Source: a virus (lineage: Duplodnaviria > Heunggongvirae > Uroviricota > Caudoviricetes). From it: DNA of 64,000 bases. Numbering within the stretch: the stretch's first letter is position 1; each line of letters opens with the position of its first letter. The DNA is taken from the IMG/VR virus record IMGVR_UViG_3300044623_001231. One strand, written 5' to 3'. The notes under the pieces were generated by a model. The model did not search any database. It was not told the origin of the DNA and saw only the letters and a program-made list of their open reading frames with translations. Made by a program: the position numbers and the translations under genes. Below are positions 1 to 64,000 of the stretch, piece by piece.

Positions 1-990
1 TTTTGGTGGAGTTCAAGCCCATTTTTGCATGCCGGGGTTCATTTTCGTCTATGGTCAAACGAAATCCAAATCGCTCCCAACGGGATATTAATTTTCAGCA
101 GTATCAGAATAGGTTCTCTCCCACCCACCAGCCCTTAAAGATACGAAGAATTTCTCACATTTCCAAATAAAGTTATCAACAGCCAATTGTGGATAAATAA
201 AGTTATCAACACTCATAAGCCATTGAGGATGAGCCCGTTATGAAATTCTTTGTTCATAACTTTATTTTGCTATGTGAAATATTTTTTGTATCTTTGTACC
301 CTTTTAGCCCCGTTTTTAGCTATCGCCAGGGTTTGTCACCATTGGCTTGGGATTCCGTAATGGGATTGGGATGGGATTGCTCGGAGAAGTGTGGTAAAAC
401 CATAGGGAGAAAAGCTAGGAGCTAAACACATCCCCCCTTAAGCTTCTCAACCCGGTTGATAGGTTGCTTTTCCACATCCTCTTTTCAACAATGTGGTAAG
501 TGGTGGGAATTTGTGGGAGAAAGTGGTAAGGATTCATTGACATTAGGTGTTAATACCTCTTTATATCAAAATCAAGGAGCCCCTTTGGGTGGGGCTTTCG
601 GTGTAGTTAAATTTTCGGGGGTATCACAATAGCGATTTGAGAGTGGTGTAGCTTGAGTGTGTAAGGGTTTCGTTAGCCCTCTATCTCTTCTACTAGTATT
701 TCCTTTATCTTATCTATCTTCTCTCTTACTTCTTCCATTTCTTCTTTTCCTTCTACTATCTCTTCTATTTCCATTAGGGTGAATAGTATCTTTAATAAGA
801 CCTTTTGGTTTTGATTTGTTTTCATCTGAGTGGGGTGTTAGTGAGTTAGTACTTCCCTTATATATAGGGAGTTCTTTTGATTTTTGTTTATTCTCTATAC
901 GTTATGTATCTATACTACTACTATTACTATTCTTAGCTGATTTATTTTTATCATTGGTTTCACAGCTCCAGTTTGGATTGGACATTAAAA

Positions 991-1013
991 AACCCACCTT
1001 TTCGGGGTGGGTT
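991..1013 (-). terminator. rho-independent-type hairpin (AACCCACC / GGTGGGTT) followed by a T-run on the minus strand, downstream of the 1023-1217 ORF
   Basis: perfect 8-bp inverted repeat with a 7-nt loop, seen directly in the sequence. Confidence 0.6.
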
Positions 1014-1022
1014 AGGATTCGT

Positions 1023-1217
1023 TTAAATATCCGTTTCATTCTTATAGTGATTTTCATAATAATCTTCACTCATTAGAATTCCACCTATCATTTGGTTTAT
1101 AACCACAGCTTCATTCCAGCTATTATATTTGTAGACATTTGTATCCTTTACAATTACCCAATTTTTTTGTTGAGTAATATCCCGCCTATCCATCCAATTC
1201 CATTCGTTACTACTCAT
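1023..1217 (-). CDS. hypothetical small protein
   Basis: ORF track; followed by a terminator. Confidence 0.4.
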   Translation of the reverse strand: MSSNEWNWMDRRDITQQKNWVIVKDTNVYKYNSWNEAVVINQMIGGILMSEDYYENHYKNETDI

Positions 1218-1942
1218 TATAATGTTCGATTCATATTTTCAATTAATTCCATAAACCCCCATTGAAATTTCCTTCCAGAGTACATATGAATATAGGAGTT
1301 CATTCTACCTAGTCCAAAATCCTTCCATCCTTCACCATTTGCTAGTAACTTAAGCGATAGCTGCTCCATTATCAATTCCGGCAGTACTAACCGATTCCCA
1401 GTTTCCCTTGATTTTTTGAAATAGAATTCCTTAATAGCATAGAATGTATCCATATACAATTTCATATGCTCAGGGTTCTTAAACGATAGTAACCCTACGT
1501 TATGAGCTCCATCCCATATTGGACTCCAATGTGGAAAAATCTCTTTGATTCCCCATTCATCAAATACTTGAATATTATTTGCATAGTACTTATCCCCAAT
1601 TTCACCATCGTTAAAATCATATAGTACATCGTAACTATCAGGTATGATAAGTGGTTCTGCTAAAAACACATCCCCATCCATATGAATAAAATCACCGGTT
1701 TCTCTTTTCATTGCTTCAAACTTCGGTTCGCACCATAGGTAATTCTCAGTATTCTTTTCCAAAAACTTCACTTCATTTACAAAATTCCCCAATTCGTTAG
1801 CTCCCCTTTCATCCGTATAAAGTGTAATTGGATGAAATCTTCTAGCCATTTTGATTGAACATTGAAACAATTCCAATTGCCCTTTGATATAAGGTTCACC
1901 AAATCCGTTTGGTGTTGTTGTTAAGGTTTGTACTATTCTCAT
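1217..1942 (-). CDS. hypothetical protein (241 aa)
   Basis: long ORF; start overlaps the stop of the upstream small ORF (ATGA). Confidence 0.6.
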   Translation of the reverse strand: MRIVQTLTTTPNGFGEPYIKGQLELFQCSIKMARRFHPITLYTDERGANELGNFVNEVKFLEKNTENYLWCEPKFEAMKRETGDFIHMDGDVFLAEPLIIPDSYDVLYDFNDGEIGDKYYANNIQVFDEWGIKEIFPHWSPIWDGAHNVGLLSFKNPEHMKLYMDTFYAIKEFYFKKSRETGNRLVLPELIMEQLSLKLLANGEGWKDFGLGRMNSYIHMYSGRKFQWGFMELIENMNRTL

Positions 1943-2073
1943 TCTATTGGTTCTTTACATTGTGGACATACAGTTGGTGTTTTTGTATAGAATACGTTAC
2001 CGCATTTCTTACAAACTTTCATTTCATCATCACGCCATTCCAAATCTGGGTATCCTATATCTGAATTATTCAT
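1939..2073 (-). CDS. small zinc-ribbon protein (CxxC ... CxxC), 44 aa (or 27 aa from the internal ATG at 2022)
   Basis: read from the DNA: MNNSDIGYPDLEWRDDEMKVCKKCGNVFYTKTPTVCPQCKEPIE; stop overlaps the next start; below the 60-aa track cutoff. Confidence 0.45.
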   Translation of the reverse strand: MNNSDIGYPDLEWRDDEMKVCKKCGNVFYTKTPTVCPQCKEPIE

Positions 2074-3079
2074 TGTTAATAATATACTTTTTCACAAATT
2101 CAACCCCATTGTTGATTTGTAGTTCAAATTTATCCAATCTTACCTTCATTATATCCTTAGCTTTTGGTATCTCACCTTGCCTCATTTTCAAAGTTGCATC
2201 CTTTACCTTAGATAATCCATCCACATCAATCAGTTTTATATTCGATTGAGTTCCAATCAGCGGGTCCACATTTTGTGGTACTGATAAATCGATTATAACT
2301 TTGGTACCTTCCACATCATTAAAATTTATGATATGATAGTCCGCATTGGTTGCTACTATAATGATATCAGCCAATTTAATATACCTTTGGAGGCTTGAAT
2401 ATCTATCACTTTTTACATCCAATTGTTTTGCTATCTTATCTGATAACGATTCAGTTCGATTCAATAACGTAATTTCGTTGGTATCCAATTCCGTAATGAT
2501 ATTTCTCATTGTGGCTCTACCCATCTTACCAGCACCAATTACCAAAATCGTTTTGTTCTGAATATCGGTTACATTTTCCTTAATATATTCAACAGCTGCG
2601 TTTGATACTGATACTGAACCCTCTGATATTTTAGTTTCTGAACGTATTGTTTTAGCTATCGATTGTGCAAAGTTGGTTATCTTTTCAAAATACCCACCCA
2701 ACTTAGCTGAAATACCTGCCATTCTAAGTGCATCCTTAATCTGACCAGCCACTTCATAATCACCCAATAACTGAGAGTCCATTCCAGATGCAACTTCTAC
2801 TAAATGTTCAAAACATTCCCTATCATTAATGTAATATGCTTCTCTTTTGAATAGTTCCATATCACCATCACCTACCAAAAGTTTCAAAAGTTCATCCTCT
2901 GGTTGGTCAAATGAATAGATTTCAGTTCTATTACAAGTTGAAATGATAAAAAAATGAAATAATCCGCTATTAGAATACCTTTCTAAAATAGCAGATTCAG
3001 TTAGTGCAAATTTACTTCTTACAGATAACTCAGTTTTTTTATAACTAATACCAACACAATTTAGTGGTTTAAATATCAT
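2066..3079 (-). CDS. hemA: glutamyl-tRNA reductase (HemA/GluTR) homolog
   Basis: STCNRTEIY active-site Cys motif; NADPH Rossmann VIGAGKMG; 337 aa. Confidence 0.7.
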   Translation of the reverse strand: MIFKPLNCVGISYKKTELSVRSKFALTESAILERYSNSGLFHFFIISTCNRTEIYSFDQPEDELLKLLVGDGDMELFKREAYYINDRECFEHLVEVASGMDSQLLGDYEVAGQIKDALRMAGISAKLGGYFEKITNFAQSIAKTIRSETKISEGSVSVSNAAVEYIKENVTDIQNKTILVIGAGKMGRATMRNIITELDTNEITLLNRTESLSDKIAKQLDVKSDRYSSLQRYIKLADIIIVATNADYHIINFNDVEGTKVIIDLSVPQNVDPLIGTQSNIKLIDVDGLSKVKDATLKMRQGEIPKAKDIMKVRLDKFELQINNGVEFVKKYIINNE

Positions 3080-3315
3080 TCTTCATTAAGGTATTTGATA
3101 AGATTAATAATTGTAATTGTGAAAAAAACCGGCCATACAATAACCATCAAAGCTCTTTCAAAATTATTAAATTGTAATTCATCATCACCTCCTCTTGATA
3201 GGAGCCAATCATAAAACATAGTAAATCCAAATCCTAAAACTAAATATATTAAAATTTCTTGTCCATATTGTAACATCATAACTAATACTTTTTTGTTAAA
3301 TTTTCCACATCCCAC
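3076..3315 (-). CDS. small membrane protein
   Basis: hydrophobic 79-aa ORF, 4-nt overlap. Confidence 0.45.
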   Translation of the reverse strand: MGCGKFNKKVLVMMLQYGQEILIYLVLGFGFTMFYDWLLSRGGDDELQFNNFERALMVIVWPVFFTITIINLIKYLNEE

Positions 3316-3473
3316 ATTTGTTGTGAGATTTCAATTTTTCTTTCTAATTGTATAATAGCTTCTTTTTGAGCTTGAATATACTCCTGCATTAAATAAATTT
3401 GGTGTTTTAATCTACCATTTTCTTCATCCAATTCCCGTTTATCTTTGAAGTATTTTTTAATTTTTTCTATCAT
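3282..3473 (-). CDS. hypothetical coiled-coil protein
   Basis: ORF track. Confidence 0.35.
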   Translation of the reverse strand: MIEKIKKYFKDKRELDEENGRLKHQIYLMQEYIQAQKEAIIQLERKIEISQQMWDVENLTKKY

Positions 3474-4547
3474 TTATAGTAAGTGAGGTTTGCCTTCAGT
3501 TAATCCGGCGTTAGTTACTTGAACCCATTTTGGGCTGAATTCAGATATTGAATTTGCACCACCATAAGATAGTGCCGATTTTACTCCATCCAATAATCCA
3601 TTTATTACATATTTTACTCCACCTTTATAAGGTATAATAGTTGATTCACCTTCTACGTTTCTAGCTGCCTGTCCATGTGATACCTTAGTTTCTAATGATG
3701 CTGAACCTCTATAACGTTTATACAATCCGTTTCCTTTTTCAATAATTTGACCGGGTGATTCATCAGTTCCAGCAATTAGTGAACCAATCATAACACAATC
3801 TGCTCCAACCGCTAACGCTTTAGCAATATCACCACTTCCTCTAATTCCACCATCAGCCATAATTGGTACATTTGATATCGTAGCGATATCCTCAATACAA
3901 CTTACATTTGGTACACCAAACCCAGTTTTGATTCGAGTAGTACAAAGTGAACCTCCACCAATTCCAACTCTCAATCCATCTGCCCCAGCTGATTCTAATG
4001 CTACAGCTGCCTCAGCAGTTGCGATATTACCCGCAATGATATCCACCTTTTCAAATAGTGGATTTTGTTTACACCATACAATCATATCGATTACATTTTG
4101 GTGATGTCCATGCGCTACATCGATAACCAAAATATTGGCACCAGCTTCTACCAATTTAGTAGCTCTTACCTTATCTTCTCCCTGAACACCAATTGCAGCC
4201 ATAATTGGAATTTGTTTAATTTCAGCATGCCAATCATCATACATAATTCCCCAATCTTCATATGGACCACCAAACCCATCACCATAGATTTTATAGCTTA
4301 ACATTTTAATTTGTTTAGCTTGCTCTTCAATTGACATAAATCGGTGAATACATCCAACACCTCCCATTAGAAACATTTTGAATGCCATATCTAATTCACA
4401 CACCGTATCCATTGGGGATGCTACTAATGGATTCATTAATCCATATCGTCTACTTACCAATGTATTTAGATTAATGTTTTGGCGGGAGTTTACGTTTGAA
4501 TACGCTGGTACCAATTGGATATCATCGTATGTAAGTGATTGTTTCAT
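3474..4547 (-). CDS. guaC: GMP reductase (IMPDH/GMPR family, no CBS insert)
   Basis: GSLCTTRIKTGFGVP catalytic-Cys loop; MADGGIR; 357 aa aligns with GuaC. Confidence 0.8.
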   Translation of the reverse strand: MKQSLTYDDIQLVPAYSNVNSRQNINLNTLVSRRYGLMNPLVASPMDTVCELDMAFKMFLMGGVGCIHRFMSIEEQAKQIKMLSYKIYGDGFGGPYEDWGIMYDDWHAEIKQIPIMAAIGVQGEDKVRATKLVEAGANILVIDVAHGHHQNVIDMIVWCKQNPLFEKVDIIAGNIATAEAAVALESAGADGLRVGIGGGSLCTTRIKTGFGVPNVSCIEDIATISNVPIMADGGIRGSGDIAKALAVGADCVMIGSLIAGTDESPGQIIEKGNGLYKRYRGSASLETKVSHGQAARNVEGESTIIPYKGGVKYVINGLLDGVKSALSYGGANSISEFSPKWVQVTNAGLTEGKPHLL

Positions 4548-4562
4548 GTAACTTTTTGGTTT

Positions 4563-4772
4563 TTATTTTGTTTGATAAACTAAGGTATCCAATTCAGTAA
4601 TAGGAGCGTTCATAAGTTTTCTATAAACTCTACATCCAAATTTCTTACGGGTTGATGCAGATTCACTATCCGCATATCGTTGTGCTATAAATTGAGAATC
4701 ACAAACTGCTACTAAGTAACAACGTCCGTTTAAATCACCACCCTCATATGCTAATATTACAAATGTTTCCAT
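4563..4772 (-). CDS. hypothetical protein
   Basis: ORF with a short-leader promoter (TTCGTATATTTGTATAAATAAAATAAGTT-ATG) directly upstream. Confidence 0.5.
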   Translation of the reverse strand: METFVILAYEGGDLNGRCYLVAVCDSQFIAQRYADSESASTRKKFGCRVYRKLMNAPITELDTLVYQTK

Positions 4773-4814
4773 AACTTATTTTATTTATACAAATATACGA
4801 AAAATTATCGATAT
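4773..4814 (-). promoter_or_regulatory. Bacteroidetes-type -7 element (TATATTTG) with a leader of about 12 nt; short-leader promoter class
   Basis: motif ataacttattttatttatacaaatatacgaa recurs at 29265, 29916 and 32794. Confidence 0.55.
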
Positions 4815-6527
4815 CTACAAGCTTTTCGATAAAATTTCTTCAACAATTTGAATATCTTCGGGATAATCAACTGCATGGGATTGGTTATCTAACATAACCA
4901 TTTTAATTTTATGCCCCATCTCTAAAAATCTAATGATTTCAATATCCTCATCATATTCTAATGGAGTTTTTTTACCAAAACTACTAAATTCTTTAAGGTG
5001 CTCTCTATTAAATGCGTATATACATACCTGCTTTTTGGGATGGTTACCATTACCTGTTTTGGTTCCGGGTATTGGATTCCTAGACATATAGATTAACTCA
5101 TCATTTAAATTGGTAATTACTTTTGGTATTTTCTTATCCTCTACATTTTCATGTTTGTTTAAATAAGACATACAATTTACAATATGGTTTGGATATTTCA
5201 ACTTAGCTTGAATTACCTTATCAATATCAGTTGGGTCCAATAATGGTTCATCACCTTGGATATTTATAATAATATCAGCATCAATTTCCATTGTTGCTTC
5301 AGCAACTCTATCAGTTCCAGTTAAACAAGAATCTGAAGTTAATATTACATTATATCCATAGCTGTTAACTAAATCTACAATTTCTTCATTTTCAGTTGCT
5401 ATATACACATTTTCAATTCCAACTGAATTCTTAGCTATTTCAGCAACCCAAATAATCATTTCTTTATTTTGGATTTTTGCTAATGGTTTTCCTGGGAATC
5501 TTGAAGATTTGTATCTTGCTGGAATAACAACTGCTATTTTTGGTTTTAATGTTTTTTCAATCTTTGAATAATCGTAAGTTTCTGAATTTTCAATATCCAA
5601 TAAAATATTCTCTATTCTATTTGGATTTAAAAATGAAGATTGTAATGTTTGTGGATATAATGGATGAATGTGCTTCATTCCACTTATCATATAATTGTGA
5701 GTAAATCCCCAATTGTGAGTTATATGTAATGGAATCATCCAATCCGTTAAAACTTTATGAAGTGGTGATGAATTATATAATTTGAATTTGTATTGCAAAT
5801 ATGTAACTAATTGTTCGGTCTTTACGTTTCCAACACCCCTACCCATTCCTAATAATGTACCATCCAACCACACTACACCTTCCTCTAAAGCAGATATACA
5901 ATTAGCGAATGCTAATCCAATGTTATCATGTGTATGAATACCAATATCACATCCAAATTCTTTAAAAATTTTAACAATTTCTTTTACTTTACTTGGTTCA
6001 ACATTACCATATGAATCAGCAAAATATAATGCTATTGGATTAACATTTACTAATTTACTAAAATCTCGCATTTCATCATCCGATAACATAGAAATACTCA
6101 TCAAATTTATCATCAAATCATATCCTTTATTTTTTATATGATTTGCAATTCCAATTGAGTGGGTTATTTCAGAATGTTTTATTGCCAATCTACAAATTGA
6201 AAATGGTGAATCGGATTTTTGATGAATAATATTATCAATCAATGCAAAATCAATAGAATCTCCTTTAATAAAATCTTTAGCATCAATCATAAATGCTAAT
6301 TTAGAATTTAGTGGTAATCTATATTCTAATATTTCCCAAATAAATCTATCATTACATTTTCTAAATTGCCCACCTTTTAGTGGTGATTTATAACCAATCT
6401 CAATAACATCCACACCAGACGTATCCAATGAAAATACTAAATCTTTAACCATTTTTGGTTCAAAATTCCAATTGGTATAGTATCCACCATCTCTTAAAGT
6501 ACAATCTAAAATTTTAACCTTTTTCAT
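4815..6527 (-). CDS. bifunctional DRE-TIM (HMGL-like) aldolase / CMP-Kdo-type cytidylyltransferase
   Basis: N-terminal KILDCTLRDGG and GIHTHDN (His-x-His); C-terminal IAVVIPARYKSSRFPGKPL (KdsB/NeuA signature). Confidence 0.7.
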   Translation of the reverse strand: MKKVKILDCTLRDGGYYTNWNFEPKMVKDLVFSLDTSGVDVIEIGYKSPLKGGQFRKCNDRFIWEILEYRLPLNSKLAFMIDAKDFIKGDSIDFALIDNIIHQKSDSPFSICRLAIKHSEITHSIGIANHIKNKGYDLMINLMSISMLSDDEMRDFSKLVNVNPIALYFADSYGNVEPSKVKEIVKIFKEFGCDIGIHTHDNIGLAFANCISALEEGVVWLDGTLLGMGRGVGNVKTEQLVTYLQYKFKLYNSSPLHKVLTDWMIPLHITHNWGFTHNYMISGMKHIHPLYPQTLQSSFLNPNRIENILLDIENSETYDYSKIEKTLKPKIAVVIPARYKSSRFPGKPLAKIQNKEMIIWVAEIAKNSVGIENVYIATENEEIVDLVNSYGYNVILTSDSCLTGTDRVAEATMEIDADIIINIQGDEPLLDPTDIDKVIQAKLKYPNHIVNCMSYLNKHENVEDKKIPKVITNLNDELIYMSRNPIPGTKTGNGNHPKKQVCIYAFNREHLKEFSSFGKKTPLEYDEDIEIIRFLEMGHKIKMVMLDNQSHAVDYPEDIQIVEEILSKSL

Positions 6528-6531
6528 AAAT

Positions 6532-6915
6532 TTATTTTATATACTTTATGTGTTCTAATGTATCTGTCCAATTTTTAAAAGTAAATCCTTTATCATCCAC
6601 ATAAACAAATGCGTTTGGTTTACCCCAAACTACATCCGAAATGTATTGTTTAAAATTATAAGATTCCAACCAATCCCAAATTAACTCAGTTCCTGTTTTA
6701 TCATTAATCAATGGTCTGTTTGGGTTTGATTTGCAACTGAATATTACTATTTTATAATTATCACTTAGATACTTCAACGCAGTTTCAGTTCCTTCCATTG
6801 GTTCACCATATATAGTACCATCAAAAAATCCTTTAGAATCATTATGAATTACTCCATCAAAATCTAATGCAACTACCTTTTTAGATTTTTCCAAAAACTC
6901 AGCAAAATCTCCCAT
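6532..6915 (-). CDS. HAD-superfamily phosphatase (KdsC/GmhB-like)
   Basis: motif I ALDFDGVI; 127 aa. Confidence 0.6.
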   Translation of the reverse strand: MGDFAEFLEKSKKVVALDFDGVIHNDSKGFFDGTIYGEPMEGTETALKYLSDNYKIVIFSCKSNPNRPLINDKTGTELIWDWLESYNFKQYISDVVWGKPNAFVYVDDKGFTFKNWTDTLEHIKYIK

Positions 6916-7509
6916 TTATATTAAAGTTATGTTTGAAATATTTTTAAGTATATTAAACTCATAATTAATATTATGAGCCGGTCCAACTATACCCGCTTTC
7001 TTAGCTTCTGCAACTTCATCATATGTGGGGTCATAATAGTGACCTGTTTTATTTCCATCAAACCCAATCAAATGAACATTTTTATTAAAAAATAAAGATA
7101 AATTTAATGCTAATGAGGTTCCAGATGTTAACCTAGCAGTTGATTCATTCATATATGGATGCGAAACATTTAATAATCGAGTGTTGGGTTGTATATGTAA
7201 AATTTCTCTTTTACTGTTACCACGTATTTCCGATGTAGTAAATAACTGAGTTTTGTTTACATATTTTTCAAAATTAGGTAGCATGTATTTTGTATGTGGT
7301 AATGTAAAATCACTACAATGGAAAGATATTGCTGATACTTTTGTTCCAACATCACCCTCATACCCTTCTATTTGAAAATCATTAAACCTAATTACACATT
7401 CATACGAATCTATAAATTCCCCTTGATTATCCATTTTACCATTACCAACTAATAGTACAGTATCTGGAAAACTTTTAAATAAAGATTGTACCGAATCGTA
7501 TTTTTGCAT
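6916..7509 (-). CDS. putative sialyltransferase-like glycosyltransferase (GT29 L-motif-like)
   Basis: LLVGNGKMDNQGEFIDSYECVIRFND resembles sialyl-motif L CAVVGNSG...DFVLRMN. Confidence 0.45.
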   Translation of the reverse strand: MQKYDSVQSLFKSFPDTVLLVGNGKMDNQGEFIDSYECVIRFNDFQIEGYEGDVGTKVSAISFHCSDFTLPHTKYMLPNFEKYVNKTQLFTTSEIRGNSKREILHIQPNTRLLNVSHPYMNESTARLTSGTSLALNLSLFFNKNVHLIGFDGNKTGHYYDPTYDEVAEAKKAGIVGPAHNINYEFNILKNISNITLI

Positions 7510-7517
7510 ATCCGATA

Positions 7518-7925
7518 TTATTTAAACCATCCGATTTTCTTTCCTTCTTTTTTACGTCTATCGTATTCCTCAACTGAACCCGGATATCTAAATGCCCATA
7601 CCCCAATCAATATGAATGTAAATGCTGCATATCCAACAATTCTAAGTGGAACTGTAAAGTACATTGATATAAGTGAAATACTCATTACAATTACCATCAT
7701 AATTCTACCTTTGTTTGGATACACCCTTTTGGTTTCCCAATTGGTTAGGTATTTTCCAAAGATTTTGTGTTCATGCAACCACTTATCCAATTCAGGAGAT
7801 GATTTTGAGAATGCCCAAGCGGCCAAAAGTGCGAAGAAAGTTGTAGGTACACCCGGAGTAATCACTCCAATGTATGCACAACCTACGAATAAAAGCCCCA
7901 AGGCTCTCCATAACCATTTTTTCAT
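7518..7925 (-). CDS. DUF454/YbaN-family inner-membrane protein
   Basis: MKKWLWRALGLLFVGCAYIGVITPGVPTTFFALLAAWAFSKSSP matches the YbaN N-terminus. Confidence 0.55.
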   Translation of the reverse strand: MKKWLWRALGLLFVGCAYIGVITPGVPTTFFALLAAWAFSKSSPELDKWLHEHKIFGKYLTNWETKRVYPNKGRIMMVIVMSISLISMYFTVPLRIVGYAAFTFILIGVWAFRYPGSVEEYDRRKKEGKKIGWFK

Positions 7926-7930
7926 ATAAA

Positions 7931-8113
7931 TTATCGTTTAAGTATAAGTACTAATGCTAAAATAAATAGAACTATTCCAATTGGTATCCAAAGAGGAGCA
8001 GTTACCCACCACCAAGACCAATCAATATAGTTTGTTAATTTTAAAGTCATAAAGATTAGGAATAATATCATACCCAATCCGATTCCGTTGCTGTTATTAT
8101 TTGAATTTGCCAT
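7931..8113 (-). CDS. small membrane protein (possible holin/spanin-class)
   Basis: 60 aa, two hydrophobic segments, adjacent to the endolysin. Confidence 0.4.
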   Translation of the reverse strand: MANSNNNSNGIGLGMILFLIFMTLKLTNYIDWSWWWVTAPLWIPIGIVLFILALVLILKR

Positions 8114-8114
8114 T

Positions 8115-8681
8115 TTAATTAAAATATTGTTTTAAATTATTAGTTTCGATAGTTTTCTTTAATACTTCAACATATCTTTTATCCGAAGCGTAACTATTAG
8201 AAAGGTATTGGTAGTATTCTGCTTCAGTATTTATTGTTGCCAAATACCTACATTGGTAAAATGCGTAATCATAAACTGATTCTCGCCAACTTTGATAAAA
8301 TGCGTGATTGTTCTGAGTTCCACCAGCAGTAGTTACTCTCTGCTTAGCTTCTTTCATTCCAAATAGGTTATGGTTTTCTTTGAAAATATTACTTTTCCAC
8401 TTACCAGTTTCAATCATAGACTGAGCCATTACAATATGTGGAAACTTAACGTTTAATTCCTTTAAAAGTTCAACCAATTTATCTTCACTAAATTTATTTT
8501 GCTCAGCGGTCATATTCAATACAATCAATTCCTTTTCATAATTTTCCAATGATTGAATTTTAGCATACCTACCAATTGTAAATGAAATAGCTACTAAACT
8601 AATACAAGTTAGTATAACCATTTTAACTGTTTTCAAATCTTTTTTGAATACTAAGTTTGTTCTATCGTACTTATAAATCAT
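8115..8681 (-). CDS. endolysin, glucosaminidase (FlgJ-type) domain with N-terminal signal anchor
   Basis: AQSMIETGKWKS...NLFGMK glucosaminidase motif; N-terminal TM segment. Confidence 0.65.
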   Translation of the reverse strand: MIYKYDRTNLVFKKDLKTVKMVILTCISLVAISFTIGRYAKIQSLENYEKELIVLNMTAEQNKFSEDKLVELLKELNVKFPHIVMAQSMIETGKWKSNIFKENHNLFGMKEAKQRVTTAGGTQNNHAFYQSWRESVYDYAFYQCRYLATINTEAEYYQYLSNSYASDKRYVEVLKKTIETNNLKQYFN

Positions 8682-8684
8682 AAT

Positions 8685-8936
8685 TTATTTTTTTAATTTA
8701 CCATTAATGTACTGAGTTCTTAATGATTTAGCCTCAATGTATTGAGTTCGTAATTCGTTAAGAACTTCAGCTTGAATTTCATCATAATAACCTTTAGTTT
8801 CAATATCGGTTATCATTTCCCTTACCGTTTGAACTGTACTTGTCCAATCTTCCATTTGTTCATCACGCAACCATTCATCCAAATCAAATAAGAATTTAGA
8901 TTGCTTTCTATCTAAAAAAATGGTTTTTTTACTCAT
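8685..8936 (-). CDS. hypothetical protein
   Basis: ORF track. Confidence 0.45.
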   Translation of the reverse strand: MSKKTIFLDRKQSKFLFDLDEWLRDEQMEDWTSTVQTVREMITDIETKGYYDEIQAEVLNELRTQYIEAKSLRTQYINGKLKK

Positions 8937-9034
8937 TAATTTTTAATAATTCACATAACTTATTATAGGTTGCCTGCCCAGATGAACTCAACCTATCATA
9001 ATCCCATCCCAACTCTTCAATTAAATCTTTAATA

Positions 9035-9328
9035 TCAGCTAACATAACATAACTTATTTGCTATTAGTAAAATCGTTTCCTCATCTTCTTTAGTAAGTCT
9101 CCAACTATTACCTAATAGTTTAGATACAGCTTCATCAAATGCATCACCATCGATTGAATTATTTGTTTCCGATAACCCTTTTGGAGTGAACCCCTCACTA
9201 TAAAGTTCATCTACCAACTCCATTGCTTCAGCCAATTTTAATTTCTCAGCTTCTAATTTGTTTTTTTCATTTTCCCAAAACTTTTGTTTTTCTTCTTGGG
9301 ATAGAGTTTTCCATTCTTCTAATTTCAT
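9035..9328 (-). CDS. hypothetical acidic protein
   Basis: ORF track. Confidence 0.45.
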   Translation of the reverse strand: MKLEEWKTLSQEEKQKFWENEKNKLEAEKLKLAEAMELVDELYSEGFTPKGLSETNNSIDGDAFDEAVSKLLGNSWRLTKEDEETILLIANKLCYVS

Positions 9329-9345
9329 AATTTATATTTTAAAGG

Positions 9346-9804
9346 TTACCAACTTGCGTTATATTCAAAATCATCCGCTATCTCATCAGTCAAAATATCT
9401 TCTAAATACACAATAGTATTTAAGATACTCTTAAAGTACCATTCATCATATTCAGTTCCACCAAAGAAAAATCCACTAGATGATGGTAGTAATGTACTAG
9501 CTAAATCATTATCAGCTTCAACTTGTTTACATACATCCAATAACTCTTCTAATTTTTCTCTGCTTACATAAGAAGATTGACACTCATCAATTCCATTCTG
9601 AACATTCTGAACGAACCAATTGTGGATTTGATTTGCCTTTCGCCAATATGCAACCTCTTCAACAATAAACTTAACACGCTCCGGCTTGATTCTTTCATCA
9701 ACTTTACCACCGGTTTTAACTTCCACATCCATACGGTGTTCTGGTTTGTAATAATCACCACTACGAACATAACTCTTTTTGTACAAATAACTGTCTAGTC
9801 CCAT
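9346..9804 (-). CDS. hypothetical protein
   Basis: ORF track. Confidence 0.5.
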   Translation of the reverse strand: MGLDSYLYKKSYVRSGDYYKPEHRMDVEVKTGGKVDERIKPERVKFIVEEVAYWRKANQIHNWFVQNVQNGIDECQSSYVSREKLEELLDVCKQVEADNDLASTLLPSSSGFFFGGTEYDEWYFKSILNTIVYLEDILTDEIADDFEYNASW

Positions 9805-9810
9805 AACTTT

Positions 9811-10008
9811 TTATTTTAATGCGTTTAATAATTTTTTATAATCTATACCAATAACACCCAACAGACCCATAGTTCCGGCCATAACTGCAACTGCCATCTC
9901 ATTTAAAGGTCCTGCAAAGTGGATGTAGTTCTGAATTGTTCCGTTCATTATACCATAGAAGATATAAAATGAACATACTGCGATTAAAATTGCTTGATAA
10001 TTTTTCAT
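9811..10008 (-). CDS. small membrane protein
   Basis: 65 aa hydrophobic; full promoter cassette upstream. Confidence 0.5.
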   Translation of the reverse strand: MKNYQAILIAVCSFYIFYGIMNGTIQNYIHFAGPLNEMAVAVMAGTMGLLGVIGIDYKKLLNALK

Positions 10009-10100
10009 ATTTTAGGGTTTTAATTAATTACTCTCTTAATTACTTGTCTAATATACAACAAATATTCGATATAAACAAGCTTTTTTGTCATTATTTTGTA
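10009..10100 (-). promoter_or_regulatory. full promoter-leader cassette (TTG...TAnnTTTG plus conserved 5'UTR ...TAAGAGATAATTAAACCCTAAAA)
   Basis: one of at least 11 near-identical roughly 90-110-bp cassettes. Confidence 0.6.
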
Positions 10101-10465
10101 ATTAAACTCACTTTAATATCTTCAAGTAAGTCCAATTGGTTACGAAATACATCCTTTTCGAATGCCTCTCTATCAATATCCATAGATTCCTGTACCCTAT
10201 TTATTAGAATAGTACTAAAATTGGATGAAATTGAACGTTCAAATGAGAATTTGTGGTTAGTAATAGCTATGTAAAAATCATTAATAACTATATAGTATTC
10301 CATTCGTCTATTACTAACATAGTACTTACCAACGGTAGGTGCCATCATAAAATCGGTATCTTCTTGCTCACACATTAGGTTTACAATATCCGAAAGTAAT
10401 TGTTCGGTTTCACCTAATTTATAAGGTGGTTTAATAATATTTTTTATTTTGGTTATAATATTCAT
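10091..10465 (-). CDS. hypothetical protein
   Basis: ORF track. Confidence 0.5.
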   Translation of the reverse strand: MNIITKIKNIIKPPYKLGETEQLLSDIVNLMCEQEDTDFMMAPTVGKYYVSNRRMEYYIVINDFYIAITNHKFSFERSISSNFSTILINRVQESMDIDREAFEKDVFRNQLDLLEDIKVSLITK

Positions 10466-10477
10466 AGGGATTTTGGT

Positions 10478-10735
10478 TTAAATGTAACAATTTACATTGG
10501 TTAATGCTAATAATTTAATGACTCTAAGGTTATCCATATCAGCCCTACTAACTGCCTCAACCAATTTGTTATCACAAACTGCTTCAACAAATCCTCCACC
10601 ACTCATAACACCATCTCTATGCATCATAATGGAAACCATTATATCCACATTGTGGTTTGAAACCTCAACTTGCCAGTCTTTAGCGAACTGAATAGCTGCA
10701 TTTTTGTACTTTTCTCTTAATTCTAAATAATCCAT
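10478..10735 (-). CDS. hypothetical protein
   Basis: ORF track; cassette upstream. Confidence 0.5.
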   Translation of the reverse strand: MDYLELREKYKNAAIQFAKDWQVEVSNHNVDIMVSIMMHRDGVMSGGGFVEAVCDNKLVEAVSRADMDNLRVIKLLALTNVNCYI

Positions 10736-10821
10736 TTTTTTACGTTTTAGGGGTTTAATTATTAATTCTCAATCTTTATATTCAAATATACGAAATCTTC
10801 CTGATATAACCAAGCTTTTGG
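10736..10821 (-). promoter_or_regulatory. full promoter-leader cassette
   Basis: ttttaggggtttaatt ... caaatatacgaa ... gatataaccaagctttt. Confidence 0.6.
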
Positions 10822-11613
10822 TTAATTATTTTCATACACACTAAATGGTGAATTCATTGGGATAATGAACTTATTGTTGGAAGTGTCAATTTTGTTTCTA
10901 ACTTTTTTGAATTTCAATCCAACTATAACGTTTTGCTCATCCAAATATCTCATATCATATGCATCACCATCAATTACATCATATCCACTCCATTTAGTTG
11001 GTAATTGTTTACCTTCAAATACCATAGCTACCCTACCTTTACCTTCCCTTAGTAGATTTACACAATCAATCATATTATACCCTGAAAATGAGTAGGTTAA
11101 ATCGTAATTAGAGTACTTTTCTAGCAATCTAAATCGTTTTGATACCTTTGTGTAATCATAGAAAGAAACATCAGGAAACCACTCCAAAATGTTCTTATTA
11201 TCCAATTTAAAGGTAGTTGGGTCTAAATCTGAGGTTCCATTCAATCTAACTGAGAATCGTAATCCACTACGTTCAGCTTTCTCTTTTTCTTTACCAATTT
11301 CATAGATTAACCAACCCATAAAAAATTCCCTGTCCTCAAAGAATAGTTTTGTTTTTTTGATGCGGGCCTGATTAATTTGGTTCTTATGGATATCGATTTT
11401 ATTCCTACCAGACTCATTCAAACAAGCAGCGGTACATTCATCCGTTCTCATTGGACAAACCTCATATCCACTTGACTTAGCGGGTGCTAAGTATATAATG
11501 TAGGTTGATTCATTATACTTTAATCCTTTAGCCATCTTAGAAGATGAATTAACACTACCAAGATAACTTAATCCGGTTAGTTTCTTTGCTTGAGATAAAT
11601 TTTGAAATTTCAT
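10822..11613 (-). CDS. hypothetical protein (263 aa)
   Basis: ORF track. Confidence 0.55.
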   Translation of the reverse strand: MKFQNLSQAKKLTGLSYLGSVNSSSKMAKGLKYNESTYIIYLAPAKSSGYEVCPMRTDECTAACLNESGRNKIDIHKNQINQARIKKTKLFFEDREFFMGWLIYEIGKEKEKAERSGLRFSVRLNGTSDLDPTTFKLDNKNILEWFPDVSFYDYTKVSKRFRLLEKYSNYDLTYSFSGYNMIDCVNLLREGKGRVAMVFEGKQLPTKWSGYDVIDGDAYDMRYLDEQNVIVGLKFKKVRNKIDTSNNKFIIPMNSPFSVYENN

Positions 11614-11641
11614 TTACTATTAATTTTAGGGGTTTAATTGA

Positions 11642-11857
11642 TTATCTATATAATGTTACAATACTACCGAAGTAACTATCAAATACCTCAAGTAGGTTTT
11701 CATAATCACCACTCCTCATTTCAGAACAAATTTCTTCAGAATTCATTCCTAATTGTTTTGCCAGATTTGATGCGGTTCCCAATAAGTAAAAAGCGTTACC
11801 CTGTGGACCGGTTAAATCAATTGTAATTCCTGTTTGTTTTGGTTTTTCTAAAATCAT
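11642..11857 (-). CDS. hypothetical protein
   Basis: ORF track. Confidence 0.4.
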   Translation of the reverse strand: MILEKPKQTGITIDLTGPQGNAFYLLGTASNLAKQLGMNSEEICSEMRSGDYENLLEVFDSYFGSIVTLYR

Positions 11858-11877
11858 AACTTTATTTTTTTTAATTA

Positions 11878-12222
11878 TTAAATACCTTGCTCTCTGCGTA
11901 AATCATACTCTTCCTTTTCAGCTTCCGAATACTCAACAACCTTTAAGTAAGGTTGAAAATCAGTTTCGTAATAACCTCGAAATCCAGCGAAGAATAACAT
12001 CTCATCGATGAACAATTTTCGAACGTAAGTCATATCGGATGAACCAAATCCCTGGTCTTCCGGCCAATCGGAATATTCATTGGCAACTATCTCCAATGAA
12101 TTAAAAACAGCATCAGCATAAGTGAATCCGTTTTTAGAAGGGAATCCTTTTCTGATAACATCGTAACCTTCTACTAATGAAGAGGTTTCGTGAACAAAAG
12201 CTAAATTAAATGGTAAACTCAT
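11878..12222 (-). CDS. hypothetical protein
   Basis: ORF track; cassette upstream. Confidence 0.5.
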   Translation of the reverse strand: MSLPFNLAFVHETSSLVEGYDVIRKGFPSKNGFTYADAVFNSLEIVANEYSDWPEDQGFGSSDMTYVRKLFIDEMLFFAGFRGYYETDFQPYLKVVEYSEAEKEEYDLRREQGI

Positions 12223-12335
12223 ATTTTTAGGGTTTTAAGGTTTTAAGTATCTCTCAATCTTTATACTCAAATATAGGAAATTAATTTGGATTGCACAAGC
12301 CTTTTGCCAATTATTTTCAAAAAAAGTTATTAACA
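12223..12335 (-). promoter_or_regulatory. full promoter-leader cassette
   Basis: includes the upstream element CAAGCCTTTTGCCAATTATTTTCAAAAAAAGTTATTAACA. Confidence 0.6.
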
Positions 12336-12350
12336 TTTTGGCATAAAAAA

Positions 12351-12375
12351 TAACTCATTGAAAATCAATGAGTTA
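12351..12375 (-). terminator. AT-rich hairpin (TAACTCATTG / CAATGAGTTA) plus a T-run on the minus strand
   Basis: perfect 10-bp inverted repeat. Confidence 0.55.
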
Positions 12376-12395
12376 TAAATTACTTATAATTTGTC

Positions 12396-12542
12396 TTACT
12401 TAGATTTTGATTTAGTTTGGTCCTCAATTACCAAAGAATCATACTCTTGTTGGAGTTTCTGAATCTCAGCTTTGTTAGCCTTTTTATCCTTGCTTAACTT
12501 TAATTTTAGTATTTTTTCAGTAATTTCTTGATTGCGTTCCAT
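12396..12542 (-). CDS. small basic protein (48 aa)
   Basis: read from the DNA: MERNQEITEKILKLKLSKDKKANKAEIQKLQQEYDSLVIEDQTKSKSK. Confidence 0.4.
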   Translation of the reverse strand: MERNQEITEKILKLKLSKDKKANKAEIQKLQQEYDSLVIEDQTKSKSK

Positions 12543-12546
12543 AGGT

Positions 12547-13125
12547 TTAAATATAATTTTCTGGATTAAGTTTCATATCTTCAATAACATCAATATGAGA
12601 TTGTTTATGCATTTCTAAAATATCATGCATCTCATCATATAACTTTTGTCTAGCTTCCTCACCAGCCTCTTCATCATCTCCCCAAAAAACATCAGTATCA
12701 TATTCATCGATATCTACAAATTCAGTATCATCATATTCCTCTGATGTGTAATATACTCCAGCAAAGTTATAACCTTCATCTTCAAATGTGTTGTGAACAA
12801 TTACATCTGATTTAATTTTTCTTAGATTATCTGCAAATCTTTCAATCCAACCATTAATCGGGTCCCATGCTGATGTAACTCTAACAACGGGTTCGTCTGG
12901 TGAATCATCTTCAATAGAACCATATAACCATTTAGCACCAGTATTATCACAATACCAATTCCTATCATATTCCAATGGTGTATCATCTCCAAATACTCTT
13001 TTAGTAAGTGCTTCGGTTTGAACATCCCACTCACCATCTTCGGTTTGAAATACTCTTTTAATTTCTGCAAGAACATCTTCGTTTGAGTTCTGAATAACAA
13101 TGTAATTTTCTATATTATTTGCCAT
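12547..13125 (-). CDS. highly acidic protein (DNA-mimic / anti-restriction candidate)
   Basis: 192 aa with long D/E-rich stretches. Confidence 0.5.
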   Translation of the reverse strand: MANNIENYIVIQNSNEDVLAEIKRVFQTEDGEWDVQTEALTKRVFGDDTPLEYDRNWYCDNTGAKWLYGSIEDDSPDEPVVRVTSAWDPINGWIERFADNLRKIKSDVIVHNTFEDEGYNFAGVYYTSEEYDDTEFVDIDEYDTDVFWGDDEEAGEEARQKLYDEMHDILEMHKQSHIDVIEDMKLNPENYI

Positions 13126-13131
13126 AACTTA

Positions 13132-13701
13132 TTATTTATTTAAAAATCCTATTACTTTTTCTTTAATCCCACTTTGTTTGATACCTTCATTACTTCTAGC
13201 AGTTAGTACAAAGTTATCAAGTCCATGTCCTTGATTGTATTCCGGACTCATATTAAGGTCATCTATTGCAACCCATGTTTCAATTTCAGAATTTAATTCC
13301 AAATACTTTTCAATCTCCAATATTCTTTTTTTACTATACCAACCCTTCCAACTGAAAAGTGCATCGGATTCTGAATCCCAATCACCTAAATTTGGTGTGA
13401 ATGCTAACGGTCTTTTACTAATACCTTGCTCAATATAGTAATCACCCAACTCTTCTAATGTAGCATGTAATTTCCAATCCGAACTAACAATTATTTCAGC
13501 ACCAGTTTCCTCAAGTACTTCATTCAATACCTTAATAGCTTTTTCATCGAAATTATCCAACCTTACATTCACCGGGGCTTCTTTTTGAATTAAAGATGAG
13601 TTTGGATTATCCGAACGATACTTACTCCATTTCTTACTTCTACCTCCCCAATTGTTAGAGAGGCAAATTACACCATCATTATCTAAAAATATAACTTTCA
13701 T
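13132..13701 (-). CDS. HAD-superfamily phosphatase (polynucleotide 3'-phosphatase or GmhB-like)
   Basis: motif I MKVIFLDNDGVI; late AIDDL motif. Confidence 0.55.
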   Translation of the reverse strand: MKVIFLDNDGVICLSNNWGGRSKKWSKYRSDNPNSSLIQKEAPVNVRLDNFDEKAIKVLNEVLEETGAEIIVSSDWKLHATLEELGDYYIEQGISKRPLAFTPNLGDWDSESDALFSWKGWYSKKRILEIEKYLELNSEIETWVAIDDLNMSPEYNQGHGLDNFVLTARSNEGIKQSGIKEKVIGFLNK

Positions 13702-14186
13702 TATTTCATTTTTTTAATACTATCCAACAATTCGGGATATTCCAATAGTAATTTTGGATTATTTTTCAAAGTTTGAATTGTAATATCATTCTTTAACTTA
13801 GTAGTACTCCAACCATGTGCTCTTGATGTGAATATAACTTTAGGTGTTAAGTTATCACCGGTAAATCGTTTACCAATATAATCCTCACCCAATATTCTAA
13901 CATCAGGTTTAAAAAACTCAATTAATTGTATAAGCTCTTCTTCAGTTTGATAAGTATAAACCGCATCAACTGATTCTAATTCCATTAAAGTATTATATCT
14001 TTCAGCACGAGGTACAACGGGTGTATATTTATTAGCCCTATCAATAGATGGGTCATTTTGTAGAAACACCATAAAGTAATCACAATGCTTTTTTGCAGTT
14101 TGAAAGGTGTAAACGTAACCTGGATGAATGATATCGAAGTTACCTGCGGTAAATCCTACTATCTTTTGTTCTCCGTTTATAATCAT
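13701..14186 (-). CDS. HIGH-motif nucleotidyltransferase (RfaE domain II / cytidylyltransferase-like)
   Basis: GFTAGNFDIIHPGYV (GxFDxxHxGH). Confidence 0.6.
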   Translation of the reverse strand: MIINGEQKIVGFTAGNFDIIHPGYVYTFQTAKKHCDYFMVFLQNDPSIDRANKYTPVVPRAERYNTLMELESVDAVYTYQTEEELIQLIEFFKPDVRILGEDYIGKRFTGDNLTPKVIFTSRAHGWSTTKLKNDITIQTLKNNPKLLLEYPELLDSIKKMK

Positions 14187-14187
14187 T

Positions 14188-14337
14188 TTATTCTTTGTTT
14201 ATAATCTCCCACTTAAAAGGAGGTCTATTTCTTTGATACTCACGCATTGACCAATCAATATCATCAGTTTTTAATGTTATTAATTCTGGTTGTGGGTTGT
14301 TATAATCCAACCAAGTGATTTTAATAATGTAATTCAT
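14188..14337 (-). CDS. small protein (49 aa)
   Basis: read from the DNA: MNYIIKITWLDYNNPQPELITLKTDDIDWSMREYQRNRPPFKWEIINKE; stop 1 nt before the next ATG. Confidence 0.4.
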   Translation of the reverse strand: MNYIIKITWLDYNNPQPELITLKTDDIDWSMREYQRNRPPFKWEIINKE

Positions 14338-14482
14338 ACTTTAAAATTTACCCCATTGGGATTTATGTCTATTTTCTTCAGCTATCTTAAAACCCAACCA
14401 AATATCCTTAAAGAATGATTTGATATTATTAATTATTTTGTTCATATTACAAATATACTAATTATTTTTTAATTATCCAAAT

Positions 14483-14827
14483 TTATTTCCAAAATATCTG
14501 TATTCCTATTAATATTGCTGCTAAAATCAATGATATACCTGTTTTTGCATTAATACCCTCATTCATAAATATAAATGTGAGAATAGCAAACGTAATCATC
14601 CCACCAGCTTGCCCTATAAATCTTCCCGGCCATAATTGCCCATCAAAGTGTTCAGCAACCAAAGAAGTTCCTTTAATAAAAATGTAAGATATTAAGGTCC
14701 CACCCATTAGAGATATTAAGAATGGATTACGTTTGAACCAAGGCCAAACGAATTGCCCATTGGTTTGTATCCAAATTATACATTGGGCTATTGTAAATAA
14801 TATAACTCCCCAAATTAGGTTTTTCAT
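14483..14827 (-). CDS. membrane protein (4 TM)
   Basis: ORF track, hydrophobic. Confidence 0.5.
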   Translation of the reverse strand: MKNLIWGVILFTIAQCIIWIQTNGQFVWPWFKRNPFLISLMGGTLISYIFIKGTSLVAEHFDGQLWPGRFIGQAGGMITFAILTFIFMNEGINAKTGISLILAAILIGIQIFWK

Positions 14828-14836
14828 ACAATCATT

Positions 14837-15148
14837 TTATTTATGAGATGAAAACCCTTTTATGGTACGGCCATCTTTTTCCAATTTAGTTTCGATATCT
14901 TCTAATCGTTTATCAAAATCATCCAAAGATGTATTGATATTATTTAGTGCGGAATTTATATCTGTAAATCCTTTATTAACATCATCTACTATTGTATAAT
15001 CATTTTCTTCTAATTCTTCCAATTTTCCACCATTGACTGGTATTTTGGGTTTAGATGTTCTAACAATTAAAATGGTTAACATTACTATTGGTGCAAATAT
15101 TAATAATACTATAAATATTGCTACGATTGTATTGAATATTTCTATCAT
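14837..15148 (-). CDS. membrane-anchored coiled-coil protein
   Basis: ORF track. Confidence 0.5.
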   Translation of the reverse strand: MIEIFNTIVAIFIVLLIFAPIVMLTILIVRTSKPKIPVNGGKLEELEENDYTIVDDVNKGFTDINSALNNINTSLDDFDKRLEDIETKLEKDGRTIKGFSSHK

Positions 15149-15152
15149 GCTT

Positions 15153-15764
15153 TTAAGTTATAAATTCAGTATCTTTCTTTAAGTCAACATAGACTCCTTT
15201 ATAAATACCTTCATTAAATTTATTAATAACCTTTTCAACCAACATTGTTGGAGTACCTGTTATTTGGTACAATCCATCCATTAGTTTAATGACATCTCTA
15301 GTTGAATCTATTGGATTAATTGGTGTAATTGTTTCTACTTCCAGTACACCATCTATATATTTTTGAAATTTTAAATAATTTTTAATTATTAACATATTAT
15401 CACTGTTAATTTCAACAACTACACCCTTTGATAAATCTCTGAATGTGTTCCATAAATACCAATTAACACATTTTAAATCAACTAATATTCTATTCTTAAA
15501 TGCCAATCTATATCCATCATCTAAAATTTCTTTCAATTTAGGTAAATCGGGACTATCAGATACCAAACAAACATCAGCATCCCAAGTTTTAGGATTTGAT
15601 GGGTTGTTTAAATACTCAGCAAATCCACCAGCTAAATAAACTTCATATTCAGATAAATCATGCAGCTCTGATAGTTCTTTGTACCACATAGTTAATGTGT
15701 ACAACTCAGGTCTACCCCACACAAGGGTAGTTGTTAAATTATCAAATCTACAAAAAAAATCCAT
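15153..15764 (-). CDS. hypothetical protein, possible minimal Pol-beta-type nucleotidyltransferase
   Basis: YLAGGFAEYL...WDADV resembles the GG...DxD NTase motif (weak). Confidence 0.4.
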   Translation of the reverse strand: MDFFCRFDNLTTTLVWGRPELYTLTMWYKELSELHDLSEYEVYLAGGFAEYLNNPSNPKTWDADVCLVSDSPDLPKLKEILDDGYRLAFKNRILVDLKCVNWYLWNTFRDLSKGVVVEINSDNMLIIKNYLKFQKYIDGVLEVETITPINPIDSTRDVIKLMDGLYQITGTPTMLVEKVINKFNEGIYKGVYVDLKKDTEFIT

Positions 15765-15925
15765 TATCTATTTTTAATACCTTTGTTTTTACCGGCAATT
15801 ATAGATTCTAATTTATCAGTTAGTTTTTCAATAGTATCTGAATTTCCTTGATTACCTTTCAGTTTCTCAGTTTTAATTGTATTGGTAAGTAAATTAATCA
15901 CTTCCTCTTTTTTCTTATCGTTCAT
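15764..15925 (-). CDS. small protein (53 aa)
   Basis: read from the DNA: MNDKKKEEVINLLTNTIKTEKLKGNQ...; TAATG overlap with the downstream gene. Confidence 0.35.
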   Translation of the reverse strand: MNDKKKEEVINLLTNTIKTEKLKGNQGNSDTIEKLTDKLESIIAGKNKGIKNR

Positions 15926-16220
15926 ACAGTTTGTTTAAATATTCAAATACTTTTTCTGAAAATAATGTATTGTACACATCACTTCCTATTTCAGATGCTT
16001 CAACTATGATACCTGATTTTGCATAATTCAATGCATATGCGATATCGTATTGTGAATATATTGGTTTTGCTCTATCAAGCTCTTCATTAATCATATTGAT
16101 AAAATCATCTGATTTTAACCACTCATCATACTCAGCATCTCTTAAATCAGCATTGTAAATATATCCTTCCAATTCTTCCTCTGGAATACTATTAATCATA
16201 AATTCTTTTGTTCTACCCAT
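15915..16220 (-). CDS. hypothetical protein
   Basis: ORF track. Confidence 0.5.
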   Translation of the reverse strand: MGRTKEFMINSIPEEELEGYIYNADLRDAEYDEWLKSDDFINMINEELDRAKPIYSQYDIAYALNYAKSGIIVEASEIGSDVYNTLFSEKVFEYLNKLYER

Positions 16221-16258
16221 TTTTATTAATTGTTATGTTATACTCTAATATACAAATT

Positions 16259-16996
16259 TTATACTTTTTCGTTTGTTGGTTTTAACCACATACCATCTTT
16301 AAATATTAGGTTTAAAAAACCAGGGATGATTTCATCTACATCCATAAGTAATCTAAGACTTTTTGGTGTATCATATTTCATCATCTTCATTAACTCTTCT
16401 CTAATTCTTTCACCACTAACAGTTTGTTCTAATTTCTTTAGGATGTTAGGTTGTTTCATTGCTTCCCAAATATCATCACTCATAACAAAATCCTTTGTGA
16501 TTGTAAATCTTAATGCTCTTAGAATTCTCAAAGGGTCATCCATCATAGTTTGTTTAGCTGGTAATGGAGTTCTTAATAAACCTATTTTTAAATCATCAAT
16601 TCCACCAAATATATCTATAAGGTTTCCATCAATATCCTCAGCCATAGCGTTTAATGTAAAATCTCTTCTAAGTAAATCATCTTCCAATGTTCCCAATTCT
16701 AAGATTGGTCTACGAGTTCCCTCAACATATCCAACTTCCTTTCTTGCCATTACGAAATCAGCAACCATCCCAGAGTATTTATGTTCTTTTGGGAACTTAG
16801 CTCTGATAGTAAAACACTCAGGTGTACTTAGGAATATTTCAAAATCATTTACAGTCATCCAATCTGTCATTATTTGAAATCCACTCTCTACAGTCCAATC
16901 TAAGTTGTCCAAAACAAATGTGAAGTCAATATCTTTTGTATCAACCCCTAACAACCTATCTCTAACACAACCCCCTACTTTGAATATCTTTGGCAT
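16259..16996 (-). CDS. cca: tRNA nucleotidyltransferase (CCA-adding, poly(A)-polymerase head domain), minimal
   Basis: MPKIFKVGGCVRDRLLGVDTKDIDF head-domain signature. Confidence 0.7.
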   Translation of the reverse strand: MPKIFKVGGCVRDRLLGVDTKDIDFTFVLDNLDWTVESGFQIMTDWMTVNDFEIFLSTPECFTIRAKFPKEHKYSGMVADFVMARKEVGYVEGTRRPILELGTLEDDLLRRDFTLNAMAEDIDGNLIDIFGGIDDLKIGLLRTPLPAKQTMMDDPLRILRALRFTITKDFVMSDDIWEAMKQPNILKKLEQTVSGERIREELMKMMKYDTPKSLRLLMDVDEIIPGFLNLIFKDGMWLKPTNEKV

Positions 16997-17096
16997 AACC
17001 TATCTTTTTTATTACATAGTAAATATACAAAATATAATTGATATATCCTAATATTTTAAAAGAAAAAGAGCAACTATTTTAGCTGCTCTTTATCAA

Positions 17097-18242
17097 TTAG
17101 TGAGAATCTCCCACATCATTTTTCTCTCCATAAATAAGGTAGTCAGGGTTTATAACCTTAGCTACTTTATTACGTTCACCTGTATGGTATTTGATTACAA
17201 TTCCTTCATGTGGAACCTTAGTACCTTCAATCATATTTTTAAATACGAATTTATCTTGCACCTCTTGCGACCAATTTCCAAAATGTAATATTTCAACATA
17301 AGGTAATTGTAATATATCTTTAATCATCAATTTAGAATTGATAGGACTTAAATACTCACCATTCTCCTTTACATCGAATCCTACAAACTCCATTTCTGTC
17401 AAACCATAATCATAGTTCTTTTGAATTCCGGCCCCATAGATTTCTCCATAGATTGTGATTCCATCTCCAATTTCTGGTTCCATTGAATTACTTTTAACGT
17501 ATTCCCATAACCTCTTTTTGATTTCATATTTATCCGCAATTTGGTACCAAACATTGGTATCATAGAAACCTTGAGAATCCGAACCCTTTTCTACATTATG
17601 TGAACCAACTACAAATTCATACCCAATCCACTTATCAGCAAACCCAATGAACTTCTTAACCTTATCCCAAAATGATAATTTAAGTTTCTTAACAATACCA
17701 TATCTAGCATTAGTACCATGTATCTTACGAGTAATTTCAACGGTATCTTCTTCAGTAAACATTCCATCCACATTTTTTAGGTTTGGGAATTTATAGTAGA
17801 TGTGGAAGTTTGGATTGTCTTGGTATCTAATCTTTCTACCTCCGGCTAATTGGATTTGTTTAACTGGTGGTTCGTATTTAGTAATTCCTAAGAATTCCAT
17901 ACAATCATCACCTTCGCCTAAATCAAAATCACCCATAGTAACTCTACCACGTAGGTATTTCATTGGGATAATTAAACATTCAGAATAAACACCTCTTAAT
18001 TTTACAGTCCTAACTCTATTACCTTTACGAAGATAGTTAGTTACACCCATCTCTTCAGAAAGTTCTTCAGGTATAACCGCATCAGTTGTAGCAATGATTG
18101 TTTCATCACCAATAGTAAACTCTCCCTTCTTAGTGATTGCATTCCAACCACCAGCAACTACCAATTCGATGTTATCAGCACCCTCAATTGGATTTACTTC
18201 TTTGATTTTTGCTATGTAGCAAACTGAATTTTCGTTTTTCAT
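17097..18242 (-). CDS. RNA ligase, Rnl2 family
   Basis: motif I KIHGTN; GEIYGAGIQKNYDY matches Rnl2 GEFAGPGIQKNVDY. Confidence 0.7.
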   Translation of the reverse strand: MKNENSVCYIAKIKEVNPIEGADNIELVVAGGWNAITKKGEFTIGDETIIATTDAVIPEELSEEMGVTNYLRKGNRVRTVKLRGVYSECLIIPMKYLRGRVTMGDFDLGEGDDCMEFLGITKYEPPVKQIQLAGGRKIRYQDNPNFHIYYKFPNLKNVDGMFTEEDTVEITRKIHGTNARYGIVKKLKLSFWDKVKKFIGFADKWIGYEFVVGSHNVEKGSDSQGFYDTNVWYQIADKYEIKKRLWEYVKSNSMEPEIGDGITIYGEIYGAGIQKNYDYGLTEMEFVGFDVKENGEYLSPINSKLMIKDILQLPYVEILHFGNWSQEVQDKFVFKNMIEGTKVPHEGIVIKYHTGERNKVAKVINPDYLIYGEKNDVGDSH

Positions 18243-18245
18243 TTC

Positions 18246-18659
18246 TTATAATTTTATTTCAAATCTATTTCTCATTCTTTCAACTGCTTCAGTTGGAACA
18301 CCATGTTGGTTTACACCACCATGTCTATTCTCAACTACTAATGAGTAAACCTGATATCCATAGGTTTTTGCTAAGGTAAAATATATATCCATCTCCCATT
18401 TTTGAGTAAAAGTGTTAGATACTACTATTTTTCTATAAAATTGGTCATTAACTAATGAATCCTTCATATAAGTTTCTACTGTATTTCTACAAAACTCATG
18501 TGCATCTTTTAGTTTAGAACCATCGAAGTTATAGTTACCTTCCTTATCATAAAAATACTTATCAGCTTCACATACTAAGAAATCACTTTCTACTATTGAA
18601 TTTGCTAATGTTGATTTACCACTACCTGGCAATCCTCTTAATAAAAATAATTCTTTCAT
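18246..18659 (-). CDS. polynucleotide kinase-like P-loop kinase
   Basis: GLPGSGKSTLA Walker A; 137 aa; adjacent to the RNA ligase. Confidence 0.6.
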   Translation of the reverse strand: MKELFLLRGLPGSGKSTLANSIVESDFLVCEADKYFYDKEGNYNFDGSKLKDAHEFCRNTVETYMKDSLVNDQFYRKIVVSNTFTQKWEMDIYFTLAKTYGYQVYSLVVENRHGGVNQHGVPTEAVERMRNRFEIKL

Positions 18660-18662
18660 AAC

Positions 18663-19325
18663 TTACTTTTTATAGTTTTCTACAATTGTATGATGGTCTT
18701 TATCTAAAAATCCATCAATAGGTTGTTTATCTAATATTCTAACAATATCACTCATACTAATTGGTGATAAGTTGTTACCATCTACACCAACATCCATAAC
18801 TTTACCTCTACCAACTCTTCGGTTAGGTGGTAAGTGAACGTGTCCATGTAAGTGAGGAACTCCCTTACCTAAACCATCCCAACTTGCTATTGGGTAGTGC
18901 ATACACACAAAATGAGTTCCATCATGTTTACCACTACCATCGGGCCATTTGATACTCAAATCTAAATATTGATGAACTGAACTGAATATCTCAGCGATAC
19001 CATCTCTATTGTTAGCTATGTGGTGGTCGTGGTTACCTAATACTAAGTGAATGTTTTGACAAACAATTCGGTTTCTAAATTCAGCGATTGAATCAAATCC
19101 ACCAAAAGACCAGTCACCTAAGTGAATTAAGATATCATCTTGTCCAACTACTGCATTGATATTATTAACTAATACGGCATTCATTTGGTTCAATGTATCG
19201 AAATCTCTGAAATGGTTTGCACCAGCTCTATCCCATTGTGTTGTTCCTTTACAAATGTTAGCATGGTTATAGTGGGTATCACTTGTGAACCATACTTTTT
19301 GTCCTTTATTTAGTAATATCTTCAT
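18663..19325 (-). CDS. calcineurin-like metallophosphoesterase (2',3'-cyclic phosphodiesterase / 3'-phosphatase candidate)
   Basis: GDWSFGG and LGNHDHH motifs. Confidence 0.65.
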   Translation of the reverse strand: MKILLNKGQKVWFTSDTHYNHANICKGTTQWDRAGANHFRDFDTLNQMNAVLVNNINAVVGQDDILIHLGDWSFGGFDSIAEFRNRIVCQNIHLVLGNHDHHIANNRDGIAEIFSSVHQYLDLSIKWPDGSGKHDGTHFVCMHYPIASWDGLGKGVPHLHGHVHLPPNRRVGRGKVMDVGVDGNNLSPISMSDIVRILDKQPIDGFLDKDHHTIVENYKK

Positions 19326-19327
19326 AA

Positions 19328-19474
19328 CTATCTATCTTTTAATCGTTTGAATACTGCTTTTATGTTTGGTTCTTCTAATTTAAGTTTCAAAGATTGCCAT
19401 TTTGATTCTAAGAAATCATTGTACTCTTTCTCAGTTTTGAAACCCATTCTTTTCCAGTCCATTGTAGTTTTCAT
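19328..19474 (-). CDS. small protein (48 aa)
   Basis: read from the DNA: MKTTMDWKRMGFKTEKEYNDFLESKWQSLKLKLEEPNIKAVFKRLKDR. Confidence 0.35.
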   Translation of the reverse strand: MKTTMDWKRMGFKTEKEYNDFLESKWQSLKLKLEEPNIKAVFKRLKDR

Positions 19475-19553
19475 ATCTCTTAATCTTATACTCAAATGTA
19501 GTAAAAATTATTGACATATACAAGCTTTTTGCCGATTATTTTCAAAAAAGTTA
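19475..19553 (-). promoter_or_regulatory. promoter-leader cassette (leader truncated before the AAACCCCTAAAA block)
   Basis: atctcttaatcttatactcaaatgtag...caagctttttgccgattattttcaaaaaagttactaac. Confidence 0.5.
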
Positions 19554-19970
19554 CTAACTTCTATACCTTAAATCATTTTGCCTGTAAACACTTAATACTG
19601 AACCCTGTCCATGTGTTATTGCGAACTGATAACCATAATAATCATAGATAGTTGATGGGAAATTCTCAGTTAAACTATCTATTGGTTCAATTTCAGTTCC
19701 ATAATTTTGAGCCAATTCCCACATCAAATCCATAATATGTAATGGTTTATCTGAATATGTATTATAATGCCTTTCATCGTACTTACTTTGTTTCTCTAAA
19801 ACATCCAGCATTAAGTAATCAAATGTAGAATCATCACAAACACCATATCTTTGTAATAGTTTATTTGCTCTTTCCAATTGGATTCTATCCTTTAAGGCAA
19901 GTTTAGTAAAATAATCTACCATTGCCTTTTCACCTTCTGGACTTTTCATATATACCAATACGTCTTTCAT
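19554..19970 (-). CDS. hypothetical protein
   Basis: ORF track. Confidence 0.5.
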   Translation of the reverse strand: MKDVLVYMKSPEGEKAMVDYFTKLALKDRIQLERANKLLQRYGVCDDSTFDYLMLDVLEKQSKYDERHYNTYSDKPLHIMDLMWELAQNYGTEIEPIDSLTENFPSTIYDYYGYQFAITHGQGSVLSVYRQNDLRYRS

Positions 19971-19973
19971 AAG

Positions 19974-20588
19974 TTATAATGAATTAGGATAGTAAAGTAA
20001 TGTTGGATTTTTCTTTTGAATATCCGGTATCTCCTTACCACGTTCTTTTATTTGTTTATTAAATTCCATAACATCAAATCGTTTGGTAATCAAATGAACT
20101 CCATTTTTTGTTGGAATCTTTGTGATTATCTTACCACCATCATTTGGCTTAACCATCTCAATGATATTTGAAATCATATTTTGTATATGTTGTGATGTAG
20201 TATCAACATCAACAATCCATCTCTTCTCTTGTGTTTTTATTTGTCCAACAACTGAATCGAATAATCCCTTTTGATTATGGTTACCATTCTGAATACGTTG
20301 TGCCAAATCAACCATCATACTAAGTGATACATCAAAGTGATTTTGTTTCTGAACGTGAATGTAAGCTCTTGCCTTAAACATCTCACACATTTGAACAATC
20401 TCATCCCATCTACGGTCCAAATGGTCAATACTCTCAATACAATAAGTTTTGATTGTCCTTACTGATTGATGATTATCTCTTTCTCCTTCAGGTTGGTCCT
20501 TCTTTCGTTTGAAAACATATAACATATAAAAGTCACCCCGCTTTTCAAAGTTCAATAATGGCTTAATTAATTCTAAATTGTTTATCAT
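19974..20588 (-). CDS. hypothetical protein
   Basis: ORF track. Confidence 0.5.
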   Translation of the reverse strand: MINNLELIKPLLNFEKRGDFYMLYVFKRKKDQPEGERDNHQSVRTIKTYCIESIDHLDRRWDEIVQMCEMFKARAYIHVQKQNHFDVSLSMMVDLAQRIQNGNHNQKGLFDSVVGQIKTQEKRWIVDVDTTSQHIQNMISNIIEMVKPNDGGKIITKIPTKNGVHLITKRFDVMEFNKQIKERGKEIPDIQKKNPTLLYYPNSL

Positions 20589-20592
20589 AACT

Positions 20593-20943
20593 CTAAATTA
20601 AATGTAATAATATATAAGAAAGTTTATATCCAGCAAACGCACCTAATGCAGATGGAATTGGGAATACAATAAGTTGTCCGAAATCGGTAACATATTTAGG
20701 TCGATTTACAATCTTACCCATAAAAAAGTAATAAACTAAATATCCAATGAATACTGCTATATCAGTTCTAGTTGCGATAAATACAACTAACATTGCTCCT
20801 AAGAATCCAAAGATAAAGTTATCTCTAACACCTTCCCATATTTCTTGTGTGGTGCAATCTTTCCATTCCTTAATAATCTTTTTATACTTACTCATATCAA
20901 TTAATTTTAAGTCAAATATACAAAAAAAAATCGATATCTCCAA
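20593..20943 (-). CDS. membrane protein
   Basis: ORF track. Confidence 0.45.
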   Translation of the reverse strand: MEISIFFCIFDLKLIDMSKYKKIIKEWKDCTTQEIWEGVRDNFIFGFLGAMLVVFIATRTDIAVFIGYLVYYFFMGKIVNRPKYVTDFGQLIVFPIPSALGAFAGYKLSYILLHLI

Positions 20944-20981
20944 AGAAATACCGATTTATTTTTAATTAATTTTAACCAGTT

Positions 20982-21368
20982 TTATCCGTTGTGATTATGT
21001 ATATCAGATTCTTTAAAAATAAGGAATAAACCCATTGCTAATAGTATAGCTGATAGGATAATTCTATAAGGTGATTGAATCATAGCTCCATTCACACATT
21101 GTAACGAAAACAAACCAGCGGTATATATAGCTGTACTTTGTGGATACAATGCGTTGATGCGTTTAAATGTATTGGTTAACGAAAACCATAGTACACCCAA
21201 TAACAATATAACTCCAACAAATATTAGTGCCGGTAGATTTAACCCAACCCCAACTGCAATAACCATAACAGTTATTAGGGATAGAAATAAAGCTAACAGG
21301 TTTCTTAGAAAAAAAGTGGTACCACTAATTGTACCATTGAACTGAAAATACTTTTTGATTGCGTTCAT
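20982..21368 (-). CDS. membrane protein (4 TM)
   Basis: ORF track. Confidence 0.5.
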   Translation of the reverse strand: MNAIKKYFQFNGTISGTTFFLRNLLALFLSLITVMVIAVGVGLNLPALIFVGVILLLGVLWFSLTNTFKRINALYPQSTAIYTAGLFSLQCVNGAMIQSPYRIILSAILLAMGLFLIFKESDIHNHNG

Positions 21369-21597
21369 TTATTTGGATAGGAATTTATTAATGAGGTGTG
21401 GGTTTGAATCAGTAATCAAAAGATAACCAGGTTTCAAAGAAGGTTGAATTTCGTTGATGGTGGGCGACAGTTGACTCTAAAATGGTTGAATGTTGTGTAT
21501 CTTTCGTTATCGTAATCGTTCATCCGCTATGTGCCTCATAGTTGGCTTGTAAGATTATATTAAGAAAACTTCATCTCCCCCATTCCCTCAATATCTT

Positions 21598-22026
21598 TTA
21601 GATATTCGTATTTGAATTATGAATATCTAATTCGTTTTGAAGTTTCTCAACGTGCTCTTCGTATTGTTTAATGACTGCATCACGTTCGATTACATTCATT
21701 TCCACCTCTTTTACAGATACAACACTACCATATCTTTCAGTTTGTTTACCCTCAGAAACATCCATCTTTTTTAATTCTTTGATGATTCCTTTGATTTCCG
21801 CCATTTGGAAGATTTTATCATACACCGGAGCGTTTGCTCTATGTAATCTTGCTTTCAATTGAACCAACTCATCGGTTAATTCAGCAATATCCTCTAATTT
21901 TTTCTTCACACTATATCTACGAGGATTCCCCTCTTCAATAGAGTTTTGTGTTTGTAGGATTCTATAACACTCTTTAATTTCTGCCACCAACTTATTTTTG
22001 GCTTTAAGGGCTTGCTTTACGTTCAT
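21598..22026 (-). CDS. hypothetical coiled-coil protein
   Basis: ORF track. Confidence 0.5.
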   Translation of the reverse strand: MNVKQALKAKNKLVAEIKECYRILQTQNSIEEGNPRRYSVKKKLEDIAELTDELVQLKARLHRANAPVYDKIFQMAEIKGIIKELKKMDVSEGKQTERYGSVVSVKEVEMNVIERDAVIKQYEEHVEKLQNELDIHNSNTNI

Positions 22027-22042
22027 TTTTTTATGATTTTAT

Positions 22043-22426
22043 TTATTGGTTTCTATACATTTTTACAAAATCCTCCAAATCGGATTGAACTTTGTTAATC
22101 CTATCGAATGCGGCTTTAACCTCCACACCTGATACAATCTTATCTCTGAATTTATTTTCTAATTCATCAATTGTTCTTTTTAATAATTCGATTTGAGATA
22201 TTGTAAACTTTACTTCATCTGTTGATATCTTATTAACTCTATTAATCTCACCATCTATACGTTGATTAACTAACCTATCTCTGGATGATATTTCCCTATC
22301 CAATTCATCAATTAAATCCTCCAATTGGTTGATTTCTTTTTGTAATTTTCTACCTTTATAAAAGCTAAAACCAAATAGACCTATTGAAAATCCAAAACTC
22401 AGTAAAATTAAATTTGTGTAATCCAT
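22043..22426 (-). CDS. membrane-anchored coiled-coil protein
   Basis: ORF track. Confidence 0.5.
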   Translation of the reverse strand: MDYTNLILLSFGFSIGLFGFSFYKGRKLQKEINQLEDLIDELDREISSRDRLVNQRIDGEINRVNKISTDEVKFTISQIELLKRTIDELENKFRDKIVSGVEVKAAFDRINKVQSDLEDFVKMYRNQ

Positions 22427-22455
22427 GCTATCTTAAATTAAATTATTAATATTTT

Positions 22456-22541
22456 GCGGAAAGAGTAGGATTCGAACCCACGATACCTTTCAGTATGCCG
22501 GTTTTCAAGACCGGTGCAATCGACCAACTCTGCCATCTTTC
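22456..22541 (-). tRNA. tRNA-Ser(TGA), class II
   Basis: hand-folded: anticodon stem CCGGT/ACCGG, loop CTTGAAA, long variable arm, T-loop GGTTCGAATCC. Confidence 0.8.
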
Positions 22542-22548
22542 CTCTTTT

Positions 22549-22620
22549 GTAGTCCCACCGGGAATCGAACCCGACTTTTCAGGATGAAAACCTGATGACC
22601 TAACCGATAGTCGATAGGAC
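22549..22620 (-). tRNA. tRNA-Glu(TTC)
   Basis: anticodon stem TCAGG/CCTGA, loop TTTTCAT; acceptor with 2 GU pairs. Confidence 0.75.
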
Positions 22621-22760
22621 CATATAAATGTGAGCCAAACTTATGTACTTAGTGGGTGTACTCCGTTTATACTACTCTCACATTCAAATCAGTAGTGTGA
22701 TGTTAATGGTTGAAAGATATTTACCTTCCTTTCGGCCTACCATCGTGGCCCATGCGTTTG

Positions 22761-22836
22761 TGGAGCGAATAGCAGGAATCGAACCTGCATCTCCAACTTG
22801 GAAGGATGGAGTAATAAGCCATTATACGATATTCGC
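22761..22836 (-). tRNA. tRNA-Gly(TCC), CCA encoded
   Basis: acceptor GCGAATA/TATTCGC, loop CTTCCAA. Confidence 0.75.
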
Positions 22837-23791
22837 TTATATACGATGAGAATACTCGTTTTAATGAACCAGCTTTATAAGGGTTATTGGTTGCCTTAAT
22901 TTCCACTTCCTTTTGAGAAGTACCAATTCAATGTGGGTAAGTAATGTCCTACCACTCATAAAGTTACAAACTACTCTCTTTGTAGTCCACCTCTTCGAAT
23001 CTGCCGACCCGATTAACACCTCGCGATGCTAGAAGTTTTTCGAAAGAATCACATTTCCCTTGAGAGGATTTGTGGCAGGGAACAGCTCCCTACTATGTAC
23101 ACACCTTTCGTCTGCAACTGGTAACCTCTTTCTCTAGTTTGTTTTTTGATTTTGCGTCAATAGGCAAATTGAGTTTTGGTTTGTAGATAAATTCAAGTAG
23201 TGGATTACCACTAGCTCCGCCCCATTTTGAAGAACGGAATACTATACTACTCGATACGTTATCTCTAACGTCATACTTTAAGATTACTTCAGTACCCACT
23301 CTTTGGTGAGAGGTAGGTAAGGATGATAACAACACCACTTGTACTTCATCATACCTTTCGGTTTTAAGTAACCTTTAATATTGAATCACGCAATGATAAG
23401 GAGAGATTAAGTCCTCACTTCTTGCATTAATTCTATGGGTTATTTTTATTGGTGTTCCCACCTCAACTGAAGTATCTACAATACCCCAGTCATCATTCCA
23501 TTTCGCTACGGAGTTACCCTCACTACATTCAGGAACAATGATATCCCACTTGCCTACTCAAGCTCCATCCGAAGATGAAACCGCAAACCCCTCTAAACCA
23601 AAGAGATTCACTTTATCCTACTTTCGTAGTTTATTTAACGACCATAGGCGGCCGTTATACACTATGTAGAACAAGTCTACTATGTGCAATATTTTCAATA
23701 CTTTCAAAGAACTAATTTTCTTTTTCAAAGATACGAATAATTTTTCAATTATCCTAATCTTTTTTTAATTATTTTTCAATAATTTATTTAG

Positions 23792-23864
23792 TTGCGGGAG
23801 AGGGAATCGAACCCCCGACCTCAAGGTTATGAGCCTTGCGAGCTACCGCTGCTACTATCCCGCT
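23792..23864 (-). tRNA. tRNA-Met(CAT), initiator-like
   Basis: loop CTCATAA; 3' end CCCGCAAC with a 1:72 mismatch and A73, as in bacterial tRNA-fMet. Confidence 0.7.
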
Positions 23865-23966
23865 ATATATGTTTAAGAACTTAATTTTCAACTTCTATGT
23901 ATATAAGTATATACAAATATACCAAAACGTAAAAAAAATCGAAAAATAATTTAATTTTTTTATTGT

Positions 23967-24040
23967 GGACCAGAATGGATTCGAACCATTGACCTACGCA
24001 TTATGAGTGCGGTGCTCTAACCAACTGAGCTACAAGTCCA
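23967..24040 (-). tRNA. tRNA-Met(CAT), elongator-like (or Ile2)
   Basis: GTAGCTCAGTTGGTTAGAGCAC ... CTCATAA; resembles elongator Met. Confidence 0.7.
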
Positions 24041-24174
24041 AAACGAGAGAGGGTTCGGGTCTTTCAAGGTTTCTGATTAAGTGCAATGAGTGACGTCTTT
24101 CTACTATAAACCTTTTTTCGAAAATTAATACACTCTACCTCTTAATTACAGCTTCACTCCCTCTCTATTTTTTA

Positions 24175-24360
24175 CTACTTTGCGTCTGCTTCAGTAGTAA
24201 TTTCTGCTACAGTTGAATCAGTTGCGATTACAGCTGATGAATCCGTTGCTACTGCAGTTGAGTCTGTTGTTGACGTTTCTGTGTTTGATTGTTTGTTTCC
24301 ACAAGATGCCATAACTACCGTTACTGCTACTACTGTTAAAATTGCCATTACTTTTTTCAT
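24175..24360 (-). CDS. small lipoprotein (lipobox VMASC) with an S/T/A/D-rich tail
   Basis: MKKVMAILTVVAVTVVMASC signal; internal start of the tracked ORF. Confidence 0.45.
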   Translation of the reverse strand: MKKVMAILTVVAVTVVMASCGNKQSNTETSTTDSTAVATDSSAVIATDSTVAEITTEADAK

Positions 24361-24418
24361 AACTTTTGTTTTAATTGTTTTAAATTGATAAATAAACATA
24401 GGAACCTACCTATATTTG

Positions 24419-24513
24419 TAATCATAATTGGATTCGAACCAATTCCAGCTTTACAATAAAGAACCTTTCGATTCAACCTTTGTGAGGTGCCGCCAACCAA
24501 TGGCCTTATGATT
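24419..24513 (-). ncRNA. atypical tRNA-like element (95 nt)
   Basis: perfect 7-8-bp acceptor (AATCATA(A)) and perfect T-arm ATTGG-TTCGAAT-CCAAT, but no canonical anticodon arm could be folded. Confidence 0.45.
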
Positions 24514-24581
24514 ATTTAAATGAACTATACAAATATACGAAATGTTTTTCACAATTCCAAATATTTTTTCATTTATTTTTG

Positions 24582-24655
24582 TGGAGGATATCGGAGTCGA
24601 ACCGATGACCCCCTGCGTGCAAGGCAGGTGCTCTAGCCAGCTGAGCTAATCCCCC
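24582..24655 (-). tRNA. tRNA-Ala(TGC)
   Basis: G3:U70 identity pair, loop CTTGCAC. Confidence 0.8.
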
Positions 24656-24752
24656 ATTAATCACATCGTACCGGCATTCTGGTTCTCGCTAACAGAAATT
24701 CCATCTCATTTAACCCAGTCTGTGCGATGTGGGTACCGGAGGATGTGATTTG

Positions 24753-24831
24753 TAGTCAGAGCCGGATTCGAACCGGATAAGCAACCACTTTATTGGATTC
24801 GGGAACCGTCCCTCATTACGCCCATCTGACC
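24753..24831 (-). ncRNA. atypical tRNA-like element (79 nt) with an extra GGGACGGTTCCC hairpin
   Basis: acceptor GGTCAGA/TCTGACT and T-loop TTCGAAT present; D/anticodon region non-canonical. Confidence 0.4.
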
Positions 24832-24906
24832 ATTTTAAACATCCAGTCTGACCTTCCAGACAGTACAAGTCGGTATTAATTTCACGTGCCGTTTTGTAGT
24901 GAATGT

Positions 24907-25149
24907 TTAATATCCTATTTGTTCTTTAATCTCCCATTGCTTTTCAATAGAAATTCTTTCAATTCTCTCTACTGGTACAAACCCATCCAATCCCTTATCT
25001 TTAACATCTTCAAAATGTTCGATAGTATCTAAACGAAATCCGAACTTATATCTGATGTATTGGAACTTTTCACCATCCCAATATGCAGTATGGTTATTTC
25101 TGCAAAATCCATTGTACCAACCTTCTTTCATTTCAATTTTTGGTATCAT
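24907..25149 (-). CDS. hypothetical protein embedded in the tRNA array
   Basis: ORF track, 80 aa. Confidence 0.45.
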   Translation of the reverse strand: MIPKIEMKEGWYNGFCRNNHTAYWDGEKFQYIRYKFGFRLDTIEHFEDVKDKGLDGFVPVERIERISIEKQWEIKEQIGY

Positions 25150-25163
25150 ACTTTTTGTTTTAG

Positions 25164-25237
25164 TGAACCCATCAGGAATCGAACCTGAAACCTACACATT
25201 AGAAGTGTGTTGCTCTATCCAATTGAGCTATGGGTCC
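25164..25237 (-). tRNA. tRNA-Arg(TCT)
   Basis: anticodon stem ACACA/TGTGT, loop CTTCTAA. Confidence 0.8.
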
Positions 25238-25451
25238 AAATTCACACTCTATTTTATCCAACTACAAGTGTGGTGGTTGTCCCCATAGCGGGCCCATTGG
25301 GCCTTTGATTGGGTTAGGAATAAACCAATTAAACTCTTTCGGAGCAGATGGTTAATCTGGATAGAGCCTTTCCCTATCAGAAGTCCCATATGGCCATCAC
25401 ACCACTTCTCATCATATTGGACATACTATCCGTTGTATGTTACGGAACGTG

Positions 25452-25523
25452 CGGTCTCACCGGGAATCGAACCCGGCATACCGCCGTGACAGGGCGGCGT
25501 TATAGCCGATTAACTATGGGACC
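25452..25523 (-). tRNA. tRNA-Asp(GTC)
   Basis: anticodon stem CCGCC/GGCGG, loop CTGTCAC, G73. Confidence 0.8.
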
Positions 25524-25609
25524 AAAAGTGATAGGTGACCCTCCTATCGTGAAATGATATATCATTTCTTTTCTTTATAGAATCCGAAGATACTGTAGGA
25601 ACATTTTTG

Positions 25610-25682
25610 AGCCTCCGGTCGGGCTCGAACCAACCACCTGCTGATTACAAATCAGCTGCTCTACCAAATGAGCTACGGAGGC
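25610..25682 (-). tRNA. tRNA-Thr(TGT)
   Basis: perfect acceptor GCCTCCG, loop TTTGTAA. Confidence 0.8.
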
Positions 25683-25843
25683 AAAATTAGGAAAGCTACC
25701 TGATATCTTTACAGCCGAATTAGGTACGGATTTCTACATTTAGAATGTTCCTCAAATTCAAACCCCTTTTATGTCCGTACTATGTGGAGGATAAAAAACC
25801 ACATTAGTTGATAAAAAATGAATTCTTCACCTCTTTCCTATTG

Positions 25844-25929
25844 TACCGATGGGCGGACTCGAACCGCCACGAGCATTACTACCCAAGGGATTTTAAGTCC
25901 CTCGTGTCTACCATTTCACCACATCGGCA
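25844..25929 (-). tRNA. tRNA-Leu(TAA), class II
   Basis: anticodon stem AGGGA/TCCCT, loop CTTAAAA, long variable arm. Confidence 0.8.
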
Positions 25930-26045
25930 TTTTAGATTTTCAACATGTCAAAGAACAAAACTGTCTCTCTTTTACTATGTAAAGATACAACATAATTTTG
26001 AATTATACAAGCTTTTTTAAAAACTTTTATAATTTTTGTGGAGGT

Positions 26046-26070
26046 GGCGAGAGTCGAACTCGCGTCCAAA
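26046..26070 (-). other. orphan tRNA 3' half (T-arm GCGAG-TTCGACT-CTCGC plus acceptor CACCTCC-A) with no matching 5' half within 100 nt
   Basis: shares the CACCUCCA 3' end with tRNA-Phe; pseudo-tRNA, split tRNA or recombination scar. Confidence 0.4.
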
Positions 26071-26488
26071 TACGGATTTAATAAACATCATTCACAAGCT
26101 TAGTACATTTTTCTTAATGTACAAAATAGATAAAGATTTATACATTCATTATCATTAATGTTTCCAACTCGATTTCGGGTTCAGTTGGGTTCCACCTGAG
26201 TTCACATTCTATTTTAAGTCCCACGATGTGTGCGGGAGGGATTATGCTGCTACAGCGTAATCGGCACCAACGAAAGACATAGCATCTTCGAAGGTCATTG
26301 TAGATAATTCTACTGCGTTTATTGTTCGATAGGTATTTACGGATTTCCATCTAACCCGGCTTGCAACTTACCAATTCATCGTACCTGTCAAAACCAGGCA
26401 CCCCCATAAATCAAAGAACTTATCTTTTTTGATACTTCAAATATACAAAATCTTTTTGGTATTTCCAAATTTAATTTCAATTATTTTG

Positions 26489-26562
26489 TGACCCCGAATG
26501 GATTCGAACCATTGACTCCCTCATTAAAAGTGAGGTGCTCTAACCAACTGAGCTACGAGGTC
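26489..26562 (-). tRNA. tRNA-Lys(TTT)
   Basis: anticodon stem CCTCA/TGAGG, loop CTTTTAA. Confidence 0.8.
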
Positions 26563-26568
26563 ATTCTG

Positions 26569-26638
26569 AGGTTAAGGTTGGAATCGAACCAACTCCGTAG
26601 ATTTTGCAGACCTACCGGCCTCCAAGACCATCCTAACC
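26569..26638 (-). tRNA. tRNA-Cys(GCA)
   Basis: loop CTGCAAA, short D-loop, 70 nt. Confidence 0.7.
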
Positions 26639-26642
26639 ATTC

Positions 26643-27095
26643 CTATCTACAAGTGTAATCTGCTGCCCTTGTTGCGATTTGCATATCAGGTTTAAGATTA
26701 ACTTCATATCCTAATGAGTTTGCCCAACCCTTTGTAGATTGTACTAACTTAGAAGAGTAATGCTTTTCATTTAAGTTGTAATCTAAATCAATCTGAATAG
26801 TTACACCTAAGTTACTCCTTAACCATTCAGCCACTTCAATAGAATATTCAGTTTCTTTCCACAATCTTGTCCACTTATCTAAAATCTTATCTACTTTTAG
26901 TTTGTGATTAATATAGTGTACACCTGTATTACCATACCTATACGCAATTACAATTGAATATGATGTACAATCTGATAAGTTTTGAGAATCACACCCAATA
27001 TGAATATCCGCATGTGGACATTCTTTTAATATATCAATCGTATGTTGTACGATATCTACCACTTCCCCATTTACTTTTCTAAAAACTTTTACCAT
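26643..27095 (-). CDS. hypothetical protein (possible RNase H-like fold) inside the tRNA array
   Basis: 150-aa ORF flanked by tRNA-Cys and tRNA-Phe. Confidence 0.5.
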   Translation of the reverse strand: MVKVFRKVNGEVVDIVQHTIDILKECPHADIHIGCDSQNLSDCTSYSIVIAYRYGNTGVHYINHKLKVDKILDKWTRLWKETEYSIEVAEWLRSNLGVTIQIDLDYNLNEKHYSSKLVQSTKGWANSLGYEVNLKPDMQIATRAADYTCR

Positions 27096-27121
27096 TACTA
27101 TTAATATTAATTATTAAATTG

Positions 27122-27194
27122 TGGAGGTGAGTGGAATCGAACCACTTCCTCTGGATTTTCAGTCCAGCGCTTCTACCAAGTTAGCTTCACCTCC
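27122..27194 (-). tRNA. tRNA-Phe(GAA)
   Basis: perfect acceptor GGAGGTG/CACCTCC, loop CTGAAAA. Confidence 0.85.
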
Positions 27195-27199
27195 TTTTG

Positions 27200-27270
27200 C
27201 ACGGGTAGAAAGATTCGAACTTCCATCTAAGCTTTTGGAGAGCCGTATGCTACCATTGCACCATACCCGT
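27200..27270 (-). tRNA. tRNA-Trp(CCA)
   Basis: loop CTCCAAA, G73. Confidence 0.7.
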
Positions 27271-27276
27271 ATTTTG

Positions 27277-27348
27277 TACACTTAGAGAGATTCGAACTCC
27301 CATTATCCGGTTCGTAGCCGGAGGTTCTATCCGTTGAACTATAAGTGC
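27277..27348 (-). tRNA. tRNA-Arg(ACG)
   Basis: anticodon stem TCCGG/CCGGA, loop CTACGAA. Confidence 0.8.
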
Positions 27349-27352
27349 ATTG

Positions 27353-27434
27353 TACCCAAGGAGAGACTCGAACTCTCAAGCCTTTCGGCCACGGTTTCTA
27401 AGACCGCTGTGTCTACCAATTCCACCACTCGGGC
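27353..27434 (-). tRNA. tRNA-Leu(TAG), class II
   Basis: loop CTTAGAA, variable arm GGCCGAAAGGC. Confidence 0.75.
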
Positions 27435-27441
27435 ATTGTTG

Positions 27442-27515
27442 GGTGATTAATGGGATTCGAACCCATCCTATCAGAATCACAATCTGACGTGCTAACCGCT
27501 AACACTATAAACACC
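27442..27515 (-). tRNA. tRNA-His(GTG) with encoded G-1:C73
   Basis: anticodon stem TCAGA/TCTGA, loop TTGTGAT; extra 5' G pairs with C73. Confidence 0.8.
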
Positions 27516-27572
27516 ATGTTGTGTATAATATATTATCCATTTACCCCATATATCTGAGTTTTATATAATATA

Positions 27573-27643
27573 TTGTACATTGTTGTGTGTATGAGGTTCG
27601 AACTCATTTGGTCATCCTTATGAGAGATAACTCTTTTCCACTA
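27573..27643 (-). tRNA. third CAT-anticodon tRNA (Ile2/Met candidate) with a weak D-arm
   Basis: loop CTCATAA in a GU-rich stem; T-arm ATGAG-TTCGAAC-CTCAT. Confidence 0.45.
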
Positions 27644-27840
27644 AGCCACACAATTTAAAAGAAGTATAACCAGAATTTTGTGTAAACCTATCATTTGTCT
27701 TTTTGCCCCAACCTTGTCCGAATTGCTCACCTTCATAGACTATTTTGGGTTGCATCCTCAGTAGTAAAACGAATTTCTTCTCCTACTTTAAGCAATGATG
27801 TTCTGAGTTTCCTCTCCGTAGAGCGATAGGAACTTCTTTG

Positions 27841-27928
27841 CGGAGAGTATAGGATTCGAACCTATGGAACCCTTACGAGTTCAACACCTTAGCAGGGTGC
27901 CGCTTTAAACCAACTCAGCCAACTATCC
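27841..27928 (-). tRNA. tRNA-Ser(GCT), class II
   Basis: loop CTGCTAA, long variable arm. Confidence 0.75.
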
Positions 27929-27933
27929 AATTG

Positions 27934-28007
27934 TTGGTAATATAGGAATCGAACCTATAACCTTTCGCGTATCAGGCGAATGCTCTAACCAATTGAGCTA
28001 ATTACCA
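27934..28007 (-). tRNA. tRNA-Ile(GAT)
   Basis: anticodon stem TTCGC/GCGAA, loop CTGATAC. Confidence 0.8.
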
Positions 28008-28085
28008 ATAAGTTGCAGGATATCGCTTAACCTGCGGTGTTGATATCATTACACACCTTTGATGTTACCACCAGCGATTTTTTTG

Positions 28086-28169
28086 TGGGAGCAGAAGGAT
28101 TCGAACCTACTACCTATGCGGGTTACCAGATTTACAGTCTGGCGCCTAACCAATTCGTGCGTTACTCCC
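28086..28169 (-). tRNA. tRNA-Tyr(GTA), class II
   Basis: anticodon stem CCAGA/TCTGG, loop CTGTAAA. Confidence 0.8.
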
Positions 28170-28275
28170 AATGGCGTTCCATATTACTCACATCTGATAA
28201 CCATATTGGGTTACCCACTTAATCTTACAACAGCTTTAAACTGAGAGATTGTAAGAATGTGTATGGAACATTTTG

Positions 28276-28349
28276 TAGAAGATATAGGATTCGAACCTAT
28301 GACCCTTTGGATGTAAACCAAATGCTCTAACCAACTGAGCTAATCTTCT
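28276..28349 (-). tRNA. tRNA-Val(TAC)
   Basis: anticodon stem TTTGG/CCAAA, loop TTTACAT. Confidence 0.8.
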
Positions 28350-28354
28350 ATTTG

Positions 28355-28430
28355 TCTAGATGGTAGGATTCGAACCTACGTGCTCTCGCGTCCAAGGCGA
28401 GCGAGAAAAACCTGACTCCTCTACATCTAG
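28355..28430 (-). tRNA. tRNA-Pro(TGG)
   Basis: anticodon stem CTCGC/GCGAG, loop CTTGGAC, 11-nt D-loop. Confidence 0.75.
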
Positions 28431-28436
28431 TTATTG

Positions 28437-28507
28437 TTATCCCTCGAGGACTCGAACCTCGACTGCCTGAATCAAAGTCAGGTGTCCTGCCATTAGACCA
28501 AAGGATA
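28437..28507 (-). tRNA. tRNA-Gln(TTG)
   Basis: anticodon stem CCTGA/TCAGG, loop CTTTGAT. Confidence 0.8.
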
Positions 28508-28544
28508 ATTTGTGTTACCAATATTTCAAAGAACTATACTTTTG

Positions 28545-28616
28545 CGGGGAGGGAGAATTTCGAAATCTCGACCTGATGATTAACAGTCATCTGCTCTTCC
28601 TCTGAGCTACCACCCC
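28545..28616 (-). tRNA. tRNA-Asn(GTT)
   Basis: anticodon stem GATGA/TCATC, loop CTGTTAA. Confidence 0.75.
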
Positions 28617-28630
28617 AATAAATTAAAAAA

Positions 28631-28659
28631 CCCCTAACTAAATTTTCATCAGTTAGGGG
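28631..28659 (-). terminator. intrinsic terminator (9-bp stem CCCCTAACT / AGTTAGGGG) plus T6 on the minus strand, separating the protein genes from the tRNA array
   Basis: perfect inverted repeat seen in the sequence. Confidence 0.7.
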
Positions 28660-28695
28660 TTCTTAAATACTTTACTATTTAATCTCTACATTATA

Positions 28696-28821
28696 TCATT
28701 CAAATATAATATCCCCTAACTTTGTATACGGTAATCTATTATCCGATTTGCGAATCGCACAATTACCAACCCAACTAAACGTTGATTGATTAAGGCCCAT
28801 ATGTTGTATTAGAGTTTTCAT
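28696..28821 (-). CDS. small protein (41 aa, start at the internal Met)
   Basis: the promoter -7 element lies inside the longer tracked ORF, so the downstream ATG is used. Confidence 0.35.
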   Translation of the reverse strand: MKTLIQHMGLNQSTFSWVGNCAIRKSDNRLPYTKLGDIIFE

Positions 28822-28928
28822 TTTTATGAATGTTATATGTTTATATATATTGTGTTTTTTATTTAACGTTGTAAATATACGAATAATATTTGAATTAAAC
28901 AAGCTTTTTTTTATTTTTTTTTATTTTT

Positions 28929-29264
28929 CTACAAAACTTCGGTTAAAATTCTCCATTCTTTTAGCGTATTACCATCAAATGTAACCTCTACTGGTTTATT
29001 TTTGAGTTTATCTACACTATCTACTTTAGCTTCTTTTAAGAGTTTAGAAACGTATCTCATTGTTTCATCATATGATTTACTTCTGTCCTCTTCAGTCCAT
29101 TTAGTATGTTCAGTACATTTGATTTGTTCAGAATCCCAATTTCCTTTGAAATCACCAACTCCCCAACCACCATCACCCAATGTGAAACTGATACCTAACA
29201 TACATCCCTGATATCCACCAAGTCCAAATGAAACTGCTTCTATTTTTCCTAGTCTCTTTTCCAT
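28929..29264 (-). CDS. hypothetical protein
   Basis: ORF track; short-leader promoter upstream. Confidence 0.5.
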   Translation of the reverse strand: MEKRLGKIEAVSFGLGGYQGCMLGISFTLGDGGWGVGDFKGNWDSEQIKCTEHTKWTEEDRSKSYDETMRYVSKLLKEAKVDSVDKLKNKPVEVTFDGNTLKEWRILTEVL

Positions 29265-29315
29265 AACTTATTTTATTTATACAAATATACGAATAATATT
29301 TGAATTAAACAAGCT

Positions 29316-29915
29316 TTATTTAATATTAATATTCCAACTGATTGAAATACGTGGTACTTCGGTTGAAGTGTACTCTAAAGTCCCATGCATTAACCACGAT
29401 GGGAAAGATATAAGTAAACCTTCTTTTGGTTGGATATGTAATTGAGGTGCCAACTCCTGATTTGTATTATTTGGTAATAACTTAACCAATGTGTTTATCG
29501 GTGAATCTATAACAAACTCACCACCTTTATCATTTTCCAAATCAACATACAATACGGCTGAGAACCCATTCGATGGTTGCCCAGCTCCCAAATGGTCATG
29601 CATCTCTTGATAACATCCCTTAGTTCCAATCGTCATCCAACAATCATCTACTGAAAATTTGGTTGTAGTAAATTCACCATCTACTAAATACTGAGATGTG
29701 TGATGTAATATCAAATCCTGCAAATAATCAGGGTAGAACTTCCGTTCAACTTCACAAAATATGTTTGTTCTCGTATTACACTTCCATTGGTTTGTATTAA
29801 ACAAATCATCATTTTCCTTTATGTACTTATACACATCTGCTTTCAATCGATGATGTAATTCCGCATCAATTCTGTCAAAGTATATTGGTGTTGGGAATAG
29901 GTTTTGTATTGGCAT
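29316..29915 (-). CDS. putative 2OG-Fe(II)-oxygenase-superfamily / cupin hydroxylase
   Basis: HDHLG ... WLMHGT His-x-Asp ... His arrangement (weak). Confidence 0.4.
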   Translation of the reverse strand: MPIQNLFPTPIYFDRIDAELHHRLKADVYKYIKENDDLFNTNQWKCNTRTNIFCEVERKFYPDYLQDLILHHTSQYLVDGEFTTTKFSVDDCWMTIGTKGCYQEMHDHLGAGQPSNGFSAVLYVDLENDKGGEFVIDSPINTLVKLLPNNTNQELAPQLHIQPKEGLLISFPSWLMHGTLEYTSTEVPRISISWNINIK

Positions 29916-29971
29916 AACTTATTTTATTTATACAAATATACAAAAATTAATTCACATATCCAAATAAAAAA

Positions 29972-29994
29972 CCCAACTTTTTTTAGGAGTTGGG
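29972..29994 (-). terminator. intrinsic terminator (CCCAACT / AGTTGGG) flanked by A/T runs
   Basis: inverted repeat with T-run. Confidence 0.65.
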
Positions 29995-30016
29995 TTTTTA
30001 AAAATGATTTGATAAT

Positions 30017-30301
30017 TTATTTTGTTTTTAATTCATTTATTGCATCTTCAACATACTTATCTCTTTGTTGTTGTAGATATTCAATTCGGTCTAATAGAAT
30101 TTGTTTATCTTCTTTATCAGTTTGTTGGATATATGTTTTTTGCTCTTCGTATAGTTTTTGCCAATATGCAACCCTCTCTTCCATCATTCTACCTTGATAC
30201 CATATAATTCCTATCATAAGTACAATAGTAAATGATTGCTCTTTTAACTTAGAAAAGAATGTATCTGTAAATCCAGATATTGGACTGGTTGATTCTTTCA
30301 T
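30017..30301 (-). CDS. membrane-anchored coiled-coil protein
   Basis: ORF track. Confidence 0.5.
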   Translation of the reverse strand: MKESTSPISGFTDTFFSKLKEQSFTIVLMIGIIWYQGRMMEERVAYWQKLYEEQKTYIQQTDKEDKQILLDRIEYLQQQRDKYVEDAINELKTK

Positions 30302-30312
30302 ATTATATAGTT

Positions 30313-30876
30313 TTATTTATACACAATGTAAGTGTTTGTGTCTTTACCATTAAATGGTTGATTTATTGGATAATATATAAAACCACCTTCATTAACAAAT
30401 GGTAGGTACATTGAGTTTAATGTATTAATTATATCATCATTTATTTTTCGCCACCAAATATCCATTACTACAATATCATACATTTTTGTAGGTTGGAATG
30501 TATATATATCACCCTCTATAATATTAACATTTGAACCCAATGCATCCAATTCTCTATTAATATCAATAATATCAGTATTAATTTCAATTACATCAATAGT
30601 GGTGCAAAAATCCTGCACCACGAATGGTATTACACCAAGTCCTAATCCACCAATTAAGATTGAAGTAAATTCCTTATCTAATAATTCAGGTGAATATTCC
30701 GTAATATAATTTGGTACATCATCTAATAATAGTTTACCATCTGGATTTATTAATTCTAAATAATTAAAATCATTATTCATTTGTATTTTGTATCCATTTT
30801 TTTCTATAACTGATGTTAATGATTTACCAAGTACACCCTCAATTTGATTATCTAATAATAATTGTTTATTTATCAT
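30313..30876 (-). CDS. class I SAM-methyltransferase / spermidine-synthase-like fold protein
   Basis: ILIGGLGLGV ... IDVIEIN ... VNIIEGDI ... YDIVVMDIW. Confidence 0.5.
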   Translation of the reverse strand: MINKQLLLDNQIEGVLGKSLTSVIEKNGYKIQMNNDFNYLELINPDGKLLLDDVPNYITEYSPELLDKEFTSILIGGLGLGVIPFVVQDFCTTIDVIEINTDIIDINRELDALGSNVNIIEGDIYTFQPTKMYDIVVMDIWWRKINDDIINTLNSMYLPFVNEGGFIYYPINQPFNGKDTNTYIVYK

Positions 30877-30888
30877 TTTTTACTTAGT

Positions 30889-31422
30889 TTAAATGAATGG
30901 GTCTTGTCTTGTCTGTATCAAATAATCACCATCTGGTACTTGTACAGTGAAAGTAAGCGACATGTCGGAATCATACTGGAAATCGACATAATTAAAATTG
31001 TCAGAAGTTACAACAATTTCACAATAATCGGGGGTTTTTAAGGCTTCAAAAACCTGTACCAGAATAACATCAGATGGATTAGCGGTGAAATTTCCAATTT
31101 TTACCTGTGGTAGAGCAGCTGGATTATTAACTACAATTGAACCATTTTTGTATATTCGCATGCCCCCTCCAGTTGGCCCCCCTCTAAAGTGTTCCCAATA
31201 TATATTTTGTGATGTAACAAGTGGTAAAGCTGAATGGTTATATTTACGCCACTCTGACATTGCTGCTGGGTTGGCTCCATTTGGTCTAAAAGTGCTGTTT
31301 ACATTAATAGTAGCATATGTTCCATTCTCTGCTGCATCCAATGATATTTGAGCAGTGGCTGAACGTCCTAATTCTGTATTAATTGCAGACATTGCTATTT
31401 GTCCTGATGCTGGTATTGTCAT
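30889..31422 (-). CDS. hypothetical protein (possible virion/structural)
   Basis: ORF track. Confidence 0.5.
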   Translation of the reverse strand: MTIPASGQIAMSAINTELGRSATAQISLDAAENGTYATINVNSTFRPNGANPAAMSEWRKYNHSALPLVTSQNIYWEHFRGGPTGGGMRIYKNGSIVVNNPAALPQVKIGNFTANPSDVILVQVFEALKTPDYCEIVVTSDNFNYVDFQYDSDMSLTFTVQVPDGDYLIQTRQDPFI

Positions 31423-31517
31423 ATTTACTTATAAATTGATTATACTAAAAACAAAAAATCCCATATTATATGTTTAGTATAAATATGAGATTTCTTTGTT
31501 TTATGAATATAACGATG

Positions 31518-32450
31518 TTAGTTCATTCCTTTGTACAATTGAGGTGCTGTTCCATAAACAGGTAACTTACCATCCCATTTGTTAATCCACTCTAATTGTA
31601 ATAACAATGGTGTTAATGTAACTTGCTTCATTCTATTTGCTTCAGCTTCAGCTTTTGCTGCGGTTAACATTGCCTGAGCGTTACCATTTGCGGTTGCTAC
31701 TTTGATTTTTGCCTGTGCTTCTGCGGTTTTAACTTCATTCTCTGCTCTCAGTGCTGATTGAACTGCGTTGTTCTTAGCTTCAATTGAACGTTTGAATGTT
31801 TCAGGATATATTAAGTTAGATGTGAATTGATTGATAACAAATCCCTCTTTTAATAACTGAGCATCTAACAATCTACGAACTTCAATTTCGAATATTGCTC
31901 TATTACTAATCAACTCATCAGCCGTATATTTATTGGTTGCCAAACGGAATGCATCATACACTGCCGTTTTTAAGAAACCTTCTTCAATATCTTCCAATGG
32001 TCTACGATACTTAGCGAAGATTGCCGGAACTTTATCCCTTTGTACTGAATAGTTCATAATTGGTGATACTGAAAATTCAGAACCATCTTTTGAGTTTACA
32101 ATAAATGAATTGTCAACATCTTCAGTTTTCTTATACTCTTTGTGCTGAATGAATGTTGGAAACTCATACACCTTAGTTGTGATTGGATTGTAAAATACCA
32201 TACCAGTAACTGCCGTTACATCATCAACTCCTTTGTTATCACCATACTGATTAACTTTTACACCAACGTGCCCAGCATCAATTCTTTCACACGATTGTGA
32301 TAATACTGCTAATCCAATAAATACTCCTACTCCGATTAAAATTCTCTTTACCATTTGTTTAATTTTTAATTGTTTATTTAATTTTTCTTGTTCTATTAAT
32401 TGTTCTTGTTCTGGTGATAATCTATTACCCCATCTGTCATAACTTGCCAT
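31518..32450 (-). CDS. SPFH/band-7 (prohibitin/HflKC-like) membrane protein
   Basis: N-terminal TM, SPFH core, C-terminal Ala-rich coiled coil AEAQAKIKVATANGNAQAMLTAAKAEAEAN. Confidence 0.7.
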   Translation of the reverse strand: MASYDRWGNRLSPEQEQLIEQEKLNKQLKIKQMVKRILIGVGVFIGLAVLSQSCERIDAGHVGVKVNQYGDNKGVDDVTAVTGMVFYNPITTKVYEFPTFIQHKEYKKTEDVDNSFIVNSKDGSEFSVSPIMNYSVQRDKVPAIFAKYRRPLEDIEEGFLKTAVYDAFRLATNKYTADELISNRAIFEIEVRRLLDAQLLKEGFVINQFTSNLIYPETFKRSIEAKNNAVQSALRAENEVKTAEAQAKIKVATANGNAQAMLTAAKAEAEANRMKQVTLTPLLLQLEWINKWDGKLPVYGTAPQLYKGMN

Positions 32451-32451
32451 A

Positions 32452-32793
32452 TTATTTTGTTGGTTTTGGTTTAGATGTTTTCACAGTTGTACTGTGTGGT
32501 GGTAACGGATGTTCCGATTTAGTTACCTTTGGTTTACGTTTTGTTTTAGGTTTAGCGGCCATCTTAGCAGCTTCCTTTAATTCCTCTTTATCAACCAGTC
32601 CACCTTCATTTGATGTTATTAACTCTTTTAATTCCAATAAACCCCAGAATGATAATAATACTAAACCCACAAATCCTACGATGTTTAAAAGGGTATTAGC
32701 TGCTGTTAGTGCTGGAAAGATTCCATATGTTACCAATAAAAATATTGTAATAAAGGTAACGATTTGTTTTTGGTATTGCTTTAACTTATTCAT
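32452..32793 (-). CDS. membrane protein with a Lys/Pro-rich tail
   Basis: ORF track. Confidence 0.5.
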   Translation of the reverse strand: MNKLKQYQKQIVTFITIFLLVTYGIFPALTAANTLLNIVGFVGLVLLSFWGLLELKELITSNEGGLVDKEELKEAAKMAAKPKTKRKPKVTKSEHPLPPHSTTVKTSKPKPTK

Positions 32794-32844
32794 AATTTTA
32801 TTTTTATTTATACAAATATACGAAATTAATTCGATATATCCTAA

Positions 32845-33234
32845 TTATTTATATTTTAATTTAACTCTATCTGAAATAGGAATGGGTTCGTTGCTTTCAT
32901 CAATCCTTACAAATTTAATGTTAGTTGATAGGATTATGGTTTGCTGACCCGAATATACATTATGTGCTCTAGCTTCTAACATTAGAGTTAAAGAAGTATT
33001 CCCTATCTCCTTTACTCTTCCATATATTTTTAGAAGTTGCCCTTCTTTAGCGGGTCTTTTAAATAAACACTCATCAATTTTTACAGTCACTATTCTGGGT
33101 GTATCACATACTTCCATTGCCATAGCGGCACCAGCAGCATCAATCCATGCTAAAAGTTTGCCACCAAATAGATTTGCATGAAACCCCAAATCAGCTTTCT
33201 TAATTGGATGGGTTGATATTAGTTGCATTTCCAT
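32845..33234 (-). CDS. hotdog-fold acyl-CoA thioesterase (YciA/4HBT-like)
   Basis: HANLFGGKLLAWIDAAG motif. Confidence 0.65.
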   Translation of the reverse strand: MEMQLISTHPIKKADLGFHANLFGGKLLAWIDAAGAAMAMEVCDTPRIVTVKIDECLFKRPAKEGQLLKIYGRVKEIGNTSLTLMLEARAHNVYSGQQTIILSTNIKFVRIDESNEPIPISDRVKLKYK

Positions 33235-33461
33235 TAATCGAAACTTATATTTTCATCGTTCATAAATTCGTTGAGTTTACTTCTAGCCGTTTCATATGCT
33301 TTGTAAGCATCCTCACTATATTCAGCATCTGACATATATTTGTATTGTGCTCGTAACCATTGGTCCATTTCCCAAAGTACTGAGTGCATTGATGCCCCCT
33401 GAATTGCCATTTGGAATTCATGTTCATCATCGGGTAAATTGAATTGTAATTTTGCTTTCAT
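33234..33461 (-). CDS. hypothetical protein
   Basis: ORF track. Confidence 0.45.
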   Translation of the reverse strand: MKAKLQFNLPDDEHEFQMAIQGASMHSVLWEMDQWLRAQYKYMSDAEYSEDAYKAYETARSKLNEFMNDENISFD

Positions 33462-33471
33462 TTAAATTTTA

Positions 33472-33660
33472 TTATAAGGAGTGTCCTAATTTCTGATGTA
33501 TTGATTTCATATGTTTACATGGTGTGTATCTATTGAATGAACGAGCTGAACATTCACAATTGGTAATTTTCCAATCGGTTACTGTAACATTATAGTAGGA
33601 TAACTTTCCAGTCTTTTTATTCCTACTTCCCATTTCTCTATATTGCCAAGTCATACTCAT
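33472..33660 (-). CDS. SWIM-type zinc-finger mini-protein
   Basis: CECSARSFNRYTPCKHMKSIH (CxC...CxH). Confidence 0.5.
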   Translation of the reverse strand: MSMTWQYREMGSRNKKTGKLSYYNVTVTDWKITNCECSARSFNRYTPCKHMKSIHQKLGHSL

Positions 33661-33661
33661 A

Positions 33662-34006
33662 TTAATCGAACCACTGTCTGCGGTTGGTTTTTAAGTTTTT
33701 AATACCTTCATCCCTATACTTAGGGTCATCTCCTAATTTCTCAGCTGCTTCAGCTATCCTACGAGCTATCTCATCATCACCTTCTTTTCCAATTTCTTTA
33801 GCTCTCTTCAATTCCTTATCAGTTAATTCACCACCTTTGGATAAAGAGGCAAAGTTCTTTGTGTGATATTGACCTAATGGTTTAGTGAATTGTTTTAAAT
33901 AGGCTGCCTTCTCATCCAAATATTGTAAAAAGGAATCGAAGTTTTCCTTAGCCAACTCATCAAGTTGGGTTTGGGTTAGTTCGTTTTCGGGATTAAAAAG
34001 CTGCAT
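33662..34006 (-). CDS. hypothetical protein
   Basis: ORF track. Confidence 0.5.
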   Translation of the reverse strand: MQLFNPENELTQTQLDELAKENFDSFLQYLDEKAAYLKQFTKPLGQYHTKNFASLSKGGELTDKELKRAKEIGKEGDDEIARRIAEAAEKLGDDPKYRDEGIKNLKTNRRQWFD

Positions 34007-34289
34007 CTTGCGCCATTATGAATCCAATACTATCTAACTCCTCTTTAACTTTCTTAACTCCACCACCAATCATCAACTCAGCTCCGATAGCATCAATGGT
34101 TAATTGAGCCTTCATAGCGTTAATGAACTTTTTACCTTTAACACCTAATCGAACTGGTGCTTTTTCAATTTCAACTAATGATGGAAACTTCTCATTTCCA
34201 GCAGGAACTATTACACAATTCTTATAACGAACAGTTGATTCTAATGGTTCCGTACTTAATGTGATTACTTTACTTTTCATATTTTTCAA
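33993..34289 (-). CDS. hypothetical protein
   Basis: ORF track; full cassette upstream. Confidence 0.5.
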   Translation of the reverse strand: MKNMKSKVITLSTEPLESTVRYKNCVIVPAGNEKFPSLVEIEKAPVRLGVKGKKFINAMKAQLTIDAIGAELMIGGGVKKVKEELDSIGFIMAQDAAF

Positions 34290-34391
34290 TTTTAGGGGTT
34301 TAATTATCTCTTAATCTTATAACCAAATATAAGTAAAATAATTGAGACCTACAAGCCTTTTTTCAATTATTTTCAAAAAAGTTATCAACAT
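34290..34391 (-). promoter_or_regulatory. full promoter-leader cassette
   Basis: CTTG-N20-TATATTTG, leader GTTATAAGATTAAGAGATAATTAAACCCCTAAAA. Confidence 0.6.
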
Positions 34392-34601
34392 TTATTTGTT
34401 AATAACTTGGGCATCATCTACTTTATCACATAAATAAAACAGCCCATCCTTACCTTTTAGTATTTTTTCACAATGGTAAGCTTCACATATTTCTTTTGAT
34501 GTGAATTTCTGCATTACCTTCTCAAACTTTTCTCCTTTAAATGTTCGTTTTACAACAAACATCTCATTACCCATATGGATAAATTGTCTATTGTAAAACA
34601 T
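34392..34601 (-). CDS. hypothetical protein
   Basis: ORF track. Confidence 0.45.
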   Translation of the reverse strand: MFYNRQFIHMGNEMFVVKRTFKGEKFEKVMQKFTSKEICEAYHCEKILKGKDGLFYLCDKVDDAQVINK

Positions 34602-34795
34602 TAATCGTATCTTTTAAATCCATAAACCTCTTTACGAGTGGCCATGTCAATTAATGATTTAATTTCAGTTTCTCTAGCTGAAATCATACCTCCGGTCATT
34701 TGCAATAATTCCAAATCCCATTCTTTATCCACCCAACGCATGAATAACTTTGTTAGAATCTTTGATTCAATCTTTTGTATTAATTTTTGTATCAT
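34601..34795 (-). CDS. hypothetical protein (internal-Met start, coupled TAAtATG)
   Basis: the tracked ORF overlaps the upstream gene by 70 nt; a downstream ATG gives stop-start coupling. Confidence 0.4.
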   Translation of the reverse strand: MIQKLIQKIESKILTKLFMRWVDKEWDLELLQMTGGMISARETEIKSLIDMATRKEVYGFKRYD

Positions 34796-34796
34796 A

Positions 34797-35210
34797 TTAC
34801 ATAAACATTTTATAGTTATTTTCCTCAGCGTATGCTGCAACTTCATATGGGTGGTTTGAATATTCATAACCCATATTATAATACCTACTCATCCAACAGG
34901 GTGATTGTAAATAATGTTGATATTCGTGAATGATTGTCCTTACCAAATCTCTCCTATTTTTTACATTATCAATTACAATAGTAAGTGTATTATCCATACT
35001 CTCATACCAACCTTTCAATTCTTTATCCTCTTCAGATTTTGACTTTGTAGTTGAACCATAAAATTCCAAATCATCATCGGCCCAAATTTCATCCGATTTT
35101 ATAATTTCCAAATAAGGTAAAGTTGATTGAAAATTACTATATCCATAGTGTTTAGCAACCTTTTTTAACTTACTATTAATAAACTTTTCCAACTCCTTAG
35201 TTAATATCAT
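34797..35210 (-). CDS. HExxH zinc-metallopeptidase-like protein (SprT/WLM-like)
   Basis: TIIHEYQHY motif. Confidence 0.45.
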   Translation of the reverse strand: MILTKELEKFINSKLKKVAKHYGYSNFQSTLPYLEIIKSDEIWADDDLEFYGSTTKSKSEEDKELKGWYESMDNTLTIVIDNVKNRRDLVRTIIHEYQHYLQSPCWMSRYYNMGYEYSNHPYEVAAYAEENNYKMFM

Positions 35211-35262
35211 ATCTCTTAATTATATGTCTAATATACGAATAATATTTGGTATTTCCAAATTT

Positions 35263-35763
35263 TTAACAACAAATTAAGTGATTTTTAACCCTTTTTTTCT
35301 GAATTTTACCCATAAGAATCTGATATTCTTTGGTTTCCATCACATAGTTTAAATCTATCGTTGTAGCGTAATAGGAATCGCTTCCTGATGATTTCCAATC
35401 GGATTCCATTAGATAGGTGTGTATAAAGAACCACTTAAGGTCAGCCCCAGAATCATCGTAGGATACCAATAGGTAGTCCGATTCCCTCTTAGAAAACTCA
35501 CCACCCCTCCAAATATGGGTAGTTTTAGCGGTTTTAATCTCCAATGCGGTACCTTTCACATAAAGGTCAGGTTCACCATCGGAAAATGGGGATATTACCT
35601 CAGGAACCACCTTAGAAAATGATGCTTCTAACATATTGGATATCAGTTCCGATTTCAACTTAGTAGATAGGGAACCATAATCCACAACAGATTTGAAAAT
35701 TTTGAATCTGTTATTAGCTTCCTCAACAACCTGTGGTAAATAACTTAAAATATACTCTCTCAT
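35263..35763 (-). CDS. hypothetical protein
   Basis: ORF track. Confidence 0.5.
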   Translation of the reverse strand: MREYILSYLPQVVEEANNRFKIFKSVVDYGSLSTKLKSELISNMLEASFSKVVPEVISPFSDGEPDLYVKGTALEIKTAKTTHIWRGGEFSKRESDYLLVSYDDSGADLKWFFIHTYLMESDWKSSGSDSYYATTIDLNYVMETKEYQILMGKIQKKRVKNHLICC

Positions 35764-35767
35764 AGAT

Positions 35768-36160
35768 TTAAACGTAATAGGTTAACAATGCAATTTCCCT
35801 TTCCTTACCCCATTCTTCTTTGTTAATGAAAATACCCAATTCATTAGCCAGATTTAACCCCCTATCCCATGCATCAACTTCATTCATAAACTGATACATA
35901 TTGAATTTGGTAGGTTGTTCACAATCATCAACATTTTTATAGTGGTTAGCACTATACTTACCATGTGGTTGTAAAAAGTGACCAGCTTCATGTAAAAGTG
36001 CATACAATCCGTTTTTATTTAGATTATATCTCCTATGAATGTAAATTTTAGCATTATCAGAATTACCAATGTAACAGGTACTATTTGATAGTTCAACTGA
36101 TATTGATTGGTTTTTAAGAAAATTAACAACTTTTTGAAAATTGTTAGGGAATTGGTTCAT
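35768..36160 (-). CDS. ImmA/IrrE-family (DUF955) metallopeptidase-like protein
   Basis: YALLHEAGHFLQPHG (HExxH...H); the start may instead be at 36208. Confidence 0.5.
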   Translation of the reverse strand: MNQFPNNFQKVVNFLKNQSISVELSNSTCYIGNSDNAKIYIHRRYNLNKNGLYALLHEAGHFLQPHGKYSANHYKNVDDCEQPTKFNMYQFMNEVDAWDRGLNLANELGIFINKEEWGKEREIALLTYYV

Positions 36161-36161
36161 A

Positions 36162-36470
36162 TTATAGGTATTTAGGTCCGTACATACCATATTTAGCAGT
36201 TCCATCAAAGATATTACCTCTACTATGTTTAGCAGCGGCTCTCCAACTAGCAGGTTTCATTAAATCACCTTTTTTGATTGGAGCTCCTAAGTGTTCACCA
36301 TCAACCATTGATACGAACCCCCAAACAGTGGTTCCATGCATCATTTTAATAAATTTACTACCTTTATTGGGTAATATTGGAGTCCAAGCTTTGTGAGTAA
36401 AGGTATTGTTCCACTCAGTTTCTAACTCAGTATTAACATTTTCTAACCAGATTTCGAATTTTGTTTTCAT
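36162..36470 (-). CDS. hypothetical protein
   Basis: ORF track; cassette upstream. Confidence 0.5.
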   Translation of the reverse strand: MKTKFEIWLENVNTELETEWNNTFTHKAWTPILPNKGSKFIKMMHGTTVWGFVSMVDGEHLGAPIKKGDLMKPASWRAAAKHSRGNIFDGTAKYGMYGPKYL

Positions 36471-36553
36471 TTTATTAGTTTTAGGGGTTTAATTATCTCT
36501 TATTACTCTGTAAACATACGAATAATTCCTGATATAAACAAGACATTTCGTAA
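36471..36553 (-). promoter_or_regulatory. full promoter-leader cassette
   Basis: variant -7 TATGTTTA. Confidence 0.55.
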
Positions 36554-36925
36554 TTATTTTTTAACAAATGAACGTTCACAACTACCTGTTTTACAAATAA
36601 ACCAATTCCAATTTTCATTAGATACGAACCTATCCCAATTTGAACCTTTAACAAAATGACCTACACTTTTATCATAGGTACATACATCAATCTCTTTTAA
36701 ACATCTACGGATTGATGAATAATATCCGCTACTCTTATATCCTAACATATCCTCAATAACATCCACCCACTTTGGTTTTGGATTATTATTAATTACTTTG
36801 ATAAGGGATGGATATACCCTAATTAAGAACTTTTTGTTCTCTGAATCATAGCCAACTTTTTTCTCAAATACTTCGTTAAATTTCTCTTTGTTCATAATTT
36901 TTAATTTTAGGGGTTTAATTATCAT
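36554..36925 (-). CDS. Cys-rich hypothetical protein
   Basis: ORF track. Confidence 0.5.
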   Translation of the reverse strand: MIIKPLKLKIMNKEKFNEVFEKKVGYDSENKKFLIRVYPSLIKVINNNPKPKWVDVIEDMLGYKSSGYYSSIRRCLKEIDVCTYDKSVGHFVKGSNWDRFVSNENWNWFICKTGSCERSFVKK

Positions 36926-37015
36926 CTCTTATTACTATGTAAACCTACGAATAATTCCTGATATAAACAAGCCTTTTGCCAATTATTTTTCAACTTTTTT
37001 ATAACGTGTTGATAA
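36926..37015 (-). promoter_or_regulatory. full promoter-leader cassette
   Basis: near-duplicate of the 36471-36553 cassette. Confidence 0.55.
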
Positions 37016-37032
37016 TCAATGGCACAAAAAAT

Positions 37033-37053
37033 CCCCAACCTTACGGGGTTGGG
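37033..37053 (-). terminator. intrinsic terminator (CCCCAACC / GGTTGGGG plus T6) after groEL
   Basis: 8-bp perfect stem. Confidence 0.7.
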
Positions 37054-37105
37054 GTTCTTGTTAGGTCCAGTCACTTTAAATTACGACAGGATTCCTATAT
37101 AAGTA

Positions 37106-38713
<1,608 letters not shown>

Positions 38714-39010
38714 TTATAATTTCATTAATAAATCCGAATCTCTAACAAGGTTATAACTAACCCCACCTAACTTAATTTTCTCACCAGGAGTTCCATTTGA
38801 TATTAATACTTTATCACCTTCATTTACTGATAATTTAATCCACTCACCACCTTGTGATGGGTATCCATCACTAACTGCAATTACAACTGCTTCCACAACT
38901 GTTTGAGTTGATTGATTTAAGATGATACCACCAGATGATTTTTTATCTGAAGTATCTTCTAATTTTAAGAGAACTCTATCTCCTAATGGTTTTCCTACAT
39001 TTTCTGCCAT
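38714..39010 (-). CDS. groS: co-chaperonin GroES (Cpn10)
   Basis: PLGDRVLLKLED...SGGIIL mobile-loop region; operonic with groEL. Confidence 0.85.
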   Translation of the reverse strand: MAENVGKPLGDRVLLKLEDTSDKKSSGGIILNQSTQTVVEAVVIAVSDGYPSQGGEWIKLSVNEGDKVLISNGTPGEKIKLGGVSYNLVRDSDLLMKL

Positions 39011-39015
39011 AATCT

Positions 39016-39276
39016 TTATTTGTTTTTATAATCATTTATTAAATCTCTGAAGATAGCACATAATTCGTACTCTTCAACTTGTTCATTATATTTCATAAGA
39101 AGTTCCACCCAATCAATACCAAACCCCTTAACCAATTCGAATGGGTCTGTACCATTCCTATGGTAAGCTTTGATGAATGTTTGAGTTATTCGATGTAAAT
39201 CATTATCTTTAGGCATATTTCCAAATGCTTCAAAAAATTCATTTACCGAAAATCTTCCTCCCTCCAATGCTCTCAT
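39016..39276 (-). CDS. hypothetical protein
   Basis: ORF track. Confidence 0.45.
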   Translation of the reverse strand: MRALEGGRFSVNEFFEAFGNMPKDNDLHRITQTFIKAYHRNGTDPFELVKGFGIDWVELLMKYNEQVEEYELCAIFRDLINDYKNK

Positions 39277-39317
39277 ATGCGTTAATTTTATATTTCTACA
39301 AATATACGAAAAATATT

Positions 39318-39632
39318 TTAATCTACCAAACTATTTTTAAGTTTTAGTAATTCTGCACATCTTTCGTAATATTCATCACCCTCATATGCCTTTAACAATT
39401 TTTCAACTGTATCATACAACTCTTCTTTTGTAATCAATAGATTAGTTACAATATCCATACCATTTGAATCTTTGTCATCAAATGAGTAGATTCGCATGAT
39501 TGAAAATGACATTTTGTCAGATTTTGCGAAATCAAATACATTCTCATACAATAATTGGTTGATTGTATCCCTATTTAATTCTACCCATTTTAATATGGAA
39601 TCGTTGTTAAGATATAGTTTTTTGGTTTTCAA
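39318..39632 (-). CDS. hypothetical protein
   Basis: ORF track. Confidence 0.5.
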   Translation of the reverse strand: MKTKKLYLNNDSILKWVELNRDTINQLLYENVFDFAKSDKMSFSIMRIYSFDDKDSNGMDIVTNLLITKEELYDTVEKLLKAYEGDEYYERCAELLKLKNSLVD

Positions 39633-39637
39633 TATTT

Positions 39638-40279
39638 TTATATTTCTGGAAATAGTACTTTTTGCATAAAGTAGGTAGCCCTCTCTTCTCCAATTTCCGT
39701 TTTCAATGCACCAAATGTACGAGGATTATCAGCTTGGTGTCTACAATATATGTTTTGGTTTTCTATAATAATTCTCAACTCATTTGAATCGGATGTAATA
39801 TCTACTTCACTTCTTAATTGTTCAATATATCGTTGAAATACCCCCCAAGCAGTTTCAAATATTTTCTCATATTCATCTTCAGTAGGTCTTACTGCTATGA
39901 ATTGTTCCGAAAATACCGATGCCCAATAAGGTAACTTTCTATCGGTGTTCCATTCAGTATTATGCCAATCTTCATCATAAAGGACTGGGGAACAATCTAT
40001 AAATGCTCCACTTATCTTTCCACTATTAGTACCACCAACTACATCAAATCCAAAGATTGGTGCTTTTGAGTTCTTATGTGGGAAACAAGTGATGTGACAA
40101 ACTGCAAGTGAACCTACAAAGTATCTCTCTACGTGAGCTAATCTGAAAATTGGTGATTCGTATCGGTAGTTCTCCCAACCATAATCATCAGTATGGAGTT
40201 CTTTAACCCCATCGATTGATTCGATGAGGTTTTTAAACTTCTCACTATGATATGTTATACGTTCTACTAAATCGTACAT
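39638..40279 (-). CDS. ferredoxin-dependent bilin reductase (FDBR/HY2 family)-like protein
   Basis: 13-nt overlap with the heme oxygenase gene; CHITCFPHK ... IFGFDVVGG ... IDCSP resembles the FDBR His / DxSP motifs. Confidence 0.45.
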   Translation of the reverse strand: MYDLVERITYHSEKFKNLIESIDGVKELHTDDYGWENYRYESPIFRLAHVERYFVGSLAVCHITCFPHKNSKAPIFGFDVVGGTNSGKISGAFIDCSPVLYDEDWHNTEWNTDRKLPYWASVFSEQFIAVRPTEDEYEKIFETAWGVFQRYIEQLRSEVDITSDSNELRIIIENQNIYCRHQADNPRTFGALKTEIGEERATYFMQKVLFPEI

Positions 40280-40779
40280 TTTTCTAATTCTTTAAAGATT
40301 TCAATCATAAAATCAAATCCTGCATTTACCTCATCTGCCCATTCATCTTTTTGAATAGCTCTGATTGAACCAGCACATTCCATCATATTTTCAAAATCAT
40401 ACATTTTACCTTGACCGGGTGTTTTCTCTTTCATCATCTGTCCACCAAACATAATTGCTAAGTAGTTAAGATAGATATGAGCATTTGCCTCATCTTGTGT
40501 TAATCCTTTTAGATATTGAATATATGATTCGGTTGCTGAATCAGGTGAAACATCTGATACACCTAAGTATCCCAAATCCTCACTTACAGCTGATACTCTC
40601 TTTAATCCCTCATTTGGAAATTCAAAGTTGTTTTCCAATGTTGAAAAGATTGCTAATTGTGATTTAAGATACTCACCATATTGAGATGCGGTTAATCTAC
40701 CACTAAACATCAATCCGTTGAATGGCATTCTTTCAGCCAATTTGTGCTTTTCAGCAGTTGCTTCTTTTAAAGGTAACAT
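40267..40779 (-). CDS. heme oxygenase (HO-1 family, short)
   Basis: LKEATAEKHKLAE and AHIYLNYLAIMFGGQMMKEK align with HO-1 LKEATKEVHTQAE / [20 protein letters not shown]. Confidence 0.6.
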   Translation of the reverse strand: MLPLKEATAEKHKLAERMPFNGLMFSGRLTASQYGEYLKSQLAIFSTLENNFEFPNEGLKRVSAVSEDLGYLGVSDVSPDSATESYIQYLKGLTQDEANAHIYLNYLAIMFGGQMMKEKTPGQGKMYDFENMMECAGSIRAIQKDEWADEVNAGFDFMIEIFKELEKCTI

Positions 40780-40780
40780 A

Positions 40781-40951
40781 TTATTTATCTTCAGTTAAAA
40801 ATGTTAAAACTATATATGGTATTACTGCTGCCGGTCCTAAGACAACTAATAACGCTCTCCATAAAATTGGGTCTACTTTAGTGTGGTAACCCAAACCACC
40901 ACAAATACCACTTAGGAATTTGTTCTTACTACTTCTATAAAATTTTCTCAT
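40781..40951 (-). CDS. PspC-domain mini-protein (56 aa)
   Basis: read from the DNA: MRKFYRSSKNKFLSGICGGLGYHTKVDPILWRALLVVLG...; LSGVCGG PspC signature. Confidence 0.5.
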   Translation of the reverse strand: MRKFYRSSKNKFLSGICGGLGYHTKVDPILWRALLVVLGPAAVIPYIVLTFLTEDK

Positions 40952-40961
40952 AATTTTGTTT

Positions 40962-41177
40962 TTATTTGTTATTTAATTTACCATCATCAAGTTGGGAATC
41001 TAAATTCCCAGCGTCTTGGTATGCATCGTATAATAATTCCAATGCTTTTTCAATTTTTGTTTGTATATCCGGATTAACTTCCGTAAGTGGATGATTTAAT
41101 ATATGTTCATCAATTGTACAACATACTACATGAAGTCTATCCATTAATTCCAAATAGTGTCCATCGTTTATTTCCAT
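40962..41177 (-). CDS. hypothetical protein
   Basis: ORF track. Confidence 0.45.
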   Translation of the reverse strand: MEINDGHYLELMDRLHVVCCTIDEHILNHPLTEVNPDIQTKIEKALELLYDAYQDAGNLDSQLDDGKLNNK

Positions 41178-41410
41178 AAGTTTGTAATTTCAATTATTAT
41201 TTCTGTTTTGTTTTTATGTAATACATAACCACTCCATCTGTTATCCATTCTACATACCCTATTAAAGTTAAATACTTCAATTTCGTTACCATCATACCAA
41301 CCAGTAATTGAGTTTGGCTGATAATCTATTCCTAAGCTTTGTATTTTATCTTCTAAATATAATTTACGAACTTTGGATTCTAAATCATATACCGATATAT
41401 GAATTGTCAT
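41168..41410 (-). CDS. hypothetical protein
   Basis: ORF track. Confidence 0.45.
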   Translation of the reverse strand: MTIHISVYDLESKVRKLYLEDKIQSLGIDYQPNSITGWYDGNEIEVFNFNRVCRMDNRWSGYVLHKNKTEIIIEITNLWK

Positions 41411-41416
41411 TTTAAT

Positions 41417-41563
41417 TTATTTTTTAAAAATATCGGATAGTTTTTTACCTTCTTTTATAATTCTACCCGTTTGTTCATCCATCTCAGGTGCTTTCCACAT
41501 ATGGTAAGCGATAAATAAAAAATTAACTATCGTACAAATTCCAATAATTTTAAATATAATCAT
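41417..41563 (-). CDS. small membrane protein (48 aa)
   Basis: read from the DNA: MIIFKIIGICTIVNFLFIAYHMWKAPEMDEQTGR... Confidence 0.35.
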   Translation of the reverse strand: MIIFKIIGICTIVNFLFIAYHMWKAPEMDEQTGRIIKEGKKLSDIFKK

Positions 41564-41590
41564 TATTTATGCTTTAATTGTTGGTTTTAA

Positions 41591-42151
41591 TTATACTGCA
41601 GCGTATCTTAGTAAACATCCTATAAATCCATTTGGTCTATATTCTTCAGGATTATCTAATACTTTTTCTAAACGCTCTATTAAACTTTGTTTCAGCATCT
41701 CCTCATTGTTGTTAGTTGGAAAATCTTGTGCAAATTCAGGTGACCAAGTTAACGTGATACTTTGTGTAGGTTCGAATGTTTCTGGATTATATACAATAGG
41801 ACCAAAAACACAACCATCTTTTACTGGTTTATATATTTCCATCGGGTCATACATTTTTGGAGTAAACATTATAGTGTAAACATACCCTACTTTACCCATA
41901 TAAGGTGGTTCTTCAACATCTGACATTTTGTGAGTTTTCATAACAACTGCCTTTTCTCCATCTTCAGTCAAACCAGCTGGTAGGTCCATCCATACTATCT
42001 TATCAAATCCTAAAGACTTGATTAATTCTGATTCTACTTGAATACGTTGTTCTTCAGTTAATTTAATAATAAATTCACTATCGAAGTATCCATAAGTTTT
42101 ATCTGCATCTCCGCAGATTGATAATAATTTTTCTGTTAAATTTGATTTCAT
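41591..42151 (-). CDS. hypothetical protein
   Basis: ORF track. Confidence 0.5.
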   Translation of the reverse strand: MKSNLTEKLLSICGDADKTYGYFDSEFIIKLTEEQRIQVESELIKSLGFDKIVWMDLPAGLTEDGEKAVVMKTHKMSDVEEPPYMGKVGYVYTIMFTPKMYDPMEIYKPVKDGCVFGPIVYNPETFEPTQSITLTWSPEFAQDFPTNNNEEMLKQSLIERLEKVLDNPEEYRPNGFIGCLLRYAAV

Positions 42152-42156
42152 AATTT

Positions 42157-43260
42157 TTAATTTGATAATGGTGCTTTGATTGCTGGATGTGATTGATAAT
42201 TTTCAATTTCAAATTGCGCAATACTTTGGTATTCTATATCTATTCCTGTTATAGGACAAGGATTGAATTTTAGCGTAGGTAACTCAAATGGTTTTCTACT
42301 AATTTGTTCTTTTGCTTGTTCAATGTGATTTAAATACAAATGTGTATCACCTAAATTTCCAATCAATTCATCAGGTATCATATTTACTTCTTTAGCAATG
42401 ATTTCTAATAACAATCCATAAGATGCTATGTTGAATGGTAAACCTAAGAATGTATCTACTGAGCGTTGATTCCACATTAATGAGATTGCTCGAGTTGGAA
42501 TACCCCAATCGTTCATTAATATCTCATTTGTATCAACATGAGCTGCAAACTTAGATTCTGGTCTTTGACCTAAACATACACCTATTCTCTCTTCATGGCT
42601 CAACTCTCTCGTATAAACTTGAAATCCATAATGACAAGGTGGAAGAACCATTTGGTCTAATTCACCTACATTCCAAGCATTAACCATTAATCGTCTTGAG
42701 TCTGGATTTGTTTTAAGGTCATTGATTAGGTTTTGTATTTGGTCTACACCACCTTTGTTAATCTCACCCGCTTCATGTGCCCACTTCCTCCATTGCTTAC
42801 CATAAATTGGTCCTAATTCACCGTATCTACTAGCAAACTCATCATCTAATTTAATTGTATATATAAATTCTTCTTGAGTCAAAAGTCTTATTTCATCCCC
42901 TACAACAAGTAGTAGTCTGTCATAAATCATATCATCTAAATCCCCAATGTCAGATTTTAACCACATCTTATCAACAGTATCAACGTAGTTTTTATAGGCA
43001 TCACCATTCCAAATGTTACAACCATTATCAACCAAATACTTAATATTAGTATCACCCTTCAAAAACCATAGTAATTCAGTTACAATAGTTTTAAATGGCA
43101 TCTTCTTAGTTGTTAGAAGTGGAAATCCATCTTTCATATTGTGTCTGATAGTATAACCAAATATTGACTTTGTGCCAGTACCAGTTCTATCTTTCTTATC
43201 AATACCATAATCTAAAATGGTTTGAAGTAAATCCTGATATTGTTTATCTATTTTATTCAT
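42157..43260 (-). CDS. thymidylate-synthase-family enzyme with an insertion of about 60 aa (ThyA or dNMP hydroxymethylase)
   Basis: DRTGTGT ... FPLLTTKK, catalytic LPPCH, PFNIASY; 367 aa is longer than typical ThyA. Confidence 0.7.
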   Translation of the reverse strand: MNKIDKQYQDLLQTILDYGIDKKDRTGTGTKSIFGYTIRHNMKDGFPLLTTKKMPFKTIVTELLWFLKGDTNIKYLVDNGCNIWNGDAYKNYVDTVDKMWLKSDIGDLDDMIYDRLLLVVGDEIRLLTQEEFIYTIKLDDEFASRYGELGPIYGKQWRKWAHEAGEINKGGVDQIQNLINDLKTNPDSRRLMVNAWNVGELDQMVLPPCHYGFQVYTRELSHEERIGVCLGQRPESKFAAHVDTNEILMNDWGIPTRAISLMWNQRSVDTFLGLPFNIASYGLLLEIIAKEVNMIPDELIGNLGDTHLYLNHIEQAKEQISRKPFELPTLKFNPCPITGIDIEYQSIAQFEIENYQSHPAIKAPLSN

Positions 43261-43266
43261 ATCTTT

Positions 43267-43527
43267 CTATTCTTTTGTTGGTATTGTCCAAATATGAATT
43301 GGAGTAAAATCACCTAAGTATGCTGATAGTACGTTAAACTCAACCCACTCAACAGCTTCCTCAAATGTCATATTTTCTTTATTCTCATCATAAACTAAGC
43401 ATTCCATTTTATAGATATCATATATAACTCTACCACTATCGGAAATTCCAACAATAGCTTCATCCATATCATCCCATATATATGCGTCTGGGTTTACCTC
43501 ATTAATTTTTTCTCTATTATAACTCAT
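43267..43527 (-). CDS. hypothetical protein
   Basis: ORF track. Confidence 0.45.
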   Translation of the reverse strand: MSYNREKINEVNPDAYIWDDMDEAIVGISDSGRVIYDIYKMECLVYDENKENMTFEEAVEWVEFNVLSAYLGDFTPIHIWTIPTKE

Positions 43528-43530
43528 AGT

Positions 43531-43812
43531 TTATTTTTTATTTGGTGTTTGTTTAGCTTTTTCTCTTTTACGTTTTTCATCCAACTTAGCGAACGCATCA
43601 TGTAACTCACCCAACTTACCTTTTTTCTCTAATGCTGCCTGCTTTTGTGCATCTTTATATGCTTTATCCCAACCAGCTGGATATTTAATCTCAACAGAAA
43701 CAGGTCCATTTGTAGTTCTATCTAAATCATACTTCCAAATAGATATACAACCATCATCATCTTTATAGATACGTTCAAATTTACGAGGTTGGTTTGTTGC
43801 ACTTATTGCCAT
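43531..43812 (-). CDS. hypothetical protein
   Basis: ORF track. Confidence 0.45.
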   Translation of the reverse strand: MAISATNQPRKFERIYKDDDGCISIWKYDLDRTTNGPVSVEIKYPAGWDKAYKDAQKQAALEKKGKLGELHDAFAKLDEKRKREKAKQTPNKK

Positions 43813-43822
43813 ATTCTAATTT

Positions 43823-44482
43823 TTAATCCCACCAGCCCCTCATATCCGAACCATCAAACCATTCGTTCCATGTATCAGTTTTTAACATTTCTTCAGCTGA
43901 TTTTGTAGTTTTGAATTTTTTATATCCATTTATATCCTGTCCTTCGAAGATTTTCCAAAGTTCTTTCCACTCTTGCGCTTCTAACTTTCTAGCTCTATCA
44001 AAAACTTTACGATTGTGTTTCTTTTCTGATGGAGTTTCATTATCTACTAATACATAAAGTTTTTCATTATTTTCTCCAAATGGATTATCAGTAGTTTCAC
44101 CAGTTTCTTCAAATTGCCAATCTCTCATATAAAGAACCCCCAATTCCCCTTCAGCCATATCGATGTATTTATCATCGTTAATGTTTTTAAGAATTTGGAT
44201 TGCTCTTTGCATTTTGGCAATCTTCTTATCACGTGATTCTCTAACCTCTATACCATCATGCATCTTTGCTTCCATTATTTCTAATGAAGTTTGTAATGCC
44301 TCTAATGTGAATCGGTAATCATACCATCTATGGTTCCATAACATTTTACGGAATCTATAAATGTTTTTAAAAAATACCGGTATCTTATAACGAACTACTT
44401 CGTAAGTTTTATACCACCAACTTTCATGTCTAATCAGAGTTTTTAAGCTATCTCCAAAACTATCTGCAAATCCTACTTTCAT
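43823..44482 (-). CDS. hypothetical protein
   Basis: ORF track. Confidence 0.5.
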   Translation of the reverse strand: MKVGFADSFGDSLKTLIRHESWWYKTYEVVRYKIPVFFKNIYRFRKMLWNHRWYDYRFTLEALQTSLEIMEAKMHDGIEVRESRDKKIAKMQRAIQILKNINDDKYIDMAEGELGVLYMRDWQFEETGETTDNPFGENNEKLYVLVDNETPSEKKHNRKVFDRARKLEAQEWKELWKIFEGQDINGYKKFKTTKSAEEMLKTDTWNEWFDGSDMRGWWD

Positions 44483-44485
44483 AAT

Positions 44486-44740
44486 TTATTTTATTAATTC
44501 AAATACGTGCCATACAAAGTATCCATCAATGTATGTTTCAATATATTTCATACCTTCATCAATATCCCAACCAGTACCCACAATGCAAATGTGTCTTTCT
44601 TCTACTTTCTCTTTAGGATTTACTACGGCCCAAAGACATGGAAATTCACCATGCAATTTAACTGTTAGGATTTCAGCACCTTTAGGTAATTTTAAAGTGC
44701 AGTCTTGTGAAGTTACCGGATATTTATAAATTGTTTTCAT
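44486..44740 (-). CDS. hypothetical protein
   Basis: ORF track. Confidence 0.45.
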   Translation of the reverse strand: MKTIYKYPVTSQDCTLKLPKGAEILTVKLHGEFPCLWAVVNPKEKVEERHICIVGTGWDIDEGMKYIETYIDGYFVWHVFELIK

Positions 44741-44743
44741 ATT

Positions 44744-45154
44744 TTATACTGTATGTTCTATTTGTACTCTTACACAATTTTGTGGTAATCTACTAACGTG
44801 TCTATAATTGTTAATGTATCCCATCATATTTGCTGAACCAATTGCGTTTGCTGAATGTATTACAACATCAACAACAGCATGTCCGTCCAACCATTGATTA
44901 ACCAACCATTTAGTGCAATCCATTCCAGTCTTTTCCTTAATATTATCATAGTTTAATTCATAATTGTGATATACATTCTTATGCCACTCTGCCATTGCAG
45001 TATCTCCTAAATCGTGGTCCAATGAAATCAAGTCAATATTTTCCAATCCAATGTAAGTAACTGTATCAATAAATTGTTCATAGTTTCTAACAACTACCCA
45101 AGATTCTTTATCTACTGGAGTTCTTACATCATCTAAGTAAATTCTTTTTTTCAT
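44744..45154 (-). CDS. hypothetical protein (LDDVR ... SLDHDLGD motif, receiver-like?)
   Basis: ORF track; motif seen but family not recognised. Confidence 0.45.
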   Translation of the reverse strand: MKKRIYLDDVRTPVDKESWVVVRNYEQFIDTVTYIGLENIDLISLDHDLGDTAMAEWHKNVYHNYELNYDNIKEKTGMDCTKWLVNQWLDGHAVVDVVIHSANAIGSANMMGYINNYRHVSRLPQNCVRVQIEHTV

Positions 45155-45165
45155 AATTTAATTTT

Positions 45166-45372
45166 TTATCTTACGATATTAAATGAGTTAATCTTATTAC
45201 AATTTGTACATACGATGGTATCAATTCTACCCCTTACACAACTATCATGCTCCCAAAGTTCAACTAATGTGGGTGTAGAACATCCACATTTATCATCTTG
45301 AACTGAACTTTTACCATTCCAATGTTTAAGTTGTGGGTCAACAGACCACTCTTCTTTTAATTTACTTACCAT
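45166..45372 (-). CDS. Cys-rich zinc-ribbon-like protein (internal-Met start)
   Basis: CGC ... CxxC ... CTNC; coupled to the upstream stop. Confidence 0.4.
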   Translation of the reverse strand: MVSKLKEEWSVDPQLKHWNGKSSVQDDKCGCSTPTLVELWEHDSCVRGRIDTIVCTNCNKINSFNIVR

Positions 45373-45373
45373 A

Positions 45374-45718
45374 TTAATAACCAATAAAAAATACATCCAA
45401 CTTAGGTGCAAATCCATCTGAAACAATATCATCATAGATATCATTCAACCAATAGTTTTGAGCCATATCCAAATCATTCATAGTTTCATTATAGATATCC
45501 TCAAATGAATACCCATCACCGAATCCATGTGCACATACCGATTTTGATATTTCACGAAGTGATTTTTCATCACCATCTTTAAAGATTTCAAATAGTGCTT
45601 TTTCAATGTTTTGTTTAACAATTTCAGCTACCTTATCATTATGGTCATACATTTCTTTTGACCAAGGTTTGGTGATTTCGATACCATACTTAAACTGATT
45701 TTGTTTCCTTGCTGCCAT
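45374..45718 (-). CDS. hypothetical protein
   Basis: ORF track. Confidence 0.5.
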   Translation of the reverse strand: MAARKQNQFKYGIEITKPWSKEMYDHNDKVAEIVKQNIEKALFEIFKDGDEKSLREISKSVCAHGFGDGYSFEDIYNETMNDLDMAQNYWLNDIYDDIVSDGFAPKLDVFFIGY

Positions 45719-45760
45719 ATATTTTAGAGTTTTAAGTTATTAATAATCAAATATACGAAA

Positions 45761-46309
45761 TTAATTTGGAATATCCAAATATTTTAGTATGTTTTTTAAA
45801 GTATCATCGTTAACATCTACATAAATAAATGGAATATGGTGTTTAATTAGGGTATTTTCTATCTCCAAATCCAGCATTTTGGATTCATTCAATGATTGGT
45901 ACCTTTCCTTTTCATTATACCCACCCTCAGAACGTTTTAGAACGATATTAAGCGTATCATATTGATTATGAATGTCTAACACCATTTTATCAAATGAATC
46001 ACCATACAGCGTTGCTGGGTACTCAGTACCTTTATATACTGATTTATATACCAATGATAATACAATTGGTGAATCCAATATAATATAGTCAACCTTCCCA
46101 TAACTCTTAACAATTCCCCTATGTTGGTTTGCAAGTACATACAATTGGTCTTTGATAGCAGAATGATTCTCATCCCATGCCAATACTTTTGGAAACTCAT
46201 ATGGATTATCACAACTTATGTGTTTCTTTTTTAACTTATATGTAAGACCATTGGCAATGGATGATTTCCCAATACCAGGTCCTCCAAATAGATTTACTAT
46301 TTTACTCAT
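45761..46309 (-). CDS. P-loop (d)NMP-kinase-like protein
   Basis: Walker A FGGPGIGKSS. Confidence 0.55.
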   Translation of the reverse strand: MSKIVNLFGGPGIGKSSIANGLTYKLKKKHISCDNPYEFPKVLAWDENHSAIKDQLYVLANQHRGIVKSYGKVDYIILDSPIVLSLVYKSVYKGTEYPATLYGDSFDKMVLDIHNQYDTLNIVLKRSEGGYNEKERYQSLNESKMLDLEIENTLIKHHIPFIYVDVNDDTLKNILKYLDIPN

Positions 46310-47157
46310 AGGGATTGTATGTATGAATGTAATTTATCAGATGGACTCCAACCTAATCGATTTAAAGTATCATAGTTTTCTCTTAAAGTTGAACGATAAT
46401 TTCCAGCTTGGTCTGGGATATGTACTTTTTGGATTTCACCAAATCTTTCTACCATCATATCATAAATTTCATTTATAGAATAGTTAACACCAGTTCCCAA
46501 TTCCCAAGCATCATCATGCTTTTCTGAACCCATACCAACTCTATACAATCCATCAACAATATCTTCAACGTGAGTGAAATCTCTGCGTTGGTCACCATCA
46601 CCAACTATTGTAAATGGTAATCCATTTTGAAGTTGATATCTCCAAATTCCAATTACAGCTGCCCATTTACCATCTACTAATTCATTTGGACCATAGACAT
46701 TATAGAATCTACAAATTTCAAAATCACAACCATAAGCAGTTTTGTACATCTTTAAGATATCCTCACCAATCTTCTTATCAGTTGCGTATGGTGAAGTTTG
46801 AGGGTTACACCAACGAGATGATGAACCTGCGTAAACTACCTTTACATTATTTTCTTTAGCCCATTCAGCTACCATTTGTGTACCACCCGCATTTACCCTA
46901 AATGTTTCCATTGGGTCATCAAATGATGGTTGGATTCTACTTAGTGCAGCAAGATGGTAACATAAATCAAAGTTATCACCTTTCCAATACATCAAATGTT
47001 CTATATCACCATACACATAATTACATCCTTCAATTTCATACTCCTTCAATCCAGTTGAAAGGTCATCCAATGAAACTACATGATGTCCTTCGGATAGTAA
47101 TCGTTTAATTAAGTTTGAACCGATGAAGCCGTTCCCGCCTGTTACTAATACTTTCAT
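46306..47157 (-). CDS. NAD-dependent epimerase/dehydratase (extended SDR)
   Basis: MKVLVTGGNGFIGSNL Rossmann; YxxxK region. Confidence 0.7.
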   Translation of the reverse strand: MKVLVTGGNGFIGSNLIKRLLSEGHHVVSLDDLSTGLKEYEIEGCNYVYGDIEHLMYWKGDNFDLCYHLAALSRIQPSFDDPMETFRVNAGGTQMVAEWAKENNVKVVYAGSSSRWCNPQTSPYATDKKIGEDILKMYKTAYGCDFEICRFYNVYGPNELVDGKWAAVIGIWRYQLQNGLPFTIVGDGDQRRDFTHVEDIVDGLYRVGMGSEKHDDAWELGTGVNYSINEIYDMMVERFGEIQKVHIPDQAGNYRSTLRENYDTLNRLGWSPSDKLHSYIQSL

Positions 47158-47161
47158 AATT

Positions 47162-48517
47162 TTAATTGTCTAAATAAATCCAATCGGAATGTTTATCCGA
47201 TTTTAGTTTCTGTCTTACTCTTTCAGATGAGATACCAAAATGGTTACCAGCATCTTCCATTGAATAGAATTCAATTCCATCACAACTTATAACTGGTATT
47301 TCTAATCTAATATTATTATCCCACATATCCATCATTTCACCATAGGTAATATCATTACTATCCACCCGTTTCCAATGTCTATATTTGGGATTGTTTGATT
47401 CAATATAATTTCTAGCAATTTGTTCGGTGAAATCTCCACCAATTAAATCTGCTATTTGTTTTGGGTTCTCAAACGGAACTCCATCTACTTCGTATTTTAT
47501 ATGTGGGTTGGTTTCTTCACCAATGATTTGCCACTCTTTGTAAGATGATTTAGTACTTCTACATCTTCTCTCTACTTCAGATGCAACTAACTTATCTGCA
47601 TCCACATCAATTGCCGCATGTCTAAATGATAGGTATTCCTTCCCATCTACTTTACACATAGGTTCACCACCTTCAATCTCAATAGTTGCGATATCAGGGT
47701 TTCCTTTTACAAAAATTAGAATGTTTTGATGAACTGATGGTATTTTACGATTTCTATCAAAGTAAGTTTTACCAACTCGTGAAGCTTGGTGTTGAGAATT
47801 GAATAGAATCATATCATTATAGAATTCCATTCCAGCTGATTCCAACATATCTATGGTTTTACGAACCAAACCTCTATATCTACCTTTAGAATACTTACCA
47901 GTTACGGATGGTTCTCTAACTTCAGATACTACAATCCCAAAGAATCGGTTATCTTTTAGTTTTTGAACTGATTTTAGGAGTATTGATTCATATACTTTAT
48001 CAAATGAATCCACATCCATATTGGAAATATCATTCACATCATCAGTATAAATCTCCAAATCGTAGTAAGGTGGGCATGTAAATACAAAATCAAATGATTC
48101 ATCGGCTACCTTGTCCAATTCCTCATTCGAATCACCATTAATCCATAAGGGTTTTTTTGATTGCTCTTTGTTGGCTTTTACTTGTGATTTGGATAAATCA
48201 ATTCCAACGTATCTTCGGTTCATCTCTTCACATACGATACCTCTCACACTACCACCAGCGAATGGGTCTAATACCATTCCACCTTTGGGTGAGAACCAAT
48301 CGTACATCAATTCACAAAGTACTGGGTCAAATACGGAAACTGAATTGGGTGTATCCCAAAAGATAGTTTTGGATTGAGTATCCTCTCTACCTAATTCAGA
48401 TTGGATACCATAATTAGTAATCCAATATTCCTTTCTTTGCTTCCATTCCTTTGTTCTAGTATCTAATACTGAAAAGGGTGTAAACATATAACATATTTTA
48501 TAAACACAAAGATACAA
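47162..48517 (-). CDS. DNA methyltransferase (N6_N4_Mtase family) with a C-terminal extension
   Basis: DPFAGGSVRG (motif I) and FTCPPYYD (motif IV, (D/N/S)PPY-like). Confidence 0.65.
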   Translation of the reverse strand: MYLCVYKICYMFTPFSVLDTRTKEWKQRKEYWITNYGIQSELGREDTQSKTIFWDTPNSVSVFDPVLCELMYDWFSPKGGMVLDPFAGGSVRGIVCEEMNRRYVGIDLSKSQVKANKEQSKKPLWINGDSNEELDKVADESFDFVFTCPPYYDLEIYTDDVNDISNMDVDSFDKVYESILLKSVQKLKDNRFFGIVVSEVREPSVTGKYSKGRYRGLVRKTIDMLESAGMEFYNDMILFNSQHQASRVGKTYFDRNRKIPSVHQNILIFVKGNPDIATIEIEGGEPMCKVDGKEYLSFRHAAIDVDADKLVASEVERRCRSTKSSYKEWQIIGEETNPHIKYEVDGVPFENPKQIADLIGGDFTEQIARNYIESNNPKYRHWKRVDSNDITYGEMMDMWDNNIRLEIPVISCDGIEFYSMEDAGNHFGISSERVRQKLKSDKHSDWIYLDN

Positions 48518-48569
48518 AAAAAGCTTGGTATATCCAAGCTTTTCTTTAATTATTTTTTATTAGGTGATA

Positions 48570-49019
48570 TTATTCACCATCAACCACAACTTCAGTTGTA
48601 GTTTCAGTTGTTGGAGCTGCTGTTGGTGCAGGTTCCATCGGACCAGCCGGAGTCACACTTCCAGATGTAGGTGACCAAGGTAAATCAGTTTCACCAACTT
48701 CTTTAATAGCGTATTCTTTTTGGTTGATTTGCTTTAAGATTTGTTCATTGATGTGAGCCATATAATTAGTTGGTGCACTACCAGATACTATATTTTGAAT
48801 CCAACCTAATACAACTTCTTCAGTAAGTTGCTCATAAGGAATAAATCCCGCCTCATCAGCATCAGGAATATCCAATGGAGTTGCTCCACTAAATGTACCT
48901 TCAGTACCATTTTCATTAGTACCAATTAATTTCCATTGGGTTCCAATTACTAAATCAGTTAAATCAGCAGTATCTTGCTTTTTTAAACCCGTTAATTTCC
49001 ATTCGTATGTTAATGCCAT
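48570..49019 (-). CDS. hypothetical protein
   Basis: ORF track. Confidence 0.5.
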   Translation of the reverse strand: MALTYEWKLTGLKKQDTADLTDLVIGTQWKLIGTNENGTEGTFSGATPLDIPDADEAGFIPYEQLTEEVVLGWIQNIVSGSAPTNYMAHINEQILKQINQKEYAIKEVGETDLPWSPTSGSVTPAGPMEPAPTAAPTTETTTEVVVDGE

Positions 49020-49079
49020 AATAAATCTTTTTTTGTTTTCTTATTATAAATATATATCTTTTTTGTTTTCGCTATTTTT

Positions 49080-49679
49080 TTAGTGAATATGTTTAACTTC
49101 ATGCCCTTCCCAACCTTTAGTTGGTTTTGAATTAGGAAAATCAAAACATTTCCACTTCTTTTGTTTTGAAAAATAGATATGTTTAACCATTGATGTTGGA
49201 ACATGTCCTCCGGTTGGTAGGACTTTATGTCCTTTTCCAAATACCAACTCAACTTTAACTTTTAGTTTTTCGGTATCATCCCATTTTCTTTCCTGCTCTT
49301 CTAACATTCTCCACTCACCTCTATTCATATATTGGTCTTGTAGTGCACAATTCAAATATGAAAACGTTTGTTTTAAATTTTCTATATTATCAGAAAATGT
49401 AGCTGCTGGTGCTAAGTGACCCTTATCATATACATTTGTACGATAATCATTAGCATCTGATGTATGTACATCCTTTTCAGTATAAAAATCCATAGAACCT
49501 CTATTCACATTTGTAGCTCTATTAGTTGATTCATATGTTAACCAAAGTGGTTGTTCGAATACCTCTGAATATAGTACTTCAAATATTGGGGTTTTTACCT
49601 TAACTTCATGTCGGTGAGAATCACCTGTAAATGAAAATAATATTAAAATAAATGGGATAAATAAACTTAATCTTTTCAT
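49080..49679 (-). CDS. secreted DNA/RNA non-specific endonuclease (NucA family)
   Basis: signal peptide MKRLSLFIPFILILFSF; active-site YDKGHLAP (DRGH-type). Confidence 0.65.
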   Translation of the reverse strand: MKRLSLFIPFILILFSFTGDSHRHEVKVKTPIFEVLYSEVFEQPLWLTYESTNRATNVNRGSMDFYTEKDVHTSDANDYRTNVYDKGHLAPAATFSDNIENLKQTFSYLNCALQDQYMNRGEWRMLEEQERKWDDTEKLKVKVELVFGKGHKVLPTGGHVPTSMVKHIYFSKQKKWKCFDFPNSKPTKGWEGHEVKHIH

Positions 49680-49682
49680 TTC

Positions 49683-50540
49683 TTATTTTGCTAGTTTCTT
49701 TTCATTATATGAATCTACGAATTTCTCCATCAACTCAGCCGGTATTGGTTCGTTAGCCAATTTCTCAGCAATCATCTGAGCGAATTTCTCCATATATACA
49801 TCTTCATTCTCTTCTTCATCTCCAGCAAATATTGCCGCTTTACCTACTCCTTTTAAAATCGTTTCACCTACTACGTGAGGAATAAACTCCATAGCAACGT
49901 GTTGACCGAATGCAGCAGCTCCGTGTGCTAATCCACCGGTTGCAGCTCCAAATAGAGCAGTTGTTACAACTTTAATAGCTACTGCTTTTAAAGCCTTCTT
50001 TTGGTGGTCATTCATCTCTTCACCTTTAAATAGTGATTTAACTGCACCACCTGCAGTTTTGAATTCTTCTACTTCACCTTTAGCGCCCTTTTTAACAGCT
50101 TCCCAAGCTCCTTTAGCTTTATCTGAAATTGCGTGTCCCCAACTTCTTCTTTCCTTAGAACCTCCTTTATGTGAATCAGATTTAAAGAATTCTTTTTCTT
50201 CTTTGGCCCATCCTTTGATTTTATCACTAATTCTACCAACTGCTTCCTTAGCCTTAGCAGCCAATCCCTTTTCGTAATCGGTTTTCTCAGCCGGTTCCTT
50301 TGTAGGTTCTTCGGCCGCTTTTGGAGTTTCTCCTCCAGCTTTCTTATCAGCTGGTTTATCAAATATATTTACTTTAGGTTTAGGAGGTGCACCAGCATCT
50401 CCCTTTTCAGGTTCTTCATAATCGCCGGATTTAATTGCAGCATCTCTGGTTTCTCTTGAACCAAAGTTTACTACCTTACCCGTTTTTGTTGATTTTGCTA
50501 CGAAGCTTTCTTCGTTCAACAAGTCCATTAATTTTATCAT
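49683..50540 (-). CDS. Lys/Ala/Glu-rich low-complexity protein
   Basis: ORF track; compositional bias. Confidence 0.5.
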   Translation of the reverse strand: MIKLMDLLNEESFVAKSTKTGKVVNFGSRETRDAAIKSGDYEEPEKGDAGAPPKPKVNIFDKPADKKAGGETPKAAEEPTKEPAEKTDYEKGLAAKAKEAVGRISDKIKGWAKEEKEFFKSDSHKGGSKERRSWGHAISDKAKGAWEAVKKGAKGEVEEFKTAGGAVKSLFKGEEMNDHQKKALKAVAIKVVTTALFGAATGGLAHGAAAFGQHVAMEFIPHVVGETILKGVGKAAIFAGDEEENEDVYMEKFAQMIAEKLANEPIPAELMEKFVDSYNEKKLAK

Positions 50541-51289
50541 TTCTTAATCAGATTAGATTTTTTTAATATTCTAGCAGTTGCTACCCATTTTTTTCCAATT
50601 GGATTATAAAGTGGTTTTCTTAAGAACGCATCTACTGCTTGTTGTACTGGTCTATTTACCGGTTTGTAAACGGTATTATCTACAATTACAAAGTTACCAC
50701 TAAACATACCTTGGAATGCTCCTAAGTTATTTTGACAATCTTTCCAAATTTTGGTTACCAACTCATCCGATAGAACTCTATCTCGGTTTTTATTTCTTTC
50801 CAATGCTACTTCCAATGATGTATTTACAAACACCATTGAACAATCATATCCTAATGATTCAGCATGTTCCATTTTCTTTTTAATCTTAGATACCTCATCT
50901 CCGGTTCCATCGATAATCATACCCAATCTACCAGCTTCATAAAAAGCTCTTTGTTTATCGGTAATCGCTTTTGCTTTTCCTCTAATTGAATTATCTCCCT
51001 TAGTGATTAAATCCCAAAGTTCCGGGTCATTCTTTTCAATGTTACCCAACTCCTTCATATCAATACCATTATCTTTAAGACCCTTCTCAAATGCAGTATC
51101 AGAATTTACTAATTTCAATCCACCAGCAGATACCGATGAAAATGCAGATTTACCCACTCCAAATATCTCTTTAGCAGTAAATGATTTCCCACTTCCAGGT
51201 CCTCCTGCCATAAATACACATTTTAAGATTCCCGGGTCATCAACACCCTCACTTAGAATCCCTTTAATTATTTCCTTTAAACTTATCAT
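50537..51289 (-). CDS. P-loop kinase-like protein
   Basis: FMAGGPGSGKSF Walker A; N-terminal MISLKEII shared with the next gene. Confidence 0.55.
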   Translation of the reverse strand: MISLKEIIKGILSEGVDDPGILKCVFMAGGPGSGKSFTAKEIFGVGKSAFSSVSAGGLKLVNSDTAFEKGLKDNGIDMKELGNIEKNDPELWDLITKGDNSIRGKAKAITDKQRAFYEAGRLGMIIDGTGDEVSKIKKKMEHAESLGYDCSMVFVNTSLEVALERNKNRDRVLSDELVTKIWKDCQNNLGAFQGMFSGNFVIVDNTVYKPVNRPVQQAVDAFLRKPLYNPIGKKWVATARILKKSNLIKK

Positions 51290-51702
51290 TATCTTATTTT
51301 ATTTAAATTCTTTACTATTGAGGTTACTTCACTATTATCAAAATTATGTTCCGATGATATTTGTGACCGGTTTATGGTTTTCCATATCGGAGTTCCATTT
51401 ATAGTGATATCGGATAGTATATCGTTTTTACTTCTACATCCGTTATAATCACAATACTTCCCACCATACAAAACACAAACGTGAACCATCGCTTTCGTTT
51501 CCGGTTCTATTATAGCTACATACTTACCTCTATTTCCTAAATACTTATTCAGACCATCAGCAAATGTATAACATCCTCCACTCATATACCAATCTGTCCA
51601 ATTGGTATCTTTTCTATATTGTTCTAATGTATCATCTAAATCCGATACACTTATCACAACCTCATTTAGTACTTCATAGATAATTTCTTTTAAACTTATC
51701 AT
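51289..51702 (-). CDS. hypothetical protein (paralogous N-terminus MISLKEII)
   Basis: ORF track. Confidence 0.5.
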   Translation of the reverse strand: MISLKEIIYEVLNEVVISVSDLDDTLEQYRKDTNWTDWYMSGGCYTFADGLNKYLGNRGKYVAIIEPETKAMVHVCVLYGGKYCDYNGCRSKNDILSDITINGTPIWKTINRSQISSEHNFDNSEVTSIVKNLNKIR

Positions 51703-51703
51703 A

Positions 51704-52474
51704 TTAATACTTTTTAATTTGCTTATAATCTAATATAGATATTGGTTTTACAATTATTTCGTTCCAAAGTGAGGTTTTGTTCTCAGTACAATTCACTAAA
51801 TCCGTACATAGATTATTCTCATTATCCGGGTATGAAAAACGGAATAAGTTAGCTGCCCGATTTCCTCTATCAGTTGCAAATGATTTTACATCTGATTTAA
51901 ATGCGGCTACTAACTCTCCTCTTATCTTTACCAATATATTACTCTCCGGTCTAAAGAACTCCTTTGCTTGGGTAGTAAACGTTGATATAGAAAAACTATA
52001 CCCACTTCGGATACTATCTGCAAGGTTTCTGAATCCCTCCTCAGATGTCCAATGGTACGTTACCACCTCAGAACCTACGTTACCATAAGTATCCTTAGTA
52101 AACGATTTATCCAATAGAATATAAGGTTCAATTGCTCCTCTACTATTAAAGAACGCAATCCTATCATTGTTTATGTTCTTTATATAATCCCCAAACTCAT
52201 CTCTGATTCCCCATATCCTATGGTTTACAAAATCTTCAATAAAGTCTAAAACGTTTTTCTTGGTCAAATCCCCATACAAATCGGTTTCAACCCATAGTTG
52301 ATATCCAAAATAAGTATCTATAAGTTCCATCATCTTCGGGTCCGTAGGTAAAACCCCACCCCTAGTATCGGAACCACCCTTTTGTAGGTCTAAAAAACGC
52401 TTAGAGATACGTTCCCACTCTCCAATAGTGTGGAACGAATCCTCCGGTTTTTGATATCCTCTTACTTTGTACAT
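51704..52474 (-). CDS. hypothetical protein
   Basis: ORF track. Confidence 0.55.
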   Translation of the reverse strand: MYKVRGYQKPEDSFHTIGEWERISKRFLDLQKGGSDTRGGVLPTDPKMMELIDTYFGYQLWVETDLYGDLTKKNVLDFIEDFVNHRIWGIRDEFGDYIKNINNDRIAFFNSRGAIEPYILLDKSFTKDTYGNVGSEVVTYHWTSEEGFRNLADSIRSGYSFSISTFTTQAKEFFRPESNILVKIRGELVAAFKSDVKSFATDRGNRAANLFRFSYPDNENNLCTDLVNCTENKTSLWNEIIVKPISILDYKQIKKY

Positions 52475-52602
52475 AGACTCGAAATTGGGTTGTTACTTAA
52501 CTCCCCTATAAATATGGATAATTTCCATTTTTGGTTGCTTCCCATATCCCTTCCCCAGCTTCTAATGTAAGAGATACTAACCTCTTCCAAAACCTTTTTA
52601 GT

Positions 52603-52812
52603 TTATCCCTCATATGGTATCTCCATCTGCCTATCTACTAAAGTTCGTTCGGTTTCACCACTTTGACGGGAGTATATCGTTTTTCCCTTATCCGGGGATT
52701 CAAAGATTTTCTCCCCAGTTGTGGATTCTCTCCAATACGCTCTACGGATAACATTTCCCAACTCAGCATCGTTTGGGTATTTGTTGATTAACTCTATAAT
52801 TTTATTGTCCAT
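52603..52812 (-). CDS. hypothetical protein
   Basis: ORF track. Confidence 0.4.
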   Translation of the reverse strand: MDNKIIELINKYPNDAELGNVIRRAYWRESTTGEKIFESPDKGKTIYSRQSGETERTLVDRQMEIPYEG

Positions 52813-53012
52813 CCTTTTAAAAAATTTATTCTTAAGTAATACAATGTACTACATATCCCCTTATCCTTAAACTCCTTATACGTCTTTAACTTCTCATCGG
52901 TTTGAAGTAAATCCCTTTCCCATTTTGGTTGTATTCCCAAGCGGCTTTGTATTTCGTATATAAATCTTTCTAATCTACTACGTTGTGGATTCGGATGTGC
53001 GGAGTTATTCAT
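52794..53012 (-). CDS. hypothetical protein (internal-Met start)
   Basis: ORF track, trimmed. Confidence 0.35.
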   Translation of the reverse strand: MNNSAHPNPQRSRLERFIYEIQSRLGIQPKWERDLLQTDEKLKTYKEFKDKGICSTLYYLRINFLKGWTIKL

Positions 53013-53261
53013 ATAGTAATAAGTGTAAGGATAGCTAAATGTAATATTCAAATATAAGTATAAATATAACAAAACTATCAAAAAAATTAAGGTTGCGACT
53101 CACCCCCCACCGAATCGATGAAAAGGAGGTATCCCCTTAATCCCAATAACTAAATTTCATCTACACCATCTACATGCGTATCTCCATACTCATCATCGGT
53201 GTGGGGTTCGTTATTCCACTCTTCATTAAAATACTTAAAAGTTGGATATTTGATTTCCATC

Positions 53262-53456
53262 TTAAAATATATTAATTACAATTTTTGCTATTTGATTTTG
53301 TGATACCCGAATGGGTACTATTGTATCCCCTGTTATAGGGTTGATTAGAAGTCTACCATCGTTCAACATTTTGTTTTGGGCCGCTGTAAGTGATTCCAAT
53401 ATCTTTTTAGTGATAAGTGGGTCTTGTACTTCTGCCTCTGATAGTAAACCAAACAT
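53262..53456 (-). CDS. hypothetical protein
   Basis: ORF track. Confidence 0.45.
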   Translation of the reverse strand: MFGLLSEAEVQDPLITKKILESLTAAQNKMLNDGRLLINPITGDTIVPIRVSQNQIAKIVINIF

Positions 53457-53467
53457 AATCTATTCTC

Positions 53468-53743
53468 CTAATAAGATAATTTAACCCCTACAATGCATTC
53501 TACCAATCCTTCGTACTTTGAATCAATTGGTGTGATTGATGTTATAATCCATTTTGATTTTTGAAAATTAAGTACTCCTCCTACCGATAATACCGGTCCA
53601 CCTTCAAAGTCAAACATTACCGTTTCACCGGAATCATTTGTTGATGTTCTTTGAAATTGAGATTCCCCAGTAATCCTAAGTCTATTGGTATCTAATTTTT
53701 CGATAACTCTCTCTAATCCGTATCTGCTTTTAATCATTTCCAT
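53468..53743 (-). CDS. hypothetical protein
   Basis: ORF track. Confidence 0.45.
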   Translation of the reverse strand: MEMIKSRYGLERVIEKLDTNRLRITGESQFQRTSTNDSGETVMFDFEGGPVLSVGGVLNFQKSKWIITSITPIDSKYEGLVECIVGVKLSY

Positions 53744-53754
53744 ATCAATAAGTA

Positions 53755-53931
53755 TTATAGTTGATATTCTTTTAGTTTTTCATTATAAATAGTATCCAAA
53801 GATTCAATTAAATCCTTGTCATCATACATATTACTAAAATTATTTATTAATTTTTTCACACTTCCATTTGCCATTGCAGCGTATTGTGCAGTTTTAATTG
53901 TATTTAGTACTTTAAAGTATGCTTCTTTCAT
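53755..53931 (-). CDS. small protein (58 aa)
   Basis: read from the DNA: MKEAYFKVLNTIKTAQYAAMANGSVKKLINNFSNMYDDK...; ATGA overlap with the upstream gene. Confidence 0.4.
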   Translation of the reverse strand: MKEAYFKVLNTIKTAQYAAMANGSVKKLINNFSNMYDDKDLIESLDTIYNEKLKEYQL

Positions 53932-54389
53932 ATGATTCCTCTAATTTGTAATTCTGATTTAGTGTAACCAAGCTTACATTGTTTTTTATACCACCAATAT
54001 AAATCTTCAGTAGTACCCTTACCCCGCTTTCTTTCCATAGCCTTCTCCCATAAATCCTTTTCGAATTCTTCGGCTAATGCTCTTTGTAATTCTCGCAATC
54101 GTTTATTCTCATCAGTATTACCTACTTCATCTAACTTAAGAGCTTTTACTCTTTTAATTCTACCAGCATACAATGCCTCCATCTCTAATTGAGCTGGGTC
54201 TGAAATAAGTGCATTCTTTTTAGTCAATTCATAAGCTTCAATCGCAAGTTCTCTATTATACTTTGCCTCATCAAAATAAGGTGAAACTTCAAAATCACCA
54301 TTTTGAATCCTTCGGAGTAATGGAGCTGATTTTGGTAGTGGCTTCTTTCTAAGTTTAGATGTGTACCAACGGAATTTATTATATGCCAT
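53928..54389 (-). CDS. hypothetical protein
   Basis: ORF track. Confidence 0.5.
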   Translation of the reverse strand: MAYNKFRWYTSKLRKKPLPKSAPLLRRIQNGDFEVSPYFDEAKYNRELAIEAYELTKKNALISDPAQLEMEALYAGRIKRVKALKLDEVGNTDENKRLRELQRALAEEFEKDLWEKAMERKRGKGTTEDLYWWYKKQCKLGYTKSELQIRGII

Positions 54390-54390
54390 A

Positions 54391-54696
54391 TTACAATTTT
54401 TGGATTTGTTCTAATATATCAGTAACTTCTGTTTCTGATAAATACCCAATAACATCATCTGTAATTGGAGTATCATATGTCAAATCACCATCAGTACCTA
54501 ATACTGCTAATTCATATTTTCCCCTATCACCACCATAGGTATATGGGGTCTTAACTACACTAGCACCATATCCATTTTCAAATATGATACGACTCATCAC
54601 ACCTCCCATTCCGGCAGTATGTGGTTTAAATTCTAAATCTTTGAATGTTTTCATCTTTATCTTTTTTACGAATGCTTGTATATTATAGTAATTCAT
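54391..54696 (-). CDS. hypothetical protein
   Basis: ORF track. Confidence 0.5.
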   Translation of the reverse strand: MNYYNIQAFVKKIKMKTFKDLEFKPHTAGMGGVMSRIIFENGYGASVVKTPYTYGGDRGKYELAVLGTDGDLTYDTPITDDVIGYLSETEVTDILEQIQKL

Positions 54697-54728
54697 ATTT
54701 CAAATATACAAAAAATAATTCAAATAAC

Positions 54729-54869
54729 CTAATTTCTTTCCAAAATCTTTTTTAATTGTGATTCTTTCAATAGTTTCTTTGGTTCTTGTTTTTTGGATTT
54801 GTCCTCTTCCAATGGAATTCGATAGTTCTTTACTAACTTTTCCATCCAATCTTTGGTGTCTTTACTCAT
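54729..54869 (-). CDS. small basic protein (about 46 aa)
   Basis: read from the DNA: M(SM)SKDTKDWMEKLVKNYRIPLEEDKSKKQEPKK... Confidence 0.3.
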   Translation of the reverse strand: MSKDTKDWMEKLVKNYRIPLEEDKSKKQEPKKLLKESQLKKILERN

Positions 54870-55956
54870 ACTCATTTCTATTTATTTTTATAACATAAGG
54901 AAATCGGGGAATTCCATCCGGTGTTAGGTTAAAGTACTTAACAGTTGCTTCTTTACCTATCAAGGAATCTTTGTTTTCTAAAATCTCAGCTGTTTCAGCA
55001 AATGTCCCCTTTACATTTGATTTGAATCGCTTTCCATCTTTGGTATTAAATACCATATATCCACAAGTGCCGGTTCGGTTACCCTCACCTTCACATATAT
55101 CTAAAATCGTATATTCCTCATCTACAAAGGATTTATGCTTCAAAAGGTACTTACTTCGTTTATTCTCATAAAGTCCACCAGTACGAAGCATTTGCCCCTC
55201 ATAACCCTGCTCAACATATTTACCATACAAATCCATAACACCAGCCTCATCCCTAACAGGGTGGGTTGTTACAAACTCACAAGTAGATGGTAACTTAACA
55301 CCATACAATGCTTTGAATCTTTCAACAAATTCACCACCATGTGATGGGAAATCATAGATATGGTATTTGATTACTTTTTTACATTCCTCTAAATCAGATG
55401 GAGTTGGCTTTGTTTTTTTCACCAACGATACAATCTTATTGAAATCATTAGCGAACTTATCAGCGTACAATTCTCCATCAAATATTAGATTTGGATTCTC
55501 ATCAAACAAATATTTCATTGATTCAAAAATGTGAGGTGCTGATACAATTGGTTTACCATTCCTACTAAACATACCATCTTTGGTAAGGATACATCGGATA
55601 CCATCTAATTTTGGTTGAGAGAATATTGGGTATTCAATTTTATCTTTGTAATCTTCCCACTTGGCCGCCAACATAGGTTCAAAGTATTGTTTAGTATCAA
55701 TGTTATTAATACTTTCAAAATAACCACTCTCTAACTTTTTAGTTCTCTTAGCTATTGCTTCTTTAAGAGCTTGTTCGTTATCAGTAGTACCATTTGCTTT
55801 ACCTTCATTTTTACCATACACAACTGTCCATGTGTTTGTGGTAATTACTCCACCACATTGTCCACTATGAGTTCTGTATTTATTATCGGATACTTCAATT
55901 GTCCACTCTTGAGTTGCACCTGTCTTAGTTTTTTTGTAAATCGTTTCTAATTTCAT
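54862..55956 (-). CDS. ATP-dependent DNA ligase
   Basis: motif I KLDGIRC (KxDG), adenylation/OB arrangement, 364 aa. Confidence 0.75.
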   Translation of the reverse strand: MKLETIYKKTKTGATQEWTIEVSDNKYRTHSGQCGGVITTNTWTVVYGKNEGKANGTTDNEQALKEAIAKRTKKLESGYFESINNIDTKQYFEPMLAAKWEDYKDKIEYPIFSQPKLDGIRCILTKDGMFSRNGKPIVSAPHIFESMKYLFDENPNLIFDGELYADKFANDFNKIVSLVKKTKPTPSDLEECKKVIKYHIYDFPSHGGEFVERFKALYGVKLPSTCEFVTTHPVRDEAGVMDLYGKYVEQGYEGQMLRTGGLYENKRSKYLLKHKSFVDEEYTILDICEGEGNRTGTCGYMVFNTKDGKRFKSNVKGTFAETAEILENKDSLIGKEATVKYFNLTPDGIPRFPYVIKINRNEYE

Positions 55957-56288
55957 CGTAATATGAATTTTAATACATTGTATTTTATTTTGTGGAATTT
56001 ATTGAATGTTCGAGGTGACCATACTTTGTGGTCTTGCAACTCATCCAATTGCTTTGCTAAAGTATTCCTTAAAAAGAACAAATCACCCTCCCATCTAAAT
56101 CTAAATCGGTTTGTGTAATTTGGTAAGAAACATAAAAATTTAAATAAATAATAAGAATGCAATCCCTTTGTTATTTTCAGAATTTCAACACCCCATTGTT
56201 CATAAGGTCCGTTGATGTATATATTAAGTAATTTTATATTTAAATTGAACTTTCGCATTTTCCAATCTATTGTTTGGAGTATTTTCAT
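55953..56288 (-). CDS. hypothetical protein
   Basis: ORF track. Confidence 0.45.
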   Translation of the reverse strand: MKILQTIDWKMRKFNLNIKLLNIYINGPYEQWGVEILKITKGLHSYYLFKFLCFLPNYTNRFRFRWEGDLFFLRNTLAKQLDELQDHKVWSPRTFNKFHKIKYNVLKFILR

Positions 56289-56320
56289 AGTTAATCTTTT
56301 TTTTTGAATTTAGAGATTCA

Positions 56321-56337
56321 GGGGGGTATTACCCCCC
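56321..56337 (-). other. GC hairpin GGGGGGT-ATT-ACCCCCC (possible terminator or structural element) downstream of the AAA ATPase gene
   Basis: 7-bp perfect stem in an AT-rich context. Confidence 0.45.
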
Positions 56338-56360
56338 ATCTCATTTATAATTGATTAACC

Positions 56361-57569
56361 TTAGAACATTGGGATTTCATCTACTAACTCTTCTTTTTGT
56401 TCGGTAAAAAGAGCTTCTGCTGATGTATCTTTAACATATTTTTGAACCAGTTGTTTCACATAAGTTCTTTCAGAATCTACACCACCATCATTAGAGAAGA
56501 ATGGGAAGATTGAAATTTCAGCTGATTCGAATAAATCGAATCCATCATAAATTAATCCAGCCATTTCAACACTAGCTCTCGTCGATACCATAGCGGTAAC
56601 TTTACCAGAATCACTCATCGATTGAGTTCGAGTGTGGTGAGCGATTTCAGCGATTGCTTTCAAATCATAATCATTAACCTCAGGGAACATAAACTTTAAC
56701 AATCCAAATTCCTGCTCATCATTTAGAACATCCATTTCGATAGTTACGAAACGGTCTAAGATAGCCCTATCGATTACCCTAGTCGAAGTATATTCAGAAC
56801 CTATGTTAGCGGTAGCGATAAAGGTAACACCTTCAGCCACTTTAACAATTGGTGAACCTTCAGCCTCATCCAAACGTAAGTAACGTTGTCCACCATCTAA
56901 AACGGTCATCAAAATGTTCCAAGCATCAGGGTGAGCTCTACTCAACTCATCTAATAGAATCACAGCGTTTGGAGTTTTAATTGCTTTAACGAATGCCGAT
57001 TCAGCGAAGAAAGTTCCTTTGTTTTTATCAAAGTGAGTATTACCAATCAAAGTAGCACGAGGGTCTTGCGTTGCTCCTAAGTTGAAGTAGAAATCAGGTC
57101 GGTCAAGTGCTTTAACCAATGCTTTAGCTGCCATTGTTTTACCACAACCAGCAGGTCCAGTCATCATAATGTTTTTAGCTCTAACAGCTGAACGAACTAA
57201 GTATTTCCACTTTAGAGGTGTCATCACCAATTCAATTGGTTTCAAATCAATTGAACTATTGTGAATGAAATCTTTGATTGCGTTATGGTCACCTTTATCT
57301 TCAAATTGAACACCACCATTATCGGTATTCATTGGGGAAACTAAGTTATTATAAACTTCCATTCCCACTTTTCGGAAAACCTTCTTACCATTCTTTTGAA
57401 CGAATGCCTGAAGAGCCAATCCCTGCTCAAATGCATCTTTACGAGTACCGGTTCCGATACCCATTGTACCAACTTTTTGACCTTTAGTGTCAATTAACTT
57501 AAATGAGTTACCAAAAGCTTCTACTTTGTAAACCTCATTTCCTACGAATCCAATTTTTAAATCTTTCAT
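56361..57569 (-). CDS. MoxR/CobS-like AAA+ ATPase
   Basis: Walker A MTGPAGCGKT; Walker B VILLDE; pairs with the downstream VWA protein. Confidence 0.7.
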   Translation of the reverse strand: MKDLKIGFVGNEVYKVEAFGNSFKLIDTKGQKVGTMGIGTGTRKDAFEQGLALQAFVQKNGKKVFRKVGMEVYNNLVSPMNTDNGGVQFEDKGDHNAIKDFIHNSSIDLKPIELVMTPLKWKYLVRSAVRAKNIMMTGPAGCGKTMAAKALVKALDRPDFYFNLGATQDPRATLIGNTHFDKNKGTFFAESAFVKAIKTPNAVILLDELSRAHPDAWNILMTVLDGGQRYLRLDEAEGSPIVKVAEGVTFIATANIGSEYTSTRVIDRAILDRFVTIEMDVLNDEQEFGLLKFMFPEVNDYDLKAIAEIAHHTRTQSMSDSGKVTAMVSTRASVEMAGLIYDGFDLFESAEISIFPFFSNDGGVDSERTYVKQLVQKYVKDTSAEALFTEQKEELVDEIPMF

Positions 57570-57674
57570 TTTTATTTATTTTAGGGTTTTAATTAATTAC
57601 TCTCTCAATTACCTGTCTAATATACGAACAATTTCTGATATAAACAAGCTTTTTGCCAATTATTTTTGCTTTTT
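57570..57674 (-). promoter_or_regulatory. full promoter-leader cassette
   Basis: ttttagggttttaatt ... ctaatatacgaa ... gatataaacaagctttttgccaattattttt. Confidence 0.6.
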
Positions 57675-57899
57675 TTAATAATAAAATCGACTATAATAAC
57701 CTAATGTACCAGTATCCGAATCTGCGTTGTCTATAAACCCAAATCCTTTGTAATTATTGGTATTGAATAGGATTCTTTCAATGGTGGTGGCAATGCCAGC
57801 CTTAAATGCCACTGTAGCGAACTCATCGGTTCGTTTTAGTTGTTCATTAGCCCAATCCAACATAGTACTAACTTCAATCGTTTTTTTACTTTTAGCCAT
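57675..57899 (-). CDS. hypothetical protein
   Basis: ORF track between two cassettes. Confidence 0.5.
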   Translation of the reverse strand: MAKSKKTIEVSTMLDWANEQLKRTDEFATVAFKAGIATTIERILFNTNNYKGFGFIDNADSDTGTLGYYSRFYY

Positions 57900-58021
57900 A
57901 ATTTAGGGGTTTTTTAAGTGATTTAATCTATCTATCAATCTTATACTCAAATATACAAAAAAGACTTGAGATAAACAAGCCTTTTTCTAATTATTTTCAA
58001 TAAAGTTATTAACAATTTGAA
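57900..58021 (-). promoter_or_regulatory. full promoter-leader cassette
   Basis: includes the upstream element ...aattattttcaataaagttattaaca. Confidence 0.6.
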
Positions 58022-60139
58022 TTATTTTGTTAAGAACAACTCATTTATTGTTTTAGTTATTTGAGCCACATTTGTTACATCGATTTTCTTAGCTCCCTTA
58101 CCATACATCTTCTTAAATCCTCGAGATGGTTCGGTTGTATTTGACCACTCATCTACAAAGTAAGAAAGAGTTTTAATTCCCATTCCTTCGATTTGTTTAA
58201 CCATTTTACGAGTGTGTTCGAATGCCGGTTCACCACTATATCGGAAAGAACCACCTTCAAAGTAAGGTTCACCATCTGAGATGTTTAGGAAGTAAGAATC
58301 CATATCGTTATTAGAACCTAAGAAATTCTTCATAATTGCCTCAAAACATAATCCCTCAGGAGTAGTACCACCAGCTCTAAGTGCCGGAAACATTTGTTTT
58401 ACCTTTGAGAACTTATCAATACGAGAATCGTAAGCCATAACCACATATGGTGAATTACCATGTGTAGTTCTGAATGAAACCTGAATTGATAGGTTTTGAA
58501 TCATATCAACTGCTTTACAAAGTGCAACCACATTGGTTAAGGTATTAACCCATTTAGAACCACCCATTGAACCACTAGCATCAATTGAGATATGTAGGTT
58601 AGCTTTTTTGTAAGAATCGGTTTCCATATATTGGAACACATTTTCATTACCAAATCCTAATGATGAAATCATTCGTTTATCAATACTACCATTCTTTTGG
58701 CGATTGAACACCGTAGAACGGTCCTCACCTCTAACCTGAAGTTTCTTTCCTAATATAGTTCCAATTCGAATTCCATTTTGAACTTCAGTCTCATAATGCA
58801 TTTTAATCAATCCAGTCTCTTCAGGTTTGTACCAATTGTTATCAGTCATTGGGAACATTTGATTTTCAAATAATGATTTGGTAAGTTTCTTAACTACTAT
58901 ACAAGTTGTACCCTTTCGAGAGTTACCCCAACCATCATTAACACCAGCACCAACTGAAGTAATTTCTGAACCACTTTCCTCAATTGCGTTAACATTATTT
59001 GCTTCAGTTCGAGTGATAGATTTTTTACGAATTTCACCTCTCATAAACTCTTTCTGCTTTTGAATTTTCTTTTTAAGGAGGTTTTTTTGGTTATCACTAA
59101 GAGTTAATTTATTTGATTCCTTACCACCTTCAGTTGATTCAGTTGCTTCACCACGCTCAACACCTTCAGGCATTTCAATTTCCATAGAAGAACCACCAGT
59201 TGGTTTACTATCCATATCACCCGTCATTGGAGATGAACCATCCAATGAATCCATTAAATCATCAAATTCAGAATCACTCATTTCACGTGATTCATTTGAA
59301 CTACCATTACCATTTCCATTTTGATTTTGATTTTCTTCAGAATCACCCTGTCCACCAGTACCCTCACCTTCACCATCAGATAATGATGGTAAGTTATTTA
59401 GAATAATTTGAAAAACTTCCATAGCCACATTAAATGTATCTAAGGTAGATTTCAATCGGTTAATAGTACCTAAACCAATTGTTTTATAGATTTCGGTGAA
59501 ACCCGGTAAAGCGTTAAGGTTTGTATTTTTGTTGTGAATGTTAATGATTCGGAACATATAAGAATCAATTGTTGATTCAGTATATTCATCTGAAGTTAAT
59601 CCCTTATCAATTAATGGGTCATTAAAGTATTTATCGTACATTGAACGATAGTAATCTCTATAACCCGGAGCGGAGGTAAAAACGTAGTAATCAATTCTAC
59701 GGTCCTCAACCACATTCCAAATATCTTTGATAGTTGAAATTGGATTAGTAATACCTTTTTTGATTGCCCCATCTTTAATATGAGATGGAACCAAATTGTA
59801 AATATCACCTAATGTTTTAAAATCTGAAAGTTTAATGTGAGAACCTTCGTGCAATGCTAATCCAACAGCCACATCAAAATCCTTAGGGTCTACGATTTGT
59901 GAACCAATTACCACAGTCTTACCATCGGTATAGGAATCACCACGTGTACTAAATTTAACAGGAATTGAATCGTTGGTAACGATATTAACGAAGTTGGAGA
60001 TAGCTCGTTTAGAAGCGGCTAATTTGTAAAGGTCATGTGATTTACGTTCCACATCATTCATTTGATTAACAATGATGTCATCATCTTCCCAGTCCTTTAA
60101 CCAATAAGAAGAATTTCCGTACTTTTTAAATTTACTCAT
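58022..60139 (-). CDS. CobT-like von Willebrand factor A (VWA) domain protein with an acidic low-complexity linker
   Basis: C-terminal VWA (DASGSMGG MIDAS-like), 705 aa; partner of the AAA ATPase. Confidence 0.65.
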   Translation of the reverse strand: MSKFKKYGNSSYWLKDWEDDDIIVNQMNDVERKSHDLYKLAASKRAISNFVNIVTNDSIPVKFSTRGDSYTDGKTVVIGSQIVDPKDFDVAVGLALHEGSHIKLSDFKTLGDIYNLVPSHIKDGAIKKGITNPISTIKDIWNVVEDRRIDYYVFTSAPGYRDYYRSMYDKYFNDPLIDKGLTSDEYTESTIDSYMFRIINIHNKNTNLNALPGFTEIYKTIGLGTINRLKSTLDTFNVAMEVFQIILNNLPSLSDGEGEGTGGQGDSEENQNQNGNGNGSSNESREMSDSEFDDLMDSLDGSSPMTGDMDSKPTGGSSMEIEMPEGVERGEATESTEGGKESNKLTLSDNQKNLLKKKIQKQKEFMRGEIRKKSITRTEANNVNAIEESGSEITSVGAGVNDGWGNSRKGTTCIVVKKLTKSLFENQMFPMTDNNWYKPEETGLIKMHYETEVQNGIRIGTILGKKLQVRGEDRSTVFNRQKNGSIDKRMISSLGFGNENVFQYMETDSYKKANLHISIDASGSMGGSKWVNTLTNVVALCKAVDMIQNLSIQVSFRTTHGNSPYVVMAYDSRIDKFSKVKQMFPALRAGGTTPEGLCFEAIMKNFLGSNNDMDSYFLNISDGEPYFEGGSFRYSGEPAFEHTRKMVKQIEGMGIKTLSYFVDEWSNTTEPSRGFKKMYGKGAKKIDVTNVAQITKTINELFLTK

Positions 60140-60223
60140 ATTTTTAGGGTTTTAATTAATTTATCTCTTAATCTTATACTCAAATATACGACAAATACCT
60201 GAGATATCCAAATAAAATTGAAG
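60140..60223 (-). promoter_or_regulatory. promoter-leader cassette
   Basis: ttttagggttttaattaatttatctcttaatcttatactcaaatatacgac. Confidence 0.55.
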
Positions 60224-60364
60224 TTATTTTTGATAAAATTTATCAATCTCTAATTTGGCTTGTTTTAGTGTCTTTTTAGCTTTGGTTTTTTTACCACTAA
60301 AAAGTAGTTCCATCGACTCGATTAACAATCGTCTGTGGGTTGGAAGGGTGTTTTTTGGTTTCAT
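60224..60364 (-). CDS. small basic protein (46 aa)
   Basis: read from the DNA: MKPKNTLPTHRRLLIESMELLFSGKKTKAKKTLKQAKLEIDKFYQK; flanked by cassettes. Confidence 0.4.
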   Translation of the reverse strand: MKPKNTLPTHRRLLIESMELLFSGKKTKAKKTLKQAKLEIDKFYQK

Positions 60365-60445
60365 ATATTAGGGGTTTGATTAATTACTCTCTCAATTACC
60401 TGTCTAATATACGAATAATATTTGATATAAACAAGGGTTTTCTTA
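60365..60445 (-). promoter_or_regulatory. full promoter-leader cassette
   Basis: near-identical to the 57570-57674 cassette. Confidence 0.6.
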
Positions 60446-60462
60446 AAAATCTTACGATTTTC

Positions 60463-60621
60463 TTAAAAATCTTCCTCAAATGTAGATGGAAAATCTGAAT
60501 CTAAGTCTGCTAATAGAAATAATAACTCTTTTCTAGCATCCTCTACCTGTTTCCACTCTTCATATGATATTGCCTCCTCTAAACCATCAATAATATCTTG
60601 AATTCTTTCACTTATATCCAT
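60463..60621 (-). CDS. small acidic protein (52 aa)
   Basis: read from the DNA: MDISERIQDIIDGLEEAISYEEWKQVEDARKELLFLLADLDSDFPSTFEEDF. Confidence 0.4.
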   Translation of the reverse strand: MDISERIQDIIDGLEEAISYEEWKQVEDARKELLFLLADLDSDFPSTFEEDF

Positions 60622-60668
60622 AATAATGTTTTTATTTATATGGGTTTAAATATAAGATATTTGAAAAA

Positions 60669-61355
60669 TTAGTGATTTGCAACTTTTGAGTAGATATATG
60701 GACCTGTTTTTGGCCCCCATATTTGAGTTCCAGAATCATCCCAACCCCTCTCCCAACTAATAACTTCGTGTTGGTATATTACAAACTCAGTTGTAGTGTA
60801 GGTTGCTCCCTTAAATGAGCCTTTACAATCCGATTCATTGGTACTACCTCTAAATGCCCCTAAGTTATCTTTGTATATCTTTATATCACACCCCACTTTA
60901 TATGGTAGGTCATAGATGGCAAGTGCCTTTAGTTTGTTGGTATCAACTTTAAATGTTATATCATCTAAATTAAACTTACCAGACGCAACTTTGGTATCAG
61001 TTAGTACATTCCAAAAATCAACTTCATTTGGTATTGAGAATATGTTTAAACCAATGTAATAATCATCAATTTGGTATATTGCGTATATACGTTGTCTATA
61101 TGGATAGTACTTACCCTCAATTAGTTCACCTTGCTGAGTATAGATTAGAGTCGCTTCATCATGTGTATCATACTCTACAGTCCTTACTAATACATCACCT
61201 CTGGTGGTATCAATGGTTGAATGGTATTTAGTTGAAAACCTACCTGTAATTGAATGTATGTACTTATCAAAATCAAGTGAGTCCAATTTGGTTTGAGAAT
61301 ATCCAAATATTGGTAGTAATACTACGGAAATGGTTATAAAAATAAACTTTTTCAT
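60669..61355 (-). CDS. secreted hypothetical protein (signal peptide)
   Basis: MKKFIFITISVVLLPIFGYSQ signal. Confidence 0.55.
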   Translation of the reverse strand: MKKFIFITISVVLLPIFGYSQTKLDSLDFDKYIHSITGRFSTKYHSTIDTTRGDVLVRTVEYDTHDEATLIYTQQGELIEGKYYPYRQRIYAIYQIDDYYIGLNIFSIPNEVDFWNVLTDTKVASGKFNLDDITFKVDTNKLKALAIYDLPYKVGCDIKIYKDNLGAFRGSTNESDCKGSFKGATYTTTEFVIYQHEVISWERGWDDSGTQIWGPKTGPYIYSKVANH

Positions 61356-62845
61356 ATTTTGAATTTTTCTTTAATATTTGCTTTGTAGAATAAATCTTTT
61401 TGTGGTTCCAGTTCCATAAAATCCGATTGTAAAATCTCTTCATTTATATCAACACCATTACAATATACTTCATCCTCAGTTCCTCTGGATGTTCTTGTGA
61501 TTGTTATGTTATTAACCATAAATCTAATTGGAACGTTTATTTTGTTCATATGAATATGCAACATATGCTCATGTGGAACCAAATAATACCCTTCAGTTAA
61601 ATAATTCATTATGAAAAAATAGCACGTTGAATAATAATCCATCATCTTTGGTGAACCATATGCAAATAGGTCCGATATACCCTCCGATTTATCGTGATTA
61701 TTTAACCTAACCCTACCATGTGGTAAATTTAACATATCATTAATGGATATATCTAAATTATCATCAAAATAAGTATCAGTTCTAGCTCTTATTACAATAT
61801 CATAATCAATACCCAAATCCTTTGTTAATAAATTTGCTCTCCAAATTTTGTACCACATACTCATTGTACCAAAGTTCACACAGGAATCTCTTAAAAAATA
61901 CAATAATGAAGTTGGTGGTTCAATACCAATTCTTAGAATAGATAAGGTAGATTCATTAAATGAATTATAATTTTCAACCTCCACCTTCTTAACATTGTAT
62001 ATCCTATGAAAGTTTTCAATAGTATCACCACATTCAGTATTATAAGTGTCCCAGAATGAACCATATACATCAATGTCATACTTCTTAATCAATTCACCCC
62101 AATACTCCTTAGTTCTATCTAAATCTCTTATTTCACCAGAGAAACACAATGCTATCTTTGGCTTATGTAAACTGTTAGTTTGTTTTTTTGTGTTCATTTC
62201 TGATTTATTAAATGAATATCCGAAATAATCCAAGTCAGATTTCCATAATTTTGTTAATCTCTCAATTTGGTCATCTCTATATGTTATAACGTTATCAACC
62301 TTTGGTTGTGTGAATTCAAGCGATATTGGTAAATTTATTGTTTCTGAGAATTTAGCTAAATCCTCATTAATATATTCACTCCTTATTATAATACTATTAT
62401 CATCAAATAACCAATTACCATTGATATCCTTTAATTGTGAAAACATTGAGTTACGAAATGCGGGTGCATGAAATACAATAGATTTATTTAGATAGATATC
62501 CACAAATTTTTGGAAATCATCAACTGAATTTATATCAGCTAGATTATAATGAGTCTTTAGATTAGCCCAGTTTTCTTTATAATAATCTACCAAAATATTA
62601 AATGGATTTCTAATAGTTGTAATAAATACATCATTTGGACTTAACTTAAATGTAGCTACATCTCTAAATATATTAGGTGTTTGTTGTGGGTAATCCCAAT
62701 CTTGCCAACCTTTTATTTTAGTAGGATAGTTCCAACTATGTCCTGCTGAATGTATTTTGTATTCATTGGCTCTTTTGCCATGAAATAAATTTTCAAATAA
62801 CCCAAAATCGGATGCTGGTATTTTTATGTAAACGTAATTTATCAT
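61352..62845 (-). CDS. large hypothetical two-domain protein (sulfotransferase/glycosyltransferase-like?)
   Basis: 497 aa; N-terminal YIKIP...HG...K resembles sulfotransferase motifs (weak). Confidence 0.5.
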   Translation of the reverse strand: MINYVYIKIPASDFGLFENLFHGKRANEYKIHSAGHSWNYPTKIKGWQDWDYPQQTPNIFRDVATFKLSPNDVFITTIRNPFNILVDYYKENWANLKTHYNLADINSVDDFQKFVDIYLNKSIVFHAPAFRNSMFSQLKDINGNWLFDDNSIIIRSEYINEDLAKFSETINLPISLEFTQPKVDNVITYRDDQIERLTKLWKSDLDYFGYSFNKSEMNTKKQTNSLHKPKIALCFSGEIRDLDRTKEYWGELIKKYDIDVYGSFWDTYNTECGDTIENFHRIYNVKKVEVENYNSFNESTLSILRIGIEPPTSLLYFLRDSCVNFGTMSMWYKIWRANLLTKDLGIDYDIVIRARTDTYFDDNLDISINDMLNLPHGRVRLNNHDKSEGISDLFAYGSPKMMDYYSTCYFFIMNYLTEGYYLVPHEHMLHIHMNKINVPIRFMVNNITITRTSRGTEDEVYCNGVDINEEILQSDFMELEPQKDLFYKANIKEKFKI

Positions 62846-63162
62846 AGTAAATATTTATCACCCTCTACACAAGGGAATTTAATAACTGTTGTTGTTGTAT
62901 TATCTAAAACTTTAAAATCAGTAGATTCACCGGGTTCGATTGTAATTACATCACCCTTTGTATAAACAGTACCATTCATACGAACCAATCCTTGTGTTAT
63001 AATTGTTATTTCAGTTGCAACTTTGTGATAATGGGCTACTTCATAATCCCCTGTTTTATATTCCTTAACAGCTACCTCAAAATCGTTCGTTTTGAAAAGA
63101 GATGGGTTGAAGTTTCCAACTACCCATCCTTTAAAAAAATCATTTAATTTATCTACTTTCAT
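62842..63162 (-). CDS. cupin-domain protein (sugar isomerase-like)
   Basis: HYHKVATEITIITQG ... GDVITIEPGE cupin motifs. Confidence 0.55.
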   Translation of the reverse strand: MKVDKLNDFFKGWVVGNFNPSLFKTNDFEVAVKEYKTGDYEVAHYHKVATEITIITQGLVRMNGTVYTKGDVITIEPGESTDFKVLDNTTTTVIKFPCVEGDKYLL

Positions 63163-63548
63163 TATAAATAATCTTGCATTAATAAGTTAGCAACTATATA
63201 GTTTGTAGATGCCATTGGAATTGAATCCAAATTAGAAATATCAAACCAAGTTACATCAATATGTTCTTTTGCTTTTGCTCCACTACCATCATTATCATCT
63301 TTGGTAAGTTCTACATTATAGAACCAAACATCATATGGATGTTCTTGTACGCTGGTATAAAATTCACCAACTTTAACAATTGCATCTAATTCCTCTATCC
63401 ACTCCCTTTCAAGAGCTTGTTTATCAATTTCACCAACTTCCACCTTTCCACCAGGAAATTCCCAATGCCCATCAGGTTTCAATCCTAATAACACATATGG
63501 TGTGTTATCAATATACTTAATACAAATCCCCGCTACTACTTTTTTCAT
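63162..63548 (-). CDS. Nudix hydrolase
   Basis: Nudix box GGKVEVGEIDKQALEREWIEELDA. Confidence 0.7.
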   Translation of the reverse strand: MKKVVAGICIKYIDNTPYVLLGLKPDGHWEFPGGKVEVGEIDKQALEREWIEELDAIVKVGEFYTSVQEHPYDVWFYNVELTKDDNDGSGAKAKEHIDVTWFDISNLDSIPMASTNYIVANLLMQDYL

Positions 63549-63987
63549 CTTTGTAATTTTTTATATAATCCGAACAAACTCCTTTACATTCTGAAATATC
63601 ATCATTATGAATTTCAGGCATTACTGCAATACTATTTTTAACAGGTTGTTTTCCTGGATACACCCACATATAACCATGTGATGTTAATGTCATTGTATCT
63701 TCTTCATGCCAAAAGTAATTGAATCCACCAATCATATTAAACCACTCTATTGCTTCTACATTTTTACAATGTATCCACAACTTAGAATGTCTTTCGTTTA
63801 ACCAGTGTTGTGAGATTCCATATTGTGGTTCATCATGTCCTAATAAAAGAACACCTTCTATCATCCACACATCAATTTCAACATCATATCCAGCATTAAG
63901 TGCTTCATCTATATAATCAGGTCTATTTTCAACATCCGTTAATTTACCTTCTAAATTTCCCCTATGTGATATTAGTATCATTTCCAT
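63517..63987 (-). CDS. glycerophosphodiester-phosphodiesterase-like (GDPD fold) protein
   Basis: ISHRG ... DVEIDVW ... GHDEP pattern. Confidence 0.45.
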   Translation of the reverse strand: MEMILISHRGNLEGKLTDVENRPDYIDEALNAGYDVEIDVWMIEGVLLLGHDEPQYGISQHWLNERHSKLWIHCKNVEAIEWFNMIGGFNYFWHEEDTMTLTSHGYMWVYPGKQPVKNSIAVMPEIHNDDISECKGVCSDYIKNYKDEKSSSGDLY

Positions 63988-64000
63988 TTGTTATAAGGCA

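Follow-up and report, generated by a model that had tools for sequence, protein, structure and literature searches.

Promoters of the Bacteroidota, as in Bacteroides and Flavobacterium, are built from a -33 TTTG and a -7 TAnnTTTG element placed ~19-21 nt apart. Small-terminase pac sites typically contain phased short repeats. Among Bacteroidota jumbo phages, we know of none with a defined replication origin and, to our knowledge, there is little information on the timing of ORFan-array expression in large marine Flavobacteriia phages. The T4 origins oriF and oriG combine a promoter with an AT-rich unwinding element and are primed through an R-loop. T4 oriE has 12-nt iterons beside an early promoter, although the role of the iterons is unproven even there (PMC3016281). 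A family of boxes in phage T5, comprising TTATCCACA, TTATCAACA and TTATTAACA, has been termed DnaA or DnaA* boxes (10.1101/866236).

We have analysed a 1.15-kb control region in the genome of an uncultured marine jumbo phage of ~270 kb. The window (the whole stretch of DNA that was analysed, 64,000 nt) is internal to a contig of 270,754 bp and opens inside the region, not at its border. On the parent contig, the region extends 128 nt past the window start, up to the ATG of the next gene (sequence L108 11806-12070). All genes lie on the minus strand, those on both flanks of the region included. The phage also encodes a GOLLD RNA. Upstream of the region is an operon of auxiliary metabolic genes whose content is variable between relatives, and downstream is an array of small ORFan genes, each with its own repeated promoter cassette. 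Because the upstream gene content differs among relatives, the region constitutes a module boundary, one of several candidate roles listed in a preliminary description made from the sequence; it separates the variable metabolic-gene operon, ended by the terminator T1, from the ORFan array and its promoter cassettes. We lean, on balance, towards the view that the region serves as a transcriptional control hub at this boundary, made up of terminators, a small gene, divergent promoters with their boxes, and a repeat array (Table 1).

Relatives of the region were sought at several levels. A blastn search with positions 1-3000 against 50,697 phage records returned zero matches, and a protein-seeded IMG/VR scan with the adjoining DUF6734 gene gave no result. 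An IMG/VR scan with the 17-mer described below recovered no relatives of the region and brought out the link between this motif and promoters in other phages. One pattern scan of metagenomes yielded five loci, which added little diversity because every one belongs to the L110 lineage. The comparison set consisted of the window (W), L127, L128, L129, L114, L123 and the L110 group, which is a distant lineage. The region is conserved in these related genomes, and this rules out the scenario, raised in the preliminary description, of a mere 3' UTR whose repeats are not conserved. Seven or eight metagenome contigs end within this kilobase, and two contigs (270,754 and 264,953 bp) pass through it uninterrupted.

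Table 1. Features of the control region, in window coordinates
Feature	Position	Strand	Basis or remark
Leader of the predicted P_L transcript, with conserved islands	1-135	-	Alignment; runs 128 nt past the window through a class B cassette
23-nt direct repeat AATTTTCAGCAGTATCAGAATAG, left copy	87-112		Repeat family D3
Predicted promoter P_L	136-181	-	Sequence reading and promoter scan; sense, predicted to feed the next operon
Inter-promoter spacer	182-250		Third box TGTTGATAAC (211-202, minus) and perfect DnaA-box consensus TTATCCACA (196-188, minus)
Predicted promoter P_R	251-296	+	Exact TTTG-N19-TAnnTTTG match; antisense to all genes
Conserved non-coding block	297-577	+	Predicted ~300-nt P_R transcript, putative start ~301-303
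Four tandem 10-bp units: GTGGTAAGTG, GTGGGAATTT, GTGGGAGAAA, GTGGTAAGGA	493-532	+	Read from sequence
T2, predicted terminator of the small gene	578-596	-	Terminator scan
50-codon gene; acidic Glu/Lys/Ile-rich helical peptide (MKTNQNQKVLLKILFTLMEIEEIVEGKEEMEEVREKIDKIKEILVEEIEG)	673-825	-	ORF list and gene call on public contigs
Palindrome CCCTTATATATAGGG	855-869		30-44 nt 5' of the ATG of the small ORF
AT-rich block, conserved	905-985		Aligns across all lineages, including the L110 group
T1, predicted intrinsic terminator	991-1013	-	Terminator scan; at the end of the upstream metabolic-gene operon

The two hairpins and the palindrome near 855 that had been noted earlier were all located. T1 consists of AACCCACCCCGAAAAGGTGGGTT followed by TTTTTT, with an 8-bp stem that includes five GC pairs, and lies 10 nt past the stop codon of a 64-aa gene (1023-1217). 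It is thus a GC-rich hairpin with a T-run just after a stop codon, as in intrinsic terminators, and both parts are kept in W, L127, L128, L129, L114 and L123. The L110 group has neither T1 nor the small ORF, yet keeps the AT-rich block. On the minus strand of this block (~915-938), TAG/TAA triplets run in phase, and a TAR run of such density (at least five of seven codons) is found at only two other sites in the 64 kb, one per strand. The TATATATAA core of the palindrome is conserved, its GGG/CCC arms are missing in L114, and the palindrome may act as promoter or operator of the small ORF. A role as a recurrent, T4-late-like promoter motif was rejected, as the palindrome does not recur in the window.

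The claim that this kilobase holds no plausible ORF was mistaken, because six genomes from three lineages all keep the frame at 673-825 open, at lengths of 50-53 codons. Indels in this frame are whole codons (three codons and one codon), substitutions are conservative, and third codon positions vary most (e.g. 14, 11 and 19 differences at positions 1, 2 and 3). These are the characteristics of a protein-coding gene, here a fast-evolving one that is absent from the L110 lineage; comparison of its product with protein families gave no significant match. The polypyrimidine tract reported at 660-790 is the antisense strand of this gene. Among 130-nt stretches it is indeed the richest in pyrimidines that the window contains (maximum 0.77), yet at 74.8% it is not nearly all pyrimidine, and the correction reveals a genuine tiny gene that was concealed in it. 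The minus-strand tail of T2 reads GGGGCTTTTTTATT in L127, L128, L129 and L123, and its T-run is degenerate in W. On the plus strand the tail is TTT only, and the hairpin is not conserved in L114 or L110. T2 may be bidirectional and also end the predicted P_R transcript. The right copy of the 23-nt direct repeat (610-632) is 83% identical to the left, the pair brackets the promoter and repeat core, and a TGATAC...AAATTAA core is retained by both copies in most lineages.

P_L and P_R are predicted to be promoters of the Bacteroidota type, as suggested by their match to the consensus and by the conservation of both elements of each in all lineages. P_R comprises the box TGTTCATAAC (251-260), a -33 TTTG (266-269), a 19-nt spacer with TATGTGAA, and the -7 element TATCTTTG (289-296). 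The pattern TTTG-N19-TAnnTTTG has 11 matches in the window against 3.1 expected. Eight are sense-strand class A promoters, whose features P_R shares, and the two plus-strand matches other than P_R fall within coding sequence. Across the 64 kb, P_R was the only antisense promoter found to be conserved, and no block is better conserved when W is compared with the distant L110 lineage, which is at 65% identity (80% for the P_R block, over 81 nt). P_L comprises the box TGTTGATAAC (181-172), a -33 TTTG (167-164), a 20-nt spacer with AATGTGAG, and the -7 element TATCTTTA (143-136), so that it reads TTTG-N20-TATCTTTA, one base off consensus. It forms the left arm of a 52-nt inverted repeat and is conserved in relatives, the box lying 10 nt further upstream in L114, L123 and L110. 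The class A spacer motif (A/T)TGTGA is common to both promoters. The genome contains more than 10 copies of the class B promoter cassette. Pairs of divergent promoters whose boxes stand back to back also occur in other large phages; a second divergent pair in this window, at 60.2 kb, lies within small ORFs and is probably due to chance.

The sequence AAATAAAGTTATCAACA had been described as duplicated at 165-211. Both copies are present (165-181 and 195-211), and a third, inverted copy with one mismatch (251-267) had been overlooked. The copies sit in the 52-nt inverted repeat (arms 137-188 and 244-295), with the outer two just 5' of the -33 elements of both divergent promoters. At three or fewer mismatches, this 17-mer has 8 matches in the window versus 1.3 expected, a count reached in 0 of 100 shuffles. 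In register with -33/-7 promoters, it is also found on ~16-20 unrelated IMG/VR phage contigs and in some Bacteroidota genomes. The shorter sequence TGTTRATAAC is near-palindromic, resembles a DnaA box, and occurs six times against 0.71 expected (0 of 100 shuffles get to six). Two of these sites are in the region, single sites lie upstream of class B promoters at 12.3 and 58.0 kb, and an inverted pair lies upstream of a class B promoter at 34.4 kb. The 17-mers, called iteron-like in the preliminary description, are instead promoter-associated boxes that recur at other promoters.

Four boxes are clustered in 150 nt, an arrangement that occurs nowhere else in the 64 kb. Only TTATCCACA (188-196) and the non-conserved TTTTCCACA (468-476) fit the DnaA consensus (TTWTNCACA); the remaining boxes have the form TTATSAACA, and most break the consensus at position 6. 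The perfect box is replaced by two copies of TTATGAACA in L114 and L123 and by TTATCAACA in L110. Throughout the window, consensus DnaA boxes number 14 versus 13.2 expected, which is chance level, and the several conserved consensus boxes of an oriC were not found in the region. The IHF consensus WATCAANNNNTTR was compared by eye with the TATCAA sites and did not fit.

In the central block, conserved islands (GCCAGGGTTTGTCACC, ACCATAGGGAGAAAAGCTAGGAG, CCCCCCTTAAGC, GGTTGATAGG, the GTGG array and TATATCAAAAT) are separated by hypervariable patches. With an nhmmer profile of the whole region, the block was found just once in the available 84 kb, and the sole recurring elements were the inverted repeat and the class B cassette. 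The repeat units start at 493, 503, 513 and 523, with GTGGTAAG at the first and last and GTGGGA at the two between; the reported duplicate and its GTGGGA neighbours were therefore present, at a spacing of 30 nt (493, 523) rather than 35. The 10-nt periodicity is exact, and the array is unique in the 64 kb and forms the densest GTGGKRA cluster in the window. An array of four 10-nt units is also present in L114, L123, L127, L128 and L110, where the order of the units differs. TTGATA is the top-enriched hexamer of the region in all four lineages (21 versus 5.8 expected). A plus-strand frame is common to W and L114, and is a 59-codon ORF in the latter. Coding capacity was nonetheless rejected because this frame is broken by an in-frame TAA in W, L127 and L128, by other stops in L123, and by a 10-nt indel in L110. 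The idea of a G-quadruplex or R-loop at GGGATT...GGG (349-378) was also rejected; the G-tracts are confined to particular lineages, and over the whole transcript the GC skew is just +0.13.

As a control hub, the region would be ordered along the gene strand from T1 (1013-991) through the 50-codon gene (825-673), T2 (596-578) and ~280 nt of conserved non-coding sequence to the promoters (136-296). T1 would close the auxiliary metabolic operon, the small gene would end at its own terminator, and T1 and T2 together would insulate the neighbouring units. P_L would fire onward through its leader and the class B promoter into the array of small ORFan genes, and P_R would fire backwards on the plus strand, across the conserved block and toward T2. 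A dimeric DNA-binding regulator, either phage-encoded or a host protein (host DnaA is a candidate), may recognise TGTTRATAAC and set the firing of P_L and P_R; control of the pair is suggested because the boxes adjoin both -33 elements and lie between them. Outside the region, several class B promoters of the genome also have the box of this putative regulator on their 5' side. The 4 x 10-bp GTGG array and the TTGATA motifs could be further protein-binding sites on one helix face. Ordinary parts account for most features, the repeat block being the exception. The ~280 nt of island conservation and the exact array 3' of the antisense promoter are not accounted for by a promoter-terminator model. 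Contig ends in this kilobase are not predicted by a purely regulatory reading either, and repeats and microdiversity could cause them.

A replication origin, in which the box cluster recruits DnaA or a phage initiator, the GTGG array serves as iterons and P_R opens or primes the DNA, is an unlikely alternative. It would be compatible with P_L and P_R being real promoters, with priming as at the promoter-dependent origins of T4. The four clustered DnaA-like boxes, one of them perfect, form a cluster unique in the window, and TTATCAACA is found amid canonical DnaA boxes directly 5' of dnaA-dnaN in some bacterial genomes. An origin-type role retains some probability because the box family is that of the T5 DnaA/DnaA* boxes and accompanies true DnaA boxes beside dnaA in some bacteria. 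Evenly spaced short direct repeats are found in every lineage, like the 12-nt iterons beside an early promoter at T4 oriE (PMC3016281), and P_R, the only conserved antisense promoter, aims into them. In addition, the conserved block resembles DNA-level sites more than RNA or protein, the phage has a T4-type ligase, and two independent contigs of ~265-270 kb carry the region close to their middle. Contig midpoints are arbitrary, however, because a third contig of the same phage begins here. GC skew, which the preliminary description had suggested checking on the full genome, and AT skew do not change across the region (0.247 before, 0.232 after); the genes on either side are co-oriented. The lowest-GC stretch (17.5% over 40 nt, 256-295) adjoins the boxes but is the P_R promoter itself and ranks only at the 5th percentile of this AT-rich window, as does the lowest-GC 60-nt segment; no AT-rich unwinding element stands out. 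The perfect DnaA box lacks conservation, consensus boxes stand at chance level, and the boxes of the region are found again at ordinary promoters. Iteron origins have at least three repeats of ~17-22 bp and an adjacent initiator, whereas the repeats here are four units of 10 bp and no Rep-like gene is adjacent. Searches of the flanking ORFs against Pfam and PHROGs recognised no Rep or initiator domain, although an ORFan initiator would escape them. An R-loop origin of the oriF/oriG type also fits poorly: the promoters are present, but the DNA 3' of P_R (297-575) is 44% GC and that 3' of P_L (1-136) is 46%, in a genome of 33%. With no skew change, no exceptional AT-rich unwinding element and no enrichment of DnaA boxes, the replication origin proposed in the preliminary description was not substantiated. 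The more specific proposal that the core (136-600) is the origin of a Bacteroidota-infecting jumbo-phage lineage, a hybrid of the T4 oriE and oriC designs, appears improbable to us. We know of no such hybrid origin described in any Bacteroidota phage and, if the core is an origin, it would be the first for a Bacteroidota jumbo phage, because none is known to us to have been defined.

We consider it rather improbable that the plus strand at 301-600 is a ~300-nt non-coding RNA gene transcribed from P_R, acting through its primary sequence, for instance as a guide or a sponge that carries four GUGG repeats, and not through a conserved fold. A strong conserved promoter does face a hairpin 280 nt downstream, islands of primary sequence are conserved, and class A promoters serve other RNA genes in this phage, which has a GOLLD RNA and a class A promoter 25 nt upstream of its tmRNA. 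Against this, RNAalifold on ~4 independent lineages gave no conserved fold, with -5.8 kcal/mol on the plus strand (375 columns; z = -2.3 against column shuffles) and -0.6 kcal/mol on the minus strand, and the single-sequence MFE z-score of the block was +0.39. The power of this test is limited because there are only ~4 independent lineages, among which neither a covarying fold nor a curated family was found. Rfam searches of five genomes at relaxed E-values, covering four lineages, gave only one match at E = 2.6 and a miRNA-hairpin match that is spurious because of the inverted repeat; a tRNA and tmRNA scan found none within the region. Furthermore, the hypervariable patches are without compensatory changes, the hairpin has only a TTT tail on the plus-strand side and is absent in L114 and L110, and no complementary second site was found in the 84 kb available. 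Highly improbable, in our assessment, is a packaging (pac), terminal or injection-stop site similar to the untranslated T5 iss region. The region has the box vocabulary of T5 iss (TTATCCACA, two copies of TTATCAACA, and TTATTAACA), which in T5 is likewise placed in inverted repeats of an extended untranslated stretch (10.1101/866236), and such a site would be consistent with phased short repeats of the kind seen at small-terminase pac sites and with the many contigs that end here. Two contigs of 265-271 kb cross the region, however, and the contig ends can also be explained by the inverted repeats together with strain mosaicism, which is visible as hypervariable patches. No terminase gene was found nearby, the box pairs are 5-6 bp apart versus 3 bp in T5, and the ligase is T4-type and not T5-like.

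Returning to the control hub, the compact element that remains consists of the divergent promoters and a recurrent palindromic box, with the array 3' of the sole antisense promoter found. Should host DnaA or a phage regulator bind the boxes, these would provide a handle on the timing of ORFan arrays in large marine Flavobacteriia phages. The two promoter classes and the TGTTRATAAC box should also aid in annotating related metagenomic phage genomes.

Compared with bacterial oriC and DnaA-regulated promoters, the region likewise clusters one perfect box and several near-consensus boxes, but the perfect box differs between lineages, consensus boxes are at chance frequency, there is no adjacent DnaA-trio, and no unwinding element stands out. 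In a Clostridia MAG and in Tenericutes-like genomes, an 18-mer adjoins canonical boxes 5' of dnaA; in a Muribaculaceae genome, it lies in tandem upstream of a gene whose product, judging from its N-terminus, may be a ribonucleotide reductase. T5 iss is similar as a large, conserved untranslated region with repeats, inverted repeats, palindromes and the same boxes within inverted repeats. The spacing of the box pairs differs, the boxes here are tied to promoters, and T5 iss lies in a terminal repeat, to which the present region could not be assigned; the phage lineage and host phylum are unrelated. The likeness to T4 oriE lies in a promoter accompanied by short direct repeats at even spacing, which syntenic regions of relatives also keep, and by a small ORF beside them, and at least one T4-type replication enzyme is encoded by the phage. 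The unit here is 10 nt, repeated four times, as opposed to the 12-nt iterons of T4, with no sequence similarity, and unlike at oriF and oriG neither promoter has an AT-rich unwinding element downstream. Unlike in the lambda PR/PRM-OR arrangement, the pair has no repressor or cro-type gene at its flanks, one of the two promoters has no ORF to drive, and the boxes are also present as single copies 5' of further promoters. The pair nonetheless resembles that arrangement and the sigma-A promoters of the Bacteroidota, here placed back to back with three to four copies of one near-palindromic box between and beside them, and a Flavobacterium phage promoter, CTTTATTTG-N20-TAcaTTTG, has the same shape.

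We incline, with moderate confidence, to regard the intergenic region at the start of the window as a hub of transcriptional control that sits on a module boundary. The features flagged in a preliminary description of this sequence are mostly ordinary; the part meriting experiment is a 4 x 10-bp array located behind an antisense promoter. The gap extends from position 1022 to 128 nt past the window start, and position 1 is not its beginning. Relatives were collected via homologues of the neighboring DUF6734 protein, and their contigs share the neighborhood. Identity of this protein is 96% in contigs L127, L128 and L129, 83% in L114 and L115, 79% in L123, and 65% in L110, L111 and others, one of which is a 264,953-bp contig. 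A gap of 0.9-1.2 kb is retained at the same place in all of these relatives. Identity between the window and L114 is 69% across the entire gap, versus 91% for the next gene, and only islands are shared with the distant L110 lineage, the best being 80% identical over 81 nt. Because the gap and its islands are kept in relatives, the scenario of a mere 3' UTR lacking repeat conservation, named in the preliminary description, is excluded.

Over window positions 1-11,942, the reverse complement is nearly identical to two public contigs, with nine mismatches, all distant from the region. The matched stretch is internal to L108, a 270,754-bp JGI metagenome contig; L109, which derives from the same phage and measures 268,043 bp, ends 332 nt past window position 1. 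All substantial ORFs are carried by the minus strand in the 64 kb and in 8.8 kb past the window start. Encoded in the window are a T4-type DNA ligase (nearest to those of an uncultured 595-kb phage, T4-like Cr30 and phiM12), GroEL, thymidylate synthase and RNA ligase. A GOLLD RNA fills part of the largest ORF-free gap in the window (22837-23790). Promoters of the Bacteroidota pattern, TTTG-N19-21-TAnnTTTG, gave 11 matches in a window scan versus 3.1 expected. Based on gene content and this promoter pattern, the host of this large marine phage is probably a member of the Flavobacteriia, and the phage may be one of the recently described "moraphages" (PMC12619734).

The 17-mer AAATAAAGTTATCAACA is present at 165-181 and 195-211, as previously listed, and a third, inverted copy is found at 251-267. 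The three copies fall within an inverted repeat of 52 nt (137-188 / 244-295), which is predicted to be a pair of divergent promoters, P_R and P_L. An extended -33 element (TTTGG/TTTGC) and a spacer motif, (A/T)TGTGA, are common to P_R, P_L and eight minus-strand promoters of class A, one of two conserved, predicted promoter families of this phage; one class A promoter is situated ~25 nt upstream of the tmRNA. The cassette of the other family, class B, is repeated over 10 times across the available 84 kb. P_L is directed at the next operon. P_R is directed oppositely; no other antisense promoter match in the 64 kb is both conserved and intergenic, and this one is the most conserved island of the region. 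The stretch separating the two promoters holds a third TGTTGATAAC box together with a perfect match to the DnaA-box consensus, TTATCCACA; nowhere else in the window are four boxes grouped within 150 nt.

Predicted features of the region and its genomic context
Feature	Position	Strand	Sequence or remark
P_R promoter	251-296	+	TGTTCATAAC-TTTAT-TTTG-N19-TATCTTTG
P_L promoter	181-136	-	TGTTGATAAC-TTTA-TTTG-N20-TATCTTTA
Class A promoter family	e.g. 14450-14481, 29933-29964	-	TTTGGAWATGTGAA..GTATATTTG
Class B cassette (~75 nt)	e.g. 12219-12335, 34277-34390, 57904-58014	-	TGTTRATAACTTTTTTGAAAATAAT..AAAAGCTTGT-N21-TATATTTG-AGTATAAGATTGAGAGA
DUF6734 protein	1217-1942	-	
Glutamyl-tRNA reductase-like protein	2066-3079	-	
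GMP reductase/IMPDH-family protein	3474-4547	-	
HMGL-like/CMP-sugar cytidylyltransferase fusion	4815-6527	-	
Sialyltransferase-family protein	6916-7509	-	
tRNA cluster	22456-28616	-	25 tRNA genes + tmRNA
GOLLD RNA	22843-23254	-	Rfam RF02032, 257 bits, E = 5e-72; within tRNA cluster
tmRNA	26038-26405	-	tag AVELSTMTFEDAMSFVGADYAVAA

Downstream of P_R, positions 297-577 consist of conserved islands between hypervariable, mosaic patches. The most striking island is the GTGG array: the GTGGTAAG copies (493, 523) and GTGGGA repeats (503, 513) noted earlier are present and together make four units with an exact period of 10 nt, a spacing retained in every lineage while unit order differs. Among the hexamers of the region, TTGATA/TATCAA ranks first in enrichment in each of the four lineages (21 versus 5.8 expected). 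A coding function for the block was rejected: the frame meets a TAA in the window, L127 and L128 and different stops in L123, and L110 carries an indel of 10 nt. In L114, a plus-strand ORF of 59 codons (window counterpart 359-632) is open, and its frame and many residues match the window (..TIGRKAR..THPPLSF..SFQQCGK.W.FVGESGK), the TAA interrupting this frame in the window, L127 and L128. Frame conservation through low divergence is the most likely explanation, and stop-codon readthrough is a possible alternative. As a structured RNA, the block matched no Rfam family in five genomes, yielded RNAalifold energies of -5.8 kcal/mol (plus strand) and -0.6 kcal/mol (minus strand) over 375 columns and an MFE z-score of +0.39, and had no compensatory changes in its variable patches. 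A whole-region profile found no second copy of the block in 84 kb; recurrence is confined to the inverted repeat and the class B cassette. This pattern of conservation best fits predicted protein-binding sites at the DNA level.

A small gene and two predicted terminators also lie in the region. The tract at 660-790 is the most extreme 130-nt pyrimidine stretch in the window, at 75% rather than nearly all pyrimidine, and the statement that no plausible ORF exists was wrong, as the tract is the antisense of a 50-codon minus-strand ORF (825-673). Rich in GAA, GAG, AAG and ATA codons and called as a gene on public contigs, this frame is open over 50-53 codons in six genomes of three lineages, with indels of one and three whole codons, conservative exchanges (I/V/L, D/E) and most changes at third codon positions. 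It has no match in protein-family searches and is absent from the L110 lineage. The hairpins previously described at 578-596 and 991-1013 and the palindrome at 855-869 all exist. The former hairpin sits after the small ORF and is its predicted terminator, because GGGGCTTTTTTATT comes next on the minus strand in relatives; the latter, conserved and reading AACCCACCCCGAAAAGGTGGGTT+TTTTTT on the minus strand 10 nt past a stop codon, is the predicted terminator of the upstream operon. The palindrome, 30-44 nt upstream of the small ORF's ATG, is conserved only in its TATATATAA core and does not recur in the window. On the minus strand, TAG/TAA triplets follow one another in phase at 915-938 (TAGTAATAGTAGTAG), in a block that even the most distant lineage keeps; the run is DnaA-trio-like in form, yet ~700 nt from the box cluster.

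The proposal of a module boundary held up, as gene content varies between relatives upstream, and downstream an array of ORFan genes is conserved along with its repeated promoter cassettes. The upstream operon (1217-7509, minus strand) contains auxiliary metabolic genes unusual for a phage, and its content differs between relatives. The locus also tolerates gene insertion, since L123 carries a 540-nt insertion (4121-4663) between the central boxes and P_L, holding an antisense 120-aa ORF that has no Pfam match.

Control-hub, origin, non-coding RNA and terminus readings are not fully separate, since origins of the T4 type are themselves promoters. We consider a replication origin unlikely. The cluster of boxes, a promoter pointed at repeats, and the phased repeats themselves, which resemble the T4 oriE iterons beside an early promoter, would agree with one, although the function of those iterons is unproven even in T4 (PMC3016281). 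However, GC skew, put forward earlier as a check, is unchanged across the region (0.247 before versus 0.232 after), gene orientation is the same on both sides, GC content is 44-46% downstream of both promoters with no outstanding AT-rich unwinding element, and the repeat unit is shorter than classical iterons. Family searches of the flanking ORFs also recognized no initiator-like gene of the repeat-binding kind that had been suggested. A primary-sequence non-coding RNA transcribed from P_R seems quite unlikely. A packaging, terminal or injection-stop site is very unlikely: this kilobase contains a start or end of seven or eight independent metagenome contigs (at 1-1000 or homologous positions in L109, L111, L118, L120, L121, L122 and L129), but two contigs of 265-271 kb continue through it, and inverted repeats together with strain mosaicism can account for assembly breaks. 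The contig ends could possibly stem from these or from a physical property of the DNA.

With respect to the boxes, the near-palindrome TGTTRATAAC is enriched (6 copies versus 0.71 expected; 0/100 shuffles reach 6), and its copies outside the region precede the -7 element of class B cassettes by ~60 nt. One class B promoter is preceded by a second inverted pair of the box at 34,381-34,406, GTTATCAACA-TTTATT-TGTTAATAAC, an arrangement shared by several unrelated IMG/VR phages. In ~16-20 distinct IMG/VR phage contigs, the 17-mer keeps register with a -33/-7 promoter, and other large phages have it as back-to-back pairs between divergent genes. Consensus DnaA boxes are not enriched in the window (14 versus 13.2 expected), and the perfect box is not kept in relatives. 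Because of these links to promoters here and in other phages, we read the box as a putative operator of a dimeric, transcription-linked regulator. The same 17-mer is found in non-coding regions of further large phage contigs of up to 272 kb (L019, 2822-3233; L051, 6076-6448; also L003, L029, L024, L020 and L090); these regions also hold long repeats rich in GGGG/CCCC as well as recurring TGACA motifs, and may represent a comparable control or origin-like region in a different lineage. DnaA itself is a possible ligand. In bacterial genomes, the 18-mer TGTTGATAACTTTATTTG is sometimes found among canonical DnaA boxes immediately upstream of dnaA-dnaN. In the T5 iss region, which is large and untranslated, TTATCAACA and TTATTAACA have been termed variant DnaA boxes and occur beside TTATCCACA within inverted repeats (10.1101/866236).

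Follow-up and report, generated by a model that had tools for sequence, protein, structure and literature searches.

The window, a 64,000-nt stretch of viral DNA, encodes a truncated glutamyl-tRNA reductase (GluTR, HemA). Judged from its sequence and context, this protein is probably a catalytically competent minimal GluTR, an auxiliary metabolic gene (AMG) product with which a jumbo phage of ~270 kb would take over the rate-limiting 5-aminolevulinate (ALA) step together with the HemL of its host. The gene (hemA; Table 1) is an open reading frame (ORF) running from ATG to stop. A first-pass annotation had placed a 337-aa ORF with the signature STCNRTEIY at this position without naming a strand; both the ORF and the signature (residues 47 to 55) are present, and the strand is minus, the plus-strand frame across the same interval being riddled with stops when translated. 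The hemA start codon overlaps the stop codon of the upstream ORF (ATGA), which places hemA in a tight co-directional gene array.

By its sequence, the product is a member of the GluTR family, and the match lies far above chance. The protein passed the cutoff of the NCBIfam hemA equivalog model TIGR01035 (9.4e-67; 225.7 bits versus a cutoff of 209.55), and residues 9 to 149 matched GlutR_N (PF05201) from end to end (profile positions 1 to 151 of 151; 6.9e-31; 107.5 bits, cutoff 27). The NADPH-binding fold noticed at first pass was recovered as PF01488 (2.6e-24). Lineage-specific PRK models all scored far under their own cutoffs. Likewise, the closest PDB sequences are GluTRs, from M. kandleri (1gpj, 3.8e-33) and Arabidopsis (4n7r, 7.7e-25). 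In the predicted structure (pLDDT 88.3), a catalytic domain (residues ~1 to 150, with Cys49) is followed by an NADPH domain (~165 to 292), and the model ends in a single "spinal" helix (294 to 336); its best seven Foldseek matches were all GluTRs (4n7r_A, 8.6e-23, TM 0.79). The identity first assigned to the gene thus holds by profile, sequence, and predicted fold. The end-to-end PF05201 match speaks against placing it in some other NAD(P)-dependent dehydrogenase family without the catalytic domain of GluTR.

In the alignment with 1gpj, Cys49 falls on position 48, and Cys48 is the catalytic nucleophile of the M. kandleri GluTR (PMC3778395). Roles of residues other than this Cys are taken here from conservation and from background on the family. 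Positions invariant in 98 homologues include S47-T48-C49-N50-R51-T52-E53, H92, G99, D101-S102-Q103, the glycines of the GxGxxG motif (G182-x-G184-x-x-G187), and N207-R208, among others. Furthermore, 31 of the 34 positions conserved at ≥90% in 131 full-length GluTRs are kept in the phage protein, and none of the three that differ falls in the catalytic-domain motifs. The surroundings of the catalytic Cys and the segment GxDSQ(L/I)LGDYE are identical in the phage GluTR and cellular Bacteroidota GluTRs. In the spinal helix, a conserved Trp is replaced by Gln321.

What the protein lacks is the C-terminal dimerization domain. PF00745 had been listed among the profiles to be checked, and the missing domain had gone unnoticed; a Pfam profile search gave no match to it even at an E value of ≤1. 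The TIGR01035 alignment ends at profile position 334 of 416, leaving positions 335 to 416 unmatched, and alignments show that the ~60 to 70 residues with which nearly all GluTRs end are absent. Canonical HemA/GtrR (TIGR01035; 1GPJ of M. kandleri; 4N7R, 5CHE, and 5YJL of Arabidopsis) shares with the phage GluTR the catalytic domain, the Cys of S-T-C-N-R-x-E, the Rossmann domain, and the start of the spinal helix but carries the dimerization domain in addition. In plant GluTR, this domain is the docking site of FLU. The domain is found in every solved GluTR and is proposed to form a V-shaped dimer onto which the HemL dimer docks, so that the reactive semialdehyde is channeled (PMC3778395). The phage GluTR is presumably not a V-shaped dimer.

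Sequence comparisons mark the truncation as a clade-defining trait and not as damage. The phage GluTR falls in a viral clade of short proteins (321 to 340 aa; bootstrap 93 in a neighbor-joining [NJ] tree with 100 bootstraps) that is known from metagenomes only, on phage-like contigs. Length stays within this range while identity falls from 93% to 40%, 14 independent members are 321 aa long, and a C-terminal tail particular to the clade, QINxGxEFVKKY, is conserved. Its hemA genes are under purifying selection (dN/dS 0.12 at a dS of 0.86), and the identical 337-aa protein is encoded on 93 contigs, two of them 270,754 and 268,043 bp long. In the ~270-kb genome (JGI 3300042460, Ga0453165_0000015), hemA lies at about 139.3 to 140.3 kb. 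The clade was absent from 185,579 species genomes searched (best match, 44%). As had been guessed, the nearest cellular GluTRs are those of Bacteroidota, chiefly Chitinophagaceae (40 to 44% identity), and the phage branch in the NJ tree is long. Judged from homology, the host of the phage is probably a member of the Bacteroidota.

Short GluTRs without PF00745 also occur in bacteria. Two of them, P0216 (335 aa; locus L094) and P0270 (339 aa; locus L095), consist like the phage GluTR of two domains and a helix, have the same spinal-helix endpoint, and are encoded by the first genes of hemA-C-D-E-B-L-N-H and hemA-C-D-B-L, respectively. Because these cellular proteins head complete hem operons, the two-domain-plus-helix architecture can, by analogy, serve as a working HemA. 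The cellular genes lie inside hemA-C-D-(E)-B-L operons, whereas the phage gene stands outside any hem operon; unlike canonical hemA, it is phage-borne and without other hem genes. With 33 to 35% identity to the phage GluTR, below that of the full-length Chitinophagaceae proteins, the cellular short forms offer a precedent through analogy without being closely related to it. As their NJ grouping with the viral clade has a bootstrap of only 52%, the truncations in the viral and cellular short forms are probably independent.

The window is a segment of a jumbo phage genome of ~270 kb, and all of its genes lie on one strand. It encodes phage families (GP88, phage tRNA nucleotidyltransferase, RNA ligase, CobS, and a 2OG-Fe(II) oxygenase AMG) as well as 25 tRNAs and a tmRNA, which bears out the phage origin assumed at first pass; no bacterial housekeeping genes were found in the 64 kb. 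Contigs of ~268 to 271 kb with this hemA recur across samples. The tRNA-Glu reported earlier is present as tRNA-Glu(UUC), although it ends at 22621, one base beyond the 22620 first given. Its anticodon region reads U34-U35-C36-A37, positions 13 and 22 form a U13.G22 wobble, and the variable loop, in which residue 47 is missing, is 4 nt long. As 1 of 25 tRNAs that together cover all 20 amino acids, it is not the specific sign of a link to hemA for which it had been taken.

Table 1. Coordinates of hemA and of other features of the window discussed in the text
Feature	Position	Strand	Evidence or remark
hemA/gtrR, truncated glutamyl-tRNA reductase, 337 aa	2066..3079	minus	Profiles, PDB matches, model, conserved residues, dN/dS
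tRNA-Glu(UUC)	22549..22621	minus	Possible extra substrate carrier; part of array of 25 tRNAs and tmRNA
Ferredoxin-dependent bilin reductase (FDBR), 213 aa	39638..40279	minus	PF05996, 4.5e-23
Heme oxygenase, short, 170 aa	40267..40779	minus	PF01126, 2e-12
CobS-like AAA+ ATPase	56361..57569	minus	phrog_249 "porphyrin biosynthesis"; tetrapyrrole-linked auxiliary gene
CobT-like VWA protein	58022..60139	minus	Weak Pfam matches, below cutoff

An alignment-based scan recovered two relatives of the phage hemA on IMG/VR viral contigs. A single-protein scan of IMG/VR gave no relatives of the phage GluTR, BFVD held no viral GluTR-like structure, and megablast of window positions 1 to 12000 against GenBank phages returned no match. 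Eight GenBank phage records matched by tblastn (Staphylococcus, Listeria, Acinetobacter, and fecal records; 22 to 32% identity) were rejected as precedents; the one inspected is a bacterial chromosome (rplY, prsA, lolB, dnaG), and the other seven are short or unannotated. A 337-aa homologue with PF00745 (P0032) was rejected as an intermediate form, as its contig is chimeric: a stretch of 721 nt, 97% identical to the phage gene, ends in an abrupt switch at DLSVP, past which come a bacterial hemA 3′ end and hemCDEFB, and the 5′ end is garbled. A full-length GluTR of 393 aa on a 132-kb "viral" contig (L013) was likewise set aside; it groups with Flavobacterium and looks like host or prophage-flank DNA. 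One contig of 4.2 kb (L012) carries a 507-aa fusion ORF.

The interval from 39638 to 40779, in which a heme oxygenase and a bilin-reductase-like gene had been suspected, indeed holds these two genes, which overlap by 13 nt. The closest solved relative of the bilin reductase is phage PcyX (5owg, 2.7e-18), followed by PcyA, and the pair corresponds to the classic phage two-gene module (PcyX, PDB 5OWG; cyanophage HO/PebS/PcyA). Such modules have been described without a C5-pathway enzyme, whereas here the same phages also carry a GluTR. In the window, 36.6 kb separate hemA from the pair. In a related contig (L011, 8695 to 10966; GluTR of 321 aa), the genes for heme oxygenase and bilin reductase and then hemA follow one another directly, and the same order is found in a contig from a different sample (L096, 8837 to 10966); the cassette was thus assembled independently twice. 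The heme oxygenase of the window is 51% identical to the ortholog directly upstream of the FDBR-hemA pair in L011 and L096, and the enzyme is unusually short in both lineages (170 to 176 aa). Relatives L001 to L004 and L006 had no heme oxygenase or bilin reductase within 10 kb of hemA. A TonB-dependent receptor adjoins hemA in relatives, and all NCBIfam matches to a subtype (heme, siderophore, SusC) were far below cutoff.

The layout of L011 and L096 is that of the viral 5-aminolevulinate synthase (AlaS) cassette valaS-hemO-pcyA/X from aquatic metagenomes (Wegner et al. 2024, Nat Commun, PMC11480375), with GluTR in place of AlaS. Viral AlaS occurs alone or in this three-gene locus with hemO and a PcyA/PcyX-type reductase, and a "broken cassette" state such as that of the window, in which all three genes are present but split, was also described there (PMC11480375). 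Viral AlaS is a PLP-dependent Shemin enzyme, whereas the phage GluTR would be a tRNA-dependent C5 reductase needing a second, host enzyme, HemL. A conserved-motif scan of IMG/VR with a valid positive control gave 0 matches to HemL, and no aminotransferase-class ORF was present among the window ORFs scanned. Among the C5 enzymes, only the first was found on viral contigs, with ~72 kb of the ~270-kb genome covered. The contiguous HO-FDBR-hemA arrangement in related phages suggests that some phages use the C5 route, beyond the Shemin route already described. The first-pass annotation knew of no description of HemA as a phage AMG. The gene is in fact named in bulk viral AMG catalogues; it remains true that, beyond such lists, no characterization of any viral hemA was found in the literature.

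The ALA step is a control point, and a rationale for its takeover by viruses has been laid out (Wegner et al. 2024, PMC11480375). In the phage GluTR, Cys49 would attack host-charged Glu-tRNA(Glu), on host tRNA and possibly on the phage tRNA-Glu as well, and the resulting thioester would be reduced by NADPH to glutamate-1-semialdehyde, which host HemL would turn into ALA. The phage would thereby bring its own copy of the step that limits the rate of the C5 pathway and is under its tightest regulation. An enzyme without the dimerization domain could hold or raise tetrapyrrole flux while host expression collapses. The heme made could feed respiratory enzymes as well as the phage heme oxygenase and PcyX-like reductase, through which it would be converted to biliverdin and Fe2+ and then to a bilin. 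Several observations speak against this reading, namely, the missing dimerization domain, the change of the spinal-helix Trp to Gln321, the low identity of the cellular short forms, the distance between hemA and the HO/FDBR pair in the window, and the lack of both genes near hemA in L001 to L004 and L006. Use of Glu-tRNA would also compete with phage protein synthesis; Wegner et al. argue that phages favor AlaS because the C5 route needs two enzymes and consumes Glu-tRNA (PMC11480375).

One alternative is that the protein binds or hydrolyzes Glu-tRNA(Glu) without productive reduction, as an esterase or a tRNA-sequestering factor, and thereby acts on the Glu-tRNA pool of the host, on translation, or on host heme synthesis. 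In work by Moser and Schauer, GluTR reportedly hydrolyzes Glu-tRNA without NADPH, loss of the dimerization domain could uncouple the phage protein from HemL, and the phage invests heavily in tRNA functions (25 tRNAs, tmRNA, CCA-adding enzyme, RNA ligase). However, we consider this unlikely: a pure esterase would need neither the GxGxxG motif nor the rest of the Rossmann domain, all of which is invariant across the clade, the cassette that hemA forms in relatives with the adjoining heme oxygenase and bilin reductase genes suggests a function in tetrapyrrole metabolism, and the cellular short forms head hem operons. A GluTR-fold reductase might also have moved to a different activated acyl substrate, either an aminoacyl-tRNA other than Glu-tRNA or an acyl-thioester, with a product that is no tetrapyrrole precursor. 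The long phage branch, with its 40 to 44% identity to the nearest cellular GluTRs, would be compatible with such a shift, as would a likeness in fold to acyl-ACP reductase, albeit one much weaker than that to GluTRs (Foldseek 2.3e-07, TM 0.36). A changed substrate is nevertheless very unlikely, as the hemA equivalog cutoff was passed, the catalytic-Cys region and the GxDSQ(L/I)LGDYE segment match those of cellular Bacteroidota GluTRs exactly, and the 3 changes among 34 conserved positions spare the catalytic-domain motifs.

The absent C-terminal residues could also mean that a captured host hemA is decaying here and no longer functions, having lost its 3′ end. This explanation is effectively refuted by the persistence of the same truncation across the clade down to 40% identity, with fixed lengths (including the 14 independent 321-aa members), by the low dN/dS, by the clade's own conserved tail, and by the occurrence of the exact sequence on 93 contigs. 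Equally improbable is a bacterial gene on a bacterial island, a misbinned contig, or an assembly chimera. Such artifacts do occur among the matches, since the GenBank "phage" record examined proved to be host DNA and P0032 lies on a chimeric contig. Yet the window combines co-oriented genes, phage families, and the tRNA/tmRNA array with a lack of housekeeping genes, contigs of ~268 to 271 kb recur across samples, and 0 of 185,579 species genomes contain the short clade, the best match reaching 44%. In addition, two relatives are IMG/VR viral contigs, and the cassette was assembled independently twice.

The reading of a minimal, active GluTR can be extended. In a stronger form that we regard as unlikely, the viral clade would be a monomeric, regulation-free minimal GluTR with the phage tRNA-Glu as a private pool, part of a self-contained branch from glutamate through ALA and heme to bilin (HO-FDBR-GtrR) whose end product, bilin or iron, would serve a phage purpose in nonphotosynthetic Bacteroidota. 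Phage tetrapyrrole supply would then be decoupled from host heme feedback and host translation. Phage control of tetrapyrroles has been characterized through HO, PebS, PcyA, PcyX, and CobS, to which AlaS of the Shemin route was added in 2024. The viral GluTR clade, which is conserved and widespread and takes the cassette position of AlaS, suggests that the C5 entry step is a viral target as well, and the closest gene donors of these phages are C5-pathway Bacteroidota. As a natural minimal GluTR, the clade would allow the need for dimerization and for the GluTR2-GSAM2 channeling complex to be probed. It also bears on regulation through the C-terminal domain and on why noncyanobacterial phages make bilins.

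Elsewhere in the window, the CobT-like VWA protein, for which the best phage match comes from a 484-kb uncultured phage, probably pairs with the CobS-like ATPase.

The hemA gene of the window encodes a phage-borne protein of the glutamyl-tRNA reductase (GluTR) family whose active and NADPH sites are intact, which is under selection and which is linked to genes for haem oxygenase (HO) and ferredoxin-dependent bilin reductase (FDBR). The plus strand opposite hemA is closed by many stops, and the hemA ATG shares bases with the stop codon of a small upstream ORF (ATGA). As all gene-like ORFs of at least 90 aa in the 64 kb lie on the minus strand, hemA belongs to a densely packed, co-oriented gene array. 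Pfam matched GlutR_N from end to end (1-151/151, 6.9e-31) and a Shikimate_DH-type NADP domain at 2.6e-24, with only marginal scores for the remaining Rossmann families. With 225.7 bits, the protein passed the curated cutoff (209.55) of the NCBIfam equivalog model TIGR01035 (hemA). Among solved structures, its closest relatives by sequence were the GluTRs of M. kandleri (1gpj, 3.8e-33) and Arabidopsis (4n7r, 7.7e-25). Likewise, a confident AlphaFold2 model (98 homologues; pLDDT 88.3, pTM 0.80) retrieved GluTR chains as its top seven Foldseek matches in the PDB (TM ≤0.79).

Residues 47-55 read STCNRTEIY, and Cys49 aligns with M. kandleri Cys48, the catalytic residue by which the aminoacyl bond is attacked (PMC3778395). 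Positions invariant in the 98 homologues include S47-T48-C49-N50-R51-T52-E53, H92, G99, D101-S102-Q103, the GxGxxG glycines 182/184/187 and N207-R208. The phage protein is identical at 31 of the 34 positions that are at least 90% conserved among 131 diverse full-length GluTRs, the departures being A to C89, I to V110 and W to Q321. Together, the profile, structure and residue matches uphold the GluTR assignment of the first-pass annotation and argue against another dehydrogenase family, the alternative it had named.

Both N-terminal domains expected in that annotation were present, but the PF00745 dimerisation domain was not detected by Pfam search of the phage protein, a truncation that the annotation had not recorded. 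The TIGR01035 match stops at profile position 334 of 416, the model ends in a single predicted long helix (294-336), the start of the "spinal" helix, with nothing beyond, and aligned Bacteroidota GluTRs extend ~60-70 residues further. Sequence comparisons indicate that the short end does not stem from damage. A search of 5.8 billion proteins yielded a series of 329-340-aa homologues, confined to metagenomes, whose identity falls from 93% to 50% and none of which has PF00745; below it, at ≤46%, come ordinary ~400-aa Bacteroidota GluTRs. A 50%-clustered library (1.84 billion proteins) holds the series as one representative (389 bits; next score, 263 bits). A second short type of 321 aa occurs in 14 independent members. 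In a neighbor-joining (NJ) tree with few taxon labels, the 329-340-aa group received 100% bootstrap support and formed one clade with the 321-aa type at 93%. The short group carries its own conserved tail (QINxGxEFVKKY), and dN/dS was 0.12 at a dS of 0.86 for the closest unsaturated pair.

Two cellular GluTRs without PF00745 end at the same spinal-helix point and head complete bacterial operons: P0216 (335 aa; hemA-hemC-hemD-hemE-hemB-hemL-radical SAM-hemH) and P0270 (339 aa; hemA-hemC-hemD-hemB-hemL). By this precedent, a GluTR lacking the dimerisation domain is plausible as a working enzyme. As both are only 33-35% identical to the phage protein, less than full-length Chitinophagaceae GluTRs, and group with the viral clade at 52% NJ bootstrap, the truncation is read as recurrent rather than inherited from such proteins. 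Loss of the dimerisation domain may have cost the phage protein a surface for regulation or docking; plant FLU binds GluTR at this domain (PMC4726326), and applying this to bacteria is speculation.

The HO and bilin reductase genes noted in the first-pass annotation were both identified, the HO overlapping an FDBR for which phage PcyX is the closest enzyme of solved structure. On a related 102-kb IMG/VR contig (L011), HO, FDBR and hemA are contiguous and co-oriented, and this arrangement recurs on an independently assembled 111-kb contig from another sample (L096). Identities to the window orthologues are 51% (HO), 55-56% (FDBR), 42% (HemA) and 70% (neighbouring RNA ligase). The FDBR-to-hemA distance is 9.3 kb in L010 and 36.6 kb in the window. 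The layout is that of the viral alaS-hemO-pcyA/X cassettes, including "broken" versions, described by Wegner et al. 2024 (PMC11480375), except that GluTR stands in for AlaS, the Shemin-pathway 5-aminolevulinate (ALA) synthase. At 170-176 aa, the HOs of both phage lineages are small against solved enzymes of ~210-240 aa and cover only the first ~140 positions of the 204-position Pfam profile. Directly downstream of HO/FDBR, the window encodes GroEL (533 aa) and GroES (98 aa).

The phage tRNA-Glu(UUC) has U34-U35-C36-A37, a U13.G22 wobble and an A-rich 4-nt variable loop and lacks residue 47, four traits listed as core features for GluRS recognition of E. coli tRNA-Glu (PMC9976931). It differs from the latter in having A11-U24 instead of U11-A24. 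The same core is reportedly recognised by GluTR (as Randau et al. are said to have found in 2004), and the phage tRNA could be a GluTR substrate. As the array covers every amino acid, its presence is no specific evidence for this role. HemL, the second enzyme of the tRNA-dependent C5 route, was found neither in the window nor in the flanks of any relative, with ~72 kb of the ~270-kb phage genome in view. A degenerate scan for its conserved motif GGVNSPVRAF gave 0 matches in 2.9 million IMG/VR contigs but recovered both bacterial control hemL genes. Of the C5 route, the phage appears to encode the first, rate-limiting step alone. Host GluRS would charge host and/or phage tRNA-Glu, Cys49 would form the thioester, NADPH reduction would yield glutamate-1-semialdehyde, and host HemL would make ALA. 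Haem flux would be held or increased free of host HemA control, some haem being opened by the phage HO and reduced by the PcyX-like enzyme.

Wegner et al. argued that AlaS favours phages by avoiding the two-enzyme C5 route and sparing Glu-tRNA (PMC11480375); the viral GluTR clade is both a counter-example and a complement to this argument and belongs with the phage tetrapyrrole auxiliary genes. No characterisation of a viral GluTR was found in open-access papers or bioRxiv, and BFVD held no GluTR-like viral structure. Two virome surveys name hemA, with hemB/C/D/L, as an automatically called viral auxiliary metabolic gene (AMG), without analysis. GenBank "phage" records matching hemA were rejected as precedent, being host DNA where checked.

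The window has ~32% G+C, a uniformly negative GC skew and an array of tRNAs for all 20 amino acids, including three tRNA-Met. It further encodes GP88, DNA ligase, ThyA, GroEL/GroES, a CobS-like ATPase, a 2OG-Fe(II) oxygenase of an AMG family and a CobT-like VWA protein (weak family match; best GenBank phage match, a 484-kb uncultured phage). No bacterial housekeeping genes were seen in the 64 kb. The exact HemA sequence occurs on 93 contigs, several of ~268-271 kb (270,754 and 268,043 bp among them), which fits a widespread jumbo phage. The longest contig with this protein reaches 477,274 bp, possibly through misassembly or concatenation or because it stems from a larger relative. Around homologues of 81%, 56% and 51% identity stand runs of small unannotated co-oriented genes together with genes for a UvsW-like helicase, CpeT, Kyano_Gp96 and PhoH, and two hemA relatives are IMG/VR viral contigs. 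Homing-endonuclease genes (GIY-YIG/NUMOD, HNH) occur in L011 and L096.

Short-form GluTR was present in none of 185,579 species genomes, whose best 80 matches were all Bacteroidota (Chitinophagaceae, 40-44%, then Flavobacteriaceae, 35-39%), in support of the donor phylum suggested previously. Placement of the viral clade among donors received 38% NJ support, too low to single out a donor; from homology, the host is probably a member of the Bacteroidota. On the 18-kb contig NODE_3182 (L009), 721 nt 97% identical to phage hemA give way, at the conserved DLSVP motif, to the 3' end of a bacterial hemA and then hemC-D-E-F-B. This junction is most simply an assembly chimera, with real phage-host recombination a conceivable alternative, and the bacterial partner could be a candidate host. 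The 507-aa ORF of L012, a 4.2-kb IMG/VR contig, joins an unrelated N-terminal region of ~210 aa directly to a GluTR part lacking its first ~40 residues and may represent either a fusion or a chimera.

Positions of hemA and other features in the window and in contigs with hemA homologues or the three-gene cassette (L numbers)
Source	Feature	Position	Strand	Remark
Window	hemA	2066-3079	minus	ATG to stop, 337 aa
Window	IMPDH/GMP-reductase family	3474-4547		357 aa, 8.3e-101
Window	Sialic-acid-like sugar module	4815-7509 and 46306-47157
Window	GT29 sialyltransferase family	6916-7509		in module
Window	tRNA nucleotidyltransferase	16259-16996		phage-type; near tRNA array
Window	RNA ligase	17097-18242		PHA02142 OB domain; near tRNA array
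Window	tRNA array	22456-28616	minus	25 tRNAs
Window	tmRNA	26038-26405	minus	within tRNA array; 368 nt; unusual predicted tag AVELSTMTFEDAMSFVGADYAVAA
Window	RNaseH-like ORF	26643-27095		inside tRNA array
Window	GroEL/GroES	37106-39010
Window	HO and FDBR	39638-40779
Window	HO	40267-40779		170 aa
Window	Thymidylate synthase	42157-43260		367 aa
Window	NAD-dependent epimerase/dehydratase	46306-47157		in module
Window	Methylase (N6_N4_Mtase)	47162-48517		fused to C-terminal I-TevI-type DNA-binding domain
L011	HO	8695-9354
L011	FDBR	9338-9982
L011	hemA	10001-10966
L096	HO	8837-9367		51% identical to window HO
L001	TonB-dependent receptor	8632-11367		outer membrane
L002	TonB-dependent receptor	7953-10664		outer membrane
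L003	TonB-dependent receptor	6589-9324		outer membrane
L006	TonB-dependent receptor	13685-16966		outer membrane
L006	CpeT family	6079-6741		bilin lyase-like
L009	Phage/bacterial hemA junction	1-1220
L010	Radical SAM enzyme	7912-9543		B12-binding
L012	GluTR-containing ORF	2679-4202

Phage-like contigs with short hemA (L001, L002, L003 and L006) have, on the strand opposite to hemA and 1.6-2.7 kb away from it, a TonB-dependent receptor gene (903-1093 aa) with an N-terminus of the Bacteroidota-type CarboxypepD_reg kind. NCBIfam gave no substrate class for it, all matches being far under cutoff; a receptor beside a haem-synthesis gene might reflect an iron/haem theme. The CpeT and radical SAM genes, with several 2OG-Fe(II) oxygenases in L010, add to the pigment/cofactor-linked AMGs, in phages whose gene affinities appear non-cyanobacterial. 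Upstream of hemA in its gene array, at a distance of two small ORFs, comes the IMPDH/GMP-reductase gene. The sugar module includes a 570-aa protein with an HMGL-like domain fused to a CMP-sugar cytidylyltransferase (CTP_transf_3), and its GT29 protein is unusual in a phage, as this family is mainly eukaryotic. The thymidylate synthase matches its 266-position profile end to end, implying ~100 residues of insertion(s).

What the first reader, a model, noticed from the sequence alone, without database searches (positions are those of the whole stretch)
4815..7509. Ulosonic-acid (Kdo/sialic-like) activation and transfer module
A single 570-aa protein fuses a DRE-TIM pyruvate-aldolase-type domain (DCTLRDGG, H-x-H) to a KdsB/NeuA-type CMP-sugar synthetase (IPARYKSSRFPGKPL). 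It is followed by a HAD phosphatase and by a protein with a eukaryote-type sialyl-motif L (VGNG...C-V-R-N). Together they could synthesize, CMP-activate and transfer a 3-deoxy-2-ulosonic acid. Such a pathway could sialylate or Kdo-modify the virion or the host surface, for immune or adsorption masking or superinfection exclusion. The aldolase-cytidylyltransferase fusion itself is unusual.
Basis: partly seen in the sequence, partly recalled or inferred. Interest (0 to 1): 0.7.

Follow-up and report, generated by a model that had tools for sequence, protein, structure and literature searches.

The report
Phage cassette for sialic-like sugar capping
A large marine phage carries three tightly packed genes that look able to build an acidic, sialic-acid-like sugar from pyruvate, activate it with CMP and attach it to a target; the first step uses an aldolase instead of the usual synthase, and related phages swap in other, unrelated aldolases at the same spot.

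Summary
Window 4815-7509 (minus strand) holds three abutting genes. They encode a 197-aa minimal GT29 sialyltransferase homologue, a 127-aa HAD-type phosphatase, and a 570-aa fusion of a DmpG-like DRE-TIM pyruvate aldolase domain to a KdsB-like CMP-sugar synthetase. Profile searches and structure prediction support every domain call.

The strongest evidence is comparative. In three separate syntenic contexts, related phages keep the GT29 gene and its flanks. They replace the neighbouring cassette with HpcH-type aldolase + HAD + PseF-like cytidylyltransferase, or with a cytidylyltransferase::RraA-like aldolase fusion. More distant phages pair GT29-like genes with NeuB/NeuA. So a pyruvate-aldolase activity appears to be what the slot requires.

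Cellular genomes carry the same aldolase next to a separate KdsB-like gene, and in 10 of 18 loci a HAD, in polysaccharide loci. These include Gram-positive lineages.

The aldolase-linked synthetases keep the catalytic residues I checked against KpsU but differ from canonical KdsB at clade-specific positions in the sugar-binding domain. The sugar may therefore not be Kdo itself.

The product, the acceptor and the biological role are not established. I found no published description of this route. I rate it a new variant of a known kind.

The parts
6916..7509 (-). Minimal (197 aa) cytoplasmic GT29-family sialyltransferase homologue; the presumed CMP-ulosonic-acid transferase.
   Evidence: PF00777 at 50.4 bits against a cut-off of 23. 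Invariant G22 N23 (motif L), R41 F42 N43 (motif L), G149 F150 (motif S), H157 in HYYD (motif III) and H179-x4-E184 (motif VS) across 51 homologues. AF2 mean pLDDT 93. The 23 best Foldseek PDB hits are all GT29 enzymes, followed by GT42 CstII. On reading the sequence I see no long hydrophobic N-terminal stretch, and the family has no conserved Cys pair.
6532..6915 (-). Small cap-less HAD-superfamily phosphatase (127 aa).
   Evidence: Invariant D18-x-D20, K99 and D107-D108 in 13 homologues. Profile search of the PDB finds 1XPJ (E 0.0024) and GmhB heptose-bisphosphate phosphatase (E 0.0028). PHROG 1238, E 2.5e-13. A homologue lies on the same strand within about 4 kb of the fusion in 26 of 29 phage loci; many of these loci are near-duplicates. 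It is 77% identical in the variant-B cassette of L031.
5553..6527 (-). N-terminal domain of the fusion (aa 1-325): DRE-TIM class II pyruvate aldolase of the DmpG/BphI type, including the helical C-terminal subdomain.
   Evidence: PF00682, E 4e-27. NCBIfam 4-hydroxy-2-oxovalerate aldolase models are the best hits but fall below their cut-offs. PDB 3DXI E 2e-41 and DmpG 1NVM E 1e-16. Foldseek target TM-score 0.83 to 3DXI and 0.72-0.78 to DmpG-type aldolases. R12, D13, H198 and H200 are invariant and align with the RD and H-x-H motifs of DmpG, which I recall to be the catalytic Arg and the metal ligands. The position of DmpG His21 is an invariant Tyr16.
4815..5543 (-). C-terminal domain of the fusion (aa 329-570, plus the stop codon): KdsB-like CMP-3-deoxy-ulosonate synthetase of a distinct aldolase-linked clade.
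   Evidence: PF02348, E 3e-45. NCBIfam PRK13368 at 282 bits against a cut-off of 255; the kdsB equivalog models fall below their cut-offs. KpsU 1GQ9 E 3e-36. Foldseek target TM-score 0.88-0.91. The equivalents of KpsU R10, K19, Q96, D98 and D225 are kept, but H172 becomes Q, G174 becomes C and Q202 becomes I. These changes are shared with the cellular aldolase-linked genes and not with 62 canonical KdsB.
7518..7925 (-). DUF454/YbaN-like small inner-membrane protein immediately upstream (8-nt gap). Membership in the module is uncertain.
   Evidence: PF04304, E 3.5e-30. It is adjacent to GT29 in the window and in L031/L032 (86% aa identity) but 3 kb away in L033. It may instead belong with the neighbouring glucosaminidase and two-TM small protein, which look like a lysis cassette.

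Best explanation
The three genes form a self-contained 'make, activate, transfer' cassette for an acidic 3-deoxy-2-ulosonic sugar. The sugar would be Kdo-like but is probably not Kdo itself.

Proposed steps (all inferred unless marked otherwise):
1. The DRE-TIM domain condenses pyruvate with an aldose or aldose phosphate taken from host metabolism.
2. The HAD phosphatase removes the phosphate, either from the sugar substrate or from the condensation product.
3. The fused KdsB-like domain traps the free ulosonate by making its CMP ester with CTP. Fusing the two domains would pull the reversible aldol reaction forward.
4. The soluble minimal GT29 enzyme transfers the sugar from CMP to a cytoplasmic acceptor.

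I think the acceptor is most likely a glycan or protein of the phage particle, or failing that a host envelope glycoconjugate precursor. The sugar would act as a terminal acidic cap.

What the tools show: the domain identities, the conservation of key residues, the tight gene packing, and the interchangeability of the cassette with other pyruvate-aldolase/cytidylyltransferase cassettes. What is inferred: the chemistry, the substrate, the order of steps and the acceptor.
For: 1. Domain identities come from independent profile, sequence-to-PDB and fold searches.

2. Non-homologous replacement occurs in place. Each pair below keeps its flanks:
- Window against L031: glucosaminidase, DUF454, GT29, HAD and IMPDH at 56-86% aa identity.
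- L126 against L028: RNaseH-like, GT29 and SET.
- L124 against L125: flanks at 70-94% identity.
The cassette next to GT29 is in turn HAD + HMGL::KdsB, or HpcH aldolase + HAD + PseF-like cytidylyltransferase, or PseF-like cytidylyltransferase::RraA-like aldolase. These are three unrelated class II pyruvate-aldolase folds. This points to aldolase activity as the required function.

3. More distant phage GT29-like genes sit beside NeuB- and NeuA-like genes. Other fusion loci carry MptE/Maf-like or KpsS-like genes instead of GT29. Maf enzymes use CMP-Kdo and CMP-Neu5Ac (abstract of PMC11339370).

4. The 64-kb window has no KdsA or NeuB homologue.

5. In cellular genomes the same aldolase lies beside a separate KdsB-like gene. 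The triad aldolase, KdsB-like, HAD appears in 10 of 18 loci, within polysaccharide loci. These include Ruminococcus and Acutalibacteraceae. As Gram-positive lineages these would lack a Kdo/LPS pathway (my background knowledge, not checked in these genomes).

6. Residues that align with the catalytic residues of DmpG and KpsU are invariant across 46 fusion homologues at 54-90% identity.

7. Multidomain relatives of the mini-GT29 are fused to other glycosyltransferase and methyltransferase domains.
Against: - No enzyme activity, product or acceptor is known for any member.
- The aldolase domain scores below the cut-offs of the DmpG equivalog models and has Tyr where DmpG has its catalytic His21.
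- The HpcH call in variant B is weak (29.2 bits against a cut-off of 25; PDB E 0.012).
- The HAD assignment is weak at the sequence level, and no HAD homologue was found next to variant C.
- The window holds no other recognisable glycosyltransferase near the cassette, so the acceptor glycan is unidentified.
- Only 64 kb of a genome of probably 160-180 kb is visible. A KdsA or NeuB elsewhere cannot be excluded.
- Many of the compared loci are close relatives, so the counts overstate independence.
Confidence: 0.6

Rival explanations
1. The cassette makes authentic CMP-Kdo and acts on the host envelope. It would boost or rewire host LPS or capsule Kdo addition during infection, for example for superinfection exclusion or envelope maintenance, as has been proposed for the kdsA/kdsB genes of cyanophages.
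For: The C-terminal domain passes a KdsB subfamily model and is closest to the capsule CMP-Kdo synthetase KpsU. The residues equivalent to Q98 and Y185 of E. coli KdsB, which bind the C5-OH of Kdo (PMC12199768), are kept as Q424 and Y504 (the mapping between the two numbering schemes is my own and was not checked by alignment). A KpsS/KpsC-like gene occurs in one related locus. kdsA and kdsB occur in cyanophage S-SCSM2R and are interpreted there as cell-wall modification genes (PMC12801897).
Against: The aldolase-linked clade differs from 62 canonical KdsB at conserved positions of the Kdo-binding domain: H172Q, G174C, Q202I, T124N, V140P and A150L (the domain assignment is from PMC3149649). 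The equivalog kdsB models are not met. Variants B and C use PseF/NeuA-like rather than KdsB-like cytidylyltransferases with the same GT29. The aldolase plus KdsB-like pair also occurs in Gram-positive genomes. No known Kdo transferase family (GT30 WaaA) was seen among the window ORFs that were scanned.
Confidence: 0.2
2. The transferase modifies phage DNA (or RNA) rather than a glycan or protein. This would be a hypermodification that protects the genome from host nucleases.
For: The GT29 homologue appears soluble and cytoplasmic. Phage glycosyltransferases that decorate DNA with diverse glycans are known (Pyle et al. 2024, cited in PMC12619734). The window encodes a thymidylate-synthase-family protein with an insertion of about 100 aa, and a DNA methyltransferase.
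Against: I know of no DNA glycosyltransferase that belongs to GT29 or uses a CMP-sugar. Relatives of the mini-GT29 are fused to GT2, GT92 and DXD glycosyltransferases, which are typical of glycan assembly. The cassette sits among polysaccharide-type genes in related phages and in cellular genomes. I found no evidence that the ThyA-like protein is a hydroxymethylase, but this was not tested.
Confidence: 0.06
3. The N-terminal DRE-TIM domain is not a sugar-forming aldolase. It would be a Claisen-type condensing enzyme or an oxaloacetate decarboxylase. The CMP-linked product would then be a non-carbohydrate 2-oxo or hydroxy acid, comparable to nucleotide-activated phosphonate tailoring.
For: The DRE-TIM superfamily includes isopropylmalate, homocitrate and citramalate synthases and carboxyltransferases, and these also hit the domain (E 1e-12 to 1e-19). 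RraA-like and HpcH-like enzymes also have oxaloacetate decarboxylase activity (names of the NCBIfam hits). The catalytic His of DmpG is replaced by Tyr.
Against: The best sequence and fold matches are consistently the DmpG/BphI aldolases and 3DXI. Pyruvate-aldol chemistry is the activity I would expect the HMGL-like, HpcH and RraA-like folds to share (my knowledge of these families). NeuB, a sugar-acid synthase, fills the same role in more distant cassettes. The downstream enzymes are a KdsB-type sugar cytidylyltransferase and a sialyltransferase homologue, and both need a cyclic 2-ulosonic acid.
Confidence: 0.08

Closest known systems
Kdo pathway (KdsD, KdsA, KdsC, KdsB) with Kdo transferases, including the phage kdsA/kdsB pair of Synechococcus phage S-SCSM2R
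   Same: A 3-deoxy-2-ulosonic acid is formed by adding a C3 unit to an aldose phosphate. A HAD phosphatase is involved, CMP activation is by a KdsB-fold enzyme, and the sugar is then transferred. Phages are known to carry parts of the pathway (PMC12801897).
   Different: No KdsA (a PEP-dependent DAHP-synthase-fold enzyme) is present in the window. A class II pyruvate aldolase domain is fused to the synthetase instead. The HAD is not a detectable KdsC relative. The synthetase differs at sugar-pocket positions. The transferase is GT29-like rather than GT30 or GT107.
Nonulosonic-acid clusters (NeuB/PseI/LegI synthase, NeuA/PseF/LegF, and a sialyltransferase or Maf)
   Same: The three-step logic is the same. 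More distant phage GT29-like genes sit in exactly such clusters (L117, L120). The MptE/Maf-like genes that replace GT29 in some fusion loci belong to a family shown to use CMP-Kdo and CMP-Neu5Ac (abstract of PMC11339370).
   Different: The carbon-carbon bond is formed by a pyruvate aldolase rather than a PEP-dependent NeuB. In variant A the synthetase is KdsB-like rather than NeuA-like.
DmpG/BphI 4-hydroxy-2-oxovalerate aldolases (DRE-TIM metallolyases)
   Same: The fold includes the C-terminal helical subdomain. The Arg-Asp motif and the two His metal ligands are conserved.
   Different: The catalytic His21 of DmpG is Tyr here. No partner acylating dehydrogenase lies adjacent. The context is biosynthetic rather than aromatic catabolism. 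The equivalog cut-offs are not met.
Cellular 'putative aldolase' family (BVU_2661, PDB 3DXI) in polysaccharide loci
   Same: This is the closest homologue of the N-terminal domain (E 2e-41). It lies next to a KdsB-like gene of the same signature clade, and a HAD follows in 10 of 18 loci.
   Different: The cellular proteins are about 510-560 aa. They carry a C-terminal MptE/CstII-like domain instead of the synthetase. The synthetase is a separate gene, the HAD is a different, larger subfamily, and no GT29 gene was detected in these loci.
GT29 sialyltransferases of eukaryotes and the bacterial GT29-like sequences reported in 2018 (PMC5811610)
   Same: Sialylmotifs L, S, III and VS are present, and the predicted fold is the modified GT-A fold.
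   Different: The protein is only 197 aa. It shows no membrane anchor or stem on reading the sequence, has no conserved disulphide, and is probably cytoplasmic. It is phage-encoded; 'phage' does not occur in the main text of that paper. Its partners suggest a donor other than CMP-Neu5Ac.
One-pot three-enzyme chemoenzymatic sialylation (sialic acid aldolase, CMP-sialic acid synthetase, sialyltransferase); recalled from my own knowledge
   Same: The same three activities run in the same order. CTP-driven activation pulls the reversible aldolase reaction forward.
   Different: That system is a laboratory design using a class I aldolase (NanA) and unfused enzymes. Here the aldolase is a metal-dependent class II enzyme and is fused to the synthetase.

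Membership tests
CAZy GT29 / Pfam PF00777 | Profile match above the curated threshold | tested here: met
   50.4 bits against a cut-off of 23, E 2.6e-13, covering profile positions 60-268 of 272. The relatives also carry a precomputed PF00777 call.
CAZy GT29 / Pfam PF00777 | Sialylmotifs L, S, III and VS with their key residues (the catalytic His of VS and the His/Tyr of III) | tested here: met
   G22 N23, R41 F42 N43, G149 F150 and H157 (in HYYD) are invariant; H179 and E184 (the H-x4-E motif) are conserved in at least 90% of 51 sequences. The assignment of these residues to the motifs is from my knowledge of GT29.
CAZy GT29 / Pfam PF00777 | Modified GT-A (variant 2) fold | tested here: met
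   AF2 mean pLDDT 93. The Foldseek top hits are ST6GALNAC2, ST3Gal-I, ST8SiaIII and ST6Gal1 (E 5e-7 to 1e-3, query TM-score 0.47-0.59), followed by CstII.
CAZy GT29 / Pfam PF00777 | Type II membrane topology and the conserved L-S disulphide of eukaryotic members | tested here: not met
   On reading the sequence I see no hydrophobic N-terminal segment. The motif-L Cys is not conserved (consensus F) and motif S has no Cys.
CAZy GT29 / Pfam PF00777 | Transfer from a CMP-activated ulosonic acid | not testable with these tools
   Supported only by gene neighbourhood: cytidylyltransferases are adjacent in all four cassette types.
KdsB (CMP-Kdo synthetase) | Curated family models | tested here: inconclusive
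   The subfamily models PRK13368 (282 against 255 bits) and PRK05450.1-5 (245 against 193) are met. The equivalog models TIGR00466 (133 against 155) and NF003948 (155 against 281) are not met.
KdsB (CMP-Kdo synthetase) | Catalytic and nucleotide-binding residues (KpsU R10, K19, Q96, D98, D225) | tested here: met
   All are conserved in the window protein and in the 17 phage and 17 cellular aldolase-linked sequences. They are invariant in A2.
KdsB (CMP-Kdo synthetase) | Conserved residues of the Kdo-binding C-terminal domain | tested here: not met
   H172Q, G174C, Q202I, T124N, V140P, A150L and R162K relative to 62 canonical KdsB, each conserved at 85-95%. All lie in residues 100-210, the Kdo-binding domain (PMC3149649). 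The equivalents of Q98 and Y185 are kept.
DmpG/BphI-type class II pyruvate aldolase (DRE-TIM) | DRE-TIM fold, with the Arg-Asp motif and the two His metal ligands | tested here: met
   PF00682, E 4e-27. R12, D13, H198 and H200 are invariant and align to the RD and H-x-H motifs of DmpG, which I number R17/D18 and H200/H202 from my knowledge of the enzyme. Target TM-score 0.72-0.78.
DmpG/BphI-type class II pyruvate aldolase (DRE-TIM) | Catalytic His (DmpG His21) and the equivalog model | tested here: not met
   The aligned residue is an invariant Tyr16. TIGR03217 scores 95.8 against a cut-off of 286.
HAD-superfamily phosphatase | The four HAD motifs (DxD, S/T, K, DD) | tested here: met
   D18-x-D20, K99 and D107-D108 are invariant in 13 sequences, and S/T is present at position 60.
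HAD-superfamily phosphatase | Significant match to a curated HAD model | tested here: inconclusive
   No Pfam hit. NCBIfam GmhB E 0.0011, far below its cut-off. Profile search of the PDB finds 1XPJ at 0.0024 and GmhB at 0.0028.
Canonical Kdo or NulO biosynthesis cluster | A PEP-dependent synthase (KdsA or NeuB) supplies the sugar | tested here: not met
   tblastn of a phage KdsA and two phage NeuB sequences against the whole window gave a best E of 0.88. The rest of the genome is not visible.

The most novel reading that the evidence does not exclude
A PEP-independent route to CMP-activated ulosonic acids exists, in which a class II pyruvate aldolase replaces KdsA or NeuB. The aldolase can be of the DRE-TIM, HpcH or RraA-like fold interchangeably. 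The route is widespread in bacterial polysaccharide loci. Large marine phages have compacted it into an aldolase::synthetase fusion that feeds a minimal cytoplasmic GT29 sialyltransferase. The product would be a not-yet-described acidic deoxy-sugar that caps phage or host glycoconjugates. These mini-GT29s would belong to the prokaryotic and viral pool from which the eukaryotic sialyltransferases derive.
Probability: 0.35. Interest if true: 0.8.

Novelty: new variant of a known kind. Interest (0 to 1): 0.62.

Why it matters
If the chemistry holds, it adds a third way of making sialic-acid-like sugars: a pyruvate aldolase pulled forward by a fused CMP synthetase. That is nature's version of the one-pot aldolase/synthetase/transferase scheme chemists use.

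It would assign a function to a structural-genomics orphan (3DXI/BVU_2661) and to a common gene pair in capsule and O-antigen loci across many phyla.

It would show that large marine phages decorate something with their own acidic sugar. This bears on adsorption, immunity and grazing, and on how virions or infected cells are recognised.

The 197-aa soluble GT29 core is also of practical interest, both as a minimal sialyltransferase scaffold and for the debate on the bacterial origin of eukaryotic GT29 enzymes.

Every step is directly testable in vitro with three small soluble proteins.

Tried and rejected
- **Cultured-phage relatives.** blastn found only short, weak hits. tblastn found only partial matches, to the KdsB half or the aldolase half alone. 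No annotated reference genome is available.
- **PHROGs.** No family matched the fusion or the GT29 protein.
- **Literature.** Five searches for an aldolase/cytidylyltransferase pathway or for a phage GT29 found nothing relevant. The one HMGL-like/cytidylyltransferase paper concerns phosphonate biosynthesis and was not read further.
- **Promoter and terminator scan of 3300-9400.** Counts equalled the shuffled expectation, so I make no operon-boundary claim.
- **Fusions in cellular genomes.** Matches in Firmicutes that looked like fusions turned out to be adjacent genes in the reverse order: KdsB-like first, then a 526-aa aldolase.
- **Possible second MptE-like gene.** A hit of the cellular X-domain at window 44519-44620 (E 0.002) falls in an 84-aa ORF and covers only a glycine-rich motif. 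I rejected it as chance.
- **DUF6734 protein at 1217-1942.** No PDB sequence relative was found, so it could not be tied to the cassette.
- **IMG/VR scan with the GT29 profile.** Only 8 loci were returned, so association statistics are limited.
- **Kdo-contacting residues.** I could not obtain the full list from the papers held. Only Q98 and Y185 were documented. The pocket argument therefore rests on the domain location of the changed residues.


Full report
**Setting**

The window looks like part of a large marine phage genome.
- Every substantial ORF is on the minus strand, and GC is about 30-33%.
- PHROG and Pfam calls include GroEL, DNA ligase, RNA ligase, thymidylate synthase and a DNA methyltransferase.
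- There is a block of 25 tRNA genes plus a tmRNA.
- Cultured phages give no close match.
- The proteins of interest have many relatives in Tara, JGI, ENA and Logan marine assemblies and in IMG/VR contigs of 160-180 kb.

**Observation**

All quoted motifs are present.

Pfam gives three calls, each well above its gathering score:
- HMGL-like (PF00682, E 4e-27) and CTP_transf_3 (PF02348, E 3e-45) in the 570-aa protein.
- Glyco_transf_29 (PF00777, E 2.6e-13) in the 197-aa protein.

In transcriptional order the transferase comes first and the fusion last.

**The fusion protein**

NCBIfam places residues 330-568 in a KdsB subfamily (PRK13368, 282 bits against a cut-off of 255). The two kdsB equivalog models are not reached.

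Residues 1-245 best match 4-hydroxy-2-oxovalerate aldolase models, below their cut-offs.

Against solved structures:
[quoted passage not shown] DmpG-type aldolases follow (1NVM, E 1e-16).
- The C-terminal half is closest to the capsule CMP-Kdo synthetase KpsU (1GQ9, E 3e-36).

An AlphaFold model built on 46 homologues has mean pLDDT 90.5. Foldseek returns KpsU/KdsB at target TM-score 0.88-0.91, 3DXI at 0.83 and DmpG/BphI-type aldolases at 0.72-0.78 over about 340 columns. The helical subdomain that follows the barrel is therefore included.

Across homologues of 54-90% identity, R12, D13, H198 and H200 are invariant, as are the nucleotidyltransferase residues. These four align with the RD and H-x-H motifs of DmpG, which I recall to be the catalytic Arg and the metal ligands. 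The one departure from DmpG is that its catalytic His21 aligns with an invariant Tyr16.

**The transferase**

In an alignment of 51 homologues, the residues that define the sialylmotifs are invariant or nearly so:
- G22-N23 and R41-F42-N43 (motif L)
- G149-F150 (end of motif S)
- H157 in H-Y-Y-D (motif III)
- H179-x4-E184 (motif VS)

The model has pLDDT 93. Its 23 best PDB matches are all animal GT29 enzymes; the Campylobacter GT42 sialyltransferase CstII first appears at rank 24.

The protein shows no membrane anchor on reading the sequence, and the disulphide cysteines of eukaryotic GT29 enzymes are not conserved. It is therefore a stripped-down, probably cytoplasmic GT29 core.

An exhaustive profile search of 1.84 billion cluster representatives found 2716 relatives at E<=1e-3 and 502 at E<=1e-10. 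Most are 170-220 aa. Longer relatives join the module to GT2, GT92, DXD-type glycosyltransferase and methyltransferase domains, as expected for glycan-building enzymes.

Bacterial GT29-like sequences were reported in 2018. The word 'phage' does not occur in the main text of that paper (PMC5811610).

**The small middle gene**

It has no Pfam hit. All four HAD motifs are invariant in 13 homologues. A profile of these homologues finds the small HAD-like protein 1XPJ and the heptose-bisphosphate phosphatase GmhB in the PDB, at E 0.002-0.003.

A homologue lies on the same strand within about 4 kb of the fusion gene in 26 of 29 phage loci. The three exceptions are loci that end soon after the fusion. 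Many of the loci are near-duplicates.

**Comparative evidence: the main result**

Relatives of the GT29 gene were traced to their contigs. In three separate syntenic frames the flanking genes are conserved while the cassette beside GT29 is exchanged.

| Pair | Conserved flanks (aa identity) | Cassette in first locus | Cassette in second locus |
|---|---|---|---|
| Window vs L031 | glucosaminidase 64%, DUF454 86%, GT29 56%, HAD 78%, IMPDH-like 78% | HAD + HMGL::KdsB | HpcH/HpaI-type aldolase + HAD + PseF-like cytidylyltransferase + methyltransferase |
| L126 vs L028 | RNaseH-like 71%, GT29 56%, SET 70% | HAD + HMGL::KdsB | PseF-like cytidylyltransferase fused to an RraA-like domain |
| L124 vs L125 (same sample) | flanks 70-94% | HpcH cassette | RraA-like fusion |

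The domain calls for the alternative cassettes are as follows:
- RraA-like: PF03737 at 96.8 bits. It matches the 4-carboxy-4-hydroxy-2-oxoadipate aldolase 3NOJ at E 1e-12, and I read an R-D-x2-D motif in the sequence.
- HpcH: weaker, PF03328 at 29.2 bits against a cut-off of 25. Its best PDB matches are HpaI, the 2-keto-3-deoxy-sugar aldolase YfaU, and GarL.

HMGL-like, HpcH and RraA-like are three unrelated folds. From my knowledge of these families, what they share is metal-dependent pyruvate aldol chemistry. Their interchange in one genomic slot, always with a cytidylyltransferase and beside the same GT29 gene, is the best available argument that the slot needs a pyruvate aldolase to make the sugar that is then CMP-activated.

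Further observations point the same way:
- More distant phage GT29-like genes lie beside NeuB- and NeuA-like genes, the classical PEP-dependent solution.
- In other phage loci the fusion and HAD are followed by an MptE/Maf-like gene or accompanied by a KpsS/KpsC-like gene rather than GT29. The abstract of PMC11339370 reports that a Maf enzyme can use Neu5Ac and Kdo as donor sugars. KpsS/KpsC are Kdo transferases (my knowledge).
- The 64-kb window contains no KdsA or NeuB homologue.

**Cellular counterparts**

A scan of one genome per prokaryotic species returned 80 loci. Eighteen of them carry both halves, and none of the 18 is a fusion.

- The aldolase is a protein of 510-563 aa. Its C-terminal part of about 200 aa is a separate domain.
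- That domain is remotely similar to MptE and to CstII (E about 0.002) and to the phage mini-GT29 profile (hhalign probability 85%).
- The KdsB-like gene is adjacent in 15 of the 18 loci, in either order; it lies 0.6-2.6 kb away in three and was not detected in one. A larger HAD of a different subfamily follows in 10 of the 18.
- The surroundings are polysaccharide loci with a flippase, a Wzy-like protein, GT2 and GT4 enzymes and sugar-nucleotide enzymes.
- The taxa span Bdellovibrionota, Gamma- and Betaproteobacteria, Pelagibacteraceae, Prochlorococcus, Bacteroidota, Verrucomicrobiota and Gram-positive Ruminococcus and Acutalibacteraceae. As Gram-positive lineages the last two would have no Kdo/LPS pathway to borrow from (my background knowledge, not checked in these genomes).

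The phage version therefore looks like a compaction of an uncharacterised cellular pathway. The aldolase has lost its transferase-like tail, is fused to the synthetase, and is paired with a separate mini-GT29.

**Which sugar?**

I aligned three sets of synthetase sequences with KpsU: 17 phage domains, 17 cellular aldolase-linked genes, and 62 canonical KdsB genes with no aldolase nearby.

- All three groups keep R10, K19, Q96, D98 and D225.
- Both aldolase-linked groups share H172Q, G174C, Q202I, T124N, V140P, A150L and R162K at positions that are 85-95% conserved in canonical KdsB.
- These positions lie in residues 100-210, the domain that binds Kdo (PMC3149649).
- The equivalents of the two residues documented to hold the C5 hydroxyl of Kdo (Q98 and Y185 of E. 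coli KdsB; PMC12199768) are retained. I mapped E. coli to KpsU numbering by inspection of the HVGIY motif, not by alignment.

My reading is a Kdo-like 3-deoxy-ulosonic acid that differs elsewhere on the ring or side chain. This is inference. Variants B and C use PseF-like synthetases only 24% identical to the KdsB-like domain, so different cassettes may make different sugars for related transferases.

**Proposed mechanism**

1. *Inferred.* The aldolase domain condenses pyruvate with a host aldose or aldose phosphate.
2. *Inferred.* The HAD removes a phosphate before or after this step. A HAD accompanies variants A and B and 10 of the 18 cellular loci, and a HAD-like DxD ORF follows NeuB in L117. 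This suggests a phosphorylated intermediate.
3. *Inferred.* The fused synthetase converts the ulosonate to its CMP ester. The fusion would help trap the product of a reversible aldol reaction.
4. *Inferred.* The mini-GT29 transfers the sugar in the cytoplasm.

The acceptor is unknown. Related phages embed the cassette among many glycosyltransferases, methyltransferases and sugar-nucleotide enzymes. No flippase or polymerase appears among the called genes. I therefore lean toward decoration of phage particle components, with host envelope precursors second and nucleic acid a distant third.

**Novelty**

The kind of system is known: synthase, CMP-synthetase and transferase for ulosonic acids. 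Phages with kdsA/kdsB have been described (PMC12801897). What I could not find described is:
- a pyruvate-aldolase first step,
- its fusion to the synthetase,
- the in-place exchange among three aldolase folds,
- a phage-encoded minimal GT29.

Five literature searches returned nothing on these points. Source annotations call the fusion simply 'CMP-KDO synthetase' and the transferase 'hypothetical protein'. I rate it a new variant of a known kind.

**Limits**
- There is no biochemical evidence for any member.
- The HpcH and HAD calls are weak.
- Only part of the phage genome is visible.
- Many compared loci are related to one another.
- The host is unknown. Hints point to marine Bacteroidota, but the window also carries bilin-pathway genes typical of cyanophages.

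Noticed in passing
window 22456-28616 (- strand): A dense block of 25 tRNA genes plus a phage-encoded tmRNA (26038-26405, tag peptide AVELSTMTFEDAMSFVGADYAVAA). GC rises to 0.36-0.40 across the block.
   Followed up: no
window 2066-3079, 39638-40279, 40267-40779, 56361-57569, 58022-60139, 60669-61355: A set of tetrapyrrole and bilin auxiliary genes: glutamyl-tRNA reductase (hemA, above the TIGR01035 cut-off), a ferredoxin-dependent bilin reductase, heme oxygenase, CpeT, a PHROG 'porphyrin biosynthesis' AAA+ ATPase, and a protein with a sub-threshold CobT_C/VWA hit. These are typical of cyanophages, yet other hints in the window and its relatives (hits to Bacteroides and Nonlabens phages, a CHU_C domain in L031) point elsewhere. 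The host is unresolved.
   Followed up: no
window 13132-19325: A cluster that looks like RNA repair or processing: HAD_SAK_2 (13132-13701), a cytidylyltransferase-like protein (13701-14186), a PolyA_pol/CCA-adding-like nucleotidyltransferase (16259-16996), a T4-type RNA ligase (17097-18242) and a metallophosphoesterase (18663-19325). It sits beside the tRNA block.
   Followed up: no
window 7518-8681: Immediately upstream of the cassette lie a glucosaminidase with an N-terminal hydrophobic segment (8115-8681), a 60-aa protein with two hydrophobic stretches (7931-8113) and the DUF454 membrane protein (7518-7925). Together they look like a lysis cassette. The glucosaminidase and DUF454 neighbours are conserved in L031/L032.
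   Followed up: partly
L035-L049, L056, L064, L066, L085, L107 (e.g. L036 8004-9605): The cellular homologues of the aldolase are proteins of about 530 aa with an extra C-terminal domain. That domain is remotely like MptE, CstII and the mini-GT29 (conserved G-x-G...GFDGY motif, no invariant His). So the first and possibly the last enzyme of the pathway may be fused in bacteria. PDB 3DXI covers only the N-terminal domain of such a protein.
   Followed up: partly
L039 and L043 (about 9600-12200): In two cellular loci the aldolase and the KdsB-like gene are separated by a 342-aa protein whose sequence shows ferredoxin-like Cys-x2-Cys-x2-Cys motifs, a 256-aa protein with a HAD-like DxD motif, and (in L043) a 258-aa protein that looks HpcH-like by eye. 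None of these three was profile-searched. This may be a more elaborate version of the pathway.
   Followed up: no
L125 4079-5558: Two tandem mini-GT29 paralogues, separated by a small cupin-like gene, precede the cytidylyltransferase::RraA-like fusion. The syntenic L124 has a single copy.
   Followed up: no
window 42157-43260: A thymidylate-synthase-family protein of 367 aa spans the 266-position Pfam model end to end. It therefore carries an insertion of about 100 aa. I did not test whether it is a true ThyA or a pyrimidine hydroxymethylase.
   Followed up: no
L028/L029/L126 flanks: Relatives carry S-adenosylmethionine-related genes next to the cassette slot: AdoMet decarboxylase, S-AdoMet lyase and a SET-domain methyltransferase.
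   Followed up: no
window 3474-4547: An IMPDH/GMP-reductase-family protein of 357 aa lies 0.3 kb downstream of the cassette. All NCBIfam equivalog hits are below their cut-offs, and the alignments suggest the region where a CBS subdomain would sit is missing. It is conserved at 78% identity in the same position in L031.
   Followed up: no
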